Virus record (IMG/VR): IMGVR_UViG_3300045974_000359
Location: 1 to 59,321 of that record
Direction: 5' to 3' (one strand)
DNA length: 59,321 bases
Source of the DNA: a virus
Lineage: Duplodnaviria > Caudoviricetes
The notes beneath the pieces were generated by a model. It saw nothing but the letters and a program-made list of their open reading frames with translations. It did not search any database and was not told where the DNA came from. The position numbers and the translations under genes were made by a program. How positions within the stretch are numbered: position 1 is the stretch's first letter; each line of letters begins with the position of its first letter. Positions 1 through 59,321 of this stretch are shown here, piece after piece.

Positions 1-1
1 A

Positions 2-259
2 AAACCCGCTCCAAAGAAATCTTCAAAAAAGCCTGTCGTTGAAGACGATGAAGATGAAGATGAGGATGAAGAAGATGAGGATGAAGAAGATGAGGATGAA
101 GAAGAAGAGGATGAAAAGCCTGCTCCAAAAAAATCTTCAAAAAAACCTGTAGTTGAAGACGATGATGAGGATGAGGATGAAGACGATGAACCTGCTCCAA
201 AAAAGGGTAAAATGACTATCGAACAAATTAGAGATAGATTGAAAAAAGGTAAAAAATAA
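2..259 (+). CDS. C-terminal fragment of an acidic/Lys-rich repeat protein, probably single-stranded DNA-binding protein (5' end outside window)
   Basis: Open frame KPAPKKSSKKPVVEDDEDED... repeated, ending TAA at 257-259; lies directly upstream of recA, the usual position of ssb in large myoviruses. Confidence 0.5.
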   Translation, partial: KPAPKKSSKKPVVEDDEDEDEDEEDEDEEDEDEEEEDEKPAPKKSSKKPVVEDDDEDEDEDDEPAPKKGKMTIEQIRDRLKKGKK

Positions 260-285
260 TTTTATTTTTAATCAAAGTTAAAAGT

Positions 286-312
286 AGGGTAATGGAAACA
301 TTGCCCTTTTTT
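286..312 (+). terminator. Hairpin plus U-tract between ssb and recA
   Basis: agggtaa-tggaaaca-ttgccct followed by ttttt. Confidence 0.5.
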
Positions 313-330
313 ATTAAACAAATTTATATT

Positions 331-1410
331 ATGAGAAAAATAATTGACCAATTAGTTAAAAAATTTGATTCAGACGATGCTGTAAAATTTTCTGAAAAAG
401 ATAATTTCAAAGAGAATAAATCATGGGCAGTGACGGGAAGTCCTGAACTTGAGTATAATTTAGGAATTTTAGGTTTTCCAACAGGAATAATAGAAATTGC
501 TGGAGTTTCAAGGTCAGGTAAAACTACACTTGGATTATTAGGAATGTCTAATTTTCTAAAAAAAGAAGAACATGGTATAGCAATTATCTTATCCTCAGAG
601 AATAGAGATAATAAAGACTATGCTTTGAAATTAGGAGTTGACCCTGAAAGAGTAATGATTTTAAAAATTAGATATGTTGAAGATATGTTTATGAAAGTAA
701 AGAAAATCATTCAAGATGCTAATCAAATTTATAAAGATGAAAAATTAGGTCAACCAAAATTTTTCTTTTTATGGGATTCATTAGGTGCTACTTTATCAAA
801 AGCTGAAATTGATACTATGGAAGAGAATACTTCAATGATGGAAAAGAAAATGGCTAAAGGTGAGGAGTTAGAAAAAATGAAGCATGAAAAATTAGGTGCT
901 TTTGCTAAACCAGCTAAAATGTTTGCTAAATTTTTAATAGGAGAAATGTATGATAATGTAATACATTTTGTAATCCTAAATCACGTTTATGATACTATGG
1001 GTGGGCCAGTATCTGGTAAAAAATCAGGAGGTGGAAATTGGGTTGAATTCTTACCATGTTTAAGATTAAGAACAACTGTTATAGGGCATGAAAAACTTGA
1101 CGAGGTAGAAGTTGCTCAGTTCAGTGAAATCAAAGTTATAAAGAATGATTTTGGTAGTAGAAAAAAGACTATTGTTGAAATATTGTTAGGTAAAGGATTT
1201 GTTTTATCAGAAGATGATATTGAATTCGCAGTCGAACAAGGTATCATAAAAAAAGAGGGTGCTAAAAAACATGTCTTTGGTAAAGTAACTTGGAATACTA
1301 AAAGAACTTTTTATAACAATTATCATAATGACCCTAAAACTATGGAAATTTTACATAAAAAGGTTCATTCAGCCAGACATAAACAAATTTTACAAGAAAG
1401 AGAAGTTTAG
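331..1410 (+). CDS. recA: RecA/UvsX-like recombinase
   Basis: IIEIAGVSRSGKTT Walker A, FFLWDSLGA Walker B, LGVDPE, KVIKNDF; start moved to ATG 331, after the hairpin. Confidence 0.85.
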   Translation: MRKIIDQLVKKFDSDDAVKFSEKDNFKENKSWAVTGSPELEYNLGILGFPTGIIEIAGVSRSGKTTLGLLGMSNFLKKEEHGIAIILSSENRDNKDYALKLGVDPERVMILKIRYVEDMFMKVKKIIQDANQIYKDEKLGQPKFFFLWDSLGATLSKAEIDTMEENTSMMEKKMAKGEELEKMKHEKLGAFAKPAKMFAKFLIGEMYDNVIHFVILNHVYDTMGGPVSGKKSGGGNWVEFLPCLRLRTTVIGHEKLDEVEVAQFSEIKVIKNDFGSRKKTIVEILLGKGFVLSEDDIEFAVEQGIIKKEGAKKHVFGKVTWNTKRTFYNNYHNDPKTMEILHKKVHSARHKQILQEREV

Positions 1411-1411
1411 T

Positions 1412-2434
1412 ATGAAGCCAATAGCAGTATTTTTAACAGACACTCATTTAAAAGAGAATAACCAAGAATTAATTTTGGATATTTTCAAACAAGCAATTTC
1501 TTTATGTAAGAAGTTAAAAGTGAATAAAATATTCCATGGCGGTGATTTTTTTACAAGTAGGACTTCTCAATCACTTCAGGTTTTGATTTGCTTTTCAAGA
1601 ATTTTAGATTTATTAACTAAAGAAAATATTGAATTAATAGCAATATCAGGCAATCATGATAAAACTAATCAAGATAGTGAAAATTCCTATTTAGATATTT
1701 TCAAACATAGAAAATGTATAACTGTAGTTAGAAAGCAAGAATGTTTTGAGTATAACGATATTACATTTGGTTTTCTACCATTCTTTACAGATAGTTATAA
1801 AGATAGGTTAAAATATATAAAAGATGCTGCTATTGCCTTAAATAATGATTGTAATATCTTAATTACTCATCATGCATTTAATGGTGCTATAAATAATGAT
1901 GGAAGTGTAGTAGATGATTCAAATTCTACTAAATTAGTAAAATTTTGGGATAAAGTTTTAGTTGGACATTATCATGATTCAAATCATTTTTCAAACATAT
2001 ATTATACAGGTTCATTATATCAAGCAAATTTTGGAGAAAGAATAGATGATAAAGGATTTACTATAATTTATGATAATGGCGAGATTGATTTTGAGCCGTC
2101 AAAGTTTCCTAAATATATCAAAGTGAAACTAAATGTATCAGATGATGTTGATAATGAAATAGAGATGTTCGCTTCAAAAGGTGATAATGTTAGATTTATT
2201 TTTTCTGGAGATAAAACCGATATTCATAAAATTGATAGACAAAAATTAGATGCCGTTGGAATAGATGTAAAATTTGAGTTAAATGAAGTCAATGAAGAAA
2301 TATTAAAAGTTGAGCAAGGTGATTTTTCATCAATGTCTAAAAAGAACATTTTATCTTATTTTAAAGAATATTGTGAAATTCAAGAAATTGATAAAGATAA
2401 AATATCAAAAGGTTTAAAGCATTTAATAAAATGA
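1412..2434 (+). CDS. SbcD/Mre11-like metallophosphoesterase (T4 gp47-like)
   Basis: Motifs TDTHL, GGDFF, SGNHD, THH, GHYH, YTGS; adjacent to SbcC-like ATPase. Confidence 0.9.
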   Translation: MKPIAVFLTDTHLKENNQELILDIFKQAISLCKKLKVNKIFHGGDFFTSRTSQSLQVLICFSRILDLLTKENIELIAISGNHDKTNQDSENSYLDIFKHRKCITVVRKQECFEYNDITFGFLPFFTDSYKDRLKYIKDAAIALNNDCNILITHHAFNGAINNDGSVVDDSNSTKLVKFWDKVLVGHYHDSNHFSNIYYTGSLYQANFGERIDDKGFTIIYDNGEIDFEPSKFPKYIKVKLNVSDDVDNEIEMFASKGDNVRFIFSGDKTDIHKIDRQKLDAVGIDVKFELNEVNEEILKVEQGDFSSMSKKNILSYFKEYCEIQEIDKDKISKGLKHLIK

Positions 2435-2733
2435 TAAAAATAAACAATATTTTTACAGTTGGAGATGGTTATTATTCAGGTGAAAGAATTTTATTACTTT
2501 GGATTAATAAATCAAAAAATATATCTATGTTTGGTAAAAGATTTACTCAAGCGAATGGTAGATTAATAAAAAACAATAAAAGAATAAATGTTATTTTAGA
2601 ATTTTTAAAAGATGATGATTCAACTGATTATACCTTATTGGCTAAAATTGATTTGATAAGAAAAATAAAAAGAAAAGATTTAAAGGCAAAAAAAGAATAC
2701 ATTTTGCGTTACAAAAAACTACCAAAATTCTAA
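2431..2733 (+). CDS. Hypothetical basic protein
   Basis: Translationally coupled ORF between the nuclease subunits. Confidence 0.5.
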   Translation: MIKINNIFTVGDGYYSGERILLLWINKSKNISMFGKRFTQANGRLIKNNKRINVILEFLKDDDSTDYTLLAKIDLIRKIKRKDLKAKKEYILRYKKLPKF

Positions 2734-2736
2734 ATT

Positions 2737-4662
2737 ATGTGGCAACCAAATACGCTAAAGATTGAAAATTTAATAACTCATGAGAACACTACATTCAAAT
2801 TAAAAAAGAATAAGTGTATCATGATTTTCGGCATTAATTCTACTGATTCAGGCTCTGATAGTAACGGTGGAGGAAAATCTACTGTTTTAGAGGGTATAAC
2901 ATTAGCATTGACGGGTGAAACTAATAGAGATGTTTCAAAAGATGAATTTATCAGAGATGGTGAAGATGAATGTTATATTGAAATGGATTTATCTAATGAA
3001 GTTGGATTAGTAAATTCATTGACTATTAAAAGATGGTTTTTTAGAAAAAAATCTTCAAAAATAGAAATATGGGAAAATGGAGAACGAAACAAAGAAATAA
3101 CTTCAGTCAATGAAGCAAACAAAAGAGTTTTTGAATTAATAGGTTTAAATAAAGAGGACTTACTACACTTTTTTATGGTAGGTCAAGAAACAAATTATTC
3201 ATTTTTAACAGCTAATGATGGAGACAAAAAGGATATAATTTCCAGATTTTCAGACATAGAATTTATTAATGAAAAAATAGAAAAATTAAAACTTGAAAGA
3301 AAGTCCTTGGAATTAGAATTAATCGACAACTCCAGACTAATACAAAAGGTTGAAAATAAGATTGAGTTTTTAAACGATAGAAAAAATGAACTTAATGATA
3401 ATTTTGAAAAAGAAAATAATGAAAAAATTGAATCATTAAAATTAAAAATTTCTAAAGAGAAAAATAACAAAAAATCAAAGCAGAGTGAAATTGATGATTT
3501 AGATTTAAAAATTAAAAAATTCAATAATGATTTAGATTCATTAAAATTAGAAGACATATCTGAACTAAAAATAAAATTATCTAAAAACAACAAAAAGTCA
3601 AAAACTTTTGAAAAAGATATTGATGAGGCAGAACATACTATATCACATCTTGAGGCTATATATGAAGGCAAAATAACTTGTCCATCATGTAGTCATGAGT
3701 TTAATCCATCTGAGGATATTGAGGTTTCAGAAATTCCTACTTTAATTGAACAATCAAATAATATAATTTTAGAACTTACTAATCAAAAGCAAGTCGTAGA
3801 ACAACGAATTAAAAGTTTGAATGAAAAGATAAAATTAAATGAAGAAATTGAAGACAAAATTTCTGATTTAAAAAGGAAAATAAAAAGAAGTCAAACTGAA
3901 CTTGAAAGTTTAAAGGATGATTTAAAATCTTTTGATAAAAAGATAAAAAACATTGAAAGTCAGATTGAAGATTTAAAATCAAATTCTATTGATTCTGAAT
4001 TAGAAAAATTAGATTCAGATATAAAACAACAGAAAAAAGATTTTAAGAAAATAAAACTTGAAAAAGATGTTATTGATTTAAAAATTTTAGATATAGATTT
4101 TTGGATTTATCATTTTGGTAAAAAAGGATTTTTAACTTTTTTAACCAATAAGTCAATCAAATCAATTGAGGGAATAACTAACAGTTATTTGAAACAAATG
4201 AATTCAGAATTACAAATTTTGATAGATGGTTACACGGCTTTAAAAACTGGCGACATACGTGAGAAAATAAATATTTCTATAATAAGAAACGGACTTCAAG
4301 TTGCGAGTTTTAACAGATACTCAGGCGGTGAAAAAGGTAGGATAAAATTAGCAAATATTCTTGGACTTCAACATTTAATAAATTTGACAGCTAAAAATGG
4401 CGGTTTGAATTTTCTTGGACTTGATGAAGTTTTCGAGGGGTTGGATAGAACTGGTCAAATTGATGTTTTAAATATTTTAGAAAACTTAAAAGTGACATCT
4501 TTAGTTATCACTCACAGAAACCAACCCATTGGAGCATCAAACGAAATTTTCATAGAAAAAATAAATGGAATAAGTAGAATAGTAGATAAAAATTTTATAA
4601 ATTTACCACATGAAAAAAGTATCAAAAGCAAAATTAGAAAAATTAGAGAACAAGGCAAATAG
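2737..4662 (+). CDS. SbcC/Rad50-like ATPase (T4 gp46-like)
   Basis: NGGGKST Walker A, coiled coils, CPSC zinc hook, YSGGE signature, LDEVF Walker B. Confidence 0.92.
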   Translation: MWQPNTLKIENLITHENTTFKLKKNKCIMIFGINSTDSGSDSNGGGKSTVLEGITLALTGETNRDVSKDEFIRDGEDECYIEMDLSNEVGLVNSLTIKRWFFRKKSSKIEIWENGERNKEITSVNEANKRVFELIGLNKEDLLHFFMVGQETNYSFLTANDGDKKDIISRFSDIEFINEKIEKLKLERKSLELELIDNSRLIQKVENKIEFLNDRKNELNDNFEKENNEKIESLKLKISKEKNNKKSKQSEIDDLDLKIKKFNNDLDSLKLEDISELKIKLSKNNKKSKTFEKDIDEAEHTISHLEAIYEGKITCPSCSHEFNPSEDIEVSEIPTLIEQSNNIILELTNQKQVVEQRIKSLNEKIKLNEEIEDKISDLKRKIKRSQTELESLKDDLKSFDKKIKNIESQIEDLKSNSIDSELEKLDSDIKQQKKDFKKIKLEKDVIDLKILDIDFWIYHFGKKGFLTFLTNKSIKSIEGITNSYLKQMNSELQILIDGYTALKTGDIREKINISIIRNGLQVASFNRYSGGEKGRIKLANILGLQHLINLTAKNGGLNFLGLDEVFEGLDRTGQIDVLNILENLKVTSLVITHRNQPIGASNEIFIEKINGISRIVDKNFINLPHEKSIKSKIRKIREQGK

Positions 4663-5152
4663 AATAGCTGAATTAAAAATGGCTAAAGTTGCTACTAAAA
4701 AGAATATTTTAGGCATAGACCAGGCAACAAAGTGTGGAATAGCATATGAGTTAGTTGGAAGTAAACCTAAATCAGAACTATGGTTACTTGAAATAAGGAA
4801 TAAAGAGAGCCAAGGTATGAAGTGGCTGAGGTTTGAATCTAAATTAAAGAATTTCATAGTTATTAATAAAATCGAAGTTATAGCATATGAACTTCCAGCA
4901 GGTAGAAATATCAATCCAATAATACATTCATCTAAACTAATTTGCATAATTGAAAAGTTATGTGCTGAGATGAATTTGGAGTACATAGAACTATCTACAG
5001 GTTCAATCAAAAAGTTTGCGACAGGAAATGGTAACGCTAAAAAAGATTTGATGGTTGAGTTTGCTAAAAAATTATGGGCATACGATGGAGAGGATGATAA
5101 TGAAGCAGATGCGTTACATATTTTACATTATTTGAAAACAAAAATAAATTAA
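4610..5152 (+). CDS. RuvC-like Holliday junction resolvase
   Basis: ILGID, IAYE, IKKFATGNGNAKK, DNEADA motifs. Confidence 0.85.
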   Translation: MKKVSKAKLEKLENKANRIAELKMAKVATKKNILGIDQATKCGIAYELVGSKPKSELWLLEIRNKESQGMKWLRFESKLKNFIVINKIEVIAYELPAGRNINPIIHSSKLICIIEKLCAEMNLEYIELSTGSIKKFATGNGNAKKDLMVEFAKKLWAYDGEDDNEADALHILHYLKTKIN

Positions 5153-5158
5153 TATAAA

Positions 5159-5461
5159 ATGGCTGATAATTACAATTTTTACGATGAAGAAACAGGAGAA
5201 AAATTTTGTATAAGTAATTTCAAAATGGTTCATAGAGATGGTAAATGGATTAATGTTGACAATAGAGGTGAACAAATAATTAATCCTAAAAACAAAAACG
5301 TTTTGAAAGATATACCTAAAGAGGGTATTCCAAACTTCAATAAAAGTAATAATAAAGAAACGTTACAGAAGATGCTTAAAAAAAGGTCACAAGACCATTT
5401 CAAAAAAGAAATTGAAGAAGTAAAGCATGAGAAAAATAAAAAATTAAATAGCCAACAATAA
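5159..5461 (+). CDS. Hypothetical protein
   Basis: Coupled ORF with an A-rich start context. Confidence 0.5.
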   Translation: MADNYNFYDEETGEKFCISNFKMVHRDGKWINVDNRGEQIINPKNKNVLKDIPKEGIPNFNKSNNKETLQKMLKKRSQDHFKKEIEEVKHEKNKKLNSQQ

Positions 5462-5473
5462 TACAGATGAATT

Positions 5474-6103
5474 ATGAGTTTTTCAATTTTTAATAATGAT
5501 ATTCCTTATCATAAATACAATAACAGAAAAGTTATTAATAAAATCAAAATCATTAGAATGCTTTTGGATAAAAATCCAAAATCAAGGAAAATTGAAAAAC
5601 TAAAATTTCAAATTTATTTAATGATGAAAAATTTGATTGTTAAAAATATTAATAATTATCTAAAATATAGTCAAAATTCATCTGTCGCTGATATGGCTAA
5701 TACTTCATTAGAAATGGAAGCAGAGGCATATATAATTGTAGATAATTGTATTAAACAATTTCAATATAAATATGATTTTTACTTTTATCTTAACAAGGCT
5801 TTATCCAGAAACTTTTACAGAATGTTCGACAAAGATAAAAGGATGAATGATAAAGACATCATTTACAAAAGTGGACTTTATCATAGAAGTAAAGATAATT
5901 TTGCTTCAAATAATTTTGAAATTGACATATTTAATTTAGGATTAGATGGAGATGAAATGATTGTTTTAAGGTCAAAGATGAATGATGAAACTAAAGATAT
6001 GTTTACAAAAAACAATCCTAAATTTCCAATGTCAAGATACTATACATGTATAAAGAAAATAAAAAATTTATTAACAAGTTTAAAAGAAAACGATGAGTTA
6101 TAA
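5474..6103 (+). CDS. Putative phage RNA polymerase sigma factor
   Basis: Sigma region-2-like segment (EMEAEAYIIVDNCIKQF...FYFYLNKALSRNF) and a helical C-terminus resembling region 4; typical size. Confidence 0.55.
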   Translation: MSFSIFNNDIPYHKYNNRKVINKIKIIRMLLDKNPKSRKIEKLKFQIYLMMKNLIVKNINNYLKYSQNSSVADMANTSLEMEAEAYIIVDNCIKQFQYKYDFYFYLNKALSRNFYRMFDKDKRMNDKDIIYKSGLYHRSKDNFASNNFEIDIFNLGLDGDEMIVLRSKMNDETKDMFTKNNPKFPMSRYYTCIKKIKNLLTSLKENDEL

Positions 6104-6407
6104 ACAAAGAATATTAGACATCCAATTTTTAGTATCGCAAGGATATTCAATTGTGGAAATAGAAATAAATGAGAAATCTCATTTTTTTCAAACGAATGAT
6201 TTTGAACCACCAAGTATTGGTTCAGTAATGTCTGCTCCATATCTAACTTTCAAAGGTATTGATATAACAGAATTTATTGATAATTCAGGATTTAATCAAG
6301 CGAGTACTGAACTTTATAAAGAAAGATTTAACAATTTAGTTAATTCTGGAAAGCAACAAATTTCTTTTAAATTTTCAGATAAACATGTTTGGAGGTTTTT
6401 TAATTAA
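6093..6407 (+). CDS. Hypothetical protein
   Basis: Coupled ORF. Confidence 0.5.
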   Translation: MSYKQRILDIQFLVSQGYSIVEIEINEKSHFFQTNDFEPPSIGSVMSAPYLTFKGIDITEFIDNSGFNQASTELYKERFNNLVNSGKQQISFKFSDKHVWRFFN

Positions 6408-6422
6408 ATAAAAATTTTTTTT

Positions 6423-7904
6423 ATGGAATATAGTGTCTATCAATCTGACATTTTTGATGAAATCATCAATGGAAAAAATAATATTGTAATATCAGCTGTA
6501 GCTGGAAGTGGTAAAACTACTACAATACAAGAAAGTTTAAAAATAATACCTAAAGACTCAGATTCAATCTATATGGCTTTCAATAATAATATTGTTGAAG
6601 AAATGAAATCAAGATTGAAAAATACCAAAACATTAATTTCTACAATGCATAGTTTTGGTTGGAGAGCAATAATGAAATCTACAAATTTTAAGGCTAAATT
6701 AAATAAATCAAAATCTTATAAATATATTGATATTTGTTTGAAGAAAAATAATATTGTTGATGAAAAATTAAAATCATATTATTTTTATATGATGTCTGGA
6801 ATGTTAGATTTGATACGACAAAATTTAGTATCAGACTTTGATGATATTATATCTTTGGGAATGAAATATGATTTTCTTTTAGGTGAAGATGACGTTATGA
6901 TGCTATCAGAAACTCTTCAAATGATGAATAAAGATAAAAGAGAGTTTGATTTTACCGATATGATTTATAGAGTAATTGTTGATAAAATAAGACTTCCAAA
7001 ATATGATTTTATATTCGTAGATGAGAGTCAAGACCTTTCAAAATGTCAACAAGAAATTATATCAAAAATAAAAAAGATTAATGGTAGAATGATTGCTGTT
7101 GGAGACCCATCTCAAGCAATTTATGGGTTTGCTGGTTCTGATAATAATTCGTATGATAATTTAAAAAATATGTTTCCAAACACTATTGAATTACCATTAT
7201 CAGTTAATTATCGTTGCGGCAAAGAAATCGTAAAAGAAGCACAAAAAATCAATGACCAAATTTTACCATTCTCAAAGAATAAAAATGGAATTGTTAGAAA
7301 TGGAGTTGTTACTGAAATAATAAATTCAGATTGGGTTTTATGTAGAAACTTAAAACCATTAGTTCAACTCAATTTATTCCTATTAGACAAGAAAACAAAA
7401 TCATTTATAAAAGGATATGATATTGGAGTAGGTTTAACCAGACTATTAGATAAATCAACCAAATCAAGAGTTGATAATGCTATAAAATCTTATGAAAATG
7501 AGATACTTAAAGAGATGGTTAAGATGAAGAAAAAAGGTGTTAGAAATCCTAAAAATTCTGAGAAAATAGATAATATGAATCAGAAATTAGAAATATTAAA
7601 AATACTTTCAAAAGACTTACTTTTTACAAAAGACCTTATAAAAAGAATAAAAGAAATCTTCAAAGAAAGTGGAGAGGGTGTTATGTTATCTACAATACAT
7701 AAAGCAAAAGGTATGGAAAATAATAGAATTTTCTTTTTATTACCAAACTTAATACCTAACCAATTTGCTACTCAATCTTGGCAAATTCAACAAGAACATA
7801 ACTTGATGTACGTTGCTATCACCAGAGCCAAAAATGAATTGATTTATCTAAATGAAGATGAATTCAAACCTGTAAAAGATAAAATAAAAGAACTTATAAA
7901 ATGA
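6423..7904 (+). CDS. UvrD/Rep-family SF1 helicase
   Basis: AVAGSGKTT, VDESQD, VGDPSQAIYGFAG, NYRC, STIHKAKGME, YVAITRAK. Confidence 0.93.
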   Translation: MEYSVYQSDIFDEIINGKNNIVISAVAGSGKTTTIQESLKIIPKDSDSIYMAFNNNIVEEMKSRLKNTKTLISTMHSFGWRAIMKSTNFKAKLNKSKSYKYIDICLKKNNIVDEKLKSYYFYMMSGMLDLIRQNLVSDFDDIISLGMKYDFLLGEDDVMMLSETLQMMNKDKREFDFTDMIYRVIVDKIRLPKYDFIFVDESQDLSKCQQEIISKIKKINGRMIAVGDPSQAIYGFAGSDNNSYDNLKNMFPNTIELPLSVNYRCGKEIVKEAQKINDQILPFSKNKNGIVRNGVVTEIINSDWVLCRNLKPLVQLNLFLLDKKTKSFIKGYDIGVGLTRLLDKSTKSRVDNAIKSYENEILKEMVKMKKKGVRNPKNSEKIDNMNQKLEILKILSKDLLFTKDLIKRIKEIFKESGEGVMLSTIHKAKGMENNRIFFLLPNLIPNQFATQSWQIQQEHNLMYVAITRAKNELIYLNEDEFKPVKDKIKELIK

Positions 7905-8380
7905 TAGAATTACAATTATGGACAGATGGTAGTTGTAATAACAATCCTAAACACGCAAGTCACGGAATAGGCGGTTGGGCTTTTATAATTTTAGATGCTA
8001 ATGGCAAAACTTTATATGAAGATTTAGGATATACTCATAATACATCATCTTCAAGAATGGAGCAAACGGCTGTATTAAAAGGCTTGAGATTTTTAAAAAA
8101 GATTTACAAAGAACAAAGTATAAAGATTGAGATTTACTCAGACAGTGCTTATGTTGTAAATTGCTTTAAAGACAGATGGTTTGAAAGATGGATTGAAATA
8201 GAATTTTTAGGAATAAAGAATTCAGATTTATGGATAAAAATTTTAAACTTTAGAGGTGATAGAAAATTCAAAATGAACTTCAATCATGTAAAAGGACACT
8301 CTGGAATAGAGAATAATGAAAGATGTGATTTTTTAGCTGGAGAGGCAAGAAAATACTATTTAGAAATTTTACAAAGTTAA
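7901..8380 (+). CDS. rnhA: Ribonuclease HI
   Basis: TDGSC, RME, SDSAYV, KNSDLW, HVKGHSG..NERCD. Confidence 0.92.
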   Translation: MIELQLWTDGSCNNNPKHASHGIGGWAFIILDANGKTLYEDLGYTHNTSSSRMEQTAVLKGLRFLKKIYKEQSIKIEIYSDSAYVVNCFKDRWFERWIEIEFLGIKNSDLWIKILNFRGDRKFKMNFNHVKGHSGIENNERCDFLAGEARKYYLEILQS

Positions 8381-8390
8381 TTAATGTAAA
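8371..8390 (+). promoter_or_regulatory. Class A phage promoter-like motif ACAAAGTTA-N5-7-TAAA (representative copy)
   Basis: Same motif recurs at gene boundaries at 11114, 15101, 17265/17278, 23678 and 30622; variants at 272, 19979, 25467 and 33645. Confidence 0.6.
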
Positions 8391-8405
8391 TAAATAAATT
8401 TAATC

Positions 8406-10319
8406 ATGGGAACAAGAGAACAAGAATTCAAGTTAAAAGATGGTAGAACAATATTTAAAACTCATAATGGTTTCAAATATTTCGCTGAAGACAAAAAGGG
8501 TGAAGTTTTAGAAGTTGAAGAAAAATATTGGAAACAAGCCTGGCAAAATCGGATTAAATAATGATTGAGGATATAATTCTAACTTTAGATAAAATTTTTG
8601 AAAATATTATTTTTGATTTAGAAGAACATACATTTGGAGACAATACTACTAAATTTTGTATAATAGTAGGTGACTTTGAATTCTATATGAAAGATAAAAA
8701 ATTCAAGAAATGGTGCGATATTTTAAGAAAAAAATATCCAAAAGTAAAGTGGTTTTGTGCCTATAAAAACATAAAGTAATATGACTGTAAACGAAGTAAA
8801 TACAATTCAAGATTTAATGAATTTAGATATTGAATTAAAATTTGGAGAAAACTTCATGACGTTAGTTAAAGATTATTCATCTTTGGTAGTCATAGAATTT
8901 CCAGAAGAGGGTTTCAATCTAACTAATTTGATAAAAGAAAAGGTTAGAAAAAATATTGATATGATTGACTCAGATAATTATATTGATACCAGAGACCGTT
9001 TGCCGATATTAAAAGAAATCCTAAATACAATCTAAATGGAAATATTAGATAAAATCAGACAAGATTTAATTTCTGAAAAATCATCTGGCGTAGTTATAGT
9101 TCATGCTTGTCCTAAAACAATTCATCAAATCATTAATGATATAAATAATTCTTATGGAGGTATGATAGATTTTTCTTCATCTGTAAAGAGAAACGAATTC
9201 AAATTTGAGCTTGATAAATTAACTCTTCAATTTGTTCATAATTCTTATATTGAAGAAAATCATTACAAATTAATTCCTAACAGATATTACAATTCAATTC
9301 AAAGAATAGATAAAACTAATTTTGGATTAATATCAATTTACAATCCTGAAAATAAAGATACTTTATCAACAACTAAAGATTGTATTAATTTTTGTATTGC
9401 TAAAAATATAGATTTTAATTTTGTAAGTGACGAAATAGAAAATCAAAAAATACCATTTACAAAGATATATACTAAAAATCCTTACAAATACGTTTTTGAA
9501 AAATTAGGAGTAAATAAAAACTCAATCGACATAGCTGGAGATATTGCTCTGAAAATGTTAAACGAAAAAATTGAAAGAATAACTAACTATTATACATACA
9601 AACCGTCATGGCTAAACAATTAACAAAAAGAGAATTACAAAATTTAGAAATTGGTTCAATCGTAACTGAAAAACTTTTTAATGAAACTTATCATTTAAAA
9701 GTCGAAAAAATTGAAAGCGAGAAAATATTGACTTATCATATGGTTGATATTAATTCTAAAAAAAGAGGTAAACTTGTTGTTGCTGAAAATTTTAATAAAG
9801 AGGGTGACCGAAAATATAAGTCATCAAATGGTAGTGTAATTGTAAAATATTATGAATATGTTGAATCAGCTGACTAACATTATTGGAAATATAACTTTAT
9901 ATGTAGCAATCGGTTTTGCTATAAGTAAAATGTTTTCAATAATAAATTTCAAAGTCCTATCTTATTTACAAAAAAGAAAATCTGAAAAAGAAAAAAGGAA
10001 TAGATTGAATTCATTTTATACTAAAATAAAATTGAATCATAAAGAGTTAAAACCATTTTTAATTTCATTAAATCAAATGATTAATGAGATAATGTCTCAA
10101 GACCTAACTCAAGCAGAACTTAATAGAGTTTTAAGTGGTTATCATTTATATCAAGACATTTTTGATAGAATAGTTGAAGGCAAAGGGGTTGAAGAAAATG
10201 ATTTAATATACTTTGCTGAATTACATGTTAATTATACCGATTTTGTAAAAAATTGGAAAAAGATGAAAAAGGATGAATTTTATTCAAAAAATAAATTCTT
10301 TGACATAAGTCTAAACTAA
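8406..10319 (+). CDS. Cluster of small hypothetical ORFs (8406-8561, 8561-8779, 8781-9035, 9036-9623, 9608-9877, 9852-10319)
   Basis: Tightly packed, translationally coupled ORFs; the last has an N-terminal TM helix. Confidence 0.55.
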
Positions 10320-10329
10320 AACAAAAATT

Positions 10330-10869
10330 ATGAAATTTAGAATTTGTATTGAAAACAAAAATTCTTTAGAATTAAAAGAAATTAGATTTTGGAAAATCTA
10401 TTTAGTTTTAACAGCCTTTATAACTTTAGGATATTTATTTGGTTCATTAACTAATCATCCAAATAGAATAGAAAAATTCATTTACAATGAAAAGGTTATA
10501 TTGGATAAATACAATGAGAAATTCTCTCAATCCAGATTAGAAAAATTATTGCTGAAACTAAAAGTAAAGCATATTGATATCGTAATGGCTCAATCTAAAA
10601 TAGAAACAGGAAACTATAAATCAAAAGTGTTCTTGGAAAATAATAATCTATTTGGAATGAGACAATCTCAACAAAGAGTTACAACATCAACAGGAACTAA
10701 TTTGAATCACGCCACTTATGACTCTTGGCAAGAAAGCGTAATTGATTATGCTATTTATCAGAGTACCTACTTGAAACAATACGATAGGAATCAATATTTA
10801 GCATATTTACAAGCAAACTATGCCGAAAGTAAAGATTATGTTAATCTTATAAAAAGAATAACGAGATGA
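10330..10869 (+). CDS. Membrane-anchored glucosaminidase-family (GH73-like) muralytic enzyme
   Basis: N-terminal TM helix; AQSKIETG, NNLFGM, YDSWQES, YAES motifs. Confidence 0.8.
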   Translation: MKFRICIENKNSLELKEIRFWKIYLVLTAFITLGYLFGSLTNHPNRIEKFIYNEKVILDKYNEKFSQSRLEKLLLKLKVKHIDIVMAQSKIETGNYKSKVFLENNNLFGMRQSQQRVTTSTGTNLNHATYDSWQESVIDYAIYQSTYLKQYDRNQYLAYLQANYAESKDYVNLIKRITR

Positions 10870-13800
10870 AAGCATTAACAATCATATTATCAATTATCTT
10901 AATATCTTGCGGAACACCTCATAACATTTGTAAAAAAGATATTAGAATTTCTGGAGAAGTAATCTATGCTGAAAAGCGTGGAAGTTATTTAAGAAACGTA
11001 ACTATTCAAAACGATACTTGTAAAATTAAAATTTACAACGTACCATTAGAGCAACCATTATATAATATTCCTATCTGTAAACATAAAGGAAAATGGTATT
11101 GGGTTATGCCTTAACAAAGTTAATAATTTAAAGATAAATATTATGTCTAAAAAATTCACATCAGAACAATTAAATGAATTAGTTTCAGCATTAACAGGAA
11201 CTTGCGATGAATTAAATTCCGCAATAAACGAACTGTTTGGAGAAGACTATTCAGAAGATGATTTAACGGAAGATGACCATAACTTTATTGATAATGAAAT
11301 CTTTCATTGCGATGACTGCGGTTGGTGGTATGAGATTGCCGAGCAGTCCGAAGTAGAAGATGAACAAGTTTGTAACGATTGTAATGAATGTAGATAATGG
11401 CAAAAGTAAAATTAGACCTTAAAACGGCAGATGGAAAACATTTAAAGGATTTGGAATTTTCAACACCTTTATTCGAGGTTTTAAAAGCACCTGATGGAAA
11501 GTATTATGTTGGAGAAGTAATTGTATTGAATTTAGAATACAGAAAAAATCCTAAAAAAGATATCAAAAAGATATTTCATGATAAGTCGAAAGCTGAGCAA
11601 GAAGTATTCAAAATCAACAAGCTGAATTATTTTCCAAAAATAGAAAACTATAAAGAAAATTTCAAGAAGTCACTAAAGATTTTATCTAACTTTACAGATA
11701 AAGAATTGTATGATTTTGTTCAACTTAATAAAGATAAAATATCATGAGAATAATTCCAATCATTGAAAGTCAAATTAACAATATTCTAATTTTAGGATAT
11801 GAACCAGCTGCTATTCAAATTCATGAAGAAATATTTGATGAGTTTATAGAAGAATGTAAATCATTCATAACTACATCTGAAGACAAACCTGCTATTGATT
11901 TTAAAGTAGCGAGATTTATGGGTTTGGAAATATCAAAAATAAACTATTCGAGAGTTCAATTTGAACAATCAAAAGGTTTTGTAGCACCTGTTCAAGTAAC
12001 TGTTAAAACTTATCACTTGGGAGAGTAATATGGAAATTGAAGAAAAAATTCAAATTGAAAAAGTTATAATTCAAGATGACCTTGAAAGATATACTTTACA
12101 ATTAAAGGAACTGAAAGAAAAACATACTGAGTATGCTATTCATTATTCGATACTAAATGAAATGAGTGATTTGGAAAAGAAAATCCTTATTGCCGAATCA
12201 AAATTGGAAATCTTAAATTATTTGAAACCATGAAAGAAAATGAACCTAAAGGATTTTTCAAAGATGTCCTACTATTCAGAAGTAATAATAAATTTCATAG
12301 ATGGTTAGGAATTTGGACTTGGCTAAACATTCTACATATTATTGTAAGATTTATAATTTTCATAAATAAAATAGTATGAAGAAAGTATTTAAAAATATAG
12401 CACTTGACCCTCACTTACAATCAGAAGTAGATTCAAAAGAAAAAAGATTTGATTTCATAAAAAAGTATTTTGAGGAGCAAGACTATTTAGAAATACAAAT
12501 TGAATTAAAACAAGCCTGTATAAGTATAGGCAATCCTCATATTCAAAAGAAAATAGATAGTGAGGAGTTTCTAAATGATTTCAAATTATCAGGCTTTAAA
12601 ACCTTTGAAGTAATTTATGGTTACCGATTTGAACCAGACTTTGAAAACCCATTTGCTCCAGATAAAAGAGTGAGAGATTGGAATGATACAATAACATTTA
12701 AAATATAATAAATTGGAAATAATTAAAGGCAAAGATTTAATATTCATATCAAATATTCATAGAGATGGAAAGGGAGTTACTGACCTAACTAAAAATGATA
12801 TGAGTCATGAAAATGAAACAAGTTTTAAAGTAGTTTGCTTATCAATAAGTAATAAAACTTTCATTGCTTCAGAGTTCAATAGTTATGTTGTAAAAAAGAA
12901 ATCATAAAAACTAAATAAGATGGCAAAAGAGAAAAAAGAAATTTCTGAAGTAGAAATTATTGTAAGAAAACATTTTGGTAAACAGAATAACTCAGGAATG
13001 GGATTTTTAGAAACCGAAATTGTAAGTTGTACAAACGAACTAAATGAGAAGTTCAATCCAGAAAAACAAAAATTGGATTTTTACAAAAAGTTATTTAACA
13101 AGCTGAAGTTCATATCGGAATACAACGATGCTACAAACTCTCATATCAAGAACTATAAAAAAGAAGTTGAAGAGAATATTGTAAAACTTACAAAGAAACT
13201 ATTTCCAGCACCTAAACCTAAAAAGAATTTAAAGATTAAAGGTAATGGAAAGTAATCTAAAAATTGGCGATACAGTAAGAAGTGTTCGCAAGAGTTTACC
13301 AAAAGGTCATCCACTAACAGTATTTGAGGGAGTTATTGTAAAAATAAAACCTAATATTGTTTGGGGATTTAATATCATAGTTCAGAACGTAACGCCAACT
13401 CCACTATATGAAAGAGGTGAAATGATTGAGTGTAAAAAAGAGCAAGTTGAATTGGTAGATAAAATAAAACCAAACTAATTATGTACGGAGGAGCAGAGGG
13501 TTGTAAGAAATGTAAATATGAAACTGACCCATATAGAAAAAAGTTTAGAAATAAACAAGGACAATGTATTCATACAATAGAAAGTGAAAATAAAGGACTT
13601 TTGATATGGCTAATAATTCTGTCTATTTTAATTCTATTAATGATAAAATTTAACTGAAAATTGTAAAGCCTAAAAAGAATTTGAACTATGGAAAAAGAAA
13701 TTATTATACTAAAGCACTCTACAGCGACTTCCAAGCCTAAATTTAGAACTTTAAATGAGAACGAAAGTATTATTATAATTAACTCTAAAAAGAGTTGTAG

Positions 13801-13894
13801 TAATGCCTTAAATAAACCTAAATTTAAAATGATTGATAAGGCAAACAAAAGAAACTTGGAAACAAGACAAATAATAATTAATCATAAACAATAA
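10866..13894 (+). CDS. Cluster of small hypothetical ORFs, including a lipoprotein-like ORF (10866-11114) and an acidic CxxC..CxxC protein (11143-11397)
   Basis: Coupled ORFs; LISC lipobox-like motif in 10866; Zn-ribbon cysteines in 11143. Confidence 0.5.
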
Positions 13895-13912
13895 CATACA
13901 ATTAAATCAAAG

Positions 13913-13921
13913 CAAGTATTA
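13913..13921 (+). promoter_or_regulatory. Class B (late) promoter-like motif CAA[G/C]TATTA (representative copy)
   Basis: Recurs at 30599, 32683, 36304, 43266, 48339 and 52543, each intergenic and mostly upstream of packaging, virion or lysis genes. Confidence 0.65.
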
Positions 13922-13977
13922 AAATACAAAGAGAATAAAAAGAATAATGTTTATTTGTAAATTGTAAAGACTTAATT

Positions 13978-15090
13978 ATGGAGGAAAATAAAGAAATTCC
14001 TAAAGGAGTAGTAGATGTAGAAGCGTATAATGAAAGTGTAAAGTTAGCCAAACACCCTATTATAAAAAACCCCTACTATACAACAAGTGAGGGTGTAGAA
14101 CTTAATCTTGGTATGATGGTACATATCTTACGCAAGAAAATAGAACATTTACCAGCGACAGAAATCGACAAGATTGAAAAATTAAAAGCGGTTTACTTCA
14201 AAATTAACAATAACCTTACAATCCAGAAACGTAGAGCGTTTGGAAAGAAACAAGGACAAGGACAAGGTAAAACCGAAAACGGCTCAATCTTTGAAAGTCG
14301 CAAAGAGGAACTACTTGAATACTTTGGTAGAATGTTTACAGTAGAAGATGTATTGAAGATTGTAAATATGGAGTGGGGTATTCCTATGGGAAAACATTCA
14401 TTGTACGACTTCAAAATGAAATATGCTGAAGAAGTTAAAAAGAGAATAGACAATCATCAATTAAGTTATCATAACATCAGGCTTGGTATTAAGAAATCAA
14501 GATTGGAAGAGTTATCGGAACTTTACAGAAAAGCAAAGGGAACTTGGGAAGACAACGCCAAACGTGAAGATTTAAGGATATTGCTTACAATATTAGAACA
14601 ATTGCGTAAAGAGGCAGAGGGTGACCGATTAACGATTGATGGAAAGGTTGATATAAAGTATGAGCAAAACATTCAAGTTCATTTAATGAAAGAAGTTTTC
14701 TCAACTACTAACTTAAAAGAAATCATACTTGGTAGAGTTGCCGCCAAAATGGGAATAAACCCAATCAAATTAATCTATTCACTTCAGAATAGTTATTACA
14801 AACAATATAGTAATGTCCTTGGGGATTTTGGTGAAGATGGAGAAAATACAGACTTACCATATCCATCTCAATTAAATTATGATTTTGAACGAATTGGAAA
14901 ACAATTTAATTTGAAAGATAAATTAATTGAAGATGCTATCATTGTTGAAGAAACTCAAAATACAAAAGATTTATCAAAAGGAATTTCTTTAAAAGAGAAA
15001 CTTGCTGCTAAATTGAAAAGTAAAACGCAAGATATTGAAAGATTCAAAACGAAATTAGAAGTAATGGATGAACGAAATAAAGACAAATAA
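13978..15090 (+). CDS. DUF2280-like protein, candidate terminase small subunit
   Basis: HTH-like segment followed by SRLEELSELY...LEQLRKEAEG pattern; preceded by the late motif. Confidence 0.5.
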   Translation: MEENKEIPKGVVDVEAYNESVKLAKHPIIKNPYYTTSEGVELNLGMMVHILRKKIEHLPATEIDKIEKLKAVYFKINNNLTIQKRRAFGKKQGQGQGKTENGSIFESRKEELLEYFGRMFTVEDVLKIVNMEWGIPMGKHSLYDFKMKYAEEVKKRIDNHQLSYHNIRLGIKKSRLEELSELYRKAKGTWEDNAKREDLRILLTILEQLRKEAEGDRLTIDGKVDIKYEQNIQVHLMKEVFSTTNLKEIILGRVAAKMGINPIKLIYSLQNSYYKQYSNVLGDFGEDGENTDLPYPSQLNYDFERIGKQFNLKDKLIEDAIIVEETQNTKDLSKGISLKEKLAAKLKSKTQDIERFKTKLEVMDERNKDK

Positions 15091-15129
15091 TAAAATCTTT
15101 ACAAAGTTAATTAATTAAAATATTTTACT

Positions 15130-15512
15130 ATGGATTTTAAAGAGGTTTACAAGTTTCCATTAAAGATGGATGAGTTAGGTGAAAAGGTTTGGACAACCGA
15201 TGACGAAATGGCGTTTGACTTTTGTGATAGTTGGCTACCAAATAAGAATGCTTTCATAATTCCTGATAAAGACCAAAGAAAGTTAGTTGACCTACTAAAT
15301 TCTGAAGAAAGCATATTTGAAACGAAAACCAAACTTGAATTAAAGTATGAAAACGGAACCATATTTGTCATTCAAAATTTCGTTAAGAGGTCATTCATCA
15401 ATATCAGAGGTTGGGACATCTTACAGGAATAGGAGGTTTGAAATTAAAGGATGATGAAGCAAAAGATTTACAAGACCAATTCGCAAACTATATAATCAAA
15501 AAGTTATCATGA
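15130..15512 (+). pseudogene. Phage hypothetical gene broken by a 1-nt deletion near 15412-15415
   Basis: Adding one G gives IRGWGHLTGIGGLKLKDDEAKDLQDQFANYIIKKLS*, whose stop overlaps the next ATG (15509). Confidence 0.7.
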
Positions 15513-16530
15513 AAACAAAAGAGTACATCGCAGTAAAGAATTTCGTTCATAACGAATTGAAATTAACAAAAAACGATTTTTTAGAACTAATGAAACAAGC
15601 AGTCCAAGAGGAGGCAAAAGCATTCGTTCAAAGAAAGTTCCAAGATTCAGAAACAAGATATGAAGAATTAGCAAAATTAGCAATCACTTCTGAAGCAAAA
15701 TCAATCTTAACAGGAAGACAACACGGAACTCAAGCTGATAAAATGTTTACATTTATCGGTAAAGAAATAGCGAATCAATTTACAATAAAGTTAAAAGAAA
15801 AAGAATAATGAAGCATTTACCAATATTCCTAAAGATTTTATTATTCATTCCTTTCATTGGGATTATGAGTATGATTATTTTAAACGATACAATTTCAGAA
15901 AATCCTAAAACAGTATCATTCTTAATAGCATATCACTTTGCTGTAATTTCAATATTCCTTTCATCAATAACATTTATACAATTATCATGAGCAAGAAAAT
16001 TATGAAGTGCGTTTCAGAGCCATCAGGCAATCAATACTTTGACCACCCTTATTTGATAGGTGAAAAAGTAATCTATGTTGGAGAAGTAGAACCAAAACCA
16101 GATAGCAAGAACTCAGCTCAGTTTCATAAGCAATTCATTAGGATTAAGCGATTAAAACCATTAGAAGACAGAGTTGAGAGCCGCAAGAACTTTGAGTTTG
16201 TATAGAATGGATTACAATCAATTCGACTTAAAAGAAATTTTGAGTCATAAGGAAAGTTTAAATTTAGAAGTTGTACAAAAAAGATTGGTATTGTTAGCAC
16301 TAATAAAAGCCAACTTCAAAATTCGAGTAGCGTTTGAAATAAACTGTAAAGGTAGTTACTACACGTTTGACGCTTATGATAAGTTATACCGAAAACATTT
16401 TCCAGGTGGATTGAAAAATCTAAAGAATCAATTTATGGAACAGTTTGGGTACGCTGAGAATTTCGATGGAAAGTTAATCAAGATTAAATTAAAAAAGGAA
16501 AACAATGAAAAAGATAAAACTTTGGTTTAA
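15509..16530 (+). CDS. Small hypothetical ORFs (15509-15808, 15808-15990 with two TM helices, 15987-16205, ~16207-16530)
   Basis: Coupled ORFs. Confidence 0.5.
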
Positions 16531-16669
16531 GTGTAGATATTGGTATAGTGGATTGTATGATTCAATTATCAAGAATATTAGAATGAGAACAGATGATAGT
16601 GAATTTGTTTATCGTTTCTTCAGATTCAAATACAATCAAGTTAAAAGAGAATATGACGAATGTAAGATA

Positions 16670-16702
16670 TTGTAAATTTATTTTTATATCTTTGTACCAT
16701 AG
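16670..16702 (+). promoter_or_regulatory. Bacteroidota sigma70-type (early) promoter
   Basis: TATCTTTG -7 element at 16687-16694 with upstream TTGTAAAT, matching copies at 24308 and 31207. Confidence 0.7.
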
Positions 16703-16721
16703 TAATCTTTAAAATTGTAAA

Positions 16722-17300
16722 ATGAATATATTTGCCTTGGATATAAGTCCTAAAAAAGCTGCTAAATATCATTGCGATAAACACGCTGTAAAAATGATAT
16801 TAGAAAGTGCTCAAATGATATCGACTGTATTTGATAAATACGATTATCATCAAGACTATATGATAAAGCCTTGTTTTCAAAATCACCCTTGTACTTTATG
16901 GGCTGGAAAGACTTATAAGAATTTATTATGGTTGATAAATTTAGGTAACGAACTTACAAAAGAATATACTTCAAGATACAATAAGGTTCATAAATACAAC
17001 GACATCTTCAGATTAGCATCAGAACATATAGAGTATTTATCAGACAAGTTTCCAGAAGAGGGTTTACAACCATTCGCTATTGCTATGCCTGAATATCTAA
17101 AAGAACAAGCTGTAGAAAACTATTCAAGCGATGACGCAATTCAATTATATCGTCAATATTATATCTTGGAGAAAAATAGATTTGCCGTTTGGAAATATTC
17201 CGAAATGCCTGATTGGTATCGTAAAAGCAAAACGATTAAAAAGAAGATGATATTGGAAAACTTTACAAAGTTAAATTACAAGGTTAAGTTAATAAACTAA
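16722..17300 (+). CDS. Pyrimidine-dimer DNA glycosylase (DenV-like family)
   Basis: MNIFALD..P...A..HCDKH.VKMILESAQM, NHPCT.W, YRQYY. Confidence 0.85.
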   Translation: MNIFALDISPKKAAKYHCDKHAVKMILESAQMISTVFDKYDYHQDYMIKPCFQNHPCTLWAGKTYKNLLWLINLGNELTKEYTSRYNKVHKYNDIFRLASEHIEYLSDKFPEEGLQPFAIAMPEYLKEQAVENYSSDDAIQLYRQYYILEKNRFAVWKYSEMPDWYRKSKTIKKKMILENFTKLNYKVKLIN

Positions 17301-17306
17301 ATTACT

Positions 17307-18340
17307 ATGAAAAGAAGTGAAACTGTAATAAAAGAGAAAATTTTACAATTACTACAATTTCTTCATGAATATCAAGAGCCTTGTTATGTTTATGAACTTG
17401 AAGAGTTATTTCCATCTATGCATCATAAAACAACTTATATTCCTGTGATGAAAGAATTAGGATATATTGAAACAGTTGGAAAGATGAGAAGTCGTCAATG
17501 GTATTATACCAAAGAACATGCTCCAACAATCAAAGATGCTAAACTAATATCTGAAAAAACGAGTCAAAAAAGATTTGAATATAAAAACAAAAATAAAGAG
17601 CCGATGGAAATAAAATTCGACAGAATAGGTAAAAGACAAATTTATGATTGGTTAATGTTTTTATCTAAAGTTAAAGAATCAAGATATCAAGCAATCAAAA
17701 TGGAAACTAAAGTAAATTTATCTTATGTCTTTATAAGAGCCATGCTTGAAAATAATATAATTGGTAAAAAAGATGAGGGTGTTAAAACTAAATACTTCAT
17801 TAAAACCGAAGTGATGCCTAATATTCATATGGTAGATAGGATATACAGAGCAGGACAATCTATTCAACATGCTTATAATAATAAGGCTCAAGATAACAAA
17901 GTTAATAAAATAGAACTTAAAAAAAGATATGAGTCAGAAATGAATGAAGAAGTAGTTGAAGAAAATTATACTTTAGATGACTTTAAAAATCATCTTGAAA
18001 TACTTAAAACAAAGTTATTCAACTCAACAGGAATAAGTACAGAAATGACTGTAAGATTTACTAACCAATTTATAATATAATTATGAAAAGTCAAGAACAA
18101 AAAGACCTTATGGTTGAAAATTTATCGAAAGCTAAAAAAAATGTTTCTAAAGTAGAAAGACCAGTTTGGGATGATACCGATTATGAAAGTTGTATAGAAG
18201 CAAAAATTCAAATCATAAAAGGAACTAAAAAAGTTGAAGATTATGAGGGATTTGACGAACAATGCGATGCTGCTTGTTTAGCTGAAGATTGGTTAAATGG
18301 AGAATTATCTGATAAACAATTATTAAAAAATTTATCATGA
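17307..18340 (+). CDS. Hypothetical proteins (17307-18080 possibly tandem winged-helix; 18083-18340)
   Basis: Two similar halves with wHTH-like patterns (ELGYIETVG / ENNIIGKK). Confidence 0.4.
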
Positions 18341-19188
18341 TAAGTAACCAAACATTCATGCGAATAGCATATCAAGTCGCATCAGAGAGTAAAGCAGAGA
18401 AACGTAAAGTTGGAGCTGTAATTGTAAAAGATAATAATATCATCGCATTAGGATATAACGGAACGCCAAGCGGTTTTGATAATTGTTGCGAAGATGAAGT
18501 TGAAAACTTTTCATACGAACAAAATGAAAATAAGTTAGCAGCTGGAGAAAATTTCGGAACTAAAGAAAAATTATTGAAGACACGTCCAGAAGTTTTACAT
18601 GCTGAAAGTAACGCTATATCAAAATGTGCTCGTTCAACCTATTCTTCAGAGGGTGCCGATATTTTCGTAACTACTGCGCCATGTATAGAGTGTGCTAAAC
18701 TAATAATACAAGCAGGAATCAAGAATGTCTTCTGGAGTGAGGAATATAAGACCATGGATGGAATAAGATTGCTGGAACAGGCAAAAATTTACGTTAAGAG
18801 AGTTATTGTTAAACTTGAACCTATCTTGATTAAAATTCCGAACTCTATGACCGATGAAGAGCGTGAGGAATTTAAAAAGAAGTGGATGGAGTTCCAAGCG
18901 TCAGATAAAACAATTTGGTTACCGAGTGATTGGGATAAAAAATGTAATCATGTTTGGAAAGCTGTTATTGAAGATGATAAACAATTCATTCAATCAAGTT
19001 ATGAAGCAGAATGTATTCATTGCGGAATAAGGGGTGGAGAAAATCCTATTGAATTAAAAAGATTGTATGATGAGCCAGAAGTTAAAGGTATTGTTAAGTC
19101 AATTATGATTTTAGCGAATGAAACTGATAATATTGGTAGATTAGAAAAATTTATAGATAGTAGTTTTGAAACTTTAAAGAATAAATAA
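18337..19188 (+). CDS. dCMP deaminase with C-terminal extension
   Basis: KVGAVIV, GYNGTP, HAESNAI, PCIECAK. Confidence 0.9.
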   Translation: MISNQTFMRIAYQVASESKAEKRKVGAVIVKDNNIIALGYNGTPSGFDNCCEDEVENFSYEQNENKLAAGENFGTKEKLLKTRPEVLHAESNAISKCARSTYSSEGADIFVTTAPCIECAKLIIQAGIKNVFWSEEYKTMDGIRLLEQAKIYVKRVIVKLEPILIKIPNSMTDEEREEFKKKWMEFQASDKTIWLPSDWDKKCNHVWKAVIEDDKQFIQSSYEAECIHCGIRGGENPIELKRLYDEPEVKGIVKSIMILANETDNIGRLEKFIDSSFETLKNK

Positions 19189-19189
19189 T

Positions 19190-20961
19190 ATGAAAACAAT
19201 AATCATTTTAGTAGCCATAGCAATCCTTTTACTAATTGTAAATAAACTTGCTAACAAAGTATATAACTACAATAAGAAATATCCTAAAGAAGATAAAAAG
19301 AAATTCTATTGTTGGAGAGACAAAATGGATTTATTTCTTGACGATAGTTGTATTGAACAGTGTCCGAGATGTAAAAACGTAGAAGATGAAAGATATGAAT
19401 AATAACCAAGAATGTAACGGAACTTGCGAAAGTTGTAATTGTCTTAAAATTAATCAAGATGAGAAATAAAATAGATGAGATTTTTGAGAATATTTCTAAT
19501 GATGAATTAAAACAAGGAATTTTAGAAATAAAAGAGGATGGAGAAAAAGGTTTCATTCGCAATGGAGTTGTTAGAAAATATGCTAAAATTACATCTGAGA
19601 TAATAGGTAAAAGTGTAAGTTTAGACTTATTCATGACAGAACTTAATCTTTTACGTCAAGCAAGTTATCGTTGGGCAAAACCGCCTAAACAAAAATGTAA
19701 ATGCGTACAATCATATTCAGACAATGGAATTTGTTTAACATGTAAAAAACCGAAATAATGGCTAAAGTAACTTACAAAAAGATAGTTGAAGAGAAACTAT
19801 CAGGAATGGAAATTGGAGATAAATTTGATATTGAAAATTTCGTAGAAACGAATTGGGGAACGTATAACTTTTTTGTTCGTAGGAGTTTTGATGTTTACCT
19901 TTGTAAAGCAAAAGCAGAATATCCTGTAAGAAAATTTGAAACCCAAAAAGGACACCTTGTAAGATTGAAATAAATTTTACAAGGTTTATTATTGTAAAGA
20001 AATTAATTAAAATAAAATATCATGGGACAATTAAAAGATTTAACTTGCGCAATGGGTGGTAATTTTTCTATATTGAAATCAATTTTAAATAAAGGTAGAT
20101 ATGTGCCTAAAAAGAAATTGAGAAGCATAATCCAGACTCAAGAAAATATATTATCAGAAATTGAGATTTTACCAACTTCAGACATATCAGACTTTGATGA
20201 AGAAATTAAATTTTTTATTCGAGTTAAGAATGCATCAGGTGGAGCATCTTGGACTGAAGAAATTGCAAAAGATATTCAAAAGGTAGGTGAAAAGATTGCT
20301 TTTGAACATGGTAATAGAATAATTGAGAATTTCAATATGACTTTAAAACCGCATGAAGAAGCAAGAGAACTTGTTGAAGTTTATAAAACTATAACTTATA
20401 GCAAACAAGTAAAACTATCTTAATATGGAAATATTAAAACTAAAATCAGATTTTGAGAAATTAAGTATTCCAACAAAGATACATAGAATATCTCAAGGCA
20501 AAGTAGAACATTTTGTTTATTTAGGAACTAATCCAATGGTATCAAATACTATGGTAGTTTTATGTTCTGGAGATTATACAGATGCCAAATGTCTGAGATA
20601 CCCCGAACCAAGAGAATTTAAGTTTGACGATGAATCGGAATTTAAAGAGGTTTTTGTAAAAGATTATAATTCTCAAGAAGTAGGTGAGATTATGATTAAA
20701 CAACTTTATAGAAAAATAGATGTCGTTCAAGAAATCTATATTCAAACCGAAAACTACAAAAAAGCAAAATCATTCTATGGAAAGTATTTTGAAGAATGTA
20801 AAGGATTGATAGATGAAAATGGTTGGTTAAGAATTTGTAATCAAACGCCAAAATCAATCGTTAAGTTTTCCAGAGAAAATAGAACTATGTTTGAGAGTAG
20901 AACAGAAAATACTCAAGATGCTTATTTAACATTCATTCGTCCAACTTGTAATTTATCTTAA
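19190..20961 (+). CDS. Cluster of small hypothetical ORFs
   Basis: Coupled ORFs 19190-19402, 19459-19758, 19758-19973, 20022-20423, 20425-20961. Confidence 0.5.
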
Positions 20962-21064
20962 TATGGCAATGATTAAAATTGAAGATAAAATTATATATCA
21001 CGGTGATTTTATCATAACGCTACATGGTGACGGAACTTTTACAGTTAAAACTAAAAAATAAATC

Positions 21065-21694
21065 ATGGGAAACTATAAAGAAATCGATGGCGATTTAATC
21101 GAGATGTTTAAAAAAGGTGAGTTTGACGTAATTGCTCACGGCTGTAATTGTTACGCTACTATGGGAGCAGGAATTGCTTTAACAGTAGGTAATGAATTTC
21201 CAGAAGCAAAACAAGCTGATGAAGATTTGGAAATCCCAAACGGAATTAAAAGATTAGGAAAATTATCATATACAGAAATTGATATTGATAAAAAAGCAGG
21301 CTATGATACTTCATTACTTTTCAATCTTTACACTCAATATAATCCAGGCAGAGACTTTAGAATGAATGGATTCATAAAGTCTATCAAGGCTATGAAGAAA
21401 GTAATAAAAGATGAGTTTTCATATATTAACGATAAAGGTAAAAGAGAATTTCTTGGAAACAATGTTAGAATTGGTTTACCATTAATCGGTTGCGGAATAG
21501 CTGGAGGTGATTGGAATGAAGTTAGTGAAGTTATCAAAACTGAACTTTCAGAGTTTGACGTTACAATAGTTCACTTTAAACAAAAAGTAGTAGGAGTGAA
21601 TTATTTTCCATCTAAAAAATATTCCAAGCGACCAAAAGTAAATTGGGAGGACTTATCAGACGATGAGTTTGAAAGAATGTTAAAAGAAATGTAA
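21065..21694 (+). CDS. Macrodomain (ADP-ribose binding/hydrolase) protein
   Basis: GDL, HGCNC..TMGAGIA, NLYTQ, PLIGCGIAGGDW. Confidence 0.9.
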   Translation: MGNYKEIDGDLIEMFKKGEFDVIAHGCNCYATMGAGIALTVGNEFPEAKQADEDLEIPNGIKRLGKLSYTEIDIDKKAGYDTSLLFNLYTQYNPGRDFRMNGFIKSIKAMKKVIKDEFSYINDKGKREFLGNNVRIGLPLIGCGIAGGDWNEVSEVIKTELSEFDVTIVHFKQKVVGVNYFPSKKYSKRPKVNWEDLSDDEFERMLKEM

Positions 21695-21695
21695 T

Positions 21696-22559
21696 ATGGC
21701 AGAGCAAAAGGATTTAAACCCAAAAACATACGATTTAATAAATGTAATTTTAGGGTGCGACATAATTACTACCTTTAATGATAAGTTAGTAGGAACAAAG
21801 GCATATCGTCAAAAACTAAAAGTTCATTCAAAAGGATTGGGTGAAGAGGTTGATAAGGTTTTAGATACGGAACTTGCGAGAATGTATTCAATAGATGAAG
21901 AAATTTATCAGAATATTTCTATCAATATGGAAAGGTTTGTTAAGAACATGTCTAAAAACATTGTAGATATGCGTCCAGATGATTTTCTGGAATTGAATCA
22001 AATCATAGAACTCTATTGTAACAATAAACAAGAGTTTCAAGATTCATTTGAAATAACAATGAGAAAACTAAATGAAAAATAATGATTTAGTCATATTAAA
22101 AAGAAATCAATATAATCTTGTTTTATCAATCAGATTATCTAATTCTGATGAAATAGAATGTCTTAAAAGAAAACTTGAATCCCAATATTCGACTAAAGAA
22201 AGGATTTTATTGGATGAGAAAGTAAGATATGACCACGAACTAAAATCAGAGTTAATTGATTTAGATGAAAAAATAAATAATTTATCAGGATTAAATAAAT
22301 AGTTATGGCAAGAACATTTGTAGAATTTGAAGAAGCATTCATTGACTTATCAGTAATTAAGGCTATTGAAAAATCATCTTCTTGGGATGAAAAGGATGAA
22401 AGAATTGCTTTCAAAATAATTATCAACAATCCTGATAGAATTAAAATTGATTCATTCCTACCAACGTACACTTTCAAATACGCAACCGAAAGACAACGTG
22501 ATAGACTTTTTCAGGAATTAAGAGAGAAACTTGAAGAACAAGATGTTGAATTCATTTAA
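21696..22559 (+). CDS. Three hypothetical ORFs
   Basis: Coupled ORFs 21696-22082, 22072-22302, 22305-22559. Confidence 0.5.
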
Positions 22560-22701
22560 AATAAATAATCATGTGTAAAAAATGTAACTGTACCGATTGT
22601 AAATGCGACAAGCAAAAAATCGACAAAACTAAAAAAGATGCTATATCTAAACAAAAAGATAATAGTATTGGAAATAAACCAAAACAAACATTCGAGAAAT
22701 A

Positions 22702-22974
22702 ATGAATCAAATCAAACCGATTGGTGATAGAGTTTTAATTGAACCTAAAGCACCTGAAACGCAAACTGCCTCTGGAATTATCATACCAGAAAGTACTCAA
22801 CAAAAAACTCAATTTGGTACAGTTATTTCTGTAGGTAATGGTAAACAAGGTGAACCCTTGACCGTTAAAGAGGGTGATTCAGTCATATACGAAAAATATG
22901 CTGGAACGGAAATGAAACTTGGAAACAAGGAATATCTTTTAATGAGAGAAGAACAAATTTTAGCAATACTTTAA
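22702..22974 (+). CDS. groES: Co-chaperonin GroES
   Basis: IKPIGDRVLI, TASGIIIP mobile loop, VKEGD.V, KYAGTE, LMREEQILA. Confidence 0.95.
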   Translation: MNQIKPIGDRVLIEPKAPETQTASGIIIPESTQQKTQFGTVISVGNGKQGEPLTVKEGDSVIYEKYAGTEMKLGNKEYLLMREEQILAIL

Positions 22975-22977
22975 ATC

Positions 22978-23235
22978 ATGGAAAGAAATCCTAAACCAAT
23001 TTTAGTAATCAAAATGCCTGCCTCAACAAGTTTGGCTATGATTCATCAATCTCATAAATATATTGAAGAAAAAAAGATTGAAAATGATTATCATGTTCTT
23101 ATTGTAAGTAATGGAAATAAAGAGGGTGTTGATATTGAAGTTTTTTACGACAAGAATATAAAGGAAACAGATGTTGAACAATTAAAACAATTAATAAAAG
23201 ATGGATTTGAAAGTAAGAGTAATAAACAAGAGTAA
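22978..23235 (+). CDS. Hypothetical protein
   Basis: Coupled ORF. Confidence 0.5.
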
Positions 23236-23674
23236 TTTAGAATTACCAAAGTATGAGACAACTTCTTCAGCTGGGTTGGACTTAAAAGCGTGCCTGATAA
23301 CCGAAAGAGAAAATGAACCAAACGTATTTGATGCGTATGATGAAATAATCGAAGTAGGCAAAAGAAAACTAATTAAGACAGGTTTGTTTTTAGAAATTCC
23401 TCAAGGCTATGAGGCTCAAGTAAGACCAAGAAGTGGATTAGCTTTAAAAAACGGAATAACTGTATTGAATTCTCCAGGCACTATTGATTCAGATTATCGT
23501 GGCGAAGTAGGAGTGATTTTGATTAATCATGGAGATGTTCCTTTCAATATTTCTCATGGAGATAGAATTGCTCAGATTGTTTTCGCTAAAGTTGAGCAAG
23601 CAGAATTGAAAGAAGACATAAATTTATCTGAAACTGAAAGAGGTGAGGGTGGATTTGGAAGTACAGGAAAATAG
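23201..23674 (+). CDS. dut: Trimeric dUTPase
   Basis: [36 protein letters not shown]. Confidence 0.96.
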
Positions 23675-23763
23675 TTTACAAAGTTATACTATATATCGAA
23701 AGATAAAAATATTGAAAATAGAAATCCAAACCCAGCGGTGACGACTTTATGGGATAGGGTGGA

Positions 23764-23835
23764 TGCCGTATAGCTCAGCGTGTAGAGCACCAGAGACTAA
23801 TCTGGAGGTCAGAGGTTCAAGTCCTTTTACGGCAA
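23764..23835 (+). tRNA. Aberrant tRNA-like gene with a 6-nt anticodon loop (GACTAA); isotype undetermined
   Basis: Acceptor TGCCGTA/TACGGCA, D stem GCTC/GAGC, anticodon stem CCAGA/TCTGG, T arm AGAGG-TTCAAGT-CCTTT; D loop lacks GG; CCA not encoded. Confidence 0.75.
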
Positions 23836-24152
23836 CGATTGAATTGTTTGACGTTTTATTGAAATTTTGTTTGGACACGGGTTCGACACCCGTCACCTCC
23901 ACGAATAATTGTTTCCATAATTATTTTGTGTTATTTGATTTGTCCGTAGTAAATAAACGGAATGGTGGAACGTTTACCAGAGTGAGAAAACTGGTTGACC
24001 CTATTCGATGGTAATGAGAATTGAAATAATTTACCGAAATTGGGGGTGAGTTGGTTTTGACAGCAATTAAATAGGTAGAATTTAGATTCAATTAAAAAGT
24101 AACTCCAAAAGTTATAAACCTTTTTGGTAACTCAGTACAGGCTGCTGCGTAA
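23836..24152 (+). ncRNA. ssrA: Circularly permuted (two-piece) tmRNA: acceptor piece ~23836-23901, intervening segment, coding piece from 24042
   Basis: GGAC-ACGGG-TTCGACA-CCCGT-CACCTCC-A precedes GGGGGTG-AGTTGGTTTTGAC; 7-bp acceptor stem with G3.U70; tag ORF ...KVINLFGNSVQAAA* ends at 24152. Confidence 0.9.
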
Positions 24153-24184
24153 CTAAACGAAATTAAAGGATGCGAAAAATCCTT

Positions 24185-24217
24185 AAAAGAGGGGTAAATG
24201 AAAATTTACCCTTTTTA
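24185..24217 (+). terminator. Intrinsic terminator after the tmRNA coding piece
   Basis: ggggtaaa-tgaaaa-tttaccct followed by a T-tract. Confidence 0.75.
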
Positions 24218-24232
24218 TTGTAAATTATTTTC

Positions 24233-24323
24233 TCCACAAAAATAAGGAAAAACAAAAATATTTTAAAAAAAGATTGTAAAAAATTTTTTTCTTTGTAAAT
24301 TTCGTAATATCTTTGTACCATAG
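24233..24323 (+). promoter_or_regulatory. Early host-type promoter region, repeat copy 1
   Basis: TATCTTTG at 24308-24315; ~90 bp similar to 31121-31221. Confidence 0.8.
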
Positions 24324-24381
24324 AACTTTAATAACAGAGTTTATAAAATCAAAAATTAATTAATAAGTAAAATTTTTTATC

Positions 24382-24957
24382 ATGGAAAACACAAATCAAA
24401 AATTCGGAAATGTAGTAGCAGCTTTACAGGCATTAGTTGAAACAGGTAATTTCGTAATCGACTTACAAAAAAATGTTCATTCGACTTCTTACAGAACAGG
24501 TAGTTTAGAACAAGCCTTACAAAAACAAGTTATTGAAGAAACTGTTCATCATTTAGGTGAAGAAGATGAGCAACCTCAAGAACCAACCAGAAGAATCAAA
24601 ATCCAAATTATCGGTTTAGATAATGAAACTACTATTTTGAGAAAAATAGAAATTGCTCAAGCGATGTTTGACGGAACTTTAGAAGAAGTTTTACCAAGTG
24701 AAGAATTGAAAAATTCTGACCGATTGTTAGATTGTTTAGATGGACACTTTGGAGCTGGACCAGAACTTGATAGACAATTTCTTGAATCTAAAAAACAAGC
24801 TGAGATTGCTGCGGAGGAAAAAGACAACAATCCCAGCGATGAAGTTTCTGAAGAAACTGTTCAGGATGAAGTAGAGCAACAAGATTTACCTCAAACTCCA
24901 TACGGTCAAGGTGAGCAACCAACCGATGAAGAAAACCAAGAAACAACTACTAATTAA
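24382..24957 (+). CDS. Acidic early protein of unknown function
   Basis: Single ORF between a host-type promoter and a hairpin terminator (24968-25000); E/Q/D-rich C-terminus. Confidence 0.6.
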   Translation: MENTNQKFGNVVAALQALVETGNFVIDLQKNVHSTSYRTGSLEQALQKQVIEETVHHLGEEDEQPQEPTRRIKIQIIGLDNETTILRKIEIAQAMFDGTLEEVLPSEELKNSDRLLDCLDGHFGAGPELDRQFLESKKQAEIAAEEKDNNPSDEVSEETVQDEVEQQDLPQTPYGQGEQPTDEENQETTTN

Positions 24958-25012
24958 TACAACTACCTAAAGGGCATTGAGAAATCTTTGCCCTTTTTTA
25001 ATTCTAATTATC

Positions 25013-25453
25013 ATGAAAAAGTTTATCCTATTTTTAGCAATCTTATCAATAAATTTATCATTCAGTCAAGACCAATCTATCCAAAGAGAAAAGGATTTTT
25101 TAGTAAGAATGAAAGACAAGCAATTTGCGAAAGAGCAAGAGCAAGAGAATTTAGATTTATTAACCGAACTTTATAATGCCGTAAACACGCTACAAGCGTT
25201 GAGAAAATACCATTATGAAATGAGATATGATAAAACGTATCTCAAACAATATAAAAGAAAAATATTTTATGGTTTGAGAAATGACGTATCTTGGGAGAGA
25301 GATAAAAATACAATGAATAAACAATTGAGTGATAATATATTACTTTACAACGAACAACGTCAAAGATGTATATTATACTATTCTTGGGCAAAACAGTTCC
25401 CTAAAGATATTGTACAGAAATTAGATATTGATAATCTACCAACAGGAAAATAA
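25013..25453 (+). CDS. Secreted/periplasmic hypothetical protein
   Basis: Signal peptide MKKFILFLAILSINLSFSQ at ATG 25013. Confidence 0.6.
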   Translation: MKKFILFLAILSINLSFSQDQSIQREKDFLVRMKDKQFAKEQEQENLDLLTELYNAVNTLQALRKYHYEMRYDKTYLKQYKRKIFYGLRNDVSWERDKNTMNKQLSDNILLYNEQRQRCILYYSWAKQFPKDIVQKLDIDNLPTGK

Positions 25454-25520
25454 GAGTAAAATCTATTCAAGGTTATTAATTAAAAGAGTAAATAATTTGT
25501 TTAACTAAAATTTAAAAATC

Positions 25521-25715
25521 ATGATTACAGCTTACAATGTTAAAACTAAAGAAAAAAATGTCCCAATGCTTAAAGCAGTAGTTGACAGAAGTGGAAACCG
25601 ATGTTTCGCAAAAGGAGAATCAGCTGATGGACAAAAGATGTGTGTTGCTATTGGATTAGCAAATGCTGAAAAAGAAATTGCGGCTGGAAATGCTACAAAA
25701 GGTACTGGGTGGTAA
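25521..25715 (+). CDS. Small DUF5679-like protein
   Basis: AYNVKTKEK..M......GNR.FAKG....G.KM pattern. Confidence 0.55.
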   Translation: MITAYNVKTKEKNVPMLKAVVDRSGNRCFAKGESADGQKMCVAIGLANAEKEIAAGNATKGTGW

Positions 25716-26053
25716 TTTAGTATTTATTCTGCGGTGAGATGGTTGATGGAGAATTAATTTTCAAAGTCAACCTTTCATTTTTTAATAACAATTCAAAAAA
25801 TCATATTATGTTCAGTAAAGATAAAATTTTCGTAATCGGTTCAAAAATAATCAATAGTTGTATTACACCTGAGCAATTAGATAATGCTGTAAGAGCAATT
25901 GATTTAATTCGTAATCTAAATAATGATGAAACATTAATAAGCGAGTTAATCGAGATTGTCGAACAAAGAAAACTTCAAATTGAAAACTTTCATAATGATG
26001 TAAATAATATCAACGTTATTTATGAAAAGGTAACAGGTCAAAATAAAGAATAA

Positions 26054-26686
26054 ATGAAGAAAGCATATTACATTGTATTTGATACAGAAACAGGTGGATT
26101 AGATTGTACAAAAAATCCTATATTAGAAATCGCATTGGTAACGCTTGATATTAATCTTAAAGAAATAGATAGATATGAAACATATGTTAAACCATACGAT
26201 GACTTGGAAATAACTAAAGGTGCTTTGAATGCTAATGGTATTAAATTGAGGGATGTTGAGAATAACGGAATAACAAAAAAGGAGTTAATAAAGAATTTGA
26301 TAATTTACTTTAAAAACGCCATGCCTGGTTCTCACCCATCTTTAAAACCTGTAGTTGTTGGACATAATATTCCTTTTGATATAGGATTTATGGATGAGTT
26401 ATTCAAGAATGAAAAAACAAAATTTAAGGATATCATATCAAATGTCTATATAGATACTATGGCTGATGCTAAAAGAAGTTGGCCAAAAATATCTTCAATA
26501 AACCTTTCAACTTGTTGTGAGCAAGCTGGAATAGAACTAATAAATGCGCACCGAGCAATGCCTGATGTTTTAGCCACCGCTGACTTATTCAGGTATTTTA
26601 CTAAAAAGCTGAGCCAAACGACTTCAAGCAAGTTTAAGGATTCAGAAAGTCAGGATGGAAAATCAAGAAGTAAATTTCAATTTTAA
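26054..26686 (+). CDS. DEDDh 3'-5' exonuclease (DnaQ-like)
   Basis: FDTETGGL, GHNIPFD, DT, AHRAMPD. Confidence 0.92.
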   Translation: MKKAYYIVFDTETGGLDCTKNPILEIALVTLDINLKEIDRYETYVKPYDDLEITKGALNANGIKLRDVENNGITKKELIKNLIIYFKNAMPGSHPSLKPVVVGHNIPFDIGFMDELFKNEKTKFKDIISNVYIDTMADAKRSWPKISSINLSTCCEQAGIELINAHRAMPDVLATADLFRYFTKKLSQTTSSKFKDSESQDGKSRSKFQF

Positions 26687-26690
26687 TTAT

Positions 26691-27500
26691 ATGGACACTA
26701 ATCAAAAAGAAAATCCAAATCAGGATTTAAAACAAGATGAAGGCAATGTTTCAGAAGTTCAATCAAAAGGAACTGTTGGAGAAGCAATCAAGGAAGTAAT
26801 TAATACAGAACTTGAAAACGACAATGGAGTTGAAGAGCCATTGAATGATGATGAGATGAGTCAACTTTCTAAAGACAAAGAAAATTCTGAAAAGGAATTC
26901 AAATTTGTAATTATCGGAGGTAATGAACCATCAGTAAATGACTCATTTGTAAAATCTATTGAAGCAGCAGGTATTCCTATAACAGTATTTGAATTAACGA
27001 ATGAAGAAATGAAATTCATTATCAATTCACGTGCCGAAGTAAAAGCTCAAGAAGCATCAGTTGATTATCTTCAAAATGAAGAAAACAAAAAAAGAGTAAA
27101 TGAGTGGTGTAAATTACTTATTCAAAATCATCTTAAAAGAGTTCATAAAGGTAAAGAGTTTTCAGAACTTATACAAAAAGCATATGACTCTGAAATTGAA
27201 ATTTCATTTACAAAGAAAACTTTAAAACAAGCATCTAATTTAAGTTGGAAACAATTTGAAGAGTTGTATGGAAATTTAGAGTTGTTTGGAGTTATAAAAC
27301 ATTTTGAAGATGGCTCATTTACACTTATTCTAAATGAAGAAGATGTTGTAAAAAATCAAGTATTTGATTTTAAACAATTATTGAATTTAGTAATCGGCAA
27401 GGCTACAAGTATTCAAGGTGAAAAGAAACTTTCTGCTAAAGATAAAAAGAAGTTTGAGTCAATCAAAAAAACATTATACAATGTAGCTGATAAAATTTAG
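26691..27500 (+). CDS. Hypothetical protein upstream of the terminase
   Basis: Long ORF; likely start MDTNQ. Confidence 0.55.
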   Translation: MDTNQKENPNQDLKQDEGNVSEVQSKGTVGEAIKEVINTELENDNGVEEPLNDDEMSQLSKDKENSEKEFKFVIIGGNEPSVNDSFVKSIEAAGIPITVFELTNEEMKFIINSRAEVKAQEASVDYLQNEENKKRVNEWCKLLIQNHLKRVHKGKEFSELIQKAYDSEIEISFTKKTLKQASNLSWKQFEELYGNLELFGVIKHFEDGSFTLILNEEDVVKNQVFDFKQLLNLVIGKATSIQGEKKLSAKDKKKFESIKKTLYNVADKI

Positions 27501-27502
27501 TT

Positions 27503-29185
27503 ATGATAATTACTCAAGAGGACTTAAAAGTTGTAGATAAATTCGCCAACCCTTTTTCAGCTGACCAGCTGTCTGAGGGTTTTCGGATTTTTGAAGAAAT
27601 CATAAATAATTTAGATGATACAGGGGTAAGAGAATTACTTGGTGGAGATGAAAAAGATATTGATGATGTTTATTCAATAATTCTTGAAGAGACACTTGCT
27701 GTAGTTTATGGTAGAGAAAATAATATATCAAACCGATTAGGATATTTTGACCACTTAACAGGTTCAATTGAAGAAACACTTTGTATTGAAAATCTAACTT
27801 ATTTTATAATTTCAAAAATTCCTGCCTTTGAATTAAATTGGCACCATATGGAATGGGGAGATGTCGTACAAAGATATAATAAGTTCAATATCATTGCGGC
27901 ACGTGACCATGGTAAGTCCTACTATTTCAGTAATGCTTATTTAATTTGGAAATTGTATCGTTATCAACCTTTCATTTCAAAACAAATTAGCAGAAGAGAT
28001 TTATCATTGTCTAAAAAAGGATATTTATTTTCATTTTCTCAAACTCAAGCAACTGACCTTTTAGAAATTTTAAAAGGAACTATTGAAGAGAATGATGATT
28101 TGCGTGATAAACTTTTACCTAAAGGAACGGATGGTTGGGCAAAAACTGAGATAAGATGTAAGAATGGGGCTGGTATAAAAACAAAAGGTTTTGGTTCAGC
28201 AGTAAGGGGTGCTCACCCAGGATTTATAATGATTGATGATGGATTGAAAGATAACGTAATTTATTCATCAGTTCAAAGAAAAAAGTCAATTGATTATTTC
28301 CAAGCGGTTATTATGAATATGATTGTGCCAGGTGGACAAGTAGGAGTTGTAGGAACTCCATTTCATGCTAATGACCTTTATGGAGATTTGAAAAATAAAT
28401 CAGGTTGGCATGTAAGAGAATATCCTGCTATATTTCCAGATGGTACAGTACTATGGCGTGAACGTTGGGGATTCAAAGAACTTTTGGAAAAAAGAGAAAC
28501 CCAAGGAAACTTAATTTTTTCAAGAGAAAATCTTGTTAAACCTGTAACAAATGAAAGTACGATATTTCCAGAGGATGTTATAAAACGTTCATATCTTGGA
28601 ATGGAAGACCATGTATTCGTTAGAAGTAGAGATGCTTTCAAAATGAAATTCGATAGAGTAGTAACTGCTTGTGACTTTAGTATATCATCATCTGTAGGAG
28701 CAGATTACACTGTTATTATCACGGCTGGGATAGATGATAAGGAAAATATATGGTTATTAAATATCACACGTTTTAAAGGCAAGAAATTTAGTGAACAAAT
28801 GAGTATGATTAAACATATTCATCATTCATTTAAACCTGACTTGATTGTAATGGAAAATAACGTTTTTCAACAAATTTTCGTTCAAGAGGGTGATAAGTTA
28901 GGAATGCCTGTTGAGGGTCATACGACAGGAACAAATAAATATGACTTGAAATCAGGATTGCCTGGTGTAGCAATTTTATATGAAAGAGGTAAAATAAGAT
29001 GTCCGAGAGGTAATCAAGAAAGTATTGATATATCAGATGGATTGGCTTTGGAACTTGGAAGTGTAACTTGGACTGAACACGGACTTGAGGGAGTTGGAGA
29101 ACATGATGACCAAGCAATGTGCTTATGGTTATTGACCGTTGGAGTTAAAAAAGTAACAACTGGTTTCTCTTTCAGATTTTTATAA
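27503..29185 (+). CDS. terL: Terminase large subunit
   Basis: AARDHGKS Walker A, RGAHP, IMIDD Walker B, VGTPFH..DLY, nuclease ACD..., HDDQAM. Confidence 0.93.
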   Translation: MIITQEDLKVVDKFANPFSADQLSEGFRIFEEIINNLDDTGVRELLGGDEKDIDDVYSIILEETLAVVYGRENNISNRLGYFDHLTGSIEETLCIENLTYFIISKIPAFELNWHHMEWGDVVQRYNKFNIIAARDHGKSYYFSNAYLIWKLYRYQPFISKQISRRDLSLSKKGYLFSFSQTQATDLLEILKGTIEENDDLRDKLLPKGTDGWAKTEIRCKNGAGIKTKGFGSAVRGAHPGFIMIDDGLKDNVIYSSVQRKKSIDYFQAVIMNMIVPGGQVGVVGTPFHANDLYGDLKNKSGWHVREYPAIFPDGTVLWRERWGFKELLEKRETQGNLIFSRENLVKPVTNESTIFPEDVIKRSYLGMEDHVFVRSRDAFKMKFDRVVTACDFSISSSVGADYTVIITAGIDDKENIWLLNITRFKGKKFSEQMSMIKHIHHSFKPDLIVMENNVFQQIFVQEGDKLGMPVEGHTTGTNKYDLKSGLPGVAILYERGKIRCPRGNQESIDISDGLALELGSVTWTEHGLEGVGEHDDQAMCLWLLTVGVKKVTTGFSFRFL

Positions 29186-29229
29186 ATATAAGTATAATTT
29201 ATTTTAAATAATCATTAAAACAAAATATT

Positions 29230-30580
29230 ATGAATATAAAATATTTCTTTACAAATGTTGATGGAAATCTATATTTGAATAGTGTATTATTAGATGCTAT
29301 CTATATAATATCACCTACAAGTACGGATAATTCAGTTGATATTATATCGGCATATGATAAAAATCTTTCTTTATTAAATTGTAAAATAGATGAAATTCAA
29401 TTTGACGAAATACCTTTAAATTCAGTTTCTCAATTTAGAGAATTAGCAAAAGATTTACTTTTCAAACAAAGTAGTAGTTCATCAACTCCATCTTCATCAG
29501 GAGCAACTTCTGATAATCAAATTGCCGGAAATCAATCATTATCTAATATTGATGCCGATTTAGGAACAAAATCTGACGCTGCCGCTACAACTGATATTGG
29601 GAATTTTTCTTTAATTTCTTTATTTAAAAGAGGATTGCAAAATTGGACTTCATTATTAGCAAAGATACCATCTTTAGGAACTAAAAATGCATCTGCTTCA
29701 TTTCCCGTCACTCAATCGGTTGAAACAGCTGTTGGAGTAATAAGTACTCAGAATTTAAACCCTAATGGAGTAGCAACGGCAAATAGTGCGGTTGAAATTT
29801 CTTTACAAGGAAATGCTCAATTAGCAATACAGACTGTAGGAACATATACAGGTGCTTTATCTATTCAAGTAACAATTGATGGAACAAACTGGCTTACCGT
29901 TACAGCTTCATCACTATTGAAAATTATAACAGGTACATATCTTCCATCCATAACTTCTGCCGAACAATCCGCATATCAATTTGAATGTTCGGGATTAATG
30001 AAAGTTAGAATAACGGCATTAGCAGCTGTTACAGGTAATGTAACTGTTAATTTGAGAGCAAATAATAATATAAGTTTAATTGGTATTGATGCACCATTAC
30101 CAGCTGGTACTAATACTTTAGGGAATATTGCTACAGTTACTACAGTAACAGGAGTTACAACAGTTTCTACAGTAACGACTGTTACAAACGTAACTTCTAT
30201 AACGGATGCTGGAACGCCTAAAGTTCCTGCTACACCTTATTTTGTAAATTCTTTAGCAGGTACAAAATGGAGCATTAATACTAACGGGAACATCAGGATT
30301 ACATGCTTTTTACGCTACTAATTCAGGGGCAGCAGTTGCTTATGTTAAATTATATAATAAAGCGACAGCACCTACAGTTGGAACTGATGTACCTGAAATG
30401 ATAATGATTGTTCCAGCAGCAGTAGGAGGTGTGCCTGGTGTATGCGTTTTACCAATCGGTAATCAAGGTTTTAGATTTGCTTTAGGTTTAGGGATAGCAA
30501 TAACAGGAGGTGCGGCTGATACTGATGCTACAGCGGTGGCAGCTGGACAAGTTAAAGTAAAATTATCAAGAACTGTATAA
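29230..30580 (+). pseudogene. Ser/Thr/Ala-rich virion-type protein split by a 1-nt insertion near 30262-30267
   Basis: Removing one A from ACAAAAT gives a continuous ...NSLAGTNGALILTGTSGLHAFYATNSGAAVAYVKLYNKATAPTVGTDVPEM...KLSRTV*. Confidence 0.7.
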
Positions 30581-30654
30581 TTAGTAAATTATTATTAACA
30601 AGTATTATTTGTTTTTAACTTACAAAGTTATTATAATAAATAAAATTAATTTTT

Positions 30655-31053
30655 ATGAAACGTTTATTGACAATTGTTTTGTCTTTGCTCTGTTTTTCGG
30701 TTATGACGGCTCACGATGTGAGTTTGATTAATAGCAAAGATGTTCTCAAACAGAAAACCGAGTTTGTTAAATCAACTCAAACGCAAATGGATGTAATCGT
30801 TACATCATGCTCAAGTGAAAATGCTAAATTTAGCTTTACAGAAAATCGGAACGTTTTTAAAGACGTCAAGACGAAAGTGATAAGTTATTGTAGCTGGGAT
30901 AAAATTAAAACCGACTTATTTGATAAAATACCTATTCTGGTCAGTTGGAAAAATCCTATAAATTATAATAAGAATACAATTACAAAAATATCTACTGCCG
31001 AATTGAATTTCAATAACAAAATTATGTTGCATAACAATTCCGTCAGGGTTTAA
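30655..31053 (+). CDS. Secreted/periplasmic hypothetical protein
   Basis: Signal peptide MKRLLTIVLSLLCFSVMTA; has its own promoter motifs and terminator. Confidence 0.55.
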   Translation: MKRLLTIVLSLLCFSVMTAHDVSLINSKDVLKQKTEFVKSTQTQMDVIVTSCSSENAKFSFTENRNVFKDVKTKVISYCSWDKIKTDLFDKIPILVSWKNPINYNKNTITKISTAELNFNNKIMLHNNSVRV

Positions 31054-31076
31054 GTTGGTTAATTAAGTTTGAAATG

Positions 31077-31110
31077 AAAGTCCTATATTAATTTATAGGA
31101 CTTTTTTTAT
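31077..31110 (+). terminator. Intrinsic terminator
   Basis: aaagtcctata-ttaatt-tataggacttt followed by a T-tract. Confidence 0.85.
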
Positions 31111-31120
31111 GTCTAAAATT

Positions 31121-31221
31121 TCCACAAAAATAAAGACATTGTAAAAAAGTTTTAAAAATTTACAAAAAAAGATTGTAAAAAATTTTTTTATTGTAAATAT
31201 TCGTAGTACCTTTGTACTATA
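31121..31221 (+). promoter_or_regulatory. Early host-type promoter region, repeat copy 2
   Basis: TACCTTTG at 31207-31214; similar to 24233-24323. Confidence 0.8.
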
Positions 31222-31244
31222 ATTAGAAACTAAATAAAAATATT

Positions 31245-31639
31245 ATGAGAACTTTAGTAAAAGTAACTAACGAATTAAATGGAAAAGAAATCGGAAAATC
31301 TATTGTTTCTGAGTCTATTGAAGAATCAAGAAATGCTACTATTTTGAAATATGGAGATACTATTAAATTAAGTGATTTTGGTTCGTTATTATTAACTAAT
31401 TTACAAGGAACTTTTAGATTTACATTTACACAAACTAAATAATAGAAATCATGGAAAATACAACGATAGAGAAAGTTAAAAAAGGTGATTATTTCAGATT
31501 AAAAGAAAATTCTCCAATATATGTAGCGGATGGCTATAACAGAACTACTAAAAAATATTCAACTTATAAATTTGATGATATAAGTTCATTCAGAGAATTT
31601 AAAAAAGGGACAGTTGTAATTGTTAATTTCGAGTTTTAA
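31245..31639 (+). CDS. Two small early hypothetical proteins (31245-31442, 31451-31639)
   Basis: ORFs directly behind the early promoter. Confidence 0.55.
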
Positions 31640-31670
31640 TATCAAAGTTTAAATAATAAAAATATCAATC

Positions 31671-32342
31671 ATGGAAAGTATTTTAGATAAAATCAAAAAA
31701 TTAATGGCTCATCAAGAATCAGCTGAGCAAATGGGTTCAATTCATGAAGCAGAAGCATTCGCTGCTAAAATTCAAAAAATGATGCATGCTCATAATATAT
31801 CCTTAAAAGATATTTCTTTTGAAGATTTAAAAGAGAATGTTAAACAAGAATATCTTGATAGTAAAATTGCAAGTGTTAGTTACTCTTTAGGATATTTCAT
31901 AATGTATCCAATAGCAAAATATAATTGGTGTAGAGTTTATATTGCCAAAAGAAATAGAATGCTAATAGTAGGTTCACCTGAGAATATCGAAGCATGTAAA
32001 ATGATTTACGATACTGTTTTAGCAATATTTTTAAAGGTAGGTAAAGAGAAATACAAAACTACTAACAAGGCGGTTGGATTAGATACTTATTTGAGAGAAT
32101 TTCTACAAGGCTGTGCTAATGGACTTGCTGATAAATTTAAGGCTGAGAGAAAGATTTTAGAATTACAAAACTCATCTTCTACAGCGTTGATAGTTAGAAA
32201 TGATAAAGCGGTTGAAGCATATGTTGAAAAAACATTTAAAGTAGGAAAATCAAAAGCAAGAGAGGTTAAGAAATCTGACGCTTATTTTCAAGGATTACAA
32301 ACAGGCAGAAACGTTGAATTAAATAAAAAGATAAGTGAATAA
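31671..32342 (+). CDS. DUF2786-domain protein
   Basis: ILDKIKKLMA...EAEAFAAKIQKMMHAHNI N-terminus and AYFQGLQTGR C-terminus. Confidence 0.8.
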   Translation: MESILDKIKKLMAHQESAEQMGSIHEAEAFAAKIQKMMHAHNISLKDISFEDLKENVKQEYLDSKIASVSYSLGYFIMYPIAKYNWCRVYIAKRNRMLIVGSPENIEACKMIYDTVLAIFLKVGKEKYKTTNKAVGLDTYLREFLQGCANGLADKFKAERKILELQNSSSTALIVRNDKAVEAYVEKTFKVGKSKAREVKKSDAYFQGLQTGRNVELNKKISE

Positions 32343-32682
32343 GGAAAATGTACCATATATGAAGAAACCTTGCGGAAACTGCCCATTCCGTAAGGATTCA
32401 GCTGGTATAAAATGTTTAGGTAAAAAGAGGGCTCAAGAAATTTCTAAACAAAATATGACCGATGGTTTCGTTTGTCATAAAACTGTAGATTATTCTAAAG
32501 AGAATGGTGAGATTGACTCAACCAGAAAACAATGTGCGGGTGCTTTAATTTTAGCCAAGAAAACTAAATCACCTCAACCATTTTTAGATTTATATGAGGG
32601 AATGTTTAAAGTAGAAATGGAATTGAATAATAAAGACGTCATAGTTGATACTTATGAGGAGTTCATAAATATTCAATCATAA
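32335..32682 (+). CDS. Cys-rich DUF6283-like protein
   Basis: PCGNCPFRKD, FVCHKT, QCAGA. Confidence 0.65.
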   Translation: MNKENVPYMKKPCGNCPFRKDSAGIKCLGKKRAQEISKQNMTDGFVCHKTVDYSKENGEIDSTRKQCAGALILAKKTKSPQPFLDLYEGMFKVEMELNNKDVIVDTYEEFINIQS

Positions 32683-32723
32683 CAAGTATTATTTTTAAAA
32701 ATTAGTAATTAAATAAAATAGAC

Positions 32724-33590
32724 ATGGATAATAAACTATTCTTATCATCAGATGACTTTGAAAATAAAAGATTGAATAAATCATTTTTTACAAACATCAA
32801 TAAAGGTATTTCTGAGCAACAATTTAGAAATCAATATCCAACTAATAAATTTGATGCCTTTGAAAAAGGTATGGTTGAAAATTGGATAAAAGAAACTTAT
32901 GAATCAACAGGTGGAGAAATCATTAAAGGTGGATTCAACGATACTGAAGATGTTTCAAAAGTATTGGAGAATATGAAATCTCAAGTTACCTTACTAAAGG
33001 GAGTTATTGTTGAAAATGAATTAGGTGAAGTGAAAGAAATTTTTGTAATGCCTAAACAAGAAGTTTTATCAGAAGAGTCAACCACAGGTTCAGCTATTGA
33101 AAAAGGTAAAGATTCAGACCAACTTGAAAAAGGTAAAATTAAAGATGCCTTATATTACTCAGAATTGAAAATTGTTTTTCAAAAAACTGGTAAAGAAATA
33201 AAAGAAAAATTAGTTTCAATCAAAACGAGAGAAACTGCTAAACTTGCTGAATTACAAGTTAAATTAGATTTATTGAAAGATAAATTTAGTTACCAACCGA
33301 CTGAGAAATATTCCTATGAGGATAGCGATGATACGCTAAAAACATTTAAATGGGATATGACTTATGAAAGTAAAACTGCTTGCGATAATAACGTAATTCA
33401 ATTCAATGAAACTGAATCAGGAACATTAACTAATGAGGAATGTAAACTTCATAGAGAATGGAATGATACTGTTTATTCATATCGTGACGTAAAACAAGAA
33501 ATCGATGCTATTAGTTTACTTGAGGAAAATCTTGAGGAAACTAAAAAATATGAGTTGACTGCTCGACAAATGCTTAATTTTGGTTTCTAA
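32724..33590 (+). CDS. Putative internal head (cargo) protein
   Basis: Late motif upstream; seven hydrophobic-x-K-[G/S] sites in the N-terminal half. Confidence 0.5.
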   Translation: MDNKLFLSSDDFENKRLNKSFFTNINKGISEQQFRNQYPTNKFDAFEKGMVENWIKETYESTGGEIIKGGFNDTEDVSKVLENMKSQVTLLKGVIVENELGEVKEIFVMPKQEVLSEESTTGSAIEKGKDSDQLEKGKIKDALYYSELKIVFQKTGKEIKEKLVSIKTRETAKLAELQVKLDLLKDKFSYQPTEKYSYEDSDDTLKTFKWDMTYESKTACDNNVIQFNETESGTLTNEECKLHREWNDTVYSYRDVKQEIDAISLLEENLEETKKYELTARQMLNFGF

Positions 33591-33609
33591 TTTTCCATGT
33601 CTGCTGTTT

Positions 33610-33645
33610 GAGATGCCTTTGTAAAAGAAGGCATTTCACTTTTAA
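33610..33645 (+). terminator. Hairpin terminator
   Basis: gagatgcctt/aaggcatttc stem followed by actttt. Confidence 0.55.
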
Positions 33646-33671
33646 CATAGTTATTAAATAAAATAGTAATT

Positions 33672-34212
33672 ATGGCACCGACATCATTTTCAGCTAAAGG
33701 TAAAATTATCAGCATAGAAACTGTTAGAGAATTTGGCGATGTAAGATATTTAGAGTTAAAGATTGAATTACAAACATCACTTCAGATATTAGATTTTTAT
33801 ATTACAGAAAATAGTAATACTCCAAGAGCATTTCAACTTATAAGAAAAAATTTTGGAGAATATGGAGCATATCAAATTAATGAAGAAATTCAATTTGATT
33901 TTAATATCGTAAAGAATAAAAAAGATGAAACTAAATTAAAGATTTGGTCAATCTACAATAAAGGATTTAAAAATGGAATGGAAAGTTAAAATTGAAGAGC
34001 AATTAAAACAAGCAACTAATCAACGTAAAATCTCAACACCCTTAAAGAAATTAGTAAAAATAGTTTTAAGTGGAGATACAAGGTTTAATTTAGTGTATTC
34101 GAGTAGTAGAGAGCAATATGTTACTTTAGTTTTTAGAGAAACATTATCAAAACTTACTTCTTCAATACTTTTGAAAAATGGTTATAAACAAATTTACTTA
34201 AATAACAAATAA
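33672..34212 (+). CDS. Two hypothetical ORFs (33672-33989 OB-fold-like; 33973-34212)
   Basis: Coupled ORFs upstream of the modification genes. Confidence 0.45.
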
Positions 34213-35270
34213 TGGGATATGCTGAAGACAATCCAAGGACAAAGCAATATTTGCCTGACGATACTTTAGATGTATGTGAAGAAAATTTACATCTATTCTT
34301 TAAAACAATGTTTGATAGACAAAACATATGGTTTAAAAGATTTATTGAAAAGAAACCTGCTCCATGGACAAAAGATAAATTTCTAAAGGACTTTAAATTT
34401 ACAAATGTTTATAGAGAACTTGATAGAAATTCTCAATTTCAAATAGAGAATTTTTTCAAAAATCCTATTAGTAAAGTTGACCGAAAAGAATTGATTTGGA
34501 AAATAATGTTTTTCAGATTTTTTAATCAGCCTGAGTTTTTCAAGTTCATAGAAAAATTTACTATGGATGCGGATGAAGCAGGTGCTTGCGATTTTTCTTT
34601 TATAGGAATGATTCCAAGATATGAAAGATTTAAACCTGAGGAACTAAAACAACTAATGGAAGCATATAGAGAACAAGGTGGAAATCCTTTTACTAATGCT
34701 TATTTAACAAACTCTCAAGCATGCCCAGGCAAAACAAGAGATGAATGTTTCGCATTTAAAGTAATTCCTACTTTACATTCATTAATTCCTAAAATATCAA
34801 AAACTTTATTGTTAGCAAAAAGTCCTGACGATATCATAAAATTACTTTTGACACTTCCATCAGTTTCTCATTTTATGGCTCATGAATTTTATCAAGACTT
34901 TACATATGCTCCAAGATACTCTGGAATAAAATTAATGAAGTTTGACCAAGATGATTACACGAATGTTGGACCAGGTGCGGAAGTAGGAATAAGATTGATA
35001 TTTCCAAATAGAAAAAATAAAACCGAGAAACTACAAGCAATATATGACTTGAGAGATTTAGCGGTTGATTATCTTGAGCAGTTTGGAGATTTTAAATATT
35101 TAGCATACAATTCAATATCAGGCAATTATTTAGTAGATTACAATAAACCTCAAATAACTCTTCATCAAATAGAAATGTGGTTATGTGAATTTCAAAAATA
35201 TTGGAAGATGCTAATTGGAGAGGGTAAACAAAGAAGTCAATTTCAACCAAAAACAATAATTAATAAATAA
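34212..35270 (+). CDS. 5-hmdU DNA kinase / aGPT-pyrophosphorylase family protein
   Basis: PWTKD.FL..FKFTNVYRELDR, FRFFN, F.A.E...D, GPGA, IE..LCEFQKY. Confidence 0.85.
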   Translation: MGYAEDNPRTKQYLPDDTLDVCEENLHLFFKTMFDRQNIWFKRFIEKKPAPWTKDKFLKDFKFTNVYRELDRNSQFQIENFFKNPISKVDRKELIWKIMFFRFFNQPEFFKFIEKFTMDADEAGACDFSFIGMIPRYERFKPEELKQLMEAYREQGGNPFTNAYLTNSQACPGKTRDECFAFKVIPTLHSLIPKISKTLLLAKSPDDIIKLLLTLPSVSHFMAHEFYQDFTYAPRYSGIKLMKFDQDDYTNVGPGAEVGIRLIFPNRKNKTEKLQAIYDLRDLAVDYLEQFGDFKYLAYNSISGNYLVDYNKPQITLHQIEMWLCEFQKYWKMLIGEGKQRSQFQPKTIINK

Positions 35271-35276
35271 ATAAAA

Positions 35277-36293
35277 ATGGAAAATGTAGCAAAACTTATC
35301 AAATATTTTGAAAAGAAAAAATTAGAAATTCGTGAGAAAAAAACAGTGATAGGAATTTATCATGAAAATCTTCAACTATTTTCAATCAACTCAATTAGAG
35401 TTAAAGAAGATGAAGCAATAATGAATTTTACTTTTAATATTTTAAAGGAAAATAAAAGTGTATTGGAAGACATTGACGGAATTGATATTGAAAAAACTCC
35501 ATTCTTGAAAAACGTTTCTGAATCAGAACTTTTGAAAATATTAAAAGATAATGATTTAGTTCATGAGTCAAAAAAATTAACTGACTTTGATGAAGTTCAA
35601 GAAAATTATGAATTAGCAGTTGCTGAAAATAAGGATGGTAAAACTGTAGAATATAGAAAAAATCTTCCAACAGAAATTCATATTGTTCAGGCGGTTTTCA
35701 AATCAAACGAATATATTAACAAAGGTTTGAAATTATCTAAAAAAGATGTTGTTTTAGATTTAGGTGGAAATATAGGATGTTTCTCTTGCGAAATTTTTGA
35801 CCGAGTTAAAAAAGTTATTGCTTTTGAGCCAGAAGATGTTAATTTCAAATTCTTTACTAATAATGTAAATAGAAATAAAGCAACTAATGTAGAAGCACAT
35901 AAAGCTGCCGTTGTAGGTAACTCAGATGAAGTTAGAAAACTTTATTTAGGCAAAGTACCATATTACTATTCTTTTTTAGTTACAAATAATCGTAAACCTG
36001 TAGAAGTTCAATGTATTAATATCAACGACTTAATACAAGCATATAACCCAACTAAAATGAAAATTGATATAGAGGGTGCTGAATTAGAAGTTATGCTTGG
36101 AGTTACGGACTTTAAAAATGTAAATCAAATCATATTTGAATATAATTTCGATATGAATGGAGATTTAAAGTCAGGATATGAAAATTTTACTAAATTAAAA
36201 AAGCATCTTAAAAATAACGGATTTGATATTTCAGATTTAAACAAAGATTTAAAGAGAAATTGGAATATGGTATTTTTGGTAAATAAAAAATAG
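35277..36293 (+). CDS. FkbM-family SAM-dependent methyltransferase
   Basis: VLDLGGNIG, IAFEP..NF, KIDIEGAE, IFEY. Confidence 0.9.
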   Translation: MENVAKLIKYFEKKKLEIREKKTVIGIYHENLQLFSINSIRVKEDEAIMNFTFNILKENKSVLEDIDGIDIEKTPFLKNVSESELLKILKDNDLVHESKKLTDFDEVQENYELAVAENKDGKTVEYRKNLPTEIHIVQAVFKSNEYINKGLKLSKKDVVLDLGGNIGCFSCEIFDRVKKVIAFEPEDVNFKFFTNNVNRNKATNVEAHKAAVVGNSDEVRKLYLGKVPYYYSFLVTNNRKPVEVQCININDLIQAYNPTKMKIDIEGAELEVMLGVTDFKNVNQIIFEYNFDMNGDLKSGYENFTKLKKHLKNNGFDISDLNKDLKRNWNMVFLVNKK

Positions 36294-36321
36294 TTTTTAA
36301 AAACAAGTATTATTTTGTTAT

Positions 36322-36379
36322 AAATATTAGCTGAGCATTGGGATTATCGAATGATAAGTAACTTTATCAGCTAATATTT
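36322..36379 (+). promoter_or_regulatory. Long stem-loop in a 5' leader
   Basis: 13-bp perfect inverted repeat aaatattagctga/tcagctaatattt enclosing a ttatc-gaat-gataa hairpin. Confidence 0.6.
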
Positions 36380-36412
36380 TAAAAACAATATTCAATTTTA
36401 AAAAAGAATAAA

Positions 36413-36874
36413 ATGAGTAATACGAATAAAAGACTGATTTATACATTTCAAAGTACTGAGGATTCAGATATGTTCTATGTTATAGGAACTATTTTTGTAG
36501 GTGAAAGTTTACAAGTAATAGATTCAATTTCATTTTCTGATAAATGGAAGAGTTACGATACTGTAGGATTAACAGAAAAACAATTGCTATCTAAATTTGA
36601 TAAAATAGGAGCATCTGTTTTAGGAATGTCTCAAACAGATTTTGATACTCAATATGCTGCTAATAGAAAGCAATTTCTTAATGACAATATGGATAATTTT
36701 ATAGACACTTTGTTAGATTTCAATAATTCTAATGGTGTGACTAATTTTCCATTTCAAGTGGGACATCAATTTGCGAATATCCAAAAAAACATAGATGACT
36801 ATTTAGAAACAGTTACTATTATTTATGAGATGAAAAAGAATTTTGAAAATAAACCTTATATAATTGAAGAATAA
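36413..36874 (+). CDS. Hypothetical late protein
   Basis: First ORF after the late motif at 36304. Confidence 0.55.
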   Translation: MSNTNKRLIYTFQSTEDSDMFYVIGTIFVGESLQVIDSISFSDKWKSYDTVGLTEKQLLSKFDKIGASVLGMSQTDFDTQYAANRKQFLNDNMDNFIDTLLDFNNSNGVTNFPFQVGHQFANIQKNIDDYLETVTIIYEMKKNFENKPYIIEE

Positions 36875-37080
36875 TGGACACTATCAGAAAAGCAATACAA
36901 GAAAACCAAGCTCAAAGAAAATTACATATTTTAAAGAGTTTTATGAATGGGGATGATAAACCTGACTCTGGAGAGCATGAAAGTATTACAGATGCTGAAA
37001 AGGAATTAGATTCAGATATTACTAATGATGATGTTGCGACAGGTGAAGTTGAAAGTTGGAAGAAAAATAAAACTAAATAA
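36874..37080 (+). CDS. Small putative internal head protein
   Basis: Leader IQENQAQRKLHILKSF shared with the next gene. Confidence 0.55.
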   Translation: MDTIRKAIQENQAQRKLHILKSFMNGDDKPDSGEHESITDAEKELDSDITNDDVATGEVESWKKNKTK

Positions 37081-37082
37081 TA

Positions 37083-37964
37083 ATGGAAGATTTTAGAAGA
37101 AATATTCAAGAAAAACAGGCTGAAAGAAAACTTCATATTTTGAAGTCATTTACAGAAACAGAAAATAGTTTTGAAAAGGGTCATATGGATTTTGATTCAT
37201 CTAATACTCCAAAAGGCAAAAGTAATCTTACTAAAAAAACTATAACCGATAAAAATGGTCATCAAACTACAAAATGGGTTAAGCAAGGTGAAGATGTAAA
37301 AGATGAAAAGAAACCTAAAGAGGAAACTACTGATTCAAAATCTGAAGCAAAAAGTCCTGAAGACCATGCTAAAGAAACATCTACTGAAGACTTGAAAAAG
37401 TATTTAGATACTCAATCCAGAAATAAAGACCAAGATGATAATACTAAATCAGCAATTGCCGCTGCTGAAAAAGAACTTAAATCAAGAGGTGATGATACTG
37501 AAAATTATTCTTGGGATGATGATAAGGCTTTAAAGAAAGTTTTTGATAAATACCTTAAAGATGGCGGTGGTACTACTGTTGATGCTATCAACGCTTGGAG
37601 TGAAGATACTAATGAGAGTTATGAAGATATAGCTGATAAATTAGTTGATTTAAAGTTAGTAAAAAAAGAAGATGCTTTTCCAGATGAATCTGAAAAAATA
37701 AGTCATGAACAACATATGCTTTTATCTGAAGCAATGGGAGATGGTTCTGAATATAAGGATGCCGATGAATTTTTAGAGCAAGTTAAAGATGGAGAAGTTA
37801 CGATGCAAAGTGACGACTTCAAGGATTTATCAGATGAAACTATAAAAAATTGGTTTGATGAAAATTTAGCTGCTAAACAGGAAAATGATTTACATAATAA
37901 ATTAAGTAAAGTAGATAAATCAGTTCAAGATTTAAAGAAACATTTAACTCCAAAAAAAGAGTAG
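37083..37964 (+). CDS. Putative internal head/ejected protein
   Basis: Leader IQEKQAERKLHILKSF, FEKG site, KKTITDKNGHQTTKWVK module, acidic body. Confidence 0.55.
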   Translation: MEDFRRNIQEKQAERKLHILKSFTETENSFEKGHMDFDSSNTPKGKSNLTKKTITDKNGHQTTKWVKQGEDVKDEKKPKEETTDSKSEAKSPEDHAKETSTEDLKKYLDTQSRNKDQDDNTKSAIAAAEKELKSRGDDTENYSWDDDKALKKVFDKYLKDGGGTTVDAINAWSEDTNESYEDIADKLVDLKLVKKEDAFPDESEKISHEQHMLLSEAMGDGSEYKDADEFLEQVKDGEVTMQSDDFKDLSDETIKNWFDENLAAKQENDLHNKLSKVDKSVQDLKKHLTPKKE

Positions 37965-37992
37965 GTTTCAAAATAAAATATAAAGGAAAGTT

Positions 37993-39588
37993 ATGTCAGA
38001 AATATCAAAGAATTTAGATGGGGTTGACCACTTAATATCAAAACTATCTATAAAGAAACAATTACTACTTCAAAAGGCGATGGCAAGTTCATCGCCAAAC
38101 GATATTTTAAAGGCTCAAAAAATTCTTCAAGGAATAGAGAACAGAGACAAGTCAGAAAAAAAATCATACATTCTTGACCCATTCGATTTTAATCAAACGT
38201 TTGGATATAAAGATAAACCTTTTATGATGAGTTATTCGACATTGAGAAATATGTCTAAAACACCTGTTATAAATGCGATTATAAAAACAAGAAAAAATCA
38301 AATTGCTGACTTTGCCGAACCTCAAGCTGATAAGTATTCAACAGGTTTCATAATTAGAAAAAAACTAAAATTTGGTCAAAATAGTAATGATAAACCTACT
38401 GATGAAGAATTAAGAATAATTGATGAAATTACAGATTTCATATTACATTGTGGAAATGGTAGCAATTGGGAGAATGACGACTTTGAAACATTCATTCGTA
38501 AGATAACTGAAGATAGTTTAGTTTTTGACCAAATGACTTTTGAAGTAACTCGTGATAAGTCTGGTAAACCTTATGAATTTTTCGCAACGGATGCTGCTAC
38601 ATATAGAATAGCTGATTCATATAATGATGACGAATATTCTGAAAAGGGCGGTAGATTATCAGAACAAAAAAATGGTTATTATCCAAGTTACGTTCAAGTT
38701 TTAAATGGAGAAATAAAAGCTGAGTTTTATCCTTGGGAATTATGTTTTGGAGTTAGAAATCCATCTACTAATATAAGTAATGTTGGTTATGGTATTTCTG
38801 AGCTTGAGGAGTTGGTTACAACAGTTACTTCTATGTTATGGGCAGAAGAGTATAACAGAAGATTTTTCAGTCAAGGTTCAGCACCTAAAGGATTGTTGAG
38901 AGTTAAAGGTCAAGTTAATGAAAAAGAATTATCTGCCTTTAGACAACAATGGAACGGAATGGTTCAAGGGGTTCAAAACGCTTGGAAGACACCTATTGTG
39001 GATGCTGATATAGATTGGATTGATTTACAAAAGAATAACCGAGATATGGAATATAATGCTTGGTTAGAATTTTTAATAAAAGTTTCTTGCGCCATATACT
39101 CTATTGACCCTAATGAAATTGGATTTAATATAAATGGTTCAAGCGGTTCAGCACCTATGTTTGAGGGTAAAAATGAACAAAAATTAAAACATTCAAAAGA
39201 TAAAGGTTTATATCCAATATTAAAATTCATTCAAAGAAAACTTAACAAGTATGTCGTTGCTCAACTTAATCCAGATTATGAATTTTTATTCGTAGGATTG
39301 AATGGAGTTACTATTCAAGAGGAACTTGAAATGGATATTAAAAAATCAACTTCACTTTATACTATTAATGAAATACGTCAAAAAAGAGGTGATGAACCTA
39401 TTGACGGTGGAGATATTATTTTGAATCCTACTTTTACTCAATCTAAAATGATGGCTGAACAAGCTGCTCAAGCAGGACAAGGTGGACAAGATGTAAACCC
39501 CTTTTTAATGAACGATGATGAAGATAATTTAGAGGATGACGATGAAAATCCTTTTTTGAAATCATTTTTAAATAATTTAGAAAAATAA
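37993..39588 (+). CDS. Portal protein
   Basis: AIIKTRKNQ, YGISELE, YNRRFFSQGSAPKG, DPNEIGF, TINEIR..RG..PI.GGD. Confidence 0.92.
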   Translation: MSEISKNLDGVDHLISKLSIKKQLLLQKAMASSSPNDILKAQKILQGIENRDKSEKKSYILDPFDFNQTFGYKDKPFMMSYSTLRNMSKTPVINAIIKTRKNQIADFAEPQADKYSTGFIIRKKLKFGQNSNDKPTDEELRIIDEITDFILHCGNGSNWENDDFETFIRKITEDSLVFDQMTFEVTRDKSGKPYEFFATDAATYRIADSYNDDEYSEKGGRLSEQKNGYYPSYVQVLNGEIKAEFYPWELCFGVRNPSTNISNVGYGISELEELVTTVTSMLWAEEYNRRFFSQGSAPKGLLRVKGQVNEKELSAFRQQWNGMVQGVQNAWKTPIVDADIDWIDLQKNNRDMEYNAWLEFLIKVSCAIYSIDPNEIGFNINGSSGSAPMFEGKNEQKLKHSKDKGLYPILKFIQRKLNKYVVAQLNPDYEFLFVGLNGVTIQEELEMDIKKSTSLYTINEIRQKRGDEPIDGGDIILNPTFTQSKMMAEQAAQAGQGGQDVNPFLMNDDEDNLEDDDENPFLKSFLNNLEK

Positions 39589-39593
39589 CAGTT

Positions 39594-41777
39594 ATGGCTG
39601 GAGAAAACGAAATAAGAGGCACGAAAAATTTAGGATTAATACAGGCTATATATGCTGGAATTAATCCTCCATTGAATACTAAAATAATTTGGTATGACGA
39701 TAATGTAGGTGTAAAATTACATAAGTATTATGACGTAACAATATCTCAATGGGTACCATTCGGAGGTAACGGAACTATAACTATAAATGGACATTATGTT
39801 TACATAGCATTCTCTTCAGATTGTAGTGGGGCAGATTTTAGTTTTACATTTGATGTAAATACACATACTCATACATCAATACTTTCATCAATCAATCCTA
39901 TTCCTAATAATCAATTAGTTCCAAATTTATTTAAAAATAAATGGATTAAATTTTGCGGAGATGAAAAGGGTGGTAATTATACTTACATAGCATTCGCTGA
40001 CGATTGTGATGGTAATAATTTTGGACTTGAACCTACTTATATTGGTGATTGCGGAAAATGTGAAATTGTAGATGGATATAAACCTTTTACTAAACCATCT
40101 GATGGATTACAATATGATTTAGTAGTTGACGGAACAACTGCTAATTTATCCTTTTCAGGCATAAGTCCTAAAACTATTGAAATTGATTTATATTTAGGAG
40201 GTAAAAAATTACTTGATGGATTACAATATTGTATAAAATTAAAAGTGCCTGGATATGTGAAGAATAAGTTTTACATTAGATTAGATGGTTCAGAGGTTGG
40301 TGGATATAGTTTTATTCCTAATGGTCAAGACCAAGAAATAAAATTCAAGAAAATAAATAATGGTTCAAAATTATATATTGAGTTTTATGAATCAAAAAAA
40401 GAATTGCGTGGAGAACTATCTTTTCAAATAGGAACTGAGGCTTGTTGTGAAGATAAGACTAAATGTAAAAAATGTAGAAAGTGTTGGGCAATAATAACTT
40501 CTGATACTCCAATTTTAGAATTATCTGCTGAAAATTTTAAAGATAAATGGGTTTGCGATTGTAGTTGTAATGATTCTGGTAGTAATGCCGATATTTTAAA
40601 TTTACAACAATTAATATATAATCTTGCTGAGATTCAAGTTTCAGACAAAGAGGAACTTTTGAAATTAATTAATGAACTTTATTCTTTACAAAAAAGTTTA
40701 ACTGAAGTCGTTCAAAATAATTACAATTCACTATCAGAAACTATAAATAAAAATAATCAAGCAATCTATTCATCAATAAAAAACATCAATAAACAAATAA
40801 ATGAAATTTTAATTTCTTTAGGTTTGATGCAAACTCAAGTAGATGATATAAATAAGGCATTGTCTGACGAAATATTTAATCCACGAGTAATAGCGTTAAT
40901 TGCTCAGAATTCAGGCAACGTAACTATTAATGAGAAGTTACAAATAATTGCTAATTCAAGTAATTTAGAATTAAAGTGGAAAAATAGAGATAGATTTTAT
41001 TACAAAAAACCTGAGCAAAATACAGTAGGTGTTCAAGACAGTATCTATACAAGAAATGGATTTATAGGATATGTTGAACCTACATTAGATGAATTTGGAG
41101 GAGTTAGATATATTACAGATTCAAAAGTTAAAGGTGGGGCGGTTCCAGCAAAAAAGGGTAAGGCTCAAGCAGTTCCTTTTTCTGAAGAAAGAAATCTTTG
41201 GGAAATTGATTTAATAAATAATCTTGTAATTAATCTTGATAAAAAAACTTGGAATTATATAAAAGATTTAAAACCCTTTATACAAATAACGAGATATAAA
41301 AATTCAAAAAATAAAGGAGCAGAAAATGTAAATTTCACAGGTGGAGTTGAAAAAAACATTAATCATACAAGTACATCTGGATTTAAAGTAAATAAAAAAG
41401 CACCTGCCTTTAGACCATCTAAAATTTACATAAATTCTAATTTTCAAGTTATAGATTTTGGACAAGAACATTACTTCAGAACAGACCAATATTTTTCAAG
41501 AGGTGAAACAGGCGGTATCTTAAATAGAGTTAAAGCAAGAGGGTTGTTAAATAGATTTGATACAACATTTCAATCAAATAAACCATATCAAAATGAAAAA
41601 ATGATTACAAAAAAATCTTGGATTTATTTAGAATTTAGTATTGGTTTTGAATATAATAAAACTGAAATTATATCTAAACCATTAAATAGATTAAAAATGA
41701 CATTTACTCTTGAAGATGGAAATGGGGATAATGGTTATGTAAAAAGATTAAATAGTATCAAATTCAAGTATGTATAA
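39594..41777 (+). CDS. Fibre/decoration-like virion protein with a basic C-terminal domain
   Basis: Repeated Y.YIAF..DC.G.[DN]F motifs, Cys clusters, central coiled coil. Confidence 0.55.
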   Translation: MAGENEIRGTKNLGLIQAIYAGINPPLNTKIIWYDDNVGVKLHKYYDVTISQWVPFGGNGTITINGHYVYIAFSSDCSGADFSFTFDVNTHTHTSILSSINPIPNNQLVPNLFKNKWIKFCGDEKGGNYTYIAFADDCDGNNFGLEPTYIGDCGKCEIVDGYKPFTKPSDGLQYDLVVDGTTANLSFSGISPKTIEIDLYLGGKKLLDGLQYCIKLKVPGYVKNKFYIRLDGSEVGGYSFIPNGQDQEIKFKKINNGSKLYIEFYESKKELRGELSFQIGTEACCEDKTKCKKCRKCWAIITSDTPILELSAENFKDKWVCDCSCNDSGSNADILNLQQLIYNLAEIQVSDKEELLKLINELYSLQKSLTEVVQNNYNSLSETINKNNQAIYSSIKNINKQINEILISLGLMQTQVDDINKALSDEIFNPRVIALIAQNSGNVTINEKLQIIANSSNLELKWKNRDRFYYKKPEQNTVGVQDSIYTRNGFIGYVEPTLDEFGGVRYITDSKVKGGAVPAKKGKAQAVPFSEERNLWEIDLINNLVINLDKKTWNYIKDLKPFIQITRYKNSKNKGAENVNFTGGVEKNINHTSTSGFKVNKKAPAFRPSKIYINSNFQVIDFGQEHYFRTDQYFSRGETGGILNRVKARGLLNRFDTTFQSNKPYQNEKMITKKSWIYLEFSIGFEYNKTEIISKPLNRLKMTFTLEDGNGDNGYVKRLNSIKFKYV

Positions 41778-41780
41778 CTT

Positions 41781-41970
41781 ATAGGAGGGTGTAGAGGTGA
41801 GTAAAAGATGTAACTGATTACATATTGAATTATGTATAAGTATCATTCAAATACAGATTTGAATTCGCATTTAAGATTTAAGAACGTGGTAATAGTTTAC
41901 TATTATCGTGTTTGGTAATTGGCTGCTGAGATAATCATTTAAATGAATACTTCTTGAATCACCCTCTTAT
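41781..41970 (+). ncRNA. Putative structured non-coding RNA 1
   Basis: Closed by ataggagggtg/caccctcttat; inner hairpins atgtaa/ttacat, attcaaat/atttgaat and a 13-bp aacgtggtaatag/ctattatcgtgtt stem with G-U pairs. Confidence 0.6.
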
Positions 41971-41988
41971 TTTTAAAATAAAGAAATT

Positions 41989-43068
41989 ATGTGTTGTGAA
42001 TGTGAAAATAATAGTGGAAATTTTACTTATGTAGCCTTTGCTACAGATTTGAATGGTTCAAATTTTTCTTTAAGTAGAAACTCTAATGGTATAAGTAGAT
42101 GTTATCAAGCAATCTATGTATCAGCCGTTGAGTTAGATACTAATTTGAGTATTTTTCCTAATTATTTCTATGGTAGATACTACAATATTTGTGCAGCTAA
42201 AGAAACAAATAATTATCATTTACCTACACCGATGATTGCTAAAAGAAAGGTTACTTTAGAGAAAGAAACTTCAAGACTAAATTTAGATGGTATATCAACC
42301 AGAAAATATCAATCTGAAGACTTGGCTAAATTCGATTTTGGCAATAGATATTATTTAGAACAACTTGACATATATTTCAATTCTTTTGGTAAAGAAAATA
42401 GTTGGTTATCATTACCTGATAAAAGACTTGAATTATGTTTAGTTTCAAACAAGAATTATAAAAATGGAGGCAGACCAGGCACTACAACGAGTGATATAAT
42501 ATTTTCTGGAGTTGGTAATAAAGATAATTTTACAAATGCTATTGTTCATCCAGCAAATTCATCTAAAGAAAATCCTACAATAACAGATACTATATTTTCT
42601 GGAGGTACTGTAGGAGAACCATTTTTTAAAACTGAATGGAAAATAAATGAAAATGATTTTTCTTTTGGAGAAAGTATTTTCAATGCATCTGGTTTGAACC
42701 GATTTAATAATCCAAATATAACTATTGAATTAGATGTAAGGAATTTTATTTTAAGAGGACATTCTAATGCATGGAGTTATCCTTATAATATTAGAGAAAA
42801 TGGAGACATAAAAATAAGAAATATTGGAAAAATAAGATTTGCTAATGGTAAATATTATAAAAGAAATTCAGTTTTATATTTTAGATTGAGCGCAGGAATG
42901 CCTTCAACATTAAATCAAAAAACAGGTGTTTATCAAAAAAGAATTTATAGTGATTTAAGTATTCCAATTTATATAAGTCCAAAAATAGGTATTTTTACAA
43001 GTAGAAATACTGGAGACCAGCTTGGTTTTCTTTATGGACATAGATTAACTTTAGGAATTAAGAAATAA
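41989..43068 (+). CDS. Paralogous fibre-like protein with a basic C-terminal domain
   Basis: N-terminal FTYVAFATDLNGSNFS matches the repeats of 39594; Cys-rich start. Confidence 0.55.
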   Translation: MCCECENNSGNFTYVAFATDLNGSNFSLSRNSNGISRCYQAIYVSAVELDTNLSIFPNYFYGRYYNICAAKETNNYHLPTPMIAKRKVTLEKETSRLNLDGISTRKYQSEDLAKFDFGNRYYLEQLDIYFNSFGKENSWLSLPDKRLELCLVSNKNYKNGGRPGTTTSDIIFSGVGNKDNFTNAIVHPANSSKENPTITDTIFSGGTVGEPFFKTEWKINENDFSFGESIFNASGLNRFNNPNITIELDVRNFILRGHSNAWSYPYNIRENGDIKIRNIGKIRFANGKYYKRNSVLYFRLSAGMPSTLNQKTGVYQKRIYSDLSIPIYISPKIGIFTSRNTGDQLGFLYGHRLTLGIKK

Positions 43069-43076
43069 TGATTTTA

Positions 43077-43258
43077 GCGGTACTCTCTCGATGATAAAAG
43101 TATAGAGTATCGCATTTTTAGACAATCTCTCTCGATGCCTCGGCAACAGTAGGTTTACCCTATTTTTAGAGAAAGTCATTATAGAACCCCTCTCTTGATG
43201 AAAAGTATAGAGGGGTTCATTAAACTTTGATAGACTCATTTTTTGAAGTCTATTTTTT
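43077..43258 (+). ncRNA. Putative structured non-coding RNA 2 (three related hairpins plus a terminator-like hairpin)
   Basis: Hairpins 43077-43113, 43121-43177 and 43184-43218 share a CTCT/AGAG closing stem and a CT[C/T]GATG loop start. Confidence 0.65.
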
Positions 43259-43321
43259 GTTTATACAACTATTATATCTTAAATAATGAATAAATTCAAT
43301 CCATTTAATAACTTATAGAAT

Positions 43322-43963
43322 ATGATTTTTCAAGTAGCATTATCAACCGTTTACAAAATGATTACATTTAAAAAAGGAAGTCTAACAATGTTATCATTAA
43401 CTCTATCTGGCAGTTCAATGCTATACATAAAAAAAATATTTGAGGGAACTGATTTAAAACATTTAATAATTCCAATTGTCATATTTTCAGTAGGTTTTGT
43501 TATGTATTTCATATTCTTATTAGCAGACTTATTTACAGGACTTCAAGTTGCTAAACATGAATCATTAAGACAAAATGATGGAAAACACGTTCCATATGTT
43601 AAATCATACAAATTATATAGAACACTTTGGAAACTTTTAGGAATAGTTTTATTAGCAGTATTAATGTTAATATCTGCCTTAATGGTTGAGATAATTGATT
43701 TATCTTTTTTATATAAAATATTCATAATGCTACAAGGAACAGTTTGGTTATTATCTTGCGGATTTGAATTACATTCAATAGGTGAAAATCATCTAAAAAG
43801 ATTTGGATATAAACCAAGAATATTTTTATTTTTTGATAAAATAATTAGTATATTTGAAAACAAAATAATCGACAAAGTAAATAAGACATTAGACGTTTTA
43901 GATTTACCAGCTGAAGAAGTTACTGATAACAATAATATAGATAAAAATGGACCAAGCGACTAA
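43322..43963 (+). CDS. Holin (phage holin 4-like)
   Basis: Multiple TM helices, DLFTG..A, S.KL.RT..K, E..SIGEN; precedes the endolysin. Confidence 0.75.
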   Translation: MIFQVALSTVYKMITFKKGSLTMLSLTLSGSSMLYIKKIFEGTDLKHLIIPIVIFSVGFVMYFIFLLADLFTGLQVAKHESLRQNDGKHVPYVKSYKLYRTLWKLLGIVLLAVLMLISALMVEIIDLSFLYKIFIMLQGTVWLLSCGFELHSIGENHLKRFGYKPRIFLFFDKIISIFENKIIDKVNKTLDVLDLPAEEVTDNNNIDKNGPSD

Positions 43964-44408
43964 ACAAAGAATTGACTTACTACATCCATCTGTTAGACAA
44001 GAGATGTTAAAGATAGTATCTGAATGTGATAAAGCATTAACAGGAAGAGCACATATGAGAATAACTCAAGGTTTAAGAACATTTGCTGAGCAAGATGCTT
44101 TATTTAATAAGAAACCGAAAGTTACAAATGCTAAAGGTGGTCAATCTATACATAACTATGGATTTGCCGTAGATATTTGTATGATTATAGATGGTAAAGA
44201 AGCAAGTTTTGATACTCATAAAGATTGGGATGGAGATAAAATTGCGGATTGGGATGAATGTGTAAAGATTTTTGCTTTAAATGGTTGGTCATGGGGTGGT
44301 AATTGGAATACATTTAAAGATATGCCTCACTTTGATAAAATCGGTTTAAACAATTGGAGAAATCTTATAAATAAAAAACGTGACTCTAAAGGATATGTTA
44401 TAATTTAA
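43947..44408 (+). CDS. Endolysin, M15-family (L-Ala-D-Glu-type) peptidase
   Basis: GLRTFAEQDALF, VTNAKGGQS.HNYG.AVD, WGGNW..FKD.PHF. Confidence 0.92.
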   Translation: MDQATKQRIDLLHPSVRQEMLKIVSECDKALTGRAHMRITQGLRTFAEQDALFNKKPKVTNAKGGQSIHNYGFAVDICMIIDGKEASFDTHKDWDGDKIADWDECVKIFALNGWSWGGNWNTFKDMPHFDKIGLNNWRNLINKKRDSKGYVII

Positions 44409-44419
44409 AATTTATTAAA

Positions 44420-44818
44420 ATGATAGTAGATTGGAAAAAAGTAAATGAAAAAATATTCTTGATTTTTTTAGTATTAGTTTTTATATGTTTGTTATTTTTA
44501 GTTGGAAGACAATTCACTAAAACTGAATCTCAGAAAATTTTAGAAAAAGATTTAAAAGAAATTAAATCAAACCAAAAGCAATTGATTGAAAATGAAAAAA
44601 ATAACTATAAAGTAATAGATAGTTTAAAAAAGCAAATTTCTGTCAAAGAGAATTTTAGAGATAAAATAATTGAAAAACATTATTACACTAAAGAAGTTAT
44701 TAACAATAAAATAAAAGAAGATGAAAAAAATCTTAATAATTCTAACGTTTCTTTTGATACCATTAAAAAGTATCTGTCAAACTATAAATATAAACCTTTC
44801 ACAACCTCAAGCAACTGA
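44420..44818 (+). CDS. Inner-membrane spanin-like protein
   Basis: N-terminal TM helix plus coiled coil, directly after the endolysin. Confidence 0.55.
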   Translation: MIVDWKKVNEKIFLIFLVLVFICLLFLVGRQFTKTESQKILEKDLKEIKSNQKQLIENEKNNYKVIDSLKKQISVKENFRDKIIEKHYYTKEVINNKIKEDEKNLNNSNVSFDTIKKYLSNYKYKPFTTSSN

Positions 44819-45155
44819 AGTCTATAAAGGTTTAATTCAAGGTAATAATTTAAAAAATACTGTAATTGATTTGCAAAAGTCTATTACAGAATTAGAAAAA
44901 GCAGTTGTTTTAGATTTAAGTATTCAAAATGATTTGAAAAAAGAAATCGAAAAATTGAATAAAATAATTTCTGATAAAGCAGACTTTATCAAAAATCAAG
45001 AAAAACAAAATGACATCGAGCAGGCTAAAATAAAAGACAAATTGAATAAAAGATTTGGATTTGGATTAGTAGGAGGTTATGGATTATCTACAGGAACTAA
45101 TAACTTTCAAGGTTTTATAGGAGTAGGTGTATCATATAACTTATTCAGATTTTAA
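44721..45155 (+). CDS. Outer-membrane spanin-like protein
   Basis: Overlaps the previous gene; signal peptide, coiled coil, C-terminal amphipathic beta strands ending in F. Confidence 0.55.
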   Translation: MKKILIILTFLLIPLKSICQTININLSQPQATEVYKGLIQGNNLKNTVIDLQKSITELEKAVVLDLSIQNDLKKEIEKLNKIISDKADFIKNQEKQNDIEQAKIKDKLNKRFGFGLVGGYGLSTGTNNFQGFIGVGVSYNLFRF

Positions 45156-45379
45156 TGGAAGCAAAGAAAGACAAGCAGTCTAAAGATGATAATAAAATCT
45201 TAAAACAAAATAGTAAGATTTTAAATAAAATCGTCAATACAAAAGAAAAAAGGCATGTTAAAGAGCCAACTGAACCTGTATTTAAAGAAATATTAAAGGA
45301 ATTCAGTTTTAATTATGGAAAGTTAGTAGTTTCAAATACAAGTGTTGAAATTTTAAAATTAGTAAAGAATGAATTTTAA
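45155..45379 (+). CDS. Small basic hypothetical protein
   Basis: Coupled ORF. Confidence 0.45.
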   Translation: MEAKKDKQSKDDNKILKQNSKILNKIVNTKEKRHVKEPTEPVFKEILKEFSFNYGKLVVSNTSVEILKLVKNEF

Positions 45380-46271
45380 TATATTCCAAATTCAAAAGAT
45401 GATTGAGATTTTTTCTAAAAATCAAGCAATCTTCATTGGTTCAACTTTAGGAATAGACTATTTATCAGACTATGATAAATTTATATTGAAGATGAATGGA
45501 ATTGATATTGATAATTTAGATACTATTGACGATATTCAAAGAATGTTTTATTTCGGACTTTATTCTGGAATGTTGGGAGGCAATAAATCATTTAAAGTAA
45601 AAAGAAAAGATTTTGATGATTGGTTTAGTAAAGAATTACATAAACCATTAAGTACTCAAAAAAAGGCTTCATTAGATTTTCTTAAAAAAAGAACTTTTAA
45701 TGATATAACAGGACTTGGTAACAGAATAACTAATAAATTCACTAATCAAGTTTTAACAGCATCAATTTCTAAAAGAAATTTATTACAATCTAAAATTAAA
45801 GATGCTACTATAAAAGCATTTGAAGATAATAAAACTCAACAACAATTAGCATCTATATTAAGAGAACTTACAGGTGATTGGGCAAGAGATTTTTCAAGAA
45901 TATCTGATTATGTTATGCAAGAGGCATATGCTTATGGTAGGTTGGCTCAAATAGTAGAAACTTATGGTGAAGATTGTTTAGTTTATAAGCAGACATTTCC
46001 TGGTGTATGTAAACATTGTGAAAAGAATTACGGAACACCTGGTGAGTATCCAGAAGTTTATGAAATACAAGATTTATTAAAAAATGGAAATAATATTGGA
46101 AGAACAGAACAACTTCCAGTGGTTGGTCAAGCTCACCCTTGGGCAAGAAGTATCTTACATGCAATTCCACCTAACAGTAAATGGGATGCTAATAAAAATC
46201 AATTTGTATTAGTTAGAAATACTCAAGGTGTAAAAAGGAATAGCAAAGTTAAGGTTACTATAACGGATTAA
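45369..46271 (+). CDS. MuF/SPP1 gp7-like head morphogenesis protein
   Basis: W.RDF.RI, CKHC, HPWAR (MuF HPxCR-like). Confidence 0.6.
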   Translation: MNFNIFQIQKMIEIFSKNQAIFIGSTLGIDYLSDYDKFILKMNGIDIDNLDTIDDIQRMFYFGLYSGMLGGNKSFKVKRKDFDDWFSKELHKPLSTQKKASLDFLKKRTFNDITGLGNRITNKFTNQVLTASISKRNLLQSKIKDATIKAFEDNKTQQQLASILRELTGDWARDFSRISDYVMQEAYAYGRLAQIVETYGEDCLVYKQTFPGVCKHCEKNYGTPGEYPEVYEIQDLLKNGNNIGRTEQLPVVGQAHPWARSILHAIPPNSKWDANKNQFVLVRNTQGVKRNSKVKVTITD

Positions 46272-46278
46272 ATTTATT

Positions 46279-46932
46279 ATGGTAAAGCAAAACATACTAC
46301 TGATTCAGCCGCATTCAGATGATATTCTATTTTCGGCAAGTAAATTTCTTTTTGATAAAAAAAGATTTGGTGATATAAAAATATTAACCATTGAAAAAGG
46401 TAATCAAAAAAGAGTAAATGAAGATATTGAATTATGTGAATTATTCGATGTTAAATATGAGAATTTAGGATTTGATTTTGAAGATGATTCTTACTATCAT
46501 TATTATCAAAAGCATAAAATATTCCTTTCAGATAATTGTGATGAAATTCTTGAAGATAGATATGGAAGTGAATTTCTTGATTCTATAAAAACTAAATTAA
46601 GAAAATTTGTAAAGAAACATAGAAATCTAAATTATAAGATAGTTGTTTGTTTAGGAGTTGGTCATCCAATGCATTATTTCATAATGGAATGTGTAAAAGA
46701 TTTATCGGACTTATTTTACAGAGATTTTCCTCATTCATATAAACGTAAAGCAAAACTTGATTTTGAAAACCTTACAGAGTTTATATTGGAAAGCGAATAC
46801 TTTGATGAAGAGAATCATGAGATGAAATTTGAGATAGCATATCAGATTTATAAAACTCAAAGAAGTTTATTGTTTTTTGAAAAAGGATATATTGATAAAA
46901 AAATATCTGAACAATTTTATAAACTGAAATAA
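46279..46932 (+). CDS. PIG-L/LmbE-family N-deacetylase
   Basis: IQPHSDD, R..ED, GVGHPMH, YRDFPH. Confidence 0.8.
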   Translation: MVKQNILLIQPHSDDILFSASKFLFDKKRFGDIKILTIEKGNQKRVNEDIELCELFDVKYENLGFDFEDDSYYHYYQKHKIFLSDNCDEILEDRYGSEFLDSIKTKLRKFVKKHRNLNYKIVVCLGVGHPMHYFIMECVKDLSDLFYRDFPHSYKRKAKLDFENLTEFILESEYFDEENHEMKFEIAYQIYKTQRSLLFFEKGYIDKKISEQFYKLK

Positions 46933-48338
46933 TGAAAATAAGATTTGTAACATTTTCTATTGCTAAATATGGCGGTATAATAAAACATATAGAAACTAAA
47001 TTTGAGGCACTTCAAAATTTAGGTCATGACGTTGATATAATCATTTTAGATTATAAAAAATCACTATCTTTAAAAGGTTATCAAAAAAAGATAAAAGACC
47101 TTGAGAGTGGAGTTTTTCAAGATAAATTAGATGTTAAAAGTCAAAATGGCGGTTACTTAAAATCTGATATTACAGGTTATTGGTATAATCCTTATTATGG
47201 TTGGTTATTTGAACCTAATAAAAACATTTTACCTTGTTTAGATGAAAATTCTTTAGATAGATGGAATGAACTTGTTTCAGATTGCGACTTACTTATTTGG
47301 AGTTTTGTACCAACTAAAACTTCTGAAGCAAAAGGATTTAATTGGTGGCATAAGTATTTTGAGTTGCCCGATACAGTAAAACAAATTCTAACTATTCACG
47401 ATGGATATTATGACTTGCGTAATTCTTGGTCAAACTTGTTAAGCAAAAAAATATCTTTTTTTGAATGTGTTCATATAACGAGTTATAATGCTTGCGAAGT
47501 TTTCGATGTTCCGAGAATTTTAAATTTAGATTCAAGAAAAATTCCAAACAAACTTAAAATAAAAAAGTTTGAAGAAAAATCAGTTGATTTTTTCGCTGCT
47601 CATATTTTTAAAAGTATGAAAAGAATGGAGGAGTTAATATCAGCCGTTCCTTATATTAAAAAGGGTCATACTACAATGATTGCTGGTTCTGGTATAGAAT
47701 TATATTATATGATGACTGAGGATGAGAGCAAGCAAAAACCTAAATATACAACTTCTAAAAAAACTGACCCTGATTGTAAAGATTCAGATATTGGATTAAG
47801 TCTATTTAAAAGAGCAGAAAAATACGGAATGGAATTTTTAGGATTAATTGATAATGATAATGTAAATTTTTTATTACAAAATTCTAAATTTGCCGTTGAC
47901 CCATCATTCTGTACTCATTATGCTAAATATGTAAACACTCATTTAAACGGATTTATAATTGAAGCAATAGTAAATGGTTGTTATCCTATTTTAAGAAATT
48001 ATAGAAAAGATGAAGTTGAAAATGATTTCATATTTCAAGAATTAAGAGCAATATACATTCCTTATGATTGCACGCCTAAAGAGTTTGCTAAATATCTTAA
48101 TGATGCTTTAAATATGGATAGCAAGAAGTATTTAAAGGATGTAATACATAATTTCAATTTAGCAAAACAAATTCTCAACCCAGAATTAAATATGTCTGAA
48201 ATAGTTAGTCTAATTAGTAAACCTAAAAAAATGAAGAATTTAGAAATAGGAAAATCATCCAAAAAAATAAATGATGATGCTCAAAAAACTATGAAAGAAT
48301 TTTTCAAATATGAAGATTTACCAGATTGGATGAATTAA
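46932..48338 (+). CDS. GT-B fold glycosyltransferase
   Basis: YGGI...L..LGHDVD, K.MKR, FLG, VDPS, IEAIVNGC.PI. Confidence 0.8.
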   Translation: MKIRFVTFSIAKYGGIIKHIETKFEALQNLGHDVDIIILDYKKSLSLKGYQKKIKDLESGVFQDKLDVKSQNGGYLKSDITGYWYNPYYGWLFEPNKNILPCLDENSLDRWNELVSDCDLLIWSFVPTKTSEAKGFNWWHKYFELPDTVKQILTIHDGYYDLRNSWSNLLSKKISFFECVHITSYNACEVFDVPRILNLDSRKIPNKLKIKKFEEKSVDFFAAHIFKSMKRMEELISAVPYIKKGHTTMIAGSGIELYYMMTEDESKQKPKYTTSKKTDPDCKDSDIGLSLFKRAEKYGMEFLGLIDNDNVNFLLQNSKFAVDPSFCTHYAKYVNTHLNGFIIEAIVNGCYPILRNYRKDEVENDFIFQELRAIYIPYDCTPKEFAKYLNDALNMDSKKYLKDVIHNFNLAKQILNPELNMSEIVSLISKPKKMKNLEIGKSSKKINDDAQKTMKEFFKYEDLPDWMN

Positions 48339-48383
48339 CAACTATTAATAGAATAATGAAAATCATAATTAAAAAATTTAGAT

Positions 48384-49853
48384 ATGAACAAAATTAGTGA
48401 CGATTTAGGAAAAATAATTGAAAAGGCTGGAGGTTCAGCAACAAGACAAGTTGGTTCAACAAAAACTGATAATCAAGGCAGAACTTTAGTTTGGACTGAA
48501 ACAAAGCCAGGCAAATTCGATTGGAGAATTGCTAAAAATCAACCTAAAAAGGAAGATGATTCAGATGAAGATGATTCAGATGGTCAATTTAGTAAACTAC
48601 AAAATCATTTGAAAAATTCAACTGTCGATAGTCTAAAGGCTTTTGCTAAAAAACCAGGCAATGCTCCGAAATTAAGACAAGCTGCTTATGATGAATTAGT
48701 AGAGCGTGGAGAAGATGTATCTGATATAGATTTGAATACAGGTAAGTATGGTCAAATGAAACAAGCATTCGGAGTAGGAAACGGAAAATCAAATTTTAAA
48801 TTAAATGCCGATGGTTCATCAACTTCTTCAGAAGATGCTGAAGATGAAGATTGGAAAGACCCAGAATTTATAAGAAAGAAATTTGGATTTAATGATTTTT
48901 CAAAAGCAACAAAATCTCAAAGAATTGCTTACGATAAATTCGTAACTGAGCAAAAGGCTAAAGACCCAAATTATTTACCACCTGAAGAAGAAATTTATGA
49001 TTTGAATACTTTATATGCTCAATTCTTAATGACTGATTCTCCATTAATGATTGCATCAGGTGGAGCAGGGGTTGGTAAAACGCATAACTTACATCTTGTA
49101 GCAAAGGCTATGAATAAGAAACCTTTTGACCCAGATGTTGACCAGCCAGGTGATGATGATTACGATTATGTTGAAGCACCTGAAGTAAATTCAGCACCTC
49201 AATTAGCATCTTTATTGAAAGAGCATAATGGTAAAATTATAGTATTTGATGATACTGATAATTTATTAAAATCACAAGATACATTCGGTATATTGAAAAA
49301 AGCAACTGCTTCATCAGGTAAAAGAATTGTAGGTAAAAAATCAGCTGGAGCTGGAAATATTGACCCATTTGAATTTAAAGGAAAAATTATTTTCTTGACG
49401 AATATGAATCAGGCTCAATTAACTAAAGATGAAAATTTAAATGCTATTTATTCAAGAGCACTTAAAAAAGATATTTATTTTACAAAACAAGAACAACTTC
49501 ACTTCATTGATAAATTAAAACATCAATTCAACTTTACAGGAATTGATAGATTGCCTAATAAGGCTGATGATATTCAAGAGAGAGAAGAAATTTTTACATT
49601 GTTGAAAGACAATATTGAAGATATTGACCCAGCTAAATTTAATGTTCGTTCAATGAAAGAAATGCTTGAAGTAAAAAGAGCATCTGATAGAGCAGAAGAG
49701 TTTACAAAGAATGACCCAGTTATGGGTAAAATGCTTTTTGGTAATGCTGGAGATTGGAAAAAGAAAGTAAAAACTTTACTTGTAAAAGGTGAGGGGTACA
49801 ATCCTAAAAAAGAAGTTTTAGAGAAAGCAAAAGAAATCCTTAATTTGGAATAA
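48384..49853 (+). CDS. Putative injected protein with a P-loop (AAA-type) ATPase domain
   Basis: GGAGVGKT, IIVFDD, IFLTN, AIYSR; IEKA/LEKA sites; late motif upstream. Confidence 0.7.
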   Translation: MNKISDDLGKIIEKAGGSATRQVGSTKTDNQGRTLVWTETKPGKFDWRIAKNQPKKEDDSDEDDSDGQFSKLQNHLKNSTVDSLKAFAKKPGNAPKLRQAAYDELVERGEDVSDIDLNTGKYGQMKQAFGVGNGKSNFKLNADGSSTSSEDAEDEDWKDPEFIRKKFGFNDFSKATKSQRIAYDKFVTEQKAKDPNYLPPEEEIYDLNTLYAQFLMTDSPLMIASGGAGVGKTHNLHLVAKAMNKKPFDPDVDQPGDDDYDYVEAPEVNSAPQLASLLKEHNGKIIVFDDTDNLLKSQDTFGILKKATASSGKRIVGKKSAGAGNIDPFEFKGKIIFLTNMNQAQLTKDENLNAIYSRALKKDIYFTKQEQLHFIDKLKHQFNFTGIDRLPNKADDIQEREEIFTLLKDNIEDIDPAKFNVRSMKEMLEVKRASDRAEEFTKNDPVMGKMLFGNAGDWKKKVKTLLVKGEGYNPKKEVLEKAKEILNLE

Positions 49854-49854
49854 T

Positions 49855-52128
49855 ATGAGCGACTTGAATAACAAGTTAATGAAATCACTTAATGAAGTCG
49901 CAAAGGCAGTAGCTGATGGAACATTAAGTGATTCCTCATTAATAAAAGCAAATCAAATTTTTAAATGGAGAACGAGTTTTGAGCCAGATAATAAATACAA
50001 TATAATTAAGGCAAAAACCTTTAATAATTTTAAAAATGGTATAGATAACTCTCAATCTTTAATTAAAGCCTTAATAGTAGGTGAAACAAAGGTTGTAGAT
50101 GGCGTTACTTATGTAGTTAAACAGATAGGTAAATCAGGAAAGTTAGATTGGCGTGTTGCTAATAAACAATCTAAAGCAAACAATCAAAATCAAAAAGTTA
50201 ATTTAGATACTTTATTTGATACTCAAGATTTTCCTACAAAAACAAGTGATTTGAAATTCAAGTCAGCACTTGGAGGTTCAACAGGTGCTCAATTAATGGA
50301 AGATGCTCAAGGAACTCTTTTTGTTTTAAAGAAAGGTGCTTCAAAATCTCACGTTGAAGAGGAATTTCTTACAAACTGTATTTACAAATTAATGAACGTA
50401 CAAGTTCCAATTGTAAAACTATATGAAGAGAATGGAGTTACATCAATGGTTTCTAAATTCATTCCAGATACAACTCCAATAAATAACGTTTTAGATGAAC
50501 AATATATAGATGACATGACTGAACATTATGTTTTAGATTGTCTTCTTGCTAATTGGGATATTTACAAAAACGATAATATTTTAGTAAATAACGATAATGA
50601 TGATATTATCAGAGTTGATAATGGAGGTGGTTTAAGATATTCTGCTCAAGGTAGAGATAAAGGTGCTCATTTTACTGATGATGTAGATGAGATTGAAACT
50701 ATGTTAGTAAATAATCCTAATTTAGCATCAGGTGTAACTACTAAAAAAATCAACAATCAAATAAAATCAATTGTAAAAAATAAGAATAAAATTTTAAGTC
50801 TTATTGATGATGTTGCTTTGAAACATAAAATGTCTATGAGAATAGCGAGTTTAGATATGCGTTTACAAAATGCAAATTTACCACTTGACCCTTATAGAGA
50901 TTTAACAGACAAAGAATTAGAAAAAGCAATGAAAGTTTGTAAAGATGACTTATTTGCTACAAACGATGTTGAGGGTTGGATTTTCCTATCTCAAATTGCT
51001 AAAATGAGAGGTTTTGACGGAACACCTACAATCGTTGATTCTAAAGATTTTGATAAACTTTTAAAAGATAAAGACACTGTTCATATAAATAGAGGTTTAA
51101 CTGCTTACAATAATAAAACAGCAAAAGCGTTAATGAACGACTTTGTTGAATCAGAGCATTGTTTTTATGGTAAACAGGCTATGTATGGAGCAGGAATTTA
51201 TGGAGCAGTAAATTCTAAAAAGAAAAATGGTAAAGGTAATGAAGATTGGGAATTAGTACATAGTAATTATGCTGGGTATGACGAAAATCATATTTTAGAT
51301 ATAATCTTACCATCTGATATGAAAATTGCGGATGGTGATGAGTTAGATAAAATGATGATGGAAGAATTTTTTGGTGATGAATTTAAAGAAGCCAAAAAAG
51401 AATATGATGAAGCTGTAGAAAACATAAATAGATTAAAACTTGAAAAACAAGGACTTGAAAAAGAAATTGAAGATGGAGTTAAAAAGGATTTAGGTTGGGA
51501 TGAAAAAACTTATCAAATTCTACAGAAATCAAGACCTGAGGAAGTCTATGCCGATACTACTAAATTCAAGTTTGAAAAGATTTTAAGATATTTTTCACCA
51601 ATTCTAAAGAACATTAATGGTAACATTAATAAGATTGATGATTTGAATTATGAGATACAGTTACCGAACAGTTCAGACACCTTTATTTTAAATAGAAATG
51701 CTGTTGAAAGTAAAGATGCTTTAAAGAAAAAAGGAGATGGTTACAAGGCTTATAACTATCAATATAAATTAATGAAAGAGTATATTATGAAAGAACATTT
51801 TCATAATATCGTAAAAAAGGTTCATGAAAAAATATCTTTTGAGCATAAAAATAATGACGACTTAAAACAAATTAAAGTTGATATATCAGACTCAGAAAAA
51901 GCAATCAAAGCGTTATCAGACAATATTGATAAATTAAAAACTACAGGTTCAAATACAATGAATTCAGTAATGGCTAAAATTGCTCAAAGACCTGGTGGAG
52001 AGTTTAGAGGTTTTTATGCCGCAATAAAAGGATATGATGCAATTATTCAGAAAAAAGGTTGGGGTGGAAATACTGACTTTTGCGTTATACTAAATAGAAG
52101 TAAAGTAATTGTAAAAGATTTTAAATAA
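49855..52128 (+). CDS. Putative injected polyvalent protein: HipA/PI3K-like kinase plus ADP-ribosyltransferase-like domain
   Basis: LGGSTGA..K..E, LLANWD...DN, RVDNGG; C-terminal RGL...YGAGIYGA...GYDAI...VILNR. Confidence 0.65.
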   Translation: MSDLNNKLMKSLNEVAKAVADGTLSDSSLIKANQIFKWRTSFEPDNKYNIIKAKTFNNFKNGIDNSQSLIKALIVGETKVVDGVTYVVKQIGKSGKLDWRVANKQSKANNQNQKVNLDTLFDTQDFPTKTSDLKFKSALGGSTGAQLMEDAQGTLFVLKKGASKSHVEEEFLTNCIYKLMNVQVPIVKLYEENGVTSMVSKFIPDTTPINNVLDEQYIDDMTEHYVLDCLLANWDIYKNDNILVNNDNDDIIRVDNGGGLRYSAQGRDKGAHFTDDVDEIETMLVNNPNLASGVTTKKINNQIKSIVKNKNKILSLIDDVALKHKMSMRIASLDMRLQNANLPLDPYRDLTDKELEKAMKVCKDDLFATNDVEGWIFLSQIAKMRGFDGTPTIVDSKDFDKLLKDKDTVHINRGLTAYNNKTAKALMNDFVESEHCFYGKQAMYGAGIYGAVNSKKKNGKGNEDWELVHSNYAGYDENHILDIILPSDMKIADGDELDKMMMEEFFGDEFKEAKKEYDEAVENINRLKLEKQGLEKEIEDGVKKDLGWDEKTYQILQKSRPEEVYADTTKFKFEKILRYFSPILKNINGNINKIDDLNYEIQLPNSSDTFILNRNAVESKDALKKKGDGYKAYNYQYKLMKEYIMKEHFHNIVKKVHEKISFEHKNNDDLKQIKVDISDSEKAIKALSDNIDKLKTTGSNTMNSVMAKIAQRPGGEFRGFYAAIKGYDAIIQKKGWGGNTDFCVILNRSKVIVKDFK

Positions 52129-52129
52129 A

Positions 52130-52540
52130 ATGAATACAAACTATATAATTTTCGACACGTTGACATCAAAAGATGAGCAAATAAAAAATTTAGAAGTATT
52201 ATTTAACCGAGTTAGTAATATAACGAAAATATTGTTTGACAATAAACCTACATTAATTCCTTTTAATTATAAATTTCCAATTTTAAATATAAATGAACAA
52301 AATGTATTTTTAAAAGAATGTCAAAAACATAATTTGTTTGATGATTTACCTAAACATTATCAAGAGAAAGTTTTTTTATCTGAAAAGGTGAATTTCTATA
52401 ATTTAAAGTTTTTAAGTTTTCTTGAAGATAAAAAAATGACTGAAAAAGAGTTTGACCAAAAAAATCCTAAAACCAAAATGGATATTTTTTACGACTTTCT
52501 TTTTTCAAATCATATGGACATTGGAATGTTAGATTTATAA
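52130..52540 (+). CDS. Hypothetical protein (possible inhibitor or partner of the upstream effector)
   Basis: Starts immediately after the effector stop codon. Confidence 0.45.
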   Translation: MNTNYIIFDTLTSKDEQIKNLEVLFNRVSNITKILFDNKPTLIPFNYKFPILNINEQNVFLKECQKHNLFDDLPKHYQEKVFLSEKVNFYNLKFLSFLEDKKMTEKEFDQKNPKTKMDIFYDFLFSNHMDIGMLDL

Positions 52541-52574
52541 TACAAGTATTAATTGATAAATTAATTAGATAATC

Positions 52575-54152
52575 ATGTCAAATAAGTTTAAATTTTATAC
52601 ACCTGTAGAGATTAAGAAGTCCAAAGATGATAAAGGTAAAGATATCATGAAAATTGGAGGTATTGCTTCTACAAAAGATGAAGATAGTGATGGAGAATTT
52701 CTTGACCCTAATGGATTCATTTTAGATGACTTTTTAAAAGTAGGTTTTGTTAATTGGCATCATCAAGCTAAAAATAAACCTAAAACAATCGTTGGTGAAC
52801 CGTCATTAGCAGAAATAAGACCAGATGGACTTTATGTAGAATGTGATTTATATCCATCTTCAGAAATAGCAAAAGAAATATATGAAACTGCTCAAATTCT
52901 TGAAAAAGATAGTAAGACACGCAGATTAGGATTTTCTATTGAGGGTGAAGTTATAGAAAGAGGTTCAGAAGATGAAACTCACCCAGATTTTTTGATTGTT
53001 AAGAAAGCAAATATAACTGGGCTTGCTATTACTCATATGCCTAAAAATGCCGCTACTTTTGCTCAAATAATAAAAGGATTTACAGGAGATGAAGGTGTAA
53101 CTGATACTTCTGATTCAAATGTAGATGATGATAGTTCATTAAATACTAAAAATGGCAAAGCAATTATAAAAGAATCATTGAACAAAAAAATAAAAAAATT
53201 AGTGCCCGATGTTAATTCTGTAGAGAAATCTAAATTTGAAATAATTAATTTAGGTGAGGAAAAGATGTATGATAAAATTTTTGATACATTTACAGATATT
53301 AATATTGAAAAGGCTGAAAAAGTTTTTACATTGTTAACAAAAATTAGTCAAGATATGAAAAAAGGTAAAATAAATGATGATAAGCTGGAAAAAGCAATGA
53401 GTGCTTTAGGTTTAGAAGTCAATGAAGCAAACCCATTCCTTTCAAAAGCAAAATCTGAAGAAACCGATGAGGAAGATGATTCAGACGATGCTGACGAGAA
53501 AGTAAAAGCAGCTGCTAAAAAAATAGCAGACAAAGTTCAAAAAGAGGAATTTGGAACCAAAGTTGAAAAAGCTGAGGGTGACGAAGATGAAGAGGATGAT
53601 GAAGATGATAAAGATGATTTGAAAAAATCTAAAGAGTCATCTAATTTATCTGGAAATCAAAAAGGCTTATTTTTGTTATTCTCTAAAGAAATACAAAAAG
53701 CAAAATCTCAAAACACTGTTGAGAACAGAGCATTGGGAGTTTTAGTTAAAGGTATTCTTGATGAAAATCAACTTTTAAAAGGTCATATTGAAAAACAAAA
53801 TGACATGTTCTCATCTCAAGTTAATTTGATTGAAAGTCAAACGGAACTTATCAAAGGATTAGTAGAAAAGATTGAATCATTCGGAGCAGTTCCAGATGCA
53901 AGAAAATCTATTACTAAAGGATATGCTGAGAAATTCGCTCCAGAGAATAGAGAGATTGAAAAAGGTGCTAATGTTTTAAGTATTTCTAAAAACAGAACTC
54001 AAATTTTAGAAATTCTTGATGCAAAGACTTTCGCAAAAGGTTTTGACGATAGTTTAAGTAAAGCATGTACAACCTTTGAATCTACAGGAAAATTACCTGC
54101 TGATATCCTAAACAGATTGAAAGTAGAAAACGGAATTACAATCACTGAATAA
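52575..54152 (+). CDS. Prohead protease with scaffold-like C-terminal region
   Basis: IGGIAST..EDSDGE, NWHH, LGFSIEG, AIT..P.N; acidic, helical C-terminal half. Confidence 0.88.
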   Translation: MSNKFKFYTPVEIKKSKDDKGKDIMKIGGIASTKDEDSDGEFLDPNGFILDDFLKVGFVNWHHQAKNKPKTIVGEPSLAEIRPDGLYVECDLYPSSEIAKEIYETAQILEKDSKTRRLGFSIEGEVIERGSEDETHPDFLIVKKANITGLAITHMPKNAATFAQIIKGFTGDEGVTDTSDSNVDDDSSLNTKNGKAIIKESLNKKIKKLVPDVNSVEKSKFEIINLGEEKMYDKIFDTFTDINIEKAEKVFTLLTKISQDMKKGKINDDKLEKAMSALGLEVNEANPFLSKAKSEETDEEDDSDDADEKVKAAAKKIADKVQKEEFGTKVEKAEGDEDEEDDEDDKDDLKKSKESSNLSGNQKGLFLLFSKEIQKAKSQNTVENRALGVLVKGILDENQLLKGHIEKQNDMFSSQVNLIESQTELIKGLVEKIESFGAVPDARKSITKGYAEKFAPENREIEKGANVLSISKNRTQILEILDAKTFAKGFDDSLSKACTTFESTGKLPADILNRLKVENGITITE

Positions 54153-54174
54153 TTAATAAATTAAATAATTGAAT

Positions 54175-55662
54175 ATGAATCCAGGACTAAATTTGCAAGA
54201 TTATGCAAAAGCAGCTGCTAACAATCCGTCAGCTGTCTTTGGTGGTTCTTCAATGGAAGAACTTAACCAATTACAAAAAGCATTGGAGGCAGGCTCGATA
54301 ACTGGCCGTGAAACAACGGACATGACATCTGCGTCTGGTGCTCCATTAAAGGTTGAATCTTTAGACAAAAATCTAAAGCACTTAACTTTTAAAGAAACAG
54401 ATATTCAACTTTGGAAGATGTTGCCTAAAAAAGCTGCTTACAACACTGTTGAAGAATACAACCAATTAGTTGACTATGGTCAATCAAGAGGAGGTTTTTA
54501 CAATGAGGGTGAATTACCATCAGAAGAAGAATCAATGTATGTTCGTAAAGCACAGTTAGTTAAATTTATGGGAGTTGTGAAATCAGTTTCTCACCCTATG
54601 ACTTTAGTAAACACTAACGTTGGTAACATTATTGAAAGAGAAATCAAAAACGGTACTCTTTGGATTTTGAGACAATTAAATAAATCATTATATTTTGGAG
54701 ATGAATCTTTGGTTCCTCAAGAATTTAATGGATATTTAGCTCAACATCAAAAAGATAGTGGGTATGCCGATTTAGATGCGTATTTCGACTCAGATGTTGT
54801 AATCGACTTGAGAGGTAACTCTTTACAAGAAAAAGATATTGAGGGTGCTGCTAATGGTATCGTTCAAAACTTTGGTTTAGGTAACCAATTATTTGCTCCG
54901 CCATCTGTATTATCAAAATTCGTTACTAACTTTTATGGTAACAAATTTATCCAACCAAATACTTCAGCATTAAGCGATGGAGTTATGGGTCAAAGAGTAA
55001 AATCTTTTGAATCTCAATTTGGTAATATCGGATTGAATTGGGATATTTTCTTTAACAAGAAAGCACCAAGAAGATATAATGCGGGTAATACTTCACCAAT
55101 GGCTCCAAACGTTCCTACTGCTTTAACAGTTACACCTGTTGCCGTAGATGGTTCATCAGCTTGGGCTGTTTCTGATTCAGGAAACTATATATATGCCGTT
55201 GCGGCTGTAAATAGATATGGAGAGTCAAGTTTAGTATATACTGCTACACCTGCTACAATCGTTGCTGGAGGTGCCGTAAATATCGACTTTACAGATGGAG
55301 CAGGATTGAATCCAGCATCTTCTTACACTATTTATAGAAGTAATAAAGGTGCTACTGCTGCTAATGCTGCTGGTGTAATGTTTTATCCTTTATTTACTGT
55401 TTCTAAACAAGAGCAAATCAATGGATTTGACGGTGGAGCAAACGGTGTTGTAAGAGATAGAAACAGATGGATGCCTAATACAGACCAAGCAATCTTATTC
55501 CAAATGGATAACGAGGTTATTGAGTTTGCACAATTAGCACCTCTTATGAAGATGGATTTAGCCTTGCTTGCTCCAGCTTACAGATTTATGATTCTATTGT
55601 ACGGAACTCCATTCTTGTACGCTCCAAAGAAAATGGTTAGAATTGTGAATATTGGCGCATAA
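54175..55662 (+). CDS. Major capsid protein (SPO1/Twort-like)
   Basis: LQKAL.AG, APLKVESLD, TVEEY, EFNG, inserted FN3-like YAVAAVNRYGES domain, L.PLMKMDLA, LYGT. Confidence 0.93.
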   Translation: MNPGLNLQDYAKAAANNPSAVFGGSSMEELNQLQKALEAGSITGRETTDMTSASGAPLKVESLDKNLKHLTFKETDIQLWKMLPKKAAYNTVEEYNQLVDYGQSRGGFYNEGELPSEEESMYVRKAQLVKFMGVVKSVSHPMTLVNTNVGNIIEREIKNGTLWILRQLNKSLYFGDESLVPQEFNGYLAQHQKDSGYADLDAYFDSDVVIDLRGNSLQEKDIEGAANGIVQNFGLGNQLFAPPSVLSKFVTNFYGNKFIQPNTSALSDGVMGQRVKSFESQFGNIGLNWDIFFNKKAPRRYNAGNTSPMAPNVPTALTVTPVAVDGSSAWAVSDSGNYIYAVAAVNRYGESSLVYTATPATIVAGGAVNIDFTDGAGLNPASSYTIYRSNKGATAANAAGVMFYPLFTVSKQEQINGFDGGANGVVRDRNRWMPNTDQAILFQMDNEVIEFAQLAPLMKMDLALLAPAYRFMILLYGTPFLYAPKKMVRIVNIGA

Positions 55663-55687
55663 TAATTAATTTTTGAATTACAAAAGG

Positions 55688-55725
55688 AGTGGTTGGAGGT
55701 GTAAATTTTCAACCACTTTTTATTT
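55688..55725 (+). terminator. Terminator after the major capsid gene
   Basis: agtggttgga/ttcaaccact stem plus T-tract. Confidence 0.75.
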
Positions 55726-55749
55726 TATTAATATTTTAAATTTAAAACA

Positions 55750-56274
55750 ATGGACAAAAAGATTAAAATTAAAGCGAACGCAAGTTCACTATTCGGTCAA
55801 CAAGTTAATTTACCAATTGACGGACATGTTGAAATCGGTAAAGATGGTATTTTAGAAGTTTCTCAAGAATGTGCTACATTACTTGTAGAAAAAACTGACC
55901 AATATTCTTTAGTTGAAGAGAAAGTAAAATCTGACTCTAAACCAGCTAAAGAAGTAAAGGATGATAAAAAGGCTACTACTGCAAAAAAGGATGCTAAAAC
56001 TACTGAAAAAGTGGGTGAGCAAACAACTGAAGATGATTCTGAAGATGATGAAACTGAGGATGAAGCAGAAGATGATATTGAAGATGACGCTACTTCAGAA
56101 GATGAAGAAGATGTTGAAGATGAGATTTCATTTACTAAAGAAAGTTTAGGAGAGTTGGAAATCAATGATTTGATTGAAATCTTAAAAGATGCTCAAATTG
56201 ATGAAGATAAATATAAAAAGTTTATCGACAAAAAAGGTTTGTTAATTAATTTCATTTTGAAAACTATTAAGTAA
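55750..56274 (+). CDS. Acidic hypothetical protein after the capsid gene
   Basis: D/E-rich linker with a small helical C-terminal domain. Confidence 0.6.
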   Translation: MDKKIKIKANASSLFGQQVNLPIDGHVEIGKDGILEVSQECATLLVEKTDQYSLVEEKVKSDSKPAKEVKDDKKATTAKKDAKTTEKVGEQTTEDDSEDDETEDEAEDDIEDDATSEDEEDVEDEISFTKESLGELEINDLIEILKDAQIDEDKYKKFIDKKGLLINFILKTIK

Positions 56275-57071
56275 TGCCTAAATTGACTTTAAATATAGAA
56301 TTTAGTAAAAATGACGGACTTGTAATGAGTCCGTCAAACTTACAGAATTTATATTTGGCAGGTATTCCACTATGTTATCCTAATGGTGGAAGAGTAAGTC
56401 AAGAATTAATAAAACAAAAATTATTATCTGCTCAGAAGTTTTTAGAAAATTATTTATCTATAAAATTTCAAAAGCAAATCATAACTGAAGAACAGGATTT
56501 CAATAAGCAGGAATTTACATCTTGGGGATATATCAGAACTGTTTTTCCTATAAATGTAGCAAAAAAATTAGAGGGTAGAATAAATAATATCACTCAAATA
56601 ACATATCCTGAATCTTGGTTAAGTGTTAAAGATAGTAATGATTCAACACGATTCAGAAACTTACATATAATTCCAAATACACAAGGAAGTACGGAACAAA
56701 ATCAGTATTCAGTTGTTTATTCTGGAATTGCTCCAACGATTGGTTATTTTGGAAGTAATAATATACCTAACTATTGGAGAGTGACCTATTGTACAGGTTG
56801 GGATGCCGATGATTTACCTTATGATTTATTAGATGCTGTTGGAAAGATAGCGGCAATACAAGTTTTAGCGATTACAGGTGACTTAATCTTTGGAGCTGGT
56901 GTTGGAAATCAAAGTATTTCTATTGACGGAATATCTCAAACATATTCTACAACTAAAGGCGGTGGTAAAGGTGCTTTTGCTGGTAGAATAGACCAATACA
57001 AGAATGAATTAGAACAATCTTTAAAAGATTTAAAATCAGAATATCTTGGAATAATGTTTAGAGCATTTTAA
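56274..57071 (+). CDS. Head-tail adaptor (neck) protein
   Basis: Position after MCP; YCTG...P.DL..AVGK.AA, SISIDGISQT. Confidence 0.7.
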   Translation: MPKLTLNIEFSKNDGLVMSPSNLQNLYLAGIPLCYPNGGRVSQELIKQKLLSAQKFLENYLSIKFQKQIITEEQDFNKQEFTSWGYIRTVFPINVAKKLEGRINNITQITYPESWLSVKDSNDSTRFRNLHIIPNTQGSTEQNQYSVVYSGIAPTIGYFGSNNIPNYWRVTYCTGWDADDLPYDLLDAVGKIAAIQVLAITGDLIFGAGVGNQSISIDGISQTYSTTKGGGKGAFAGRIDQYKNELEQSLKDLKSEYLGIMFRAF

Positions 57072-57072
57072 A

Positions 57073-57855
57073 ATGGGTGACAACTTTCAAAAAAGAGCAA
57101 CGGCAACTGTAACTCCAGCAGAGTCAGTAGAACATCAAGTAAGATTTGAAACCCAAAGATTCAATTCTTTAGTTTTTGATAAAGGATATGAAGTTTGGAT
57201 TGACAAAGCATATAGATGTCCATGTTCAGTAAAGTCAGCTGGACAACCTTTAATTTCTTGTAATAATTGTTTAGGAGTAGGTTGGATTTTTACAGATAGG
57301 GCAGAAACAAGAGTTGCTATACAAGGAATAAAAGCAGATGTTAAATATGAAAATTGGTCAAAAACAACTTCTGGTACAGCAAGAATAACCGCAAGAGCAA
57401 TTGACAAATTAGCATTCATGGATAGAATAATCCTAAAAGATGTTGAGGGTTACTATAATGAAATAATAAGAACACGACAAGTTGCTAATAAAAAAGTTGC
57501 TTATGCTGAATATCCGATAATAAGTGTTGAAGAAATTTTCCTTTTTGAATCAGATAAAACGCCATTAAAAAAATTAGTTGATGGTACGGATTACATAATT
57601 GAAAATGAATCTAAAATTGTTTTTGACTCATCTATTTCTACAAAACCTGAATTAACTCTTTCAATTAGATATAGACATTATATGACTTATCATGTAATTG
57701 ATATGAATAGAGATATAACAAAGGTTAGAGAAAAAGGATGTATGATGAGTGACGAACAATTAAAAGAAATGCCTATAAATGGTTTGATTAGAAAAGCACA
57801 TTATCTATTTGATAATATGAAGTATGAAGCAGAAAGCAGATTAATCGAAAATTAA
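57073..57855 (+). CDS. Neck/head-closure protein
   Basis: CPC......C..C.G.G motif typical of Herelle-like neck genes. Confidence 0.7.
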   Translation: MGDNFQKRATATVTPAESVEHQVRFETQRFNSLVFDKGYEVWIDKAYRCPCSVKSAGQPLISCNNCLGVGWIFTDRAETRVAIQGIKADVKYENWSKTTSGTARITARAIDKLAFMDRIILKDVEGYYNEIIRTRQVANKKVAYAEYPIISVEEIFLFESDKTPLKKLVDGTDYIIENESKIVFDSSISTKPELTLSIRYRHYMTYHVIDMNRDITKVREKGCMMSDEQLKEMPINGLIRKAHYLFDNMKYEAESRLIEN

Positions 57856-57856
57856 A

Positions 57857-58651
57857 ATGACTATTGATTTAAACATAGATGACTTAATTCAGGAATTTAA
57901 CTTTCCAAAGAATACAGCTGATTTTATAGTTTCAGATACAGTTGAAAGAATAACTGACGAAATATTTAGAAACTGGCAGCTACAAGCAACTAATGCCCTT
58001 AAATCAACACGTAATGAATATATTAATAATCTTCAAATTATTGATAACTCAGCTTTTTCAAAAACAATCATATTAACAGGTAAATTACCAAATATGTTAG
58101 AAAGTGGAATTTCTGCTTTTGATATGAAAGAGGGTTTTAGAAAATCAGCAAAAGTAAAATATTCATATAAAACGGATAAAAATGGTAATGTAACTGCTCA
58201 TTGGTATTTAACAATTCCTTTTAGAATAGGAACACCTGGCATAGTTGGAGAAAATTCTGCCTTTTCAAATATAATGCCTCAAGAAGTTTATAATGTCATG
58301 AAAGGTAGAATGTCTGATTCAGGTTTAAAAAAATCTGAAATACCATTCCCTCATAATATACCAAGTTCCAGAAGAGAAATAATTTTACCAAGCAGAGTAA
58401 TTCCAGAATATAAGCATAAGTCAAGCATTTATCAAGGAATGGTTAAAAAGACAGCTGCTTATGGAAATACTACTCAAAATACATATATGACTTTCAGAAG
58501 AGTTAGTGAAAATTCTGACCCAAACTCTTGGATTCATAAAGGTATTCAAGCATACAATTTAATGAAAAAGGCTGTACAAGAAACAGATGTTTCAACTTTG
58601 GCTGAGAATAATGTAGATATAATTTTATCAAATTTAGGATATGGCAAATAA
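57857..58651 (+). CDS. Neck/tail completion protein
   Basis: FDMK, YLTIPFR, Y.TFRRVS.NSDP.SW.H. Confidence 0.65.
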   Translation: MTIDLNIDDLIQEFNFPKNTADFIVSDTVERITDEIFRNWQLQATNALKSTRNEYINNLQIIDNSAFSKTIILTGKLPNMLESGISAFDMKEGFRKSAKVKYSYKTDKNGNVTAHWYLTIPFRIGTPGIVGENSAFSNIMPQEVYNVMKGRMSDSGLKKSEIPFPHNIPSSRREIILPSRVIPEYKHKSSIYQGMVKKTAAYGNTTQNTYMTFRRVSENSDPNSWIHKGIQAYNLMKKAVQETDVSTLAENNVDIILSNLGYGK

Positions 58652-59315
58652 TCAACCTGGCATAATAATGCCTGAAATAATAATCTATAAAAGTCTTGTT
58701 GCTATTTTTAATATAGTTAAGCAAGACTTTTTAGAATCAACCGATGAAGAACAAAGTATGTTGTTTAATTTTTTCGGTAAAGATGAAAATGGAGATTTTT
58801 TAAATTTTGAACAATTCAACTATTTTGAACAAGCAAAAGAAACATTTATTCAGAAATCACCGCAAGTAAATTTAGGATATAATCTTGAGGTTGCTTCAAT
58901 GGGAAGTATTCATATATTATTGCCTGGTGAGAATGGACAACCATTAACGATAGGTGCTGATGAGAATTATCAACCCTACATTCAAAATCAAACTGAATTT
59001 AAAGCAACATTTTCTCAAAGATTTGACTCAACTTATAATATACTGATAACTTCAGAGAATACTTTTGAAGTTATATTGATTTATAATTTATTGAAATCAT
59101 CTATATTAGCACTAAACTATCATTTTGAATTAGCAGGTTTAAGACTACCTAAAACAAGCGGTCAAGACCTAAATGTTCAATCTGATTTAGTACCTACTCA
59201 TATATTTCATAGAAGTCTAATGTTAAACTTTTTTTATGAATTGAATGTATCTGATTTTTTCTATAAAAAATTAATCAAAAATTTTAAGATTACAGGAATA
59301 GCAGAAAATGAATAA
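58641..59315 (+). CDS. Putative tail terminator/completion protein
   Basis: Synteny after the neck genes; the next ORF starts at 59308 and runs off the window. Confidence 0.5.
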   Translation: MANNQPGIIMPEIIIYKSLVAIFNIVKQDFLESTDEEQSMLFNFFGKDENGDFLNFEQFNYFEQAKETFIQKSPQVNLGYNLEVASMGSIHILLPGENGQPLTIGADENYQPYIQNQTEFKATFSQRFDSTYNILITSENTFEVILIYNLLKSSILALNYHFELAGLRLPKTSGQDLNVQSDLVPTHIFHRSLMLNFFYELNVSDFFYKKLIKNFKITGIAENE

Positions 59316-59321
59316 AAAAGT

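Follow-up and report, generated by a model that had tools for sequence, protein, structure and literature searches.

A Bacteroidota-type tmRNA gene in two pieces, probably functional, from an uncultured freshwater phage

We found that a freshwater phage carries a real two-piece tmRNA gene of Bacteroidota type, which is probably functional to judge from its sequence. The gene was examined within the whole of a virus record of 59,321 bases (hereafter, the window), and the reading that we regard as likely is that it represents a working, circularly permuted ssrA of a phage-borne family derived from the Bacteroidota one-piece tmRNA. Permutation of tmRNA is a textbook oddity of three bacterial lineages and some mitochondria. 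In the window, the 3' half of the tmRNA (T arm, CACCUCC and A; 23877-23901) lies upstream of the 5' half (GGGGGUG; 24042-24048) on one strand (Table 1). The Rfam model RF04321 (tmRNA_permuted, Rfam 15) matches 23843-24152 end to end, across model positions 1-213, scoring 63.5 bits (gathering score 47) with an E-value of 5.8e-10 calculated over the whole 59-kb window. Together with covariation among 22 family members, this match bears out an earlier note on this DNA, which had read the region from its letters alone as a circularly permuted tmRNA gene and had proposed the Rfam permuted model as a check; all of its sequence statements for 23836-24217 held when the coordinates were re-read. According to the accessible part of its description, the sequences behind RF04321 came from alpha-, beta- and cyanobacteria, and its scope is the tRNA-like domain and P2 only, with PK1 outside the model (PMC11915505).

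Table 1. Positions of the tmRNA gene parts and adjoining features in the window.
Feature	Position	Strand	Basis or detail
tRNA-like gene	23764-23835	+	Rfam tRNA, 55.4 bits; directly upstream of acceptor piece
Acceptor piece (tmRNA 3' half)	23837-23901	+	RF04321 alignment, sequence, T-stem and P2a covariation
P2 3' strands within acceptor piece	23837-23871	+	followed by GGAC, then T arm
T stem	23877-23881/23889-23893	+	7-nt loop; T arm spans 23877-23893
Acceptor 3' strand, CACCTCC	23894-23900	+	discriminator A73 at 23901
Intervening segment, 140 nt, presumably excised	23902-24041	+	between A73 and G1
Spacer hairpin and TGGTGGA	23943-23969	+	TCCGT 23943-23947/ACGGA 23957-23961; TGGTGGA 23963-23969
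Acceptor 5' strand, GGGGGUG (G1-G7)	24042-24048	+	sequence, RF04321, co-fold
P2 5' strands	24062-24093	+	RNAduplex nested duplex; P2a covariation, 22 sequences
P2a, AGCAA with TTGTT	24062-24066 with 23867-23871	+	sequence
Middle and distal P2 helices	24074-24093 with 23837-23859	+	RNAduplex
GATTCAATT paired with GATTGAATT	24085-24093 with 23837-23845	+	sequence
Tag frame	24105-24152	+	homology with G194, L235 and Panino tags; conserved TAACT before resume codon
Coding-piece 3' end	24167-24216	+	small hairpin 24167-24183; terminator hairpin 24191-24211; T run 24212-24216

The alpha-, beta- and cyanobacterial lineage models (RF01849, RF01850 and RF01851) aligned to the tRNA-like core only and scored below their cut-offs (31.5 bits versus 50, 31.5 versus 84 and 24.1 versus 70, respectively), which agrees with the earlier placement of the gene outside the three permuted lineages. 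The one-piece model RF00023 reached just 25.4 bits on the window, and no match to known ribozyme or riboswitch families was found in 23650-24350 up to an E-value of 10. ARAGORN, which had also been proposed as a check, called no tmRNA in the window. Across 91 viral loci, the program called 65 permuted and 20 one-piece genes and made no call for six; for annotation, this means that ARAGORN overlooks these six related loci as well as the window gene, which RF04321 detects.

The permuted order is not an assembly error. The region 23650-24350 is also present in DNA contigs from pond, freshwater and microbial-mat metagenomes (three studies), and two contigs from independent metagenome assemblies, from two studies other than that of the window, cross the gene unbroken with identical permuted order (X2, 933 nt, spanning 23650-24294; X3, 823 nt, spanning 23650-24199). 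Differences between these contigs and the window fall in the upstream region, the D loop of the tRNA-like gene, the 5' part of the spacer and the T run of the terminator, and there are none in either the acceptor piece or the coding piece; thus, the spacer varies where the mature pieces are invariant. Runs X6 and X16, from RNA libraries, did not reach over the tmRNA pieces. The same module is found in the closest relative, G194, an 86.6-kb phage genome with terminal repeats that is 100% complete and encodes a terminase 80% identical to that of the window. Its permuted tmRNA scores 50.1 bits with RF04321, and the alignment with the window shows the entire module conserved from the tRNA-like gene through the terminator. 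Compensatory changes distinguish the two genes in the T stem (ACGGG/CCCGT in the window, GTGGG/CCCAC in G194) and in P2a (AGCAA/TTGTT and AGCAT/ATGTT), and a G-C pair of the distal helix in the window becomes A-U in G194.

The two halves form an acceptor stem of 7 bp with G3.U70, followed by A73; only the first C of the CCA end is encoded after it. The combination of G3.U70 and A73 is the identity set of AlaRS. Both this alanyl stem and the AGCAA/TTGTT and further pairing between the pieces had been described in the earlier note, and their coordinates were confirmed. When the two pieces were co-folded without constraints, the acceptor stem and T arm formed, and the 381-nt precursor was more stable than 100 of 100 shuffles (z -2.82). 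An extended nested P2, in which the 5' part of the acceptor piece pairs with the region after P2a, is predicted by RNAduplex in nearly all family members. We scored covariation for the T stem, P2a and acceptor stem in an alignment of 22 family members, Panino included. Paired cells made up 92.8% as compared with 85.6% in shuffles, none of 500 of which reached the observed value, and the covariation score was 0.245 versus 0.100 in shuffles (0/500 reached it) and 0.03-0.10 when the partners were slid. Changes on both sides were seen for three of five T-stem pairs and five of seven P2a pairs. The acceptor stem gains no support from covariation, because the search patterns selected for it and it is invariant as a result. 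Counting against a working gene, minimum-energy folds favour a 12-bp pairing of 23863-23874 with 24153-24164 that excludes P2a. As a separate observation, read by eye from the alignment, a comparable alternative pairing is possible in G194.

The gene is very compact, as the earlier note had proposed. The predicted P2 duplex would stop 11 nt before the tag (24094-24104), in the place usually taken by PK1, and this gap, together with the hairpin and terminator after the stop codon, leaves no room for PK1 or a pseudoknot ring. No pseudoknots were found before or after the tag. One candidate PK1 (24099-24127) was rejected, since it falls within the homologous tag frame and G194 does not preserve it.

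A tag frame ending in AAA and a downstream terminator are both present where they had been reported; the terminator hairpin was found by scan, and relatives share the layout of tag followed by terminator. The frame is open over 24075-24152 and ends GCT GCT GCG TAA, with the stop codon at 24150-24152, so that the tag ends QAAA. A short tag had been suggested, but homology with relatives gives about 15 residues. In G194, TAACT is followed by GGC AAA GTT GTA AAC CTT TTC AAT AAC CCA GTA CAG GCT GCT GCG TAA, which encodes GKVVNLFNNPVQAAA, and the tag of L235 is GKVINLSQAPVRLAA. L235, group B (L011, L012 and L087) and Panino all have homologous tags, which begin with GK and are 15-16 residues long. 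The frame, its length, K2, the hydrophobic pattern and the C-terminal A-x-A are kept across divergent relatives despite different codons. By this homology, the resume codon in the window is CCA at 24105, which yields PKVINLFGNSVQAAA; this codon, for proline, is identical in X2 and X3, and GGC or GGT stands at the position in relatives. An alternative resume codon, GGT at 24126, yields GNSVQAAA, and the choice between the two is uncertain.

Pattern scans of IMG/VR returned 58 loci with the permuted arrangement; further scans gave 36 loci that share the T arm of the window gene and 23 that share its 5' end. Of 40 records tested with RF04321, 19 scored above the cut-off. Tags form two classes, one starting ANDN at loci of 37-44% G+C and one starting with G (few with D) at loci of lower G+C. 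Five phages share the window terminase at 73-80% identity, and G194 alone among them has the permuted tmRNA. Searching 50,697 phage records by blastn with the window gene, three related phage genes and the Panino gene returned T-arm-sized or self matches only, and terminase peptide patterns found no relative in genome contigs.

The carrier is probably an uncultured freshwater phage that infects Bacteroidota. The virus record has an estimated completeness of 60% (CheckV) and a G+C content of 28.6%, and nearly all of its ORFs lie on the + strand. PHROGs matches identify a large terminase, portal, head protease, helicase and SbcC-like nuclease; genes for Cpn10 and a dUTPase are the immediate upstream neighbours of the tmRNA gene, and an RNase T-like exonuclease gene lies downstream. 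The links to Bacteroidota drawn in the earlier note are upheld by the terminase neighbours, by a contig binned with a Bacteroidales genome and by the taxonomy of the 5' motif. The closest terminases belong to the Bacteroides phages DAC19-DAC23 and SJC03, with an identity of 33.5-33.7% across 97% of the length (E-value 5e-93). Furthermore, a permuted tmRNA of 64.3 bits and a terminase with 59% identity to that of the window are encoded together on a contig of 97 kb (G041:C5), which was binned with an uncultured Bacteroidales genome; this genome also possesses a one-piece ssrA (128.7 bits) and smpB of its own. In a 151-genome sample of that phylum, RF04321 exceeded its cut-off only in G041. Permuted genes were also found in two further Bacteroidota genomes (G199 and G200), in which the window terminase was not found; one such gene lies next to a P22-like portal gene in a 675-kb Paludibacter contig, which indicates that it is prophage-borne.

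The sequence signatures of the gene point in the same direction. We compared it with 76 bacterial one-piece tmRNAs from many phyla, all sharing the 29-nt T arm and assigned to taxa by record title. The signature GACAGCA...TGTT(T)GGAC was present in eight of them, and all eight are from Chitinophagaceae or Prevotellaceae (Bacteroidota). An independent scan with the 5' motif matched at least 120 bacterial contigs; among the titles listed, 79 of 80 are Bacteroidota and one names no taxon. In addition, the tags of L068, a one-piece phage tmRNA, and L070, a permuted one, are homologous at the nucleotide level. From the Bacteroidota signatures and this shared tag, we infer that the permutation arose within phage-borne tmRNA genes of Bacteroidota type, independently of the three classical lineages, as a reading of signatures and not of a rooted tree. 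The earlier proposal of an independent phage permutation therefore stands in part: an origin in phage-borne genes of Bacteroidota type is the best reading, but the permutation belongs to a whole phage family, Panino included, and not to this phage.

An annotated member of that family is Maribacter phage Panino, whose host is a flavobacterium (Bacteroidota) and whose GenBank record, PP540027, annotates a tmRNA at 27557-27889 that we found to be permuted (RF04321, 62.2 bits). Like the window gene, it combines the permuted order with a 5' end of Bacteroidota type (its P2a is AGCAG/CTGTT), has TAACT before the tag, which continues GGT AAA GTT AT... and encodes the homologous GKVMNVSFAPTVRQFA, and has a tRNA gene directly upstream and a hairpin after the tag; in Panino, tRNA genes lie on both sides. 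The window gene shows the traits of the Panino family, in which tags are of the type GK(V/I)... with about 15 residues: the Bacteroidota tRNA-like domain and P2a signature, TAACT, a tag of about 15 residues, a lack of pseudoknots and a terminator directly behind the tag, with the exception that CCA replaces GGY. The two genes also differ in resume codon (GGT in Panino, CCA in the window) and in the spacer, which is 47 nt without a hairpin-UGGUGGA element in Panino and 140 nt with the element in the window, and blastn does not link the two. Panino is a marine podovirus with an integrase according to the accessible text of PMC11590407, which mentions its tmRNA in passing and not the permuted form; no integrase was found in the window. 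In a search of accessible paper text, we found no paper describing a permuted phage tmRNA of Bacteroidota type. The window gene is thus a further member of a phage family that is present in public records, with Panino as an annotated case, and for which no published description was found.

The two-piece tmRNAs of alpha-, beta- and cyanobacteria resemble the window gene in gene order and in having two RNAs, predicted for the window, that are joined by the acceptor stem and P2. Like the window gene, those of the bacterial lineages have fewer pseudoknots than one-piece forms. Unlike them, the window gene has a tag that is not of the ANDN type, and the Bacteroidota signature is present in its tRNA-like domain and P2a. 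Permuted genes are already known from phages: in the accessible part of PMC9004378, 53 of 133 unique phage tmRNAs are two-piece by ARAGORN, mostly marine, and their type is that of alphaproteobacteria or cyanobacteria. A phage-encoded, accessory permuted ssrA is common to the window and to marine myophages (OM43 phage Melnitz, pelagimyophages and cyanophages), and Melnitz differs in carrying a glutamine riboswitch (PMC9004378, same part). One-piece forms alone are found among the phage tmRNAs in the part of PMC4131195 that was available, and Cellulophaga phage Calle has one tmRNA (PMC8776804). The one-piece ssrA of Bacteroidota (RF00023) shares its acceptor, T arm and GACAGCA...TGTT(T)GGAC signature with the window gene, and the tags of the window's relatives begin with G, as do the tags of Bacteroidota hosts. 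However, the one-piece gene has the standard order, a length of about 370-400 nt, a pseudoknot ring and tags of 9-10 residues.

If the window gene works, its expression would begin with one transcript that runs from the tRNA-like element through the acceptor piece, the spacer of 140 nt and the coding piece to the terminator (24191-24216). Host tRNA-processing enzymes would then make the cuts: the acceptor piece would gain its 5' end when the upstream tRNA-like element is processed at the 3' side, and its 3' end by cleavage behind A73 and addition of CCA, and RNase P is predicted to cleave 5' of G1 (24042). The two resulting RNAs would be held together by the acceptor stem and the long P2 duplex, charged by host AlaRS and delivered to stalled ribosomes by host SmpB and EF-Tu. 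Translation would resume just past the conserved TAACT and add about 15 residues ending in AAA. The earlier note had credited the phage with its own ribosome rescue and proposed a search for smpB, but neither the window nor complete G194 yielded an SmpB gene. Thus, host factors would be needed, and function would depend on the fit with host SmpB; the gene would be an accessory that adds ribosome-rescue capacity during infection. The role against host RNase or anticodon-nuclease defences that the note had raised as a possibility would be speculative.

The tRNA-like element upstream of the acceptor piece has an anticodon loop of 6 nt, for which ARAGORN gives a 2-base anticodon. The 6-nt loop is unchanged in G194, which keeps the gene with compensatory changes in its acceptor stem, and in L225 a second such tRNA precedes the acceptor piece. 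Stop-codon recoding was considered as a cause of this odd tRNA and rejected, since TAA, TAG and TGA are all in normal use in the window (36, 6 and 3 of 45 ORFs). A promoter scan of 23400-24500 gave no sigma-70-like site, matches to TAnnTTTG, the promoter motif of Bacteroidota, were not enriched (119 versus 104 +/- 12), and the motif CAAAGTTAT showed at best weak enrichment (59 matches versus 44 +/- 7, a number reached by 2 of 100 shuffles).

We weighed the working gene against other explanations of the locus. Besides the competing fold, the points that count against it are the missing ARAGORN call, the proline codon at the resume position, the lack of PK1, the negative search for SmpB and its presence in just one of five terminase relatives. 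Its tRNA-like domain might act as a decoy or regulator that binds host SmpB, AlaRS or EF-Tu and thereby damps or redirects trans-translation, with the tag frame unused. We consider this improbable, although it would suit the lack of PK1, the CCA in place of GGC or GGT at the resume position, the failure to find an SmpB gene in the phage and the conserved UGGUGGA, which is able to pair with any tmRNA 3' end. There is also a precedent in mycobacteriophage DS6A, the tmRNA of which has the tRNA-like domain only and is reported to inhibit tmRNA in the accessible parts of PMC4131195 and PMC11915505. However, conservation of the tag frame in length, K2 and hydrophobic pattern and A-x-A end across divergent relatives that use different codons argues against an unused frame, as do the conserved motif upstream of the resume codon and a coding piece that is identical in three environmental assemblies. 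This constancy also bears on the idea of a decaying gene, which is less probable again: a family homologue would have lost its function as the resume codon mutated and the hairpin CCAAAAG/CUUUUUGG formed in the old tag. The acceptor and coding pieces are unchanged in X2 and X3 while the spacer and tRNA D loop vary, all helices are intact, and the frame is open throughout 24075-24152. What speaks for decay is that the changes GGC to CCA and AAT to GGT create a 7-bp hairpin in the tag region that is missing from G194, and that four of the five terminase relatives lack the gene.

The remaining explanation is that there is no gene, and that the locus is either an attP-type fragment of a host ssrA next to a sequence that resembles the 5' half by chance, or the product of misassembly. 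Fragments of the ssrA 3' end are indeed common as phage attachment sites, according to the available portions of PMC9004378 and PMC11590407. Against this explanation, a search of the window and of complete G194 found no integrase gene, the 5' half, P2 complementarity, tag and terminator are all present and covariation is seen, independent assemblies agree on the order, and the Rfam E-value argues against a chance resemblance. We therefore give it hardly any probability and regard it as refuted as far as sequence allows. Under the favoured reading of a working permuted ssrA, the gene would be part of a further permuted lineage that is phage-borne, Bacteroidota-derived and pseudoknot-free. Because homologous one-piece and two-piece forms coexist, the family would offer a natural system for asking how permutation arises and how little RNA trans-translation needs, and because it has a cultivable member, Panino on Maribacter, both questions are directly testable.

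The part of the finding that most deserves experiment is a hairpin-UGGUGGA element in the spacer. UGGUGGA is exactly complementary to the seven nucleotides at the 3' end of mature tmRNA (U70-A76). Among 24 unique non-ANDN permuted genes with spacers of at least 65 nt, TGGTGGA occurs in 19 and GGTGGA in 20; because eight of these genes form one close group, the 24 represent about ten spacer lineages. TGGTGGA is found in none of 11 short spacers and in none of the 23 unique genes of the ANDN class, unlike in the window. The hairpin and motif also occur inside viral one-piece tmRNAs, downstream of the tag, in 9 of 18 unique genes, and in bacterial one-piece tmRNAs in just 1 of 107; TGGTGGA was absent from 87 further Bacteroidota one-piece calls. 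Among 3' flanks downstream of one-piece genes, GGTGGA appeared in only 4 of 99 from bacteria and 1 of 28 from viruses. By these counts, the element occurs in the spacers of permuted genes and in the bodies of phage genes of the one-piece form, and bacterial tmRNAs almost always lack it. The mature 3' terminus is the sole partner for the motif that is common to all nine one-piece RNAs. TGGTGGA is not enriched across the window (5 matches versus 3.2 expected), on its own the spacer shows no excess of stability over shuffles (z -0.65), the element matches no Rfam family, and a literature search found no published description of it.

We tentatively propose, as a possibility that we rate below an even chance, that phage tmRNAs carry a dedicated anti-3'-end element, composed of a hairpin of free sequence and an invariant UGGUGGA, that would pair with UCCACCA, the universal terminus of tmRNA and tRNA-Ala, as a phage-specific regulator of trans-translation. 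Candidate roles would be a clamp or switch on the acceptor end while the split precursor folds or is processed, a gate for aminoacylation, and a block in trans on host tmRNA; our leading guess is the clamp or switch acting on the acceptor 3' strand in folding or processing. A simple chaperone role is argued against by the position of the element, which precedes the 3' end in one-piece genes but follows it in permuted genes, and by the short-spacer genes, which manage without it. If the proposal is true, it would amount to a new, phage-specific regulatory principle for trans-translation, and a functional hairpin-UGGUGGA would be the first known cis element that targets the tmRNA 3' end. RNAalifold returned no pairs for the element, MAFFT having misaligned the 5' strands of the hairpins, and the stems were located by direct stem search. 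The stems adjoining TGGTGGA differed in sequence in all 20 genes examined, and TTT stood right before the stem in 10 of the 20.

A short element, in which an invariant UGGUGGA directly adjoins a hairpin of free sequence, was found in 19 of 24 long spacers, which are the segments between the acceptor and coding pieces of permuted tmRNA genes. UGGUGGA is the exact complement of UCCACCA, the tmRNA 3' end. The element, a phage-specific feature of tmRNA genes, also occurs in standard-order genes, where it was present in 9 of 18 one-piece viral tmRNAs versus 1 of 107 bacterial ones. Neither a matching family nor a paper was found for it. The tags of a one-piece locus (L068, GKNIFGRIADKV...) and a permuted locus (L070, GKNIFNAIRNKV...) share homology in their nucleotide sequences, which indicates that one-piece and two-piece forms coexist in one phage tmRNA lineage.

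Features of the window, of related tmRNA loci (L numbers) and of the Bacteroidota genome G199
Feature	Location	Remarks
Hairpin-UGGUGGA element	window 23943-23969	UGGUGGA immediately adjoins hairpin
Same, in spacers	L012, L087, L070, L227, L082, L026, L015, L044, L217	
Same, in one-piece bodies	L060, L064, L068, L069, L076, L088, L232, L238, L186	
Motif CAAAGTTAT(A)	window 23679-23687	just upstream of tmRNA module
tRNA-like gene, 6-nt anticodon loop	window 23764-23835	directly upstream of acceptor piece
Same kind	L217 9294-9366; L225 431-503	upstream of acceptor piece
Cpn10 (GroES) co-chaperonin gene	window 22702-22974	Pfam, 107 bits
Permuted tmRNA (L250, L358, L360)	G199:C2:583162-583446	67.1 bits; tag GNKTIQMFTPSLRMAV

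Within the window, 12-bp complementarity joins 23863-23874 of the acceptor piece to 24153-24164, just 3' of the tag stop codon. This pairing is favoured in minimum-energy folds, and a counterpart is also possible in G194, the closest phage relative. Its acceptor-piece side overlaps the GG of the GGAC motif and a strand of P2a, the helix between the two pieces, and the pairing and P2a are mutually exclusive. The tag region (24105-24128) has CCA at the resume position where G194 has GGC, and GGT downstream where G194 has AAT; both changes together give rise to a CCAAAAG/CUUUUUGG hairpin within the window's tag region. The tag resume point may have shifted in the window relative to G194.

The tRNA-like gene is kept in G194 with compensatory changes in its stems, and stop codons in the window are used normally. 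We suggest that this gene, with its 6-nt anticodon loop, may act as a handle for processing and not in decoding. A complete tRNA-Glu gene lies within the spacer, immediately before the coding piece, in two relatives (L070, 459-530, and L084), and tRNA genes flank both tmRNA pieces in several others. Because CAAAGTTAT(A) recurs in related phages just 5' of the tmRNA module, including before the acceptor pieces of L011, L012, L087, L146 and L070, and after terminators, it may be a phage promoter. The window contains four exact copies on the + strand, and enrichment of the motif there is weak at best. The Cpn10 gene lies three genes upstream of the module.

The permuted gene in G199 neighbours a P22-like portal gene and a pair of DNA methylase genes within a 675-kb Paludibacter contig. 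This copy is carried by a prophage in a Bacteroidales chromosome. In 21 other genomes of Bacteroidota, the phylum of the uncultured Bacteroidales genome G041, the Rfam permuted-tmRNA model RF04321 gives sub-cut-off matches of 28-41 bits over model positions 1-213 (e.g., L200-L210), which could represent further divergent permuted genes or noise.

Follow-up and report, generated by a model that had tools for sequence, protein, structure and literature searches.

Results

Two fibre-like genes lie between the portal and lysis genes

The window, that is, the whole stretch of 59,321 nt analysed here, is a phage record (IMG/VR IMGVR_UViG_3300045974_000359) in which all genes lie on the + strand and mostly abut, about 10 gaps of at least 100 nt occurring among about 95 ORFs; the gene-dense layout given in the original prediction, which was made from the letters alone, is thus correct. 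Directly downstream of the portal protein gene (37993..39588, + strand; Pfam Phage_portal, E 5e-23; phrog_12, E 4e-51) is ORF1 (39594..41777, + strand), a listed ORF encoding a fibre-like protein of 727 aa that consists of an N-terminal anchor, two Y.YIAF..D..G..F repeats, a coiled-coil-like middle (approximately residues 331-454) and a basic, all-beta C-terminal domain that I hereafter call the X domain (residues 455-727; 40956..41774, + strand; alignment A7). Homologues of ORF1 are likewise found directly 3' of the portal gene in loci L005, L003 and L011. ORF2 (41989..43068, + strand) encodes a fibre-like protein of 359 aa in which one N-terminal repeat in common with ORF1 is followed by a second domain, the Y domain (residues ~77-359; 42217-43065, + strand; alignment A10). 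Pfam and PHROG searches place two lysis genes (together 43322..44408) further downstream, for a membrane protein of phrog_14595 (43322-43963, + strand) and an M15 endolysin (43947-44408, + strand). The source phage of the two tail-fibre-like genes is of the Flavobacterium type.

ORF1 and ORF2 had been described as paralogues carrying a Y.Y[IV]AF..D..G..F repeat, and the N-terminal repeat is indeed common to both (BLASTP E 3e-6 and 7e-5). Close relatives that carry the two genes in tandem are represented by P0003-P0005 and P0158-P0160. Neither protein matches a Pfam or PHROG family, named tail-fibre families included, and tblastn gives no match in cultured phages; the flanking genes in locus L016 do match tail-fibre PHROGs 8469 and 5073. 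The fibre proteins are built from modules: their N-termini are conserved, and the C-terminal domains attached to these vary.

The basic X and Y domains are modelled as beta-sandwiches

The C-terminal regions of both proteins are basic (pI 9.75 for the X domain of ORF1, 9.65 for ORF2) while their N-terminal parts are acidic. Parallel basic C-terminal domains had been proposed: the basic character stands, but the resemblance between the motifs is not significant (BLASTP E 0.26, and in a different register). Likewise, the X domain of L011 aligns with ORF2 at a BLASTP E of 16, profile-profile comparison of the X and Y families yields a probability of 8.6%, and ORF2 does not match the X-domain family. 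Judged by sequence, the X domain of ORF1 and the Y domain of ORF2 thus appear to be separate domains of no demonstrable kinship.

The X-domain family was defined in this analysis (alignment A7) by a profile match over the C-terminal ~170-270 residues. ORF1 matches a three-sequence profile with an E value of 6e-71 and the L011 domain by BLASTP with 2e-5. The domain is widespread (199 cluster representatives at E<=1e-3 in a profile search), is basic in 14 of 14 members (pI 8.6-10.0 over the last 200 residues) and sits on differing N-terminal bodies, being carried in L011 by an ORF2-type gene; no prophage copy was found in 185,579 species genomes. The Y-domain family, aligned as A10, comprises 19 proteins. 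Structure models of X (AF2; pLDDT 79, pTM 0.79) and Y (pLDDT 65) are beta-sandwiches with weak FN3/Ig-like matches (best Z 5.7, VIA-align), a type of fold known in receptor-binding and carbohydrate-binding modules; these matches include the FN3-like tail-tip domains of lambda J and Chi, at Z scores of only 4.8-4.9. Foldseek returned no PDB match at E<=1e-3. Neither an RNA-binding fold nor a ToxN-like nuclease is found among the best fold matches listed, and Pfam matches ORF1 and ORF2 to no RNA-binding family.

Both genes are followed by large, branched elements

The gap behind ORF1, IG1, is 211 nt long and folds with an MFE of -48.3 kcal/mol (z -3.79), a value reached by 0 of 200 shuffles. The element proper (41781..41974, + strand) is an ORF-free stretch of ~190 nt whose MFE is -48.3 on the + strand versus -33.8 on the - strand. 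Its closing helix, which has 11 bp including 6 G-C pairs (41781-41791/41960-41970, + strand), starts 4 nt after the ORF1 stop and has pair probabilities of 0.71-0.999 (0.94-0.999 over most pairs). Within it lie a second helix (41795-41803/41948-41955) and three inner hairpins (41819-41836, 41845-41864 and 41882-41913), all on the + strand, and at its end is a U-run (TTTTT, 41970-41974), the ATG of ORF2 following 14 nt further on. The gap behind ORF2, IG2, is 253 nt long (MFE -61.6 kcal/mol, z -3.96; 1 of 200 shuffles folds as well). Its element, also ORF-free and ~190 nt long (43077..43263, + strand), starts 8 nt after the ORF2 stop with the first of three hairpins, H1 (43077-43113), H2 (43121-43177) and H3 (43184-43218), whose loops begin with CUCGAUG, CUCGAUG and CUUGAUG, respectively; a weak terminal hairpin (43229-43254, + strand) follows, with a U-run from 43253. 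A folded, ORF-free element of ~180-190 nt within 10 nt of each stop, as originally claimed, is therefore present in both cases (4-8 nt; z -3.8 and -4.0).

Other intergenic regions of the window that carry simple hairpin terminators reach similar z-scores (-3.9 to -4.9), so that those of IG1 and IG2 are not exceptional by themselves; the size and branching of the two elements are. Five other terminators in the window are plain hairpins. IG1 and IG2 are partly terminator-like, the former with its G-C-bearing helix and TTTTT, the latter with a weak hairpin and T-run. A consensus terminator scan flagged no site in either: where it expects a loop of 3-8 nt, the closing helices span 100-170 nt, which in IG1 amounts to 168 nt containing further helices. 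Since the + strand of IG1 and IG2 contains no Bacteroidetes-type TAnnTTTG promoter motif, and since ORF2 starts 14 nt past the U-run, the downstream genes need read-through.

Several other identities were considered and rejected. A group I intron or split gene is at odds with the lack of an Rfam intron match and with the ORF1 homologues of L003 and L011, which abut the next gene. IG1 and IG2 have no repeat in common with the upstream 3' ends, as a DGR template repeat would; each element is single-copy in the record, with the hairpin motif in IG2 only, which argues against a dispersed repeat or MITE; and phages of the FpV9 type carry the phrog_14595 gene without an upstream gap, which argues against a leader of that gene. 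DNA matches of IG1 and IG2 to cultured phages are at chance level (E 0.2 or higher).

A structured gap accompanies X- and Y-domain genes in other phages

A structured gap of 138-320 nt is present behind 15 of the 15 distinct X- or Y-domain genes that could be placed on DNA, in loci that span several phage lineages and include the cultured Flavobacterium phage FpV9. Gaps of at least 120 nt follow 13 of 14 such genes versus 17 of the 208 remaining genes of these loci (Fisher p 4e-12, a test that overstates independence because the loci are related to each other); the 14th gene, that of L024, lacks a gap by this count but an RNA model match (3218-3346) covers its element. The adjacency holds even where the X domain sits in the other gene, as in L011. 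In 11 of 11 X-type elements the + strand, with many G-U pairs, folds better than the - strand (-89.7 versus -43.3 in L011), whereas in Y-type elements the two strands do not differ in this respect. A closing helix and U-run form the end of most elements: a T-run of at least 5 comes right after the fold in 10 of 14, is absent in L011, L020 and L133, and in L132 the U-runs lie inside the fold instead. In FpV9 the gene of ALN97200.1 encodes a distant member of the X-domain family (hhalign 94.8%, E 5e-8). Behind it lies a region of ~205 nt, and the order downstream of the gene is three tandem hairpins, a separate canonical terminator and a TAACTTTG promoter; here the hairpin array is within the 3' UTR.

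Elements of different lineages have no detectable homology, and those of L005 and L011 are quite unlike despite X domains that are 32% identical. Within one lineage (group 2) the element is a three-way junction made of three repeat units, and its pairing is supported by covariation: 90% of cells are paired as opposed to 46-59% in slid controls, and both partners change in 15 of 33 pairs, a level reached by 0 of 500 shuffles. With six sequences the count is 26 of 33, the alignment having been fitted to the model. Several group-2 elements have weak z-scores (0.0 to -1.8). A covarying structured element behind homologous genes was the proposed check of the original idea; a structured element recurs well beyond the window (15 of 15 loci, against 17 of 208 other genes), and covariation is strong in one lineage. 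The covariance models of the group-2 element built in this analysis, R1 and R2, find L016, L019, L024, L020, L018, L022 and L017 but miss the elements behind the X domains of the window, L005, L011 and L132; with filters off, the best score on IG1 and IG2 is 7.8 bits, which is not a match. RNA types do not track the protein family, which lends no support to the suggestion that cognate protein-RNA pairs vary as a unit.

Y-type elements consist of three hairpins. The loop core U.U.GAU is invariant in eight hairpins of three phages, and three loop-conserved hairpins are present in IG2, L133, L134 and FpV9; loops or junctions keep their sequence on differing stems. MAFFT/RNAalifold gave no alignment of three Y-type elements. 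The three-hairpin cluster occurs at one site per genome in two genomes that are 94-100% complete.

Rfam 15 finds only tmRNA and tRNA in the window, both outside the elements, and matches the elements to no family, ToxI-type RNAs included, at E<=10 in the window and L011 or at E<=0.5 in eight further loci, the best score being 22 bits against a threshold of 61 (RAGATH-34, L011). The statement that no named RNA family is recognisable thus holds for Rfam. The CUGAUGA/GAAA words of group 2 recall a hammerhead, a reading rejected because the strand order misfits and Rfam gives no match. A pattern scan of IMG/VR DNA for the group-2 junction word gave 104 single chance matches; one of the 80 loci examined had two junction words, and that one is coding sequence. 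The literature searched yielded no description of such elements, though the supplementary phage RNA candidates of PMC10690425 may include some of the loci. Among sequencing runs, two DNA runs contain variants, and no run containing RNA is listed.

Discussion

The reading that I favour, and that seems about as apt to prove right as wrong, is that IG1 and IG2 are cis-acting 3'-UTR or intercistronic elements acting as leaky terminator, 3'-end protector and possibly protein-binding platform. Since this association of gene and element recurs in every related phage examined, the elements are probably specialised RNA tails of the fibre messages, and since most of them look like a closing helix and U-run at a cistron end, action in cis is the simpler assumption. 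The structures, their position and strandedness, their conservation as a class behind X- and Y-domain genes and the covariation in one lineage are direct observations; every step of the mechanism I infer. IG1 and IG2 would fold as sense-strand RNA and make up the 3' tails of the fibre cistrons within a long late transcript. The closing helix a few bases past the stop and the U-run would halt a fraction of the polymerases, the 3' end of the fibre message would be shielded by the compact fold of several helices, and the remaining polymerases would read into ORF2 and the lysis genes. Partial stop, protection and read-through would together allow the fibre message a level and a lifetime of its own. 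A bound factor, either a host or a phage protein, perhaps the fibre protein, is suggested by the conservation of unpaired motifs and by the recurrent three-arm layout. Plain termination needs neither such complexity, nor conserved loop motifs, nor a three-fold layout.

Alternatively, the trimeric fibre could bind, through its basic C-terminal domain, the RNA encoded behind its gene as a cognate ribonucleoprotein; the RNA would then serve message feedback, help trimer assembly as a chaperone or three-fold scaffold, or be a component of the virion. This is unlikely. The consistently basic X domains, the three equivalent units of the group-2 junction and of the three-hairpin elements, loop and junction sequences kept on differing stems and the strict gene-RNA adjacency, L011 included, would fit it; however, the domain models give only weak matches to FN3/Ig-like sandwiches of the kind known in receptor- and carbohydrate-binding modules, a protein that binds anionic cell-surface polymers should be just as basic, and RNA types do not follow the protein family, as the R1 and R2 misses and the L005/L011 pair illustrate. 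Other phages encode a protein fibre-assembly chaperone at the corresponding place behind the fibre gene. It seems improbable that a three-fold pseudo-symmetric RNA replaces such a chaperone as partner of the trimeric fibre tip, guiding or nucleating trimerisation of the basic domain, possibly at the 3' end of the message under translation or as an RNA travelling with the fibre.

I would also give little credit to the idea that a small RNA is released by cleavage from the 3' end of the fibre mRNA and acts independently, in trans, on host or phage targets, for instance as an anti-defence decoy. Compactness, strand specificity, conservation within one lineage and a terminator-like 3' end would fit such an RNA, and fast sequence turnover between lineages would suit an arms race, but the strict tie to one gene class would be left unexplained and Rfam, ToxI-type antitoxin RNAs included, provides no match at the E values given above. 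The comparative data already make it unlikely that these are ordinary terminators and AT-rich spacers folding by chance: z-scores of -3.8 and -4.0 are equalled by other gaps of the window and U-runs are present, yet recurrence in 15 of 15 cases, lengths of 138-320 nt, covariation and loop motifs that stay invariant although their stems differ all speak against it, so that little room is left for this reading. A DNA-level element, whether a module boundary for recombination of a receptor-binding cassette or a single-strand DNA hairpin signal, is very improbable. Such an element would suit the differences among relatives between the portal and head-morphogenesis genes, the occurrence of the X domain on different N-terminal bodies and the equal folding of both strands of Y-type elements; against this, the strand asymmetry and many G-U pairs of the 11 X-type elements point to sense-strand RNA, covariation preserves pairing and not sequence, and the elements are not common to the lineages between which modules would be exchanged.

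T7 RNase III sites and lambda sib/tI retroregulation are intercistronic hairpins that stabilise or process the 3' ends of phage mRNAs. Like these and intrinsic terminators, the elements come immediately after a cistron of a polycistronic phage transcript, combine a helix with a U-run and would be expected to affect the level of the upstream message; unlike them, they are 138-320 nt long, branch into several helices, in many cases as three equivalent arms with unpaired motifs that are conserved, are tied to one gene class and are missed by a standard terminator scan. REP/BIME palindromes also form hairpin arrays in 3' intergenic regions and can protect mRNA, but REP elements are dispersed in many copies whereas these occur once per genome. 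The phi29 pRNA, encoded elsewhere in its genome, binds the portal and drives packaging; it resembles the ribonucleoprotein idea as a phage-encoded structured RNA working with a multimeric virion protein, but no likeness in sequence or structure was found. In type III toxin-antitoxin systems, the tandem ToxI repeats of ~36-45 nt form a three-fold assembly with protein and lie upstream of the gene for a ToxN-type endoribonuclease; the repeats described here are found behind a fibre gene instead, no such nuclease is among the best fold matches and Rfam gives no match. As described in PMC2864571, the L17 downstream element (RF01708) is a 3'-UTR motif of one protein's gene for which feedback by the encoded protein is proposed, and its sense strand is favoured by G-U pairs; the elements share these two traits, a one-gene 3'-UTR structure and the strand preference, but host, gene and structure differ and they have no Rfam match. 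The link of two fibre-tip domains to a large, often three-armed RNA behind the stop was found neither in Rfam nor in the literature searched.

Receptor-binding proteins decide the host range of phages, and transcription and translation signals in the phylum Bacteroidota differ from textbook ones. The analysis adds several new RNA motif candidates, one of them with solid covariation, and FpV9, which can be grown on Flavobacterium psychrophilum, offers a system in which the idea can be tested directly. Should the RNA bind the fibre, it would be part of a new kind of phage ribonucleoprotein; should the element act in cis, it would be an unusually elaborate 3'-UTR control device in this phylum.

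Genomic setting and the two fibre-like proteins

The window record (59,321 bases, about 28% G+C, estimated 60% complete) carries tightly packed genes, all on the + strand, and its DNA matches to cultured phages are confined to Flavobacterium, Chryseobacterium and similar phages. The portal gene (37993–39588, + strand) is followed by the fibre-like gene ORF1 (39594–41777, +), a 211-nt gap (IG1, 41778–41988), the second fibre-like gene ORF2 (41989–43068, +), a 253-nt gap (IG2, 43069–43321), and genes for a membrane protein (phrog_14595; 43322–43963, +) and an M15 endolysin (43947–44408, +). The sequence ATAACTTATAG occurs at 41774–41784, at the ORF1 stop, and at 43309–43319, just before the membrane-protein gene start; the copies bracket IG1, ORF2 and IG2, which could be chance in AT-rich DNA.

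The original prediction held that the two proteins share a virion-type repeat and end in basic domains with loosely parallel motifs. The N-terminal repeat is indeed shared (E 3e-6 and 7e-5), as their only common part, and both C-terminal regions are basic; the parallel motifs are not significant. ORF2 resembles the second repeat of ORF1 (41971–42008 versus 39930–39967), and this likeness extends 18 nt beyond the 5' end of ORF2, in the reading frame and across a stop codon, a hint that ORF2 stems from an ORF1-like repeat that was duplicated or recombined. The C-terminal ~270 residues of ORF1 form a family, the X domain; proteins that end in it have differing N-terminal bodies. Searched by profile, 1.84 billion representatives yielded 199 matches at E<=1e-3, of which 114 also passed E<=1e-10; many of the matches are small proteins of 215–260 aa. 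The AlphaFold model is an all-beta sandwich (pLDDT 79, pTM 0.79); a Foldseek search with it drew a blank in the PDB (threshold E<=1e-3) and, in BFVD, brought up a single unnamed phage protein (E 1e-8), and VIA-align returned FN3/Ig-like matches only (Z 5.7 or less), lambda J and Chi tail-tip domains among them. The Y domain, the C-terminal 280 residues of ORF2, is a separate family of 19 proteins, with a weaker model (pLDDT 65) and FN3-like matches whose Z does not exceed 5.2; profile comparison found no kinship between X and Y (probability 8.6%). Pfam and PHROG searches gave no match for ORF1 or ORF2. In locus L016, the genes flanking the X-domain gene on both sides match tail-fibre PHROGs, and I infer the fibre identity from architecture and context. 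The contigs that encode the ORF1-like proteins P0003, P0004 and P0005 match in length, in that order, those encoding the ORF2-like P0159, P0158 and P0160, suggesting that three close relatives keep the tandem pair.

Elsewhere in the window are a head maturation protease (52575–54152), a major capsid protein matching the SU10-type family (54175–55662; E 9e-8) and a GroES-like Cpn10 (22702–22974). A 5-hmdU DNA kinase helical domain (34212–35270; E 5e-46) and a dCMP deaminase (18337–19188) suggest hypermodified thymidine in the phage DNA. At 23764–24152, a tRNA (55 bits), whose anticodon loop is odd according to ARAGORN, is directly followed by a match to permuted tmRNA (RF04321, 63.5 bits, E 6e-10), so that the phage has a two-piece-type tmRNA gene of its own. 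Intergenic stretches 24153–24381 and 31054–31244 share, behind a terminator hairpin, a long conserved block reading AAAAAAAGATTGTAAAAAATTTTTTT..TTTGTAAAT.TTCGTA.TA.CTTTGTAC.ATA. Since they contain a TAnnTTTG motif, the two blocks are probably copies of a phage promoter region.

A non-coding stretch behind X- and Y-domain genes

Every X- or Y-domain gene locatable on DNA was compared, 15 distinct genes in all. The X-type loci are window ORF1, L005, L011 (where an ORF2-type gene carries the domain), L016 (=L025), L019, L024, L020, L018 (=L021), L022, L017 (=L023), L132 and the cultured Flavobacterium phage FpV9; the Y-type loci are window ORF2, L133 and L134. On the proposed check, whether a covarying structured element always follows such genes, all 15 have between 138 and about 320 nt of non-coding sequence behind them. 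Covariance models R1 and R2, built from the X-type lineage called group 2, link group-2 elements only, with no match in IG1, IG2, L005, L011, L132, L133 or L134. With FpV9 left out and a simple ORF caller using ATG starts only, a gap of at least 120 nt follows 13/14 X/Y genes versus 17/208 other genes at the same 17 loci (p 4e-12 in a Fisher test, which overstates independence because the loci are related). At the one miss, L024, an over-long ORF call overlaps a full-length match to the RNA model. Fibre genes devoid of X or Y domains (the L003 gene, the L011 ORF1-type gene and the short L005 ORF2-type gene) have no such element.

Structure of the elements

Both window elements are highly folded, as originally described: IG1 at -48.3 kcal/mol (z -3.79; 0/200 shuffles fold as well), IG2 at -61.6 kcal/mol (z -3.96; 1/200). 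Plain hairpin terminators in other window gaps reach similar z-scores; it is size and branching that are unusual, not the z-score. IG1 is closed by an 11-bp helix (41781–41791 with 41960–41970; pair probabilities up to 0.999) inside which lie another helix and three or more hairpins; TTTTT follows, and the ORF2 ATG lies 14 nt further. IG2 consists of three hairpins, with loops starting CUCGAUG, CUCGAUG and CUUGAUG; a weak hairpin and a U-run come after them. Neither gap has an Rfam match, even at E up to 10, consistent with the earlier failure to recognise a named family, nor was a promoter motif found in either.

Group-2 elements form one family. Four sequences define a three-way junction built from three repeat units, with 90% of cells paired versus 46–59% in slid controls. 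Covariation was seen in group 2, where 15/33 pairs changed on both sides (0/500 shuffles reached this); with six sequences the count is 26/33, in an alignment fitted to the model. R1 newly found L018 and L022 (E 4e-4), and R2 found L017 (E 1.8e-4). Y-type elements are made of three hairpins; the stems are quite different, and the loop core U.U.GAU is invariant in 8/8 aligned units. Each of two nearly complete genomes contains this cluster once. Folding is better on the sense than on the antisense strand in 11/11 X-type elements and about equal on the two strands in the three Y-type elements. A run of at least five T directly follows the fold in 10/14 elements.

In FpV9 (L136, KT876725.1), the annotated next CDS begins at a TTG 12 nt past the stop. 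Behind the X-domain gene lie three tandem hairpins, NN-AUUCUUCGGAAA-NN, then a canonical terminator and, ahead of a good ATG, a TAACTTTG promoter motif (2695–2905 of the locus, about 14487–14697 of the record). Since the first ~61 codons of ALN97201.1 span all of these, translation probably starts at the ATG of MCNENINN instead.

Possible roles of the elements

The reading that fits best is that IG1, IG2 and their like are cis-acting 3'-UTR or intercistronic elements of the fibre message, because they lie directly 3' of the stop codon, combine a closing helix with a U-run, have in IG1 and IG2 no promoter motif and have the next start codon close by, and because FpV9 has its hairpin array ahead of a separate terminator. 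This leaves the elaborate, three-fold form and the wealth of conserved unpaired motifs unexplained. These features suggest a candidate bound factor, which keeps alive the rival idea, that of the original prediction, of a ribonucleoprotein in which the fibre domain would be the putative partner of the RNA. Yet R1 and R2 fail behind the genes of the window and of five other loci, and the L005 and L011 X domains, 32% identical, are trailed by very different elements (about 100 nt, z -3.45, and 219 nt, z -10.4); both observations argue against one shared class of RNA, or against an interface between cognate partners.

T7 RNase III sites, lambda sib, phi29 pRNA and ToxI are systems for comparison. 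In concept, the L17 downstream element comes nearest among described analogues; PMC2864571 proposes feedback via a 3'-UTR structure for it. As cis-acting parts of the fibre message, the elements may serve both as a leaky terminator behind the fibre gene and as a protector of the message's 3' end, and the two together would set the level of fibre message relative to the downstream genes.
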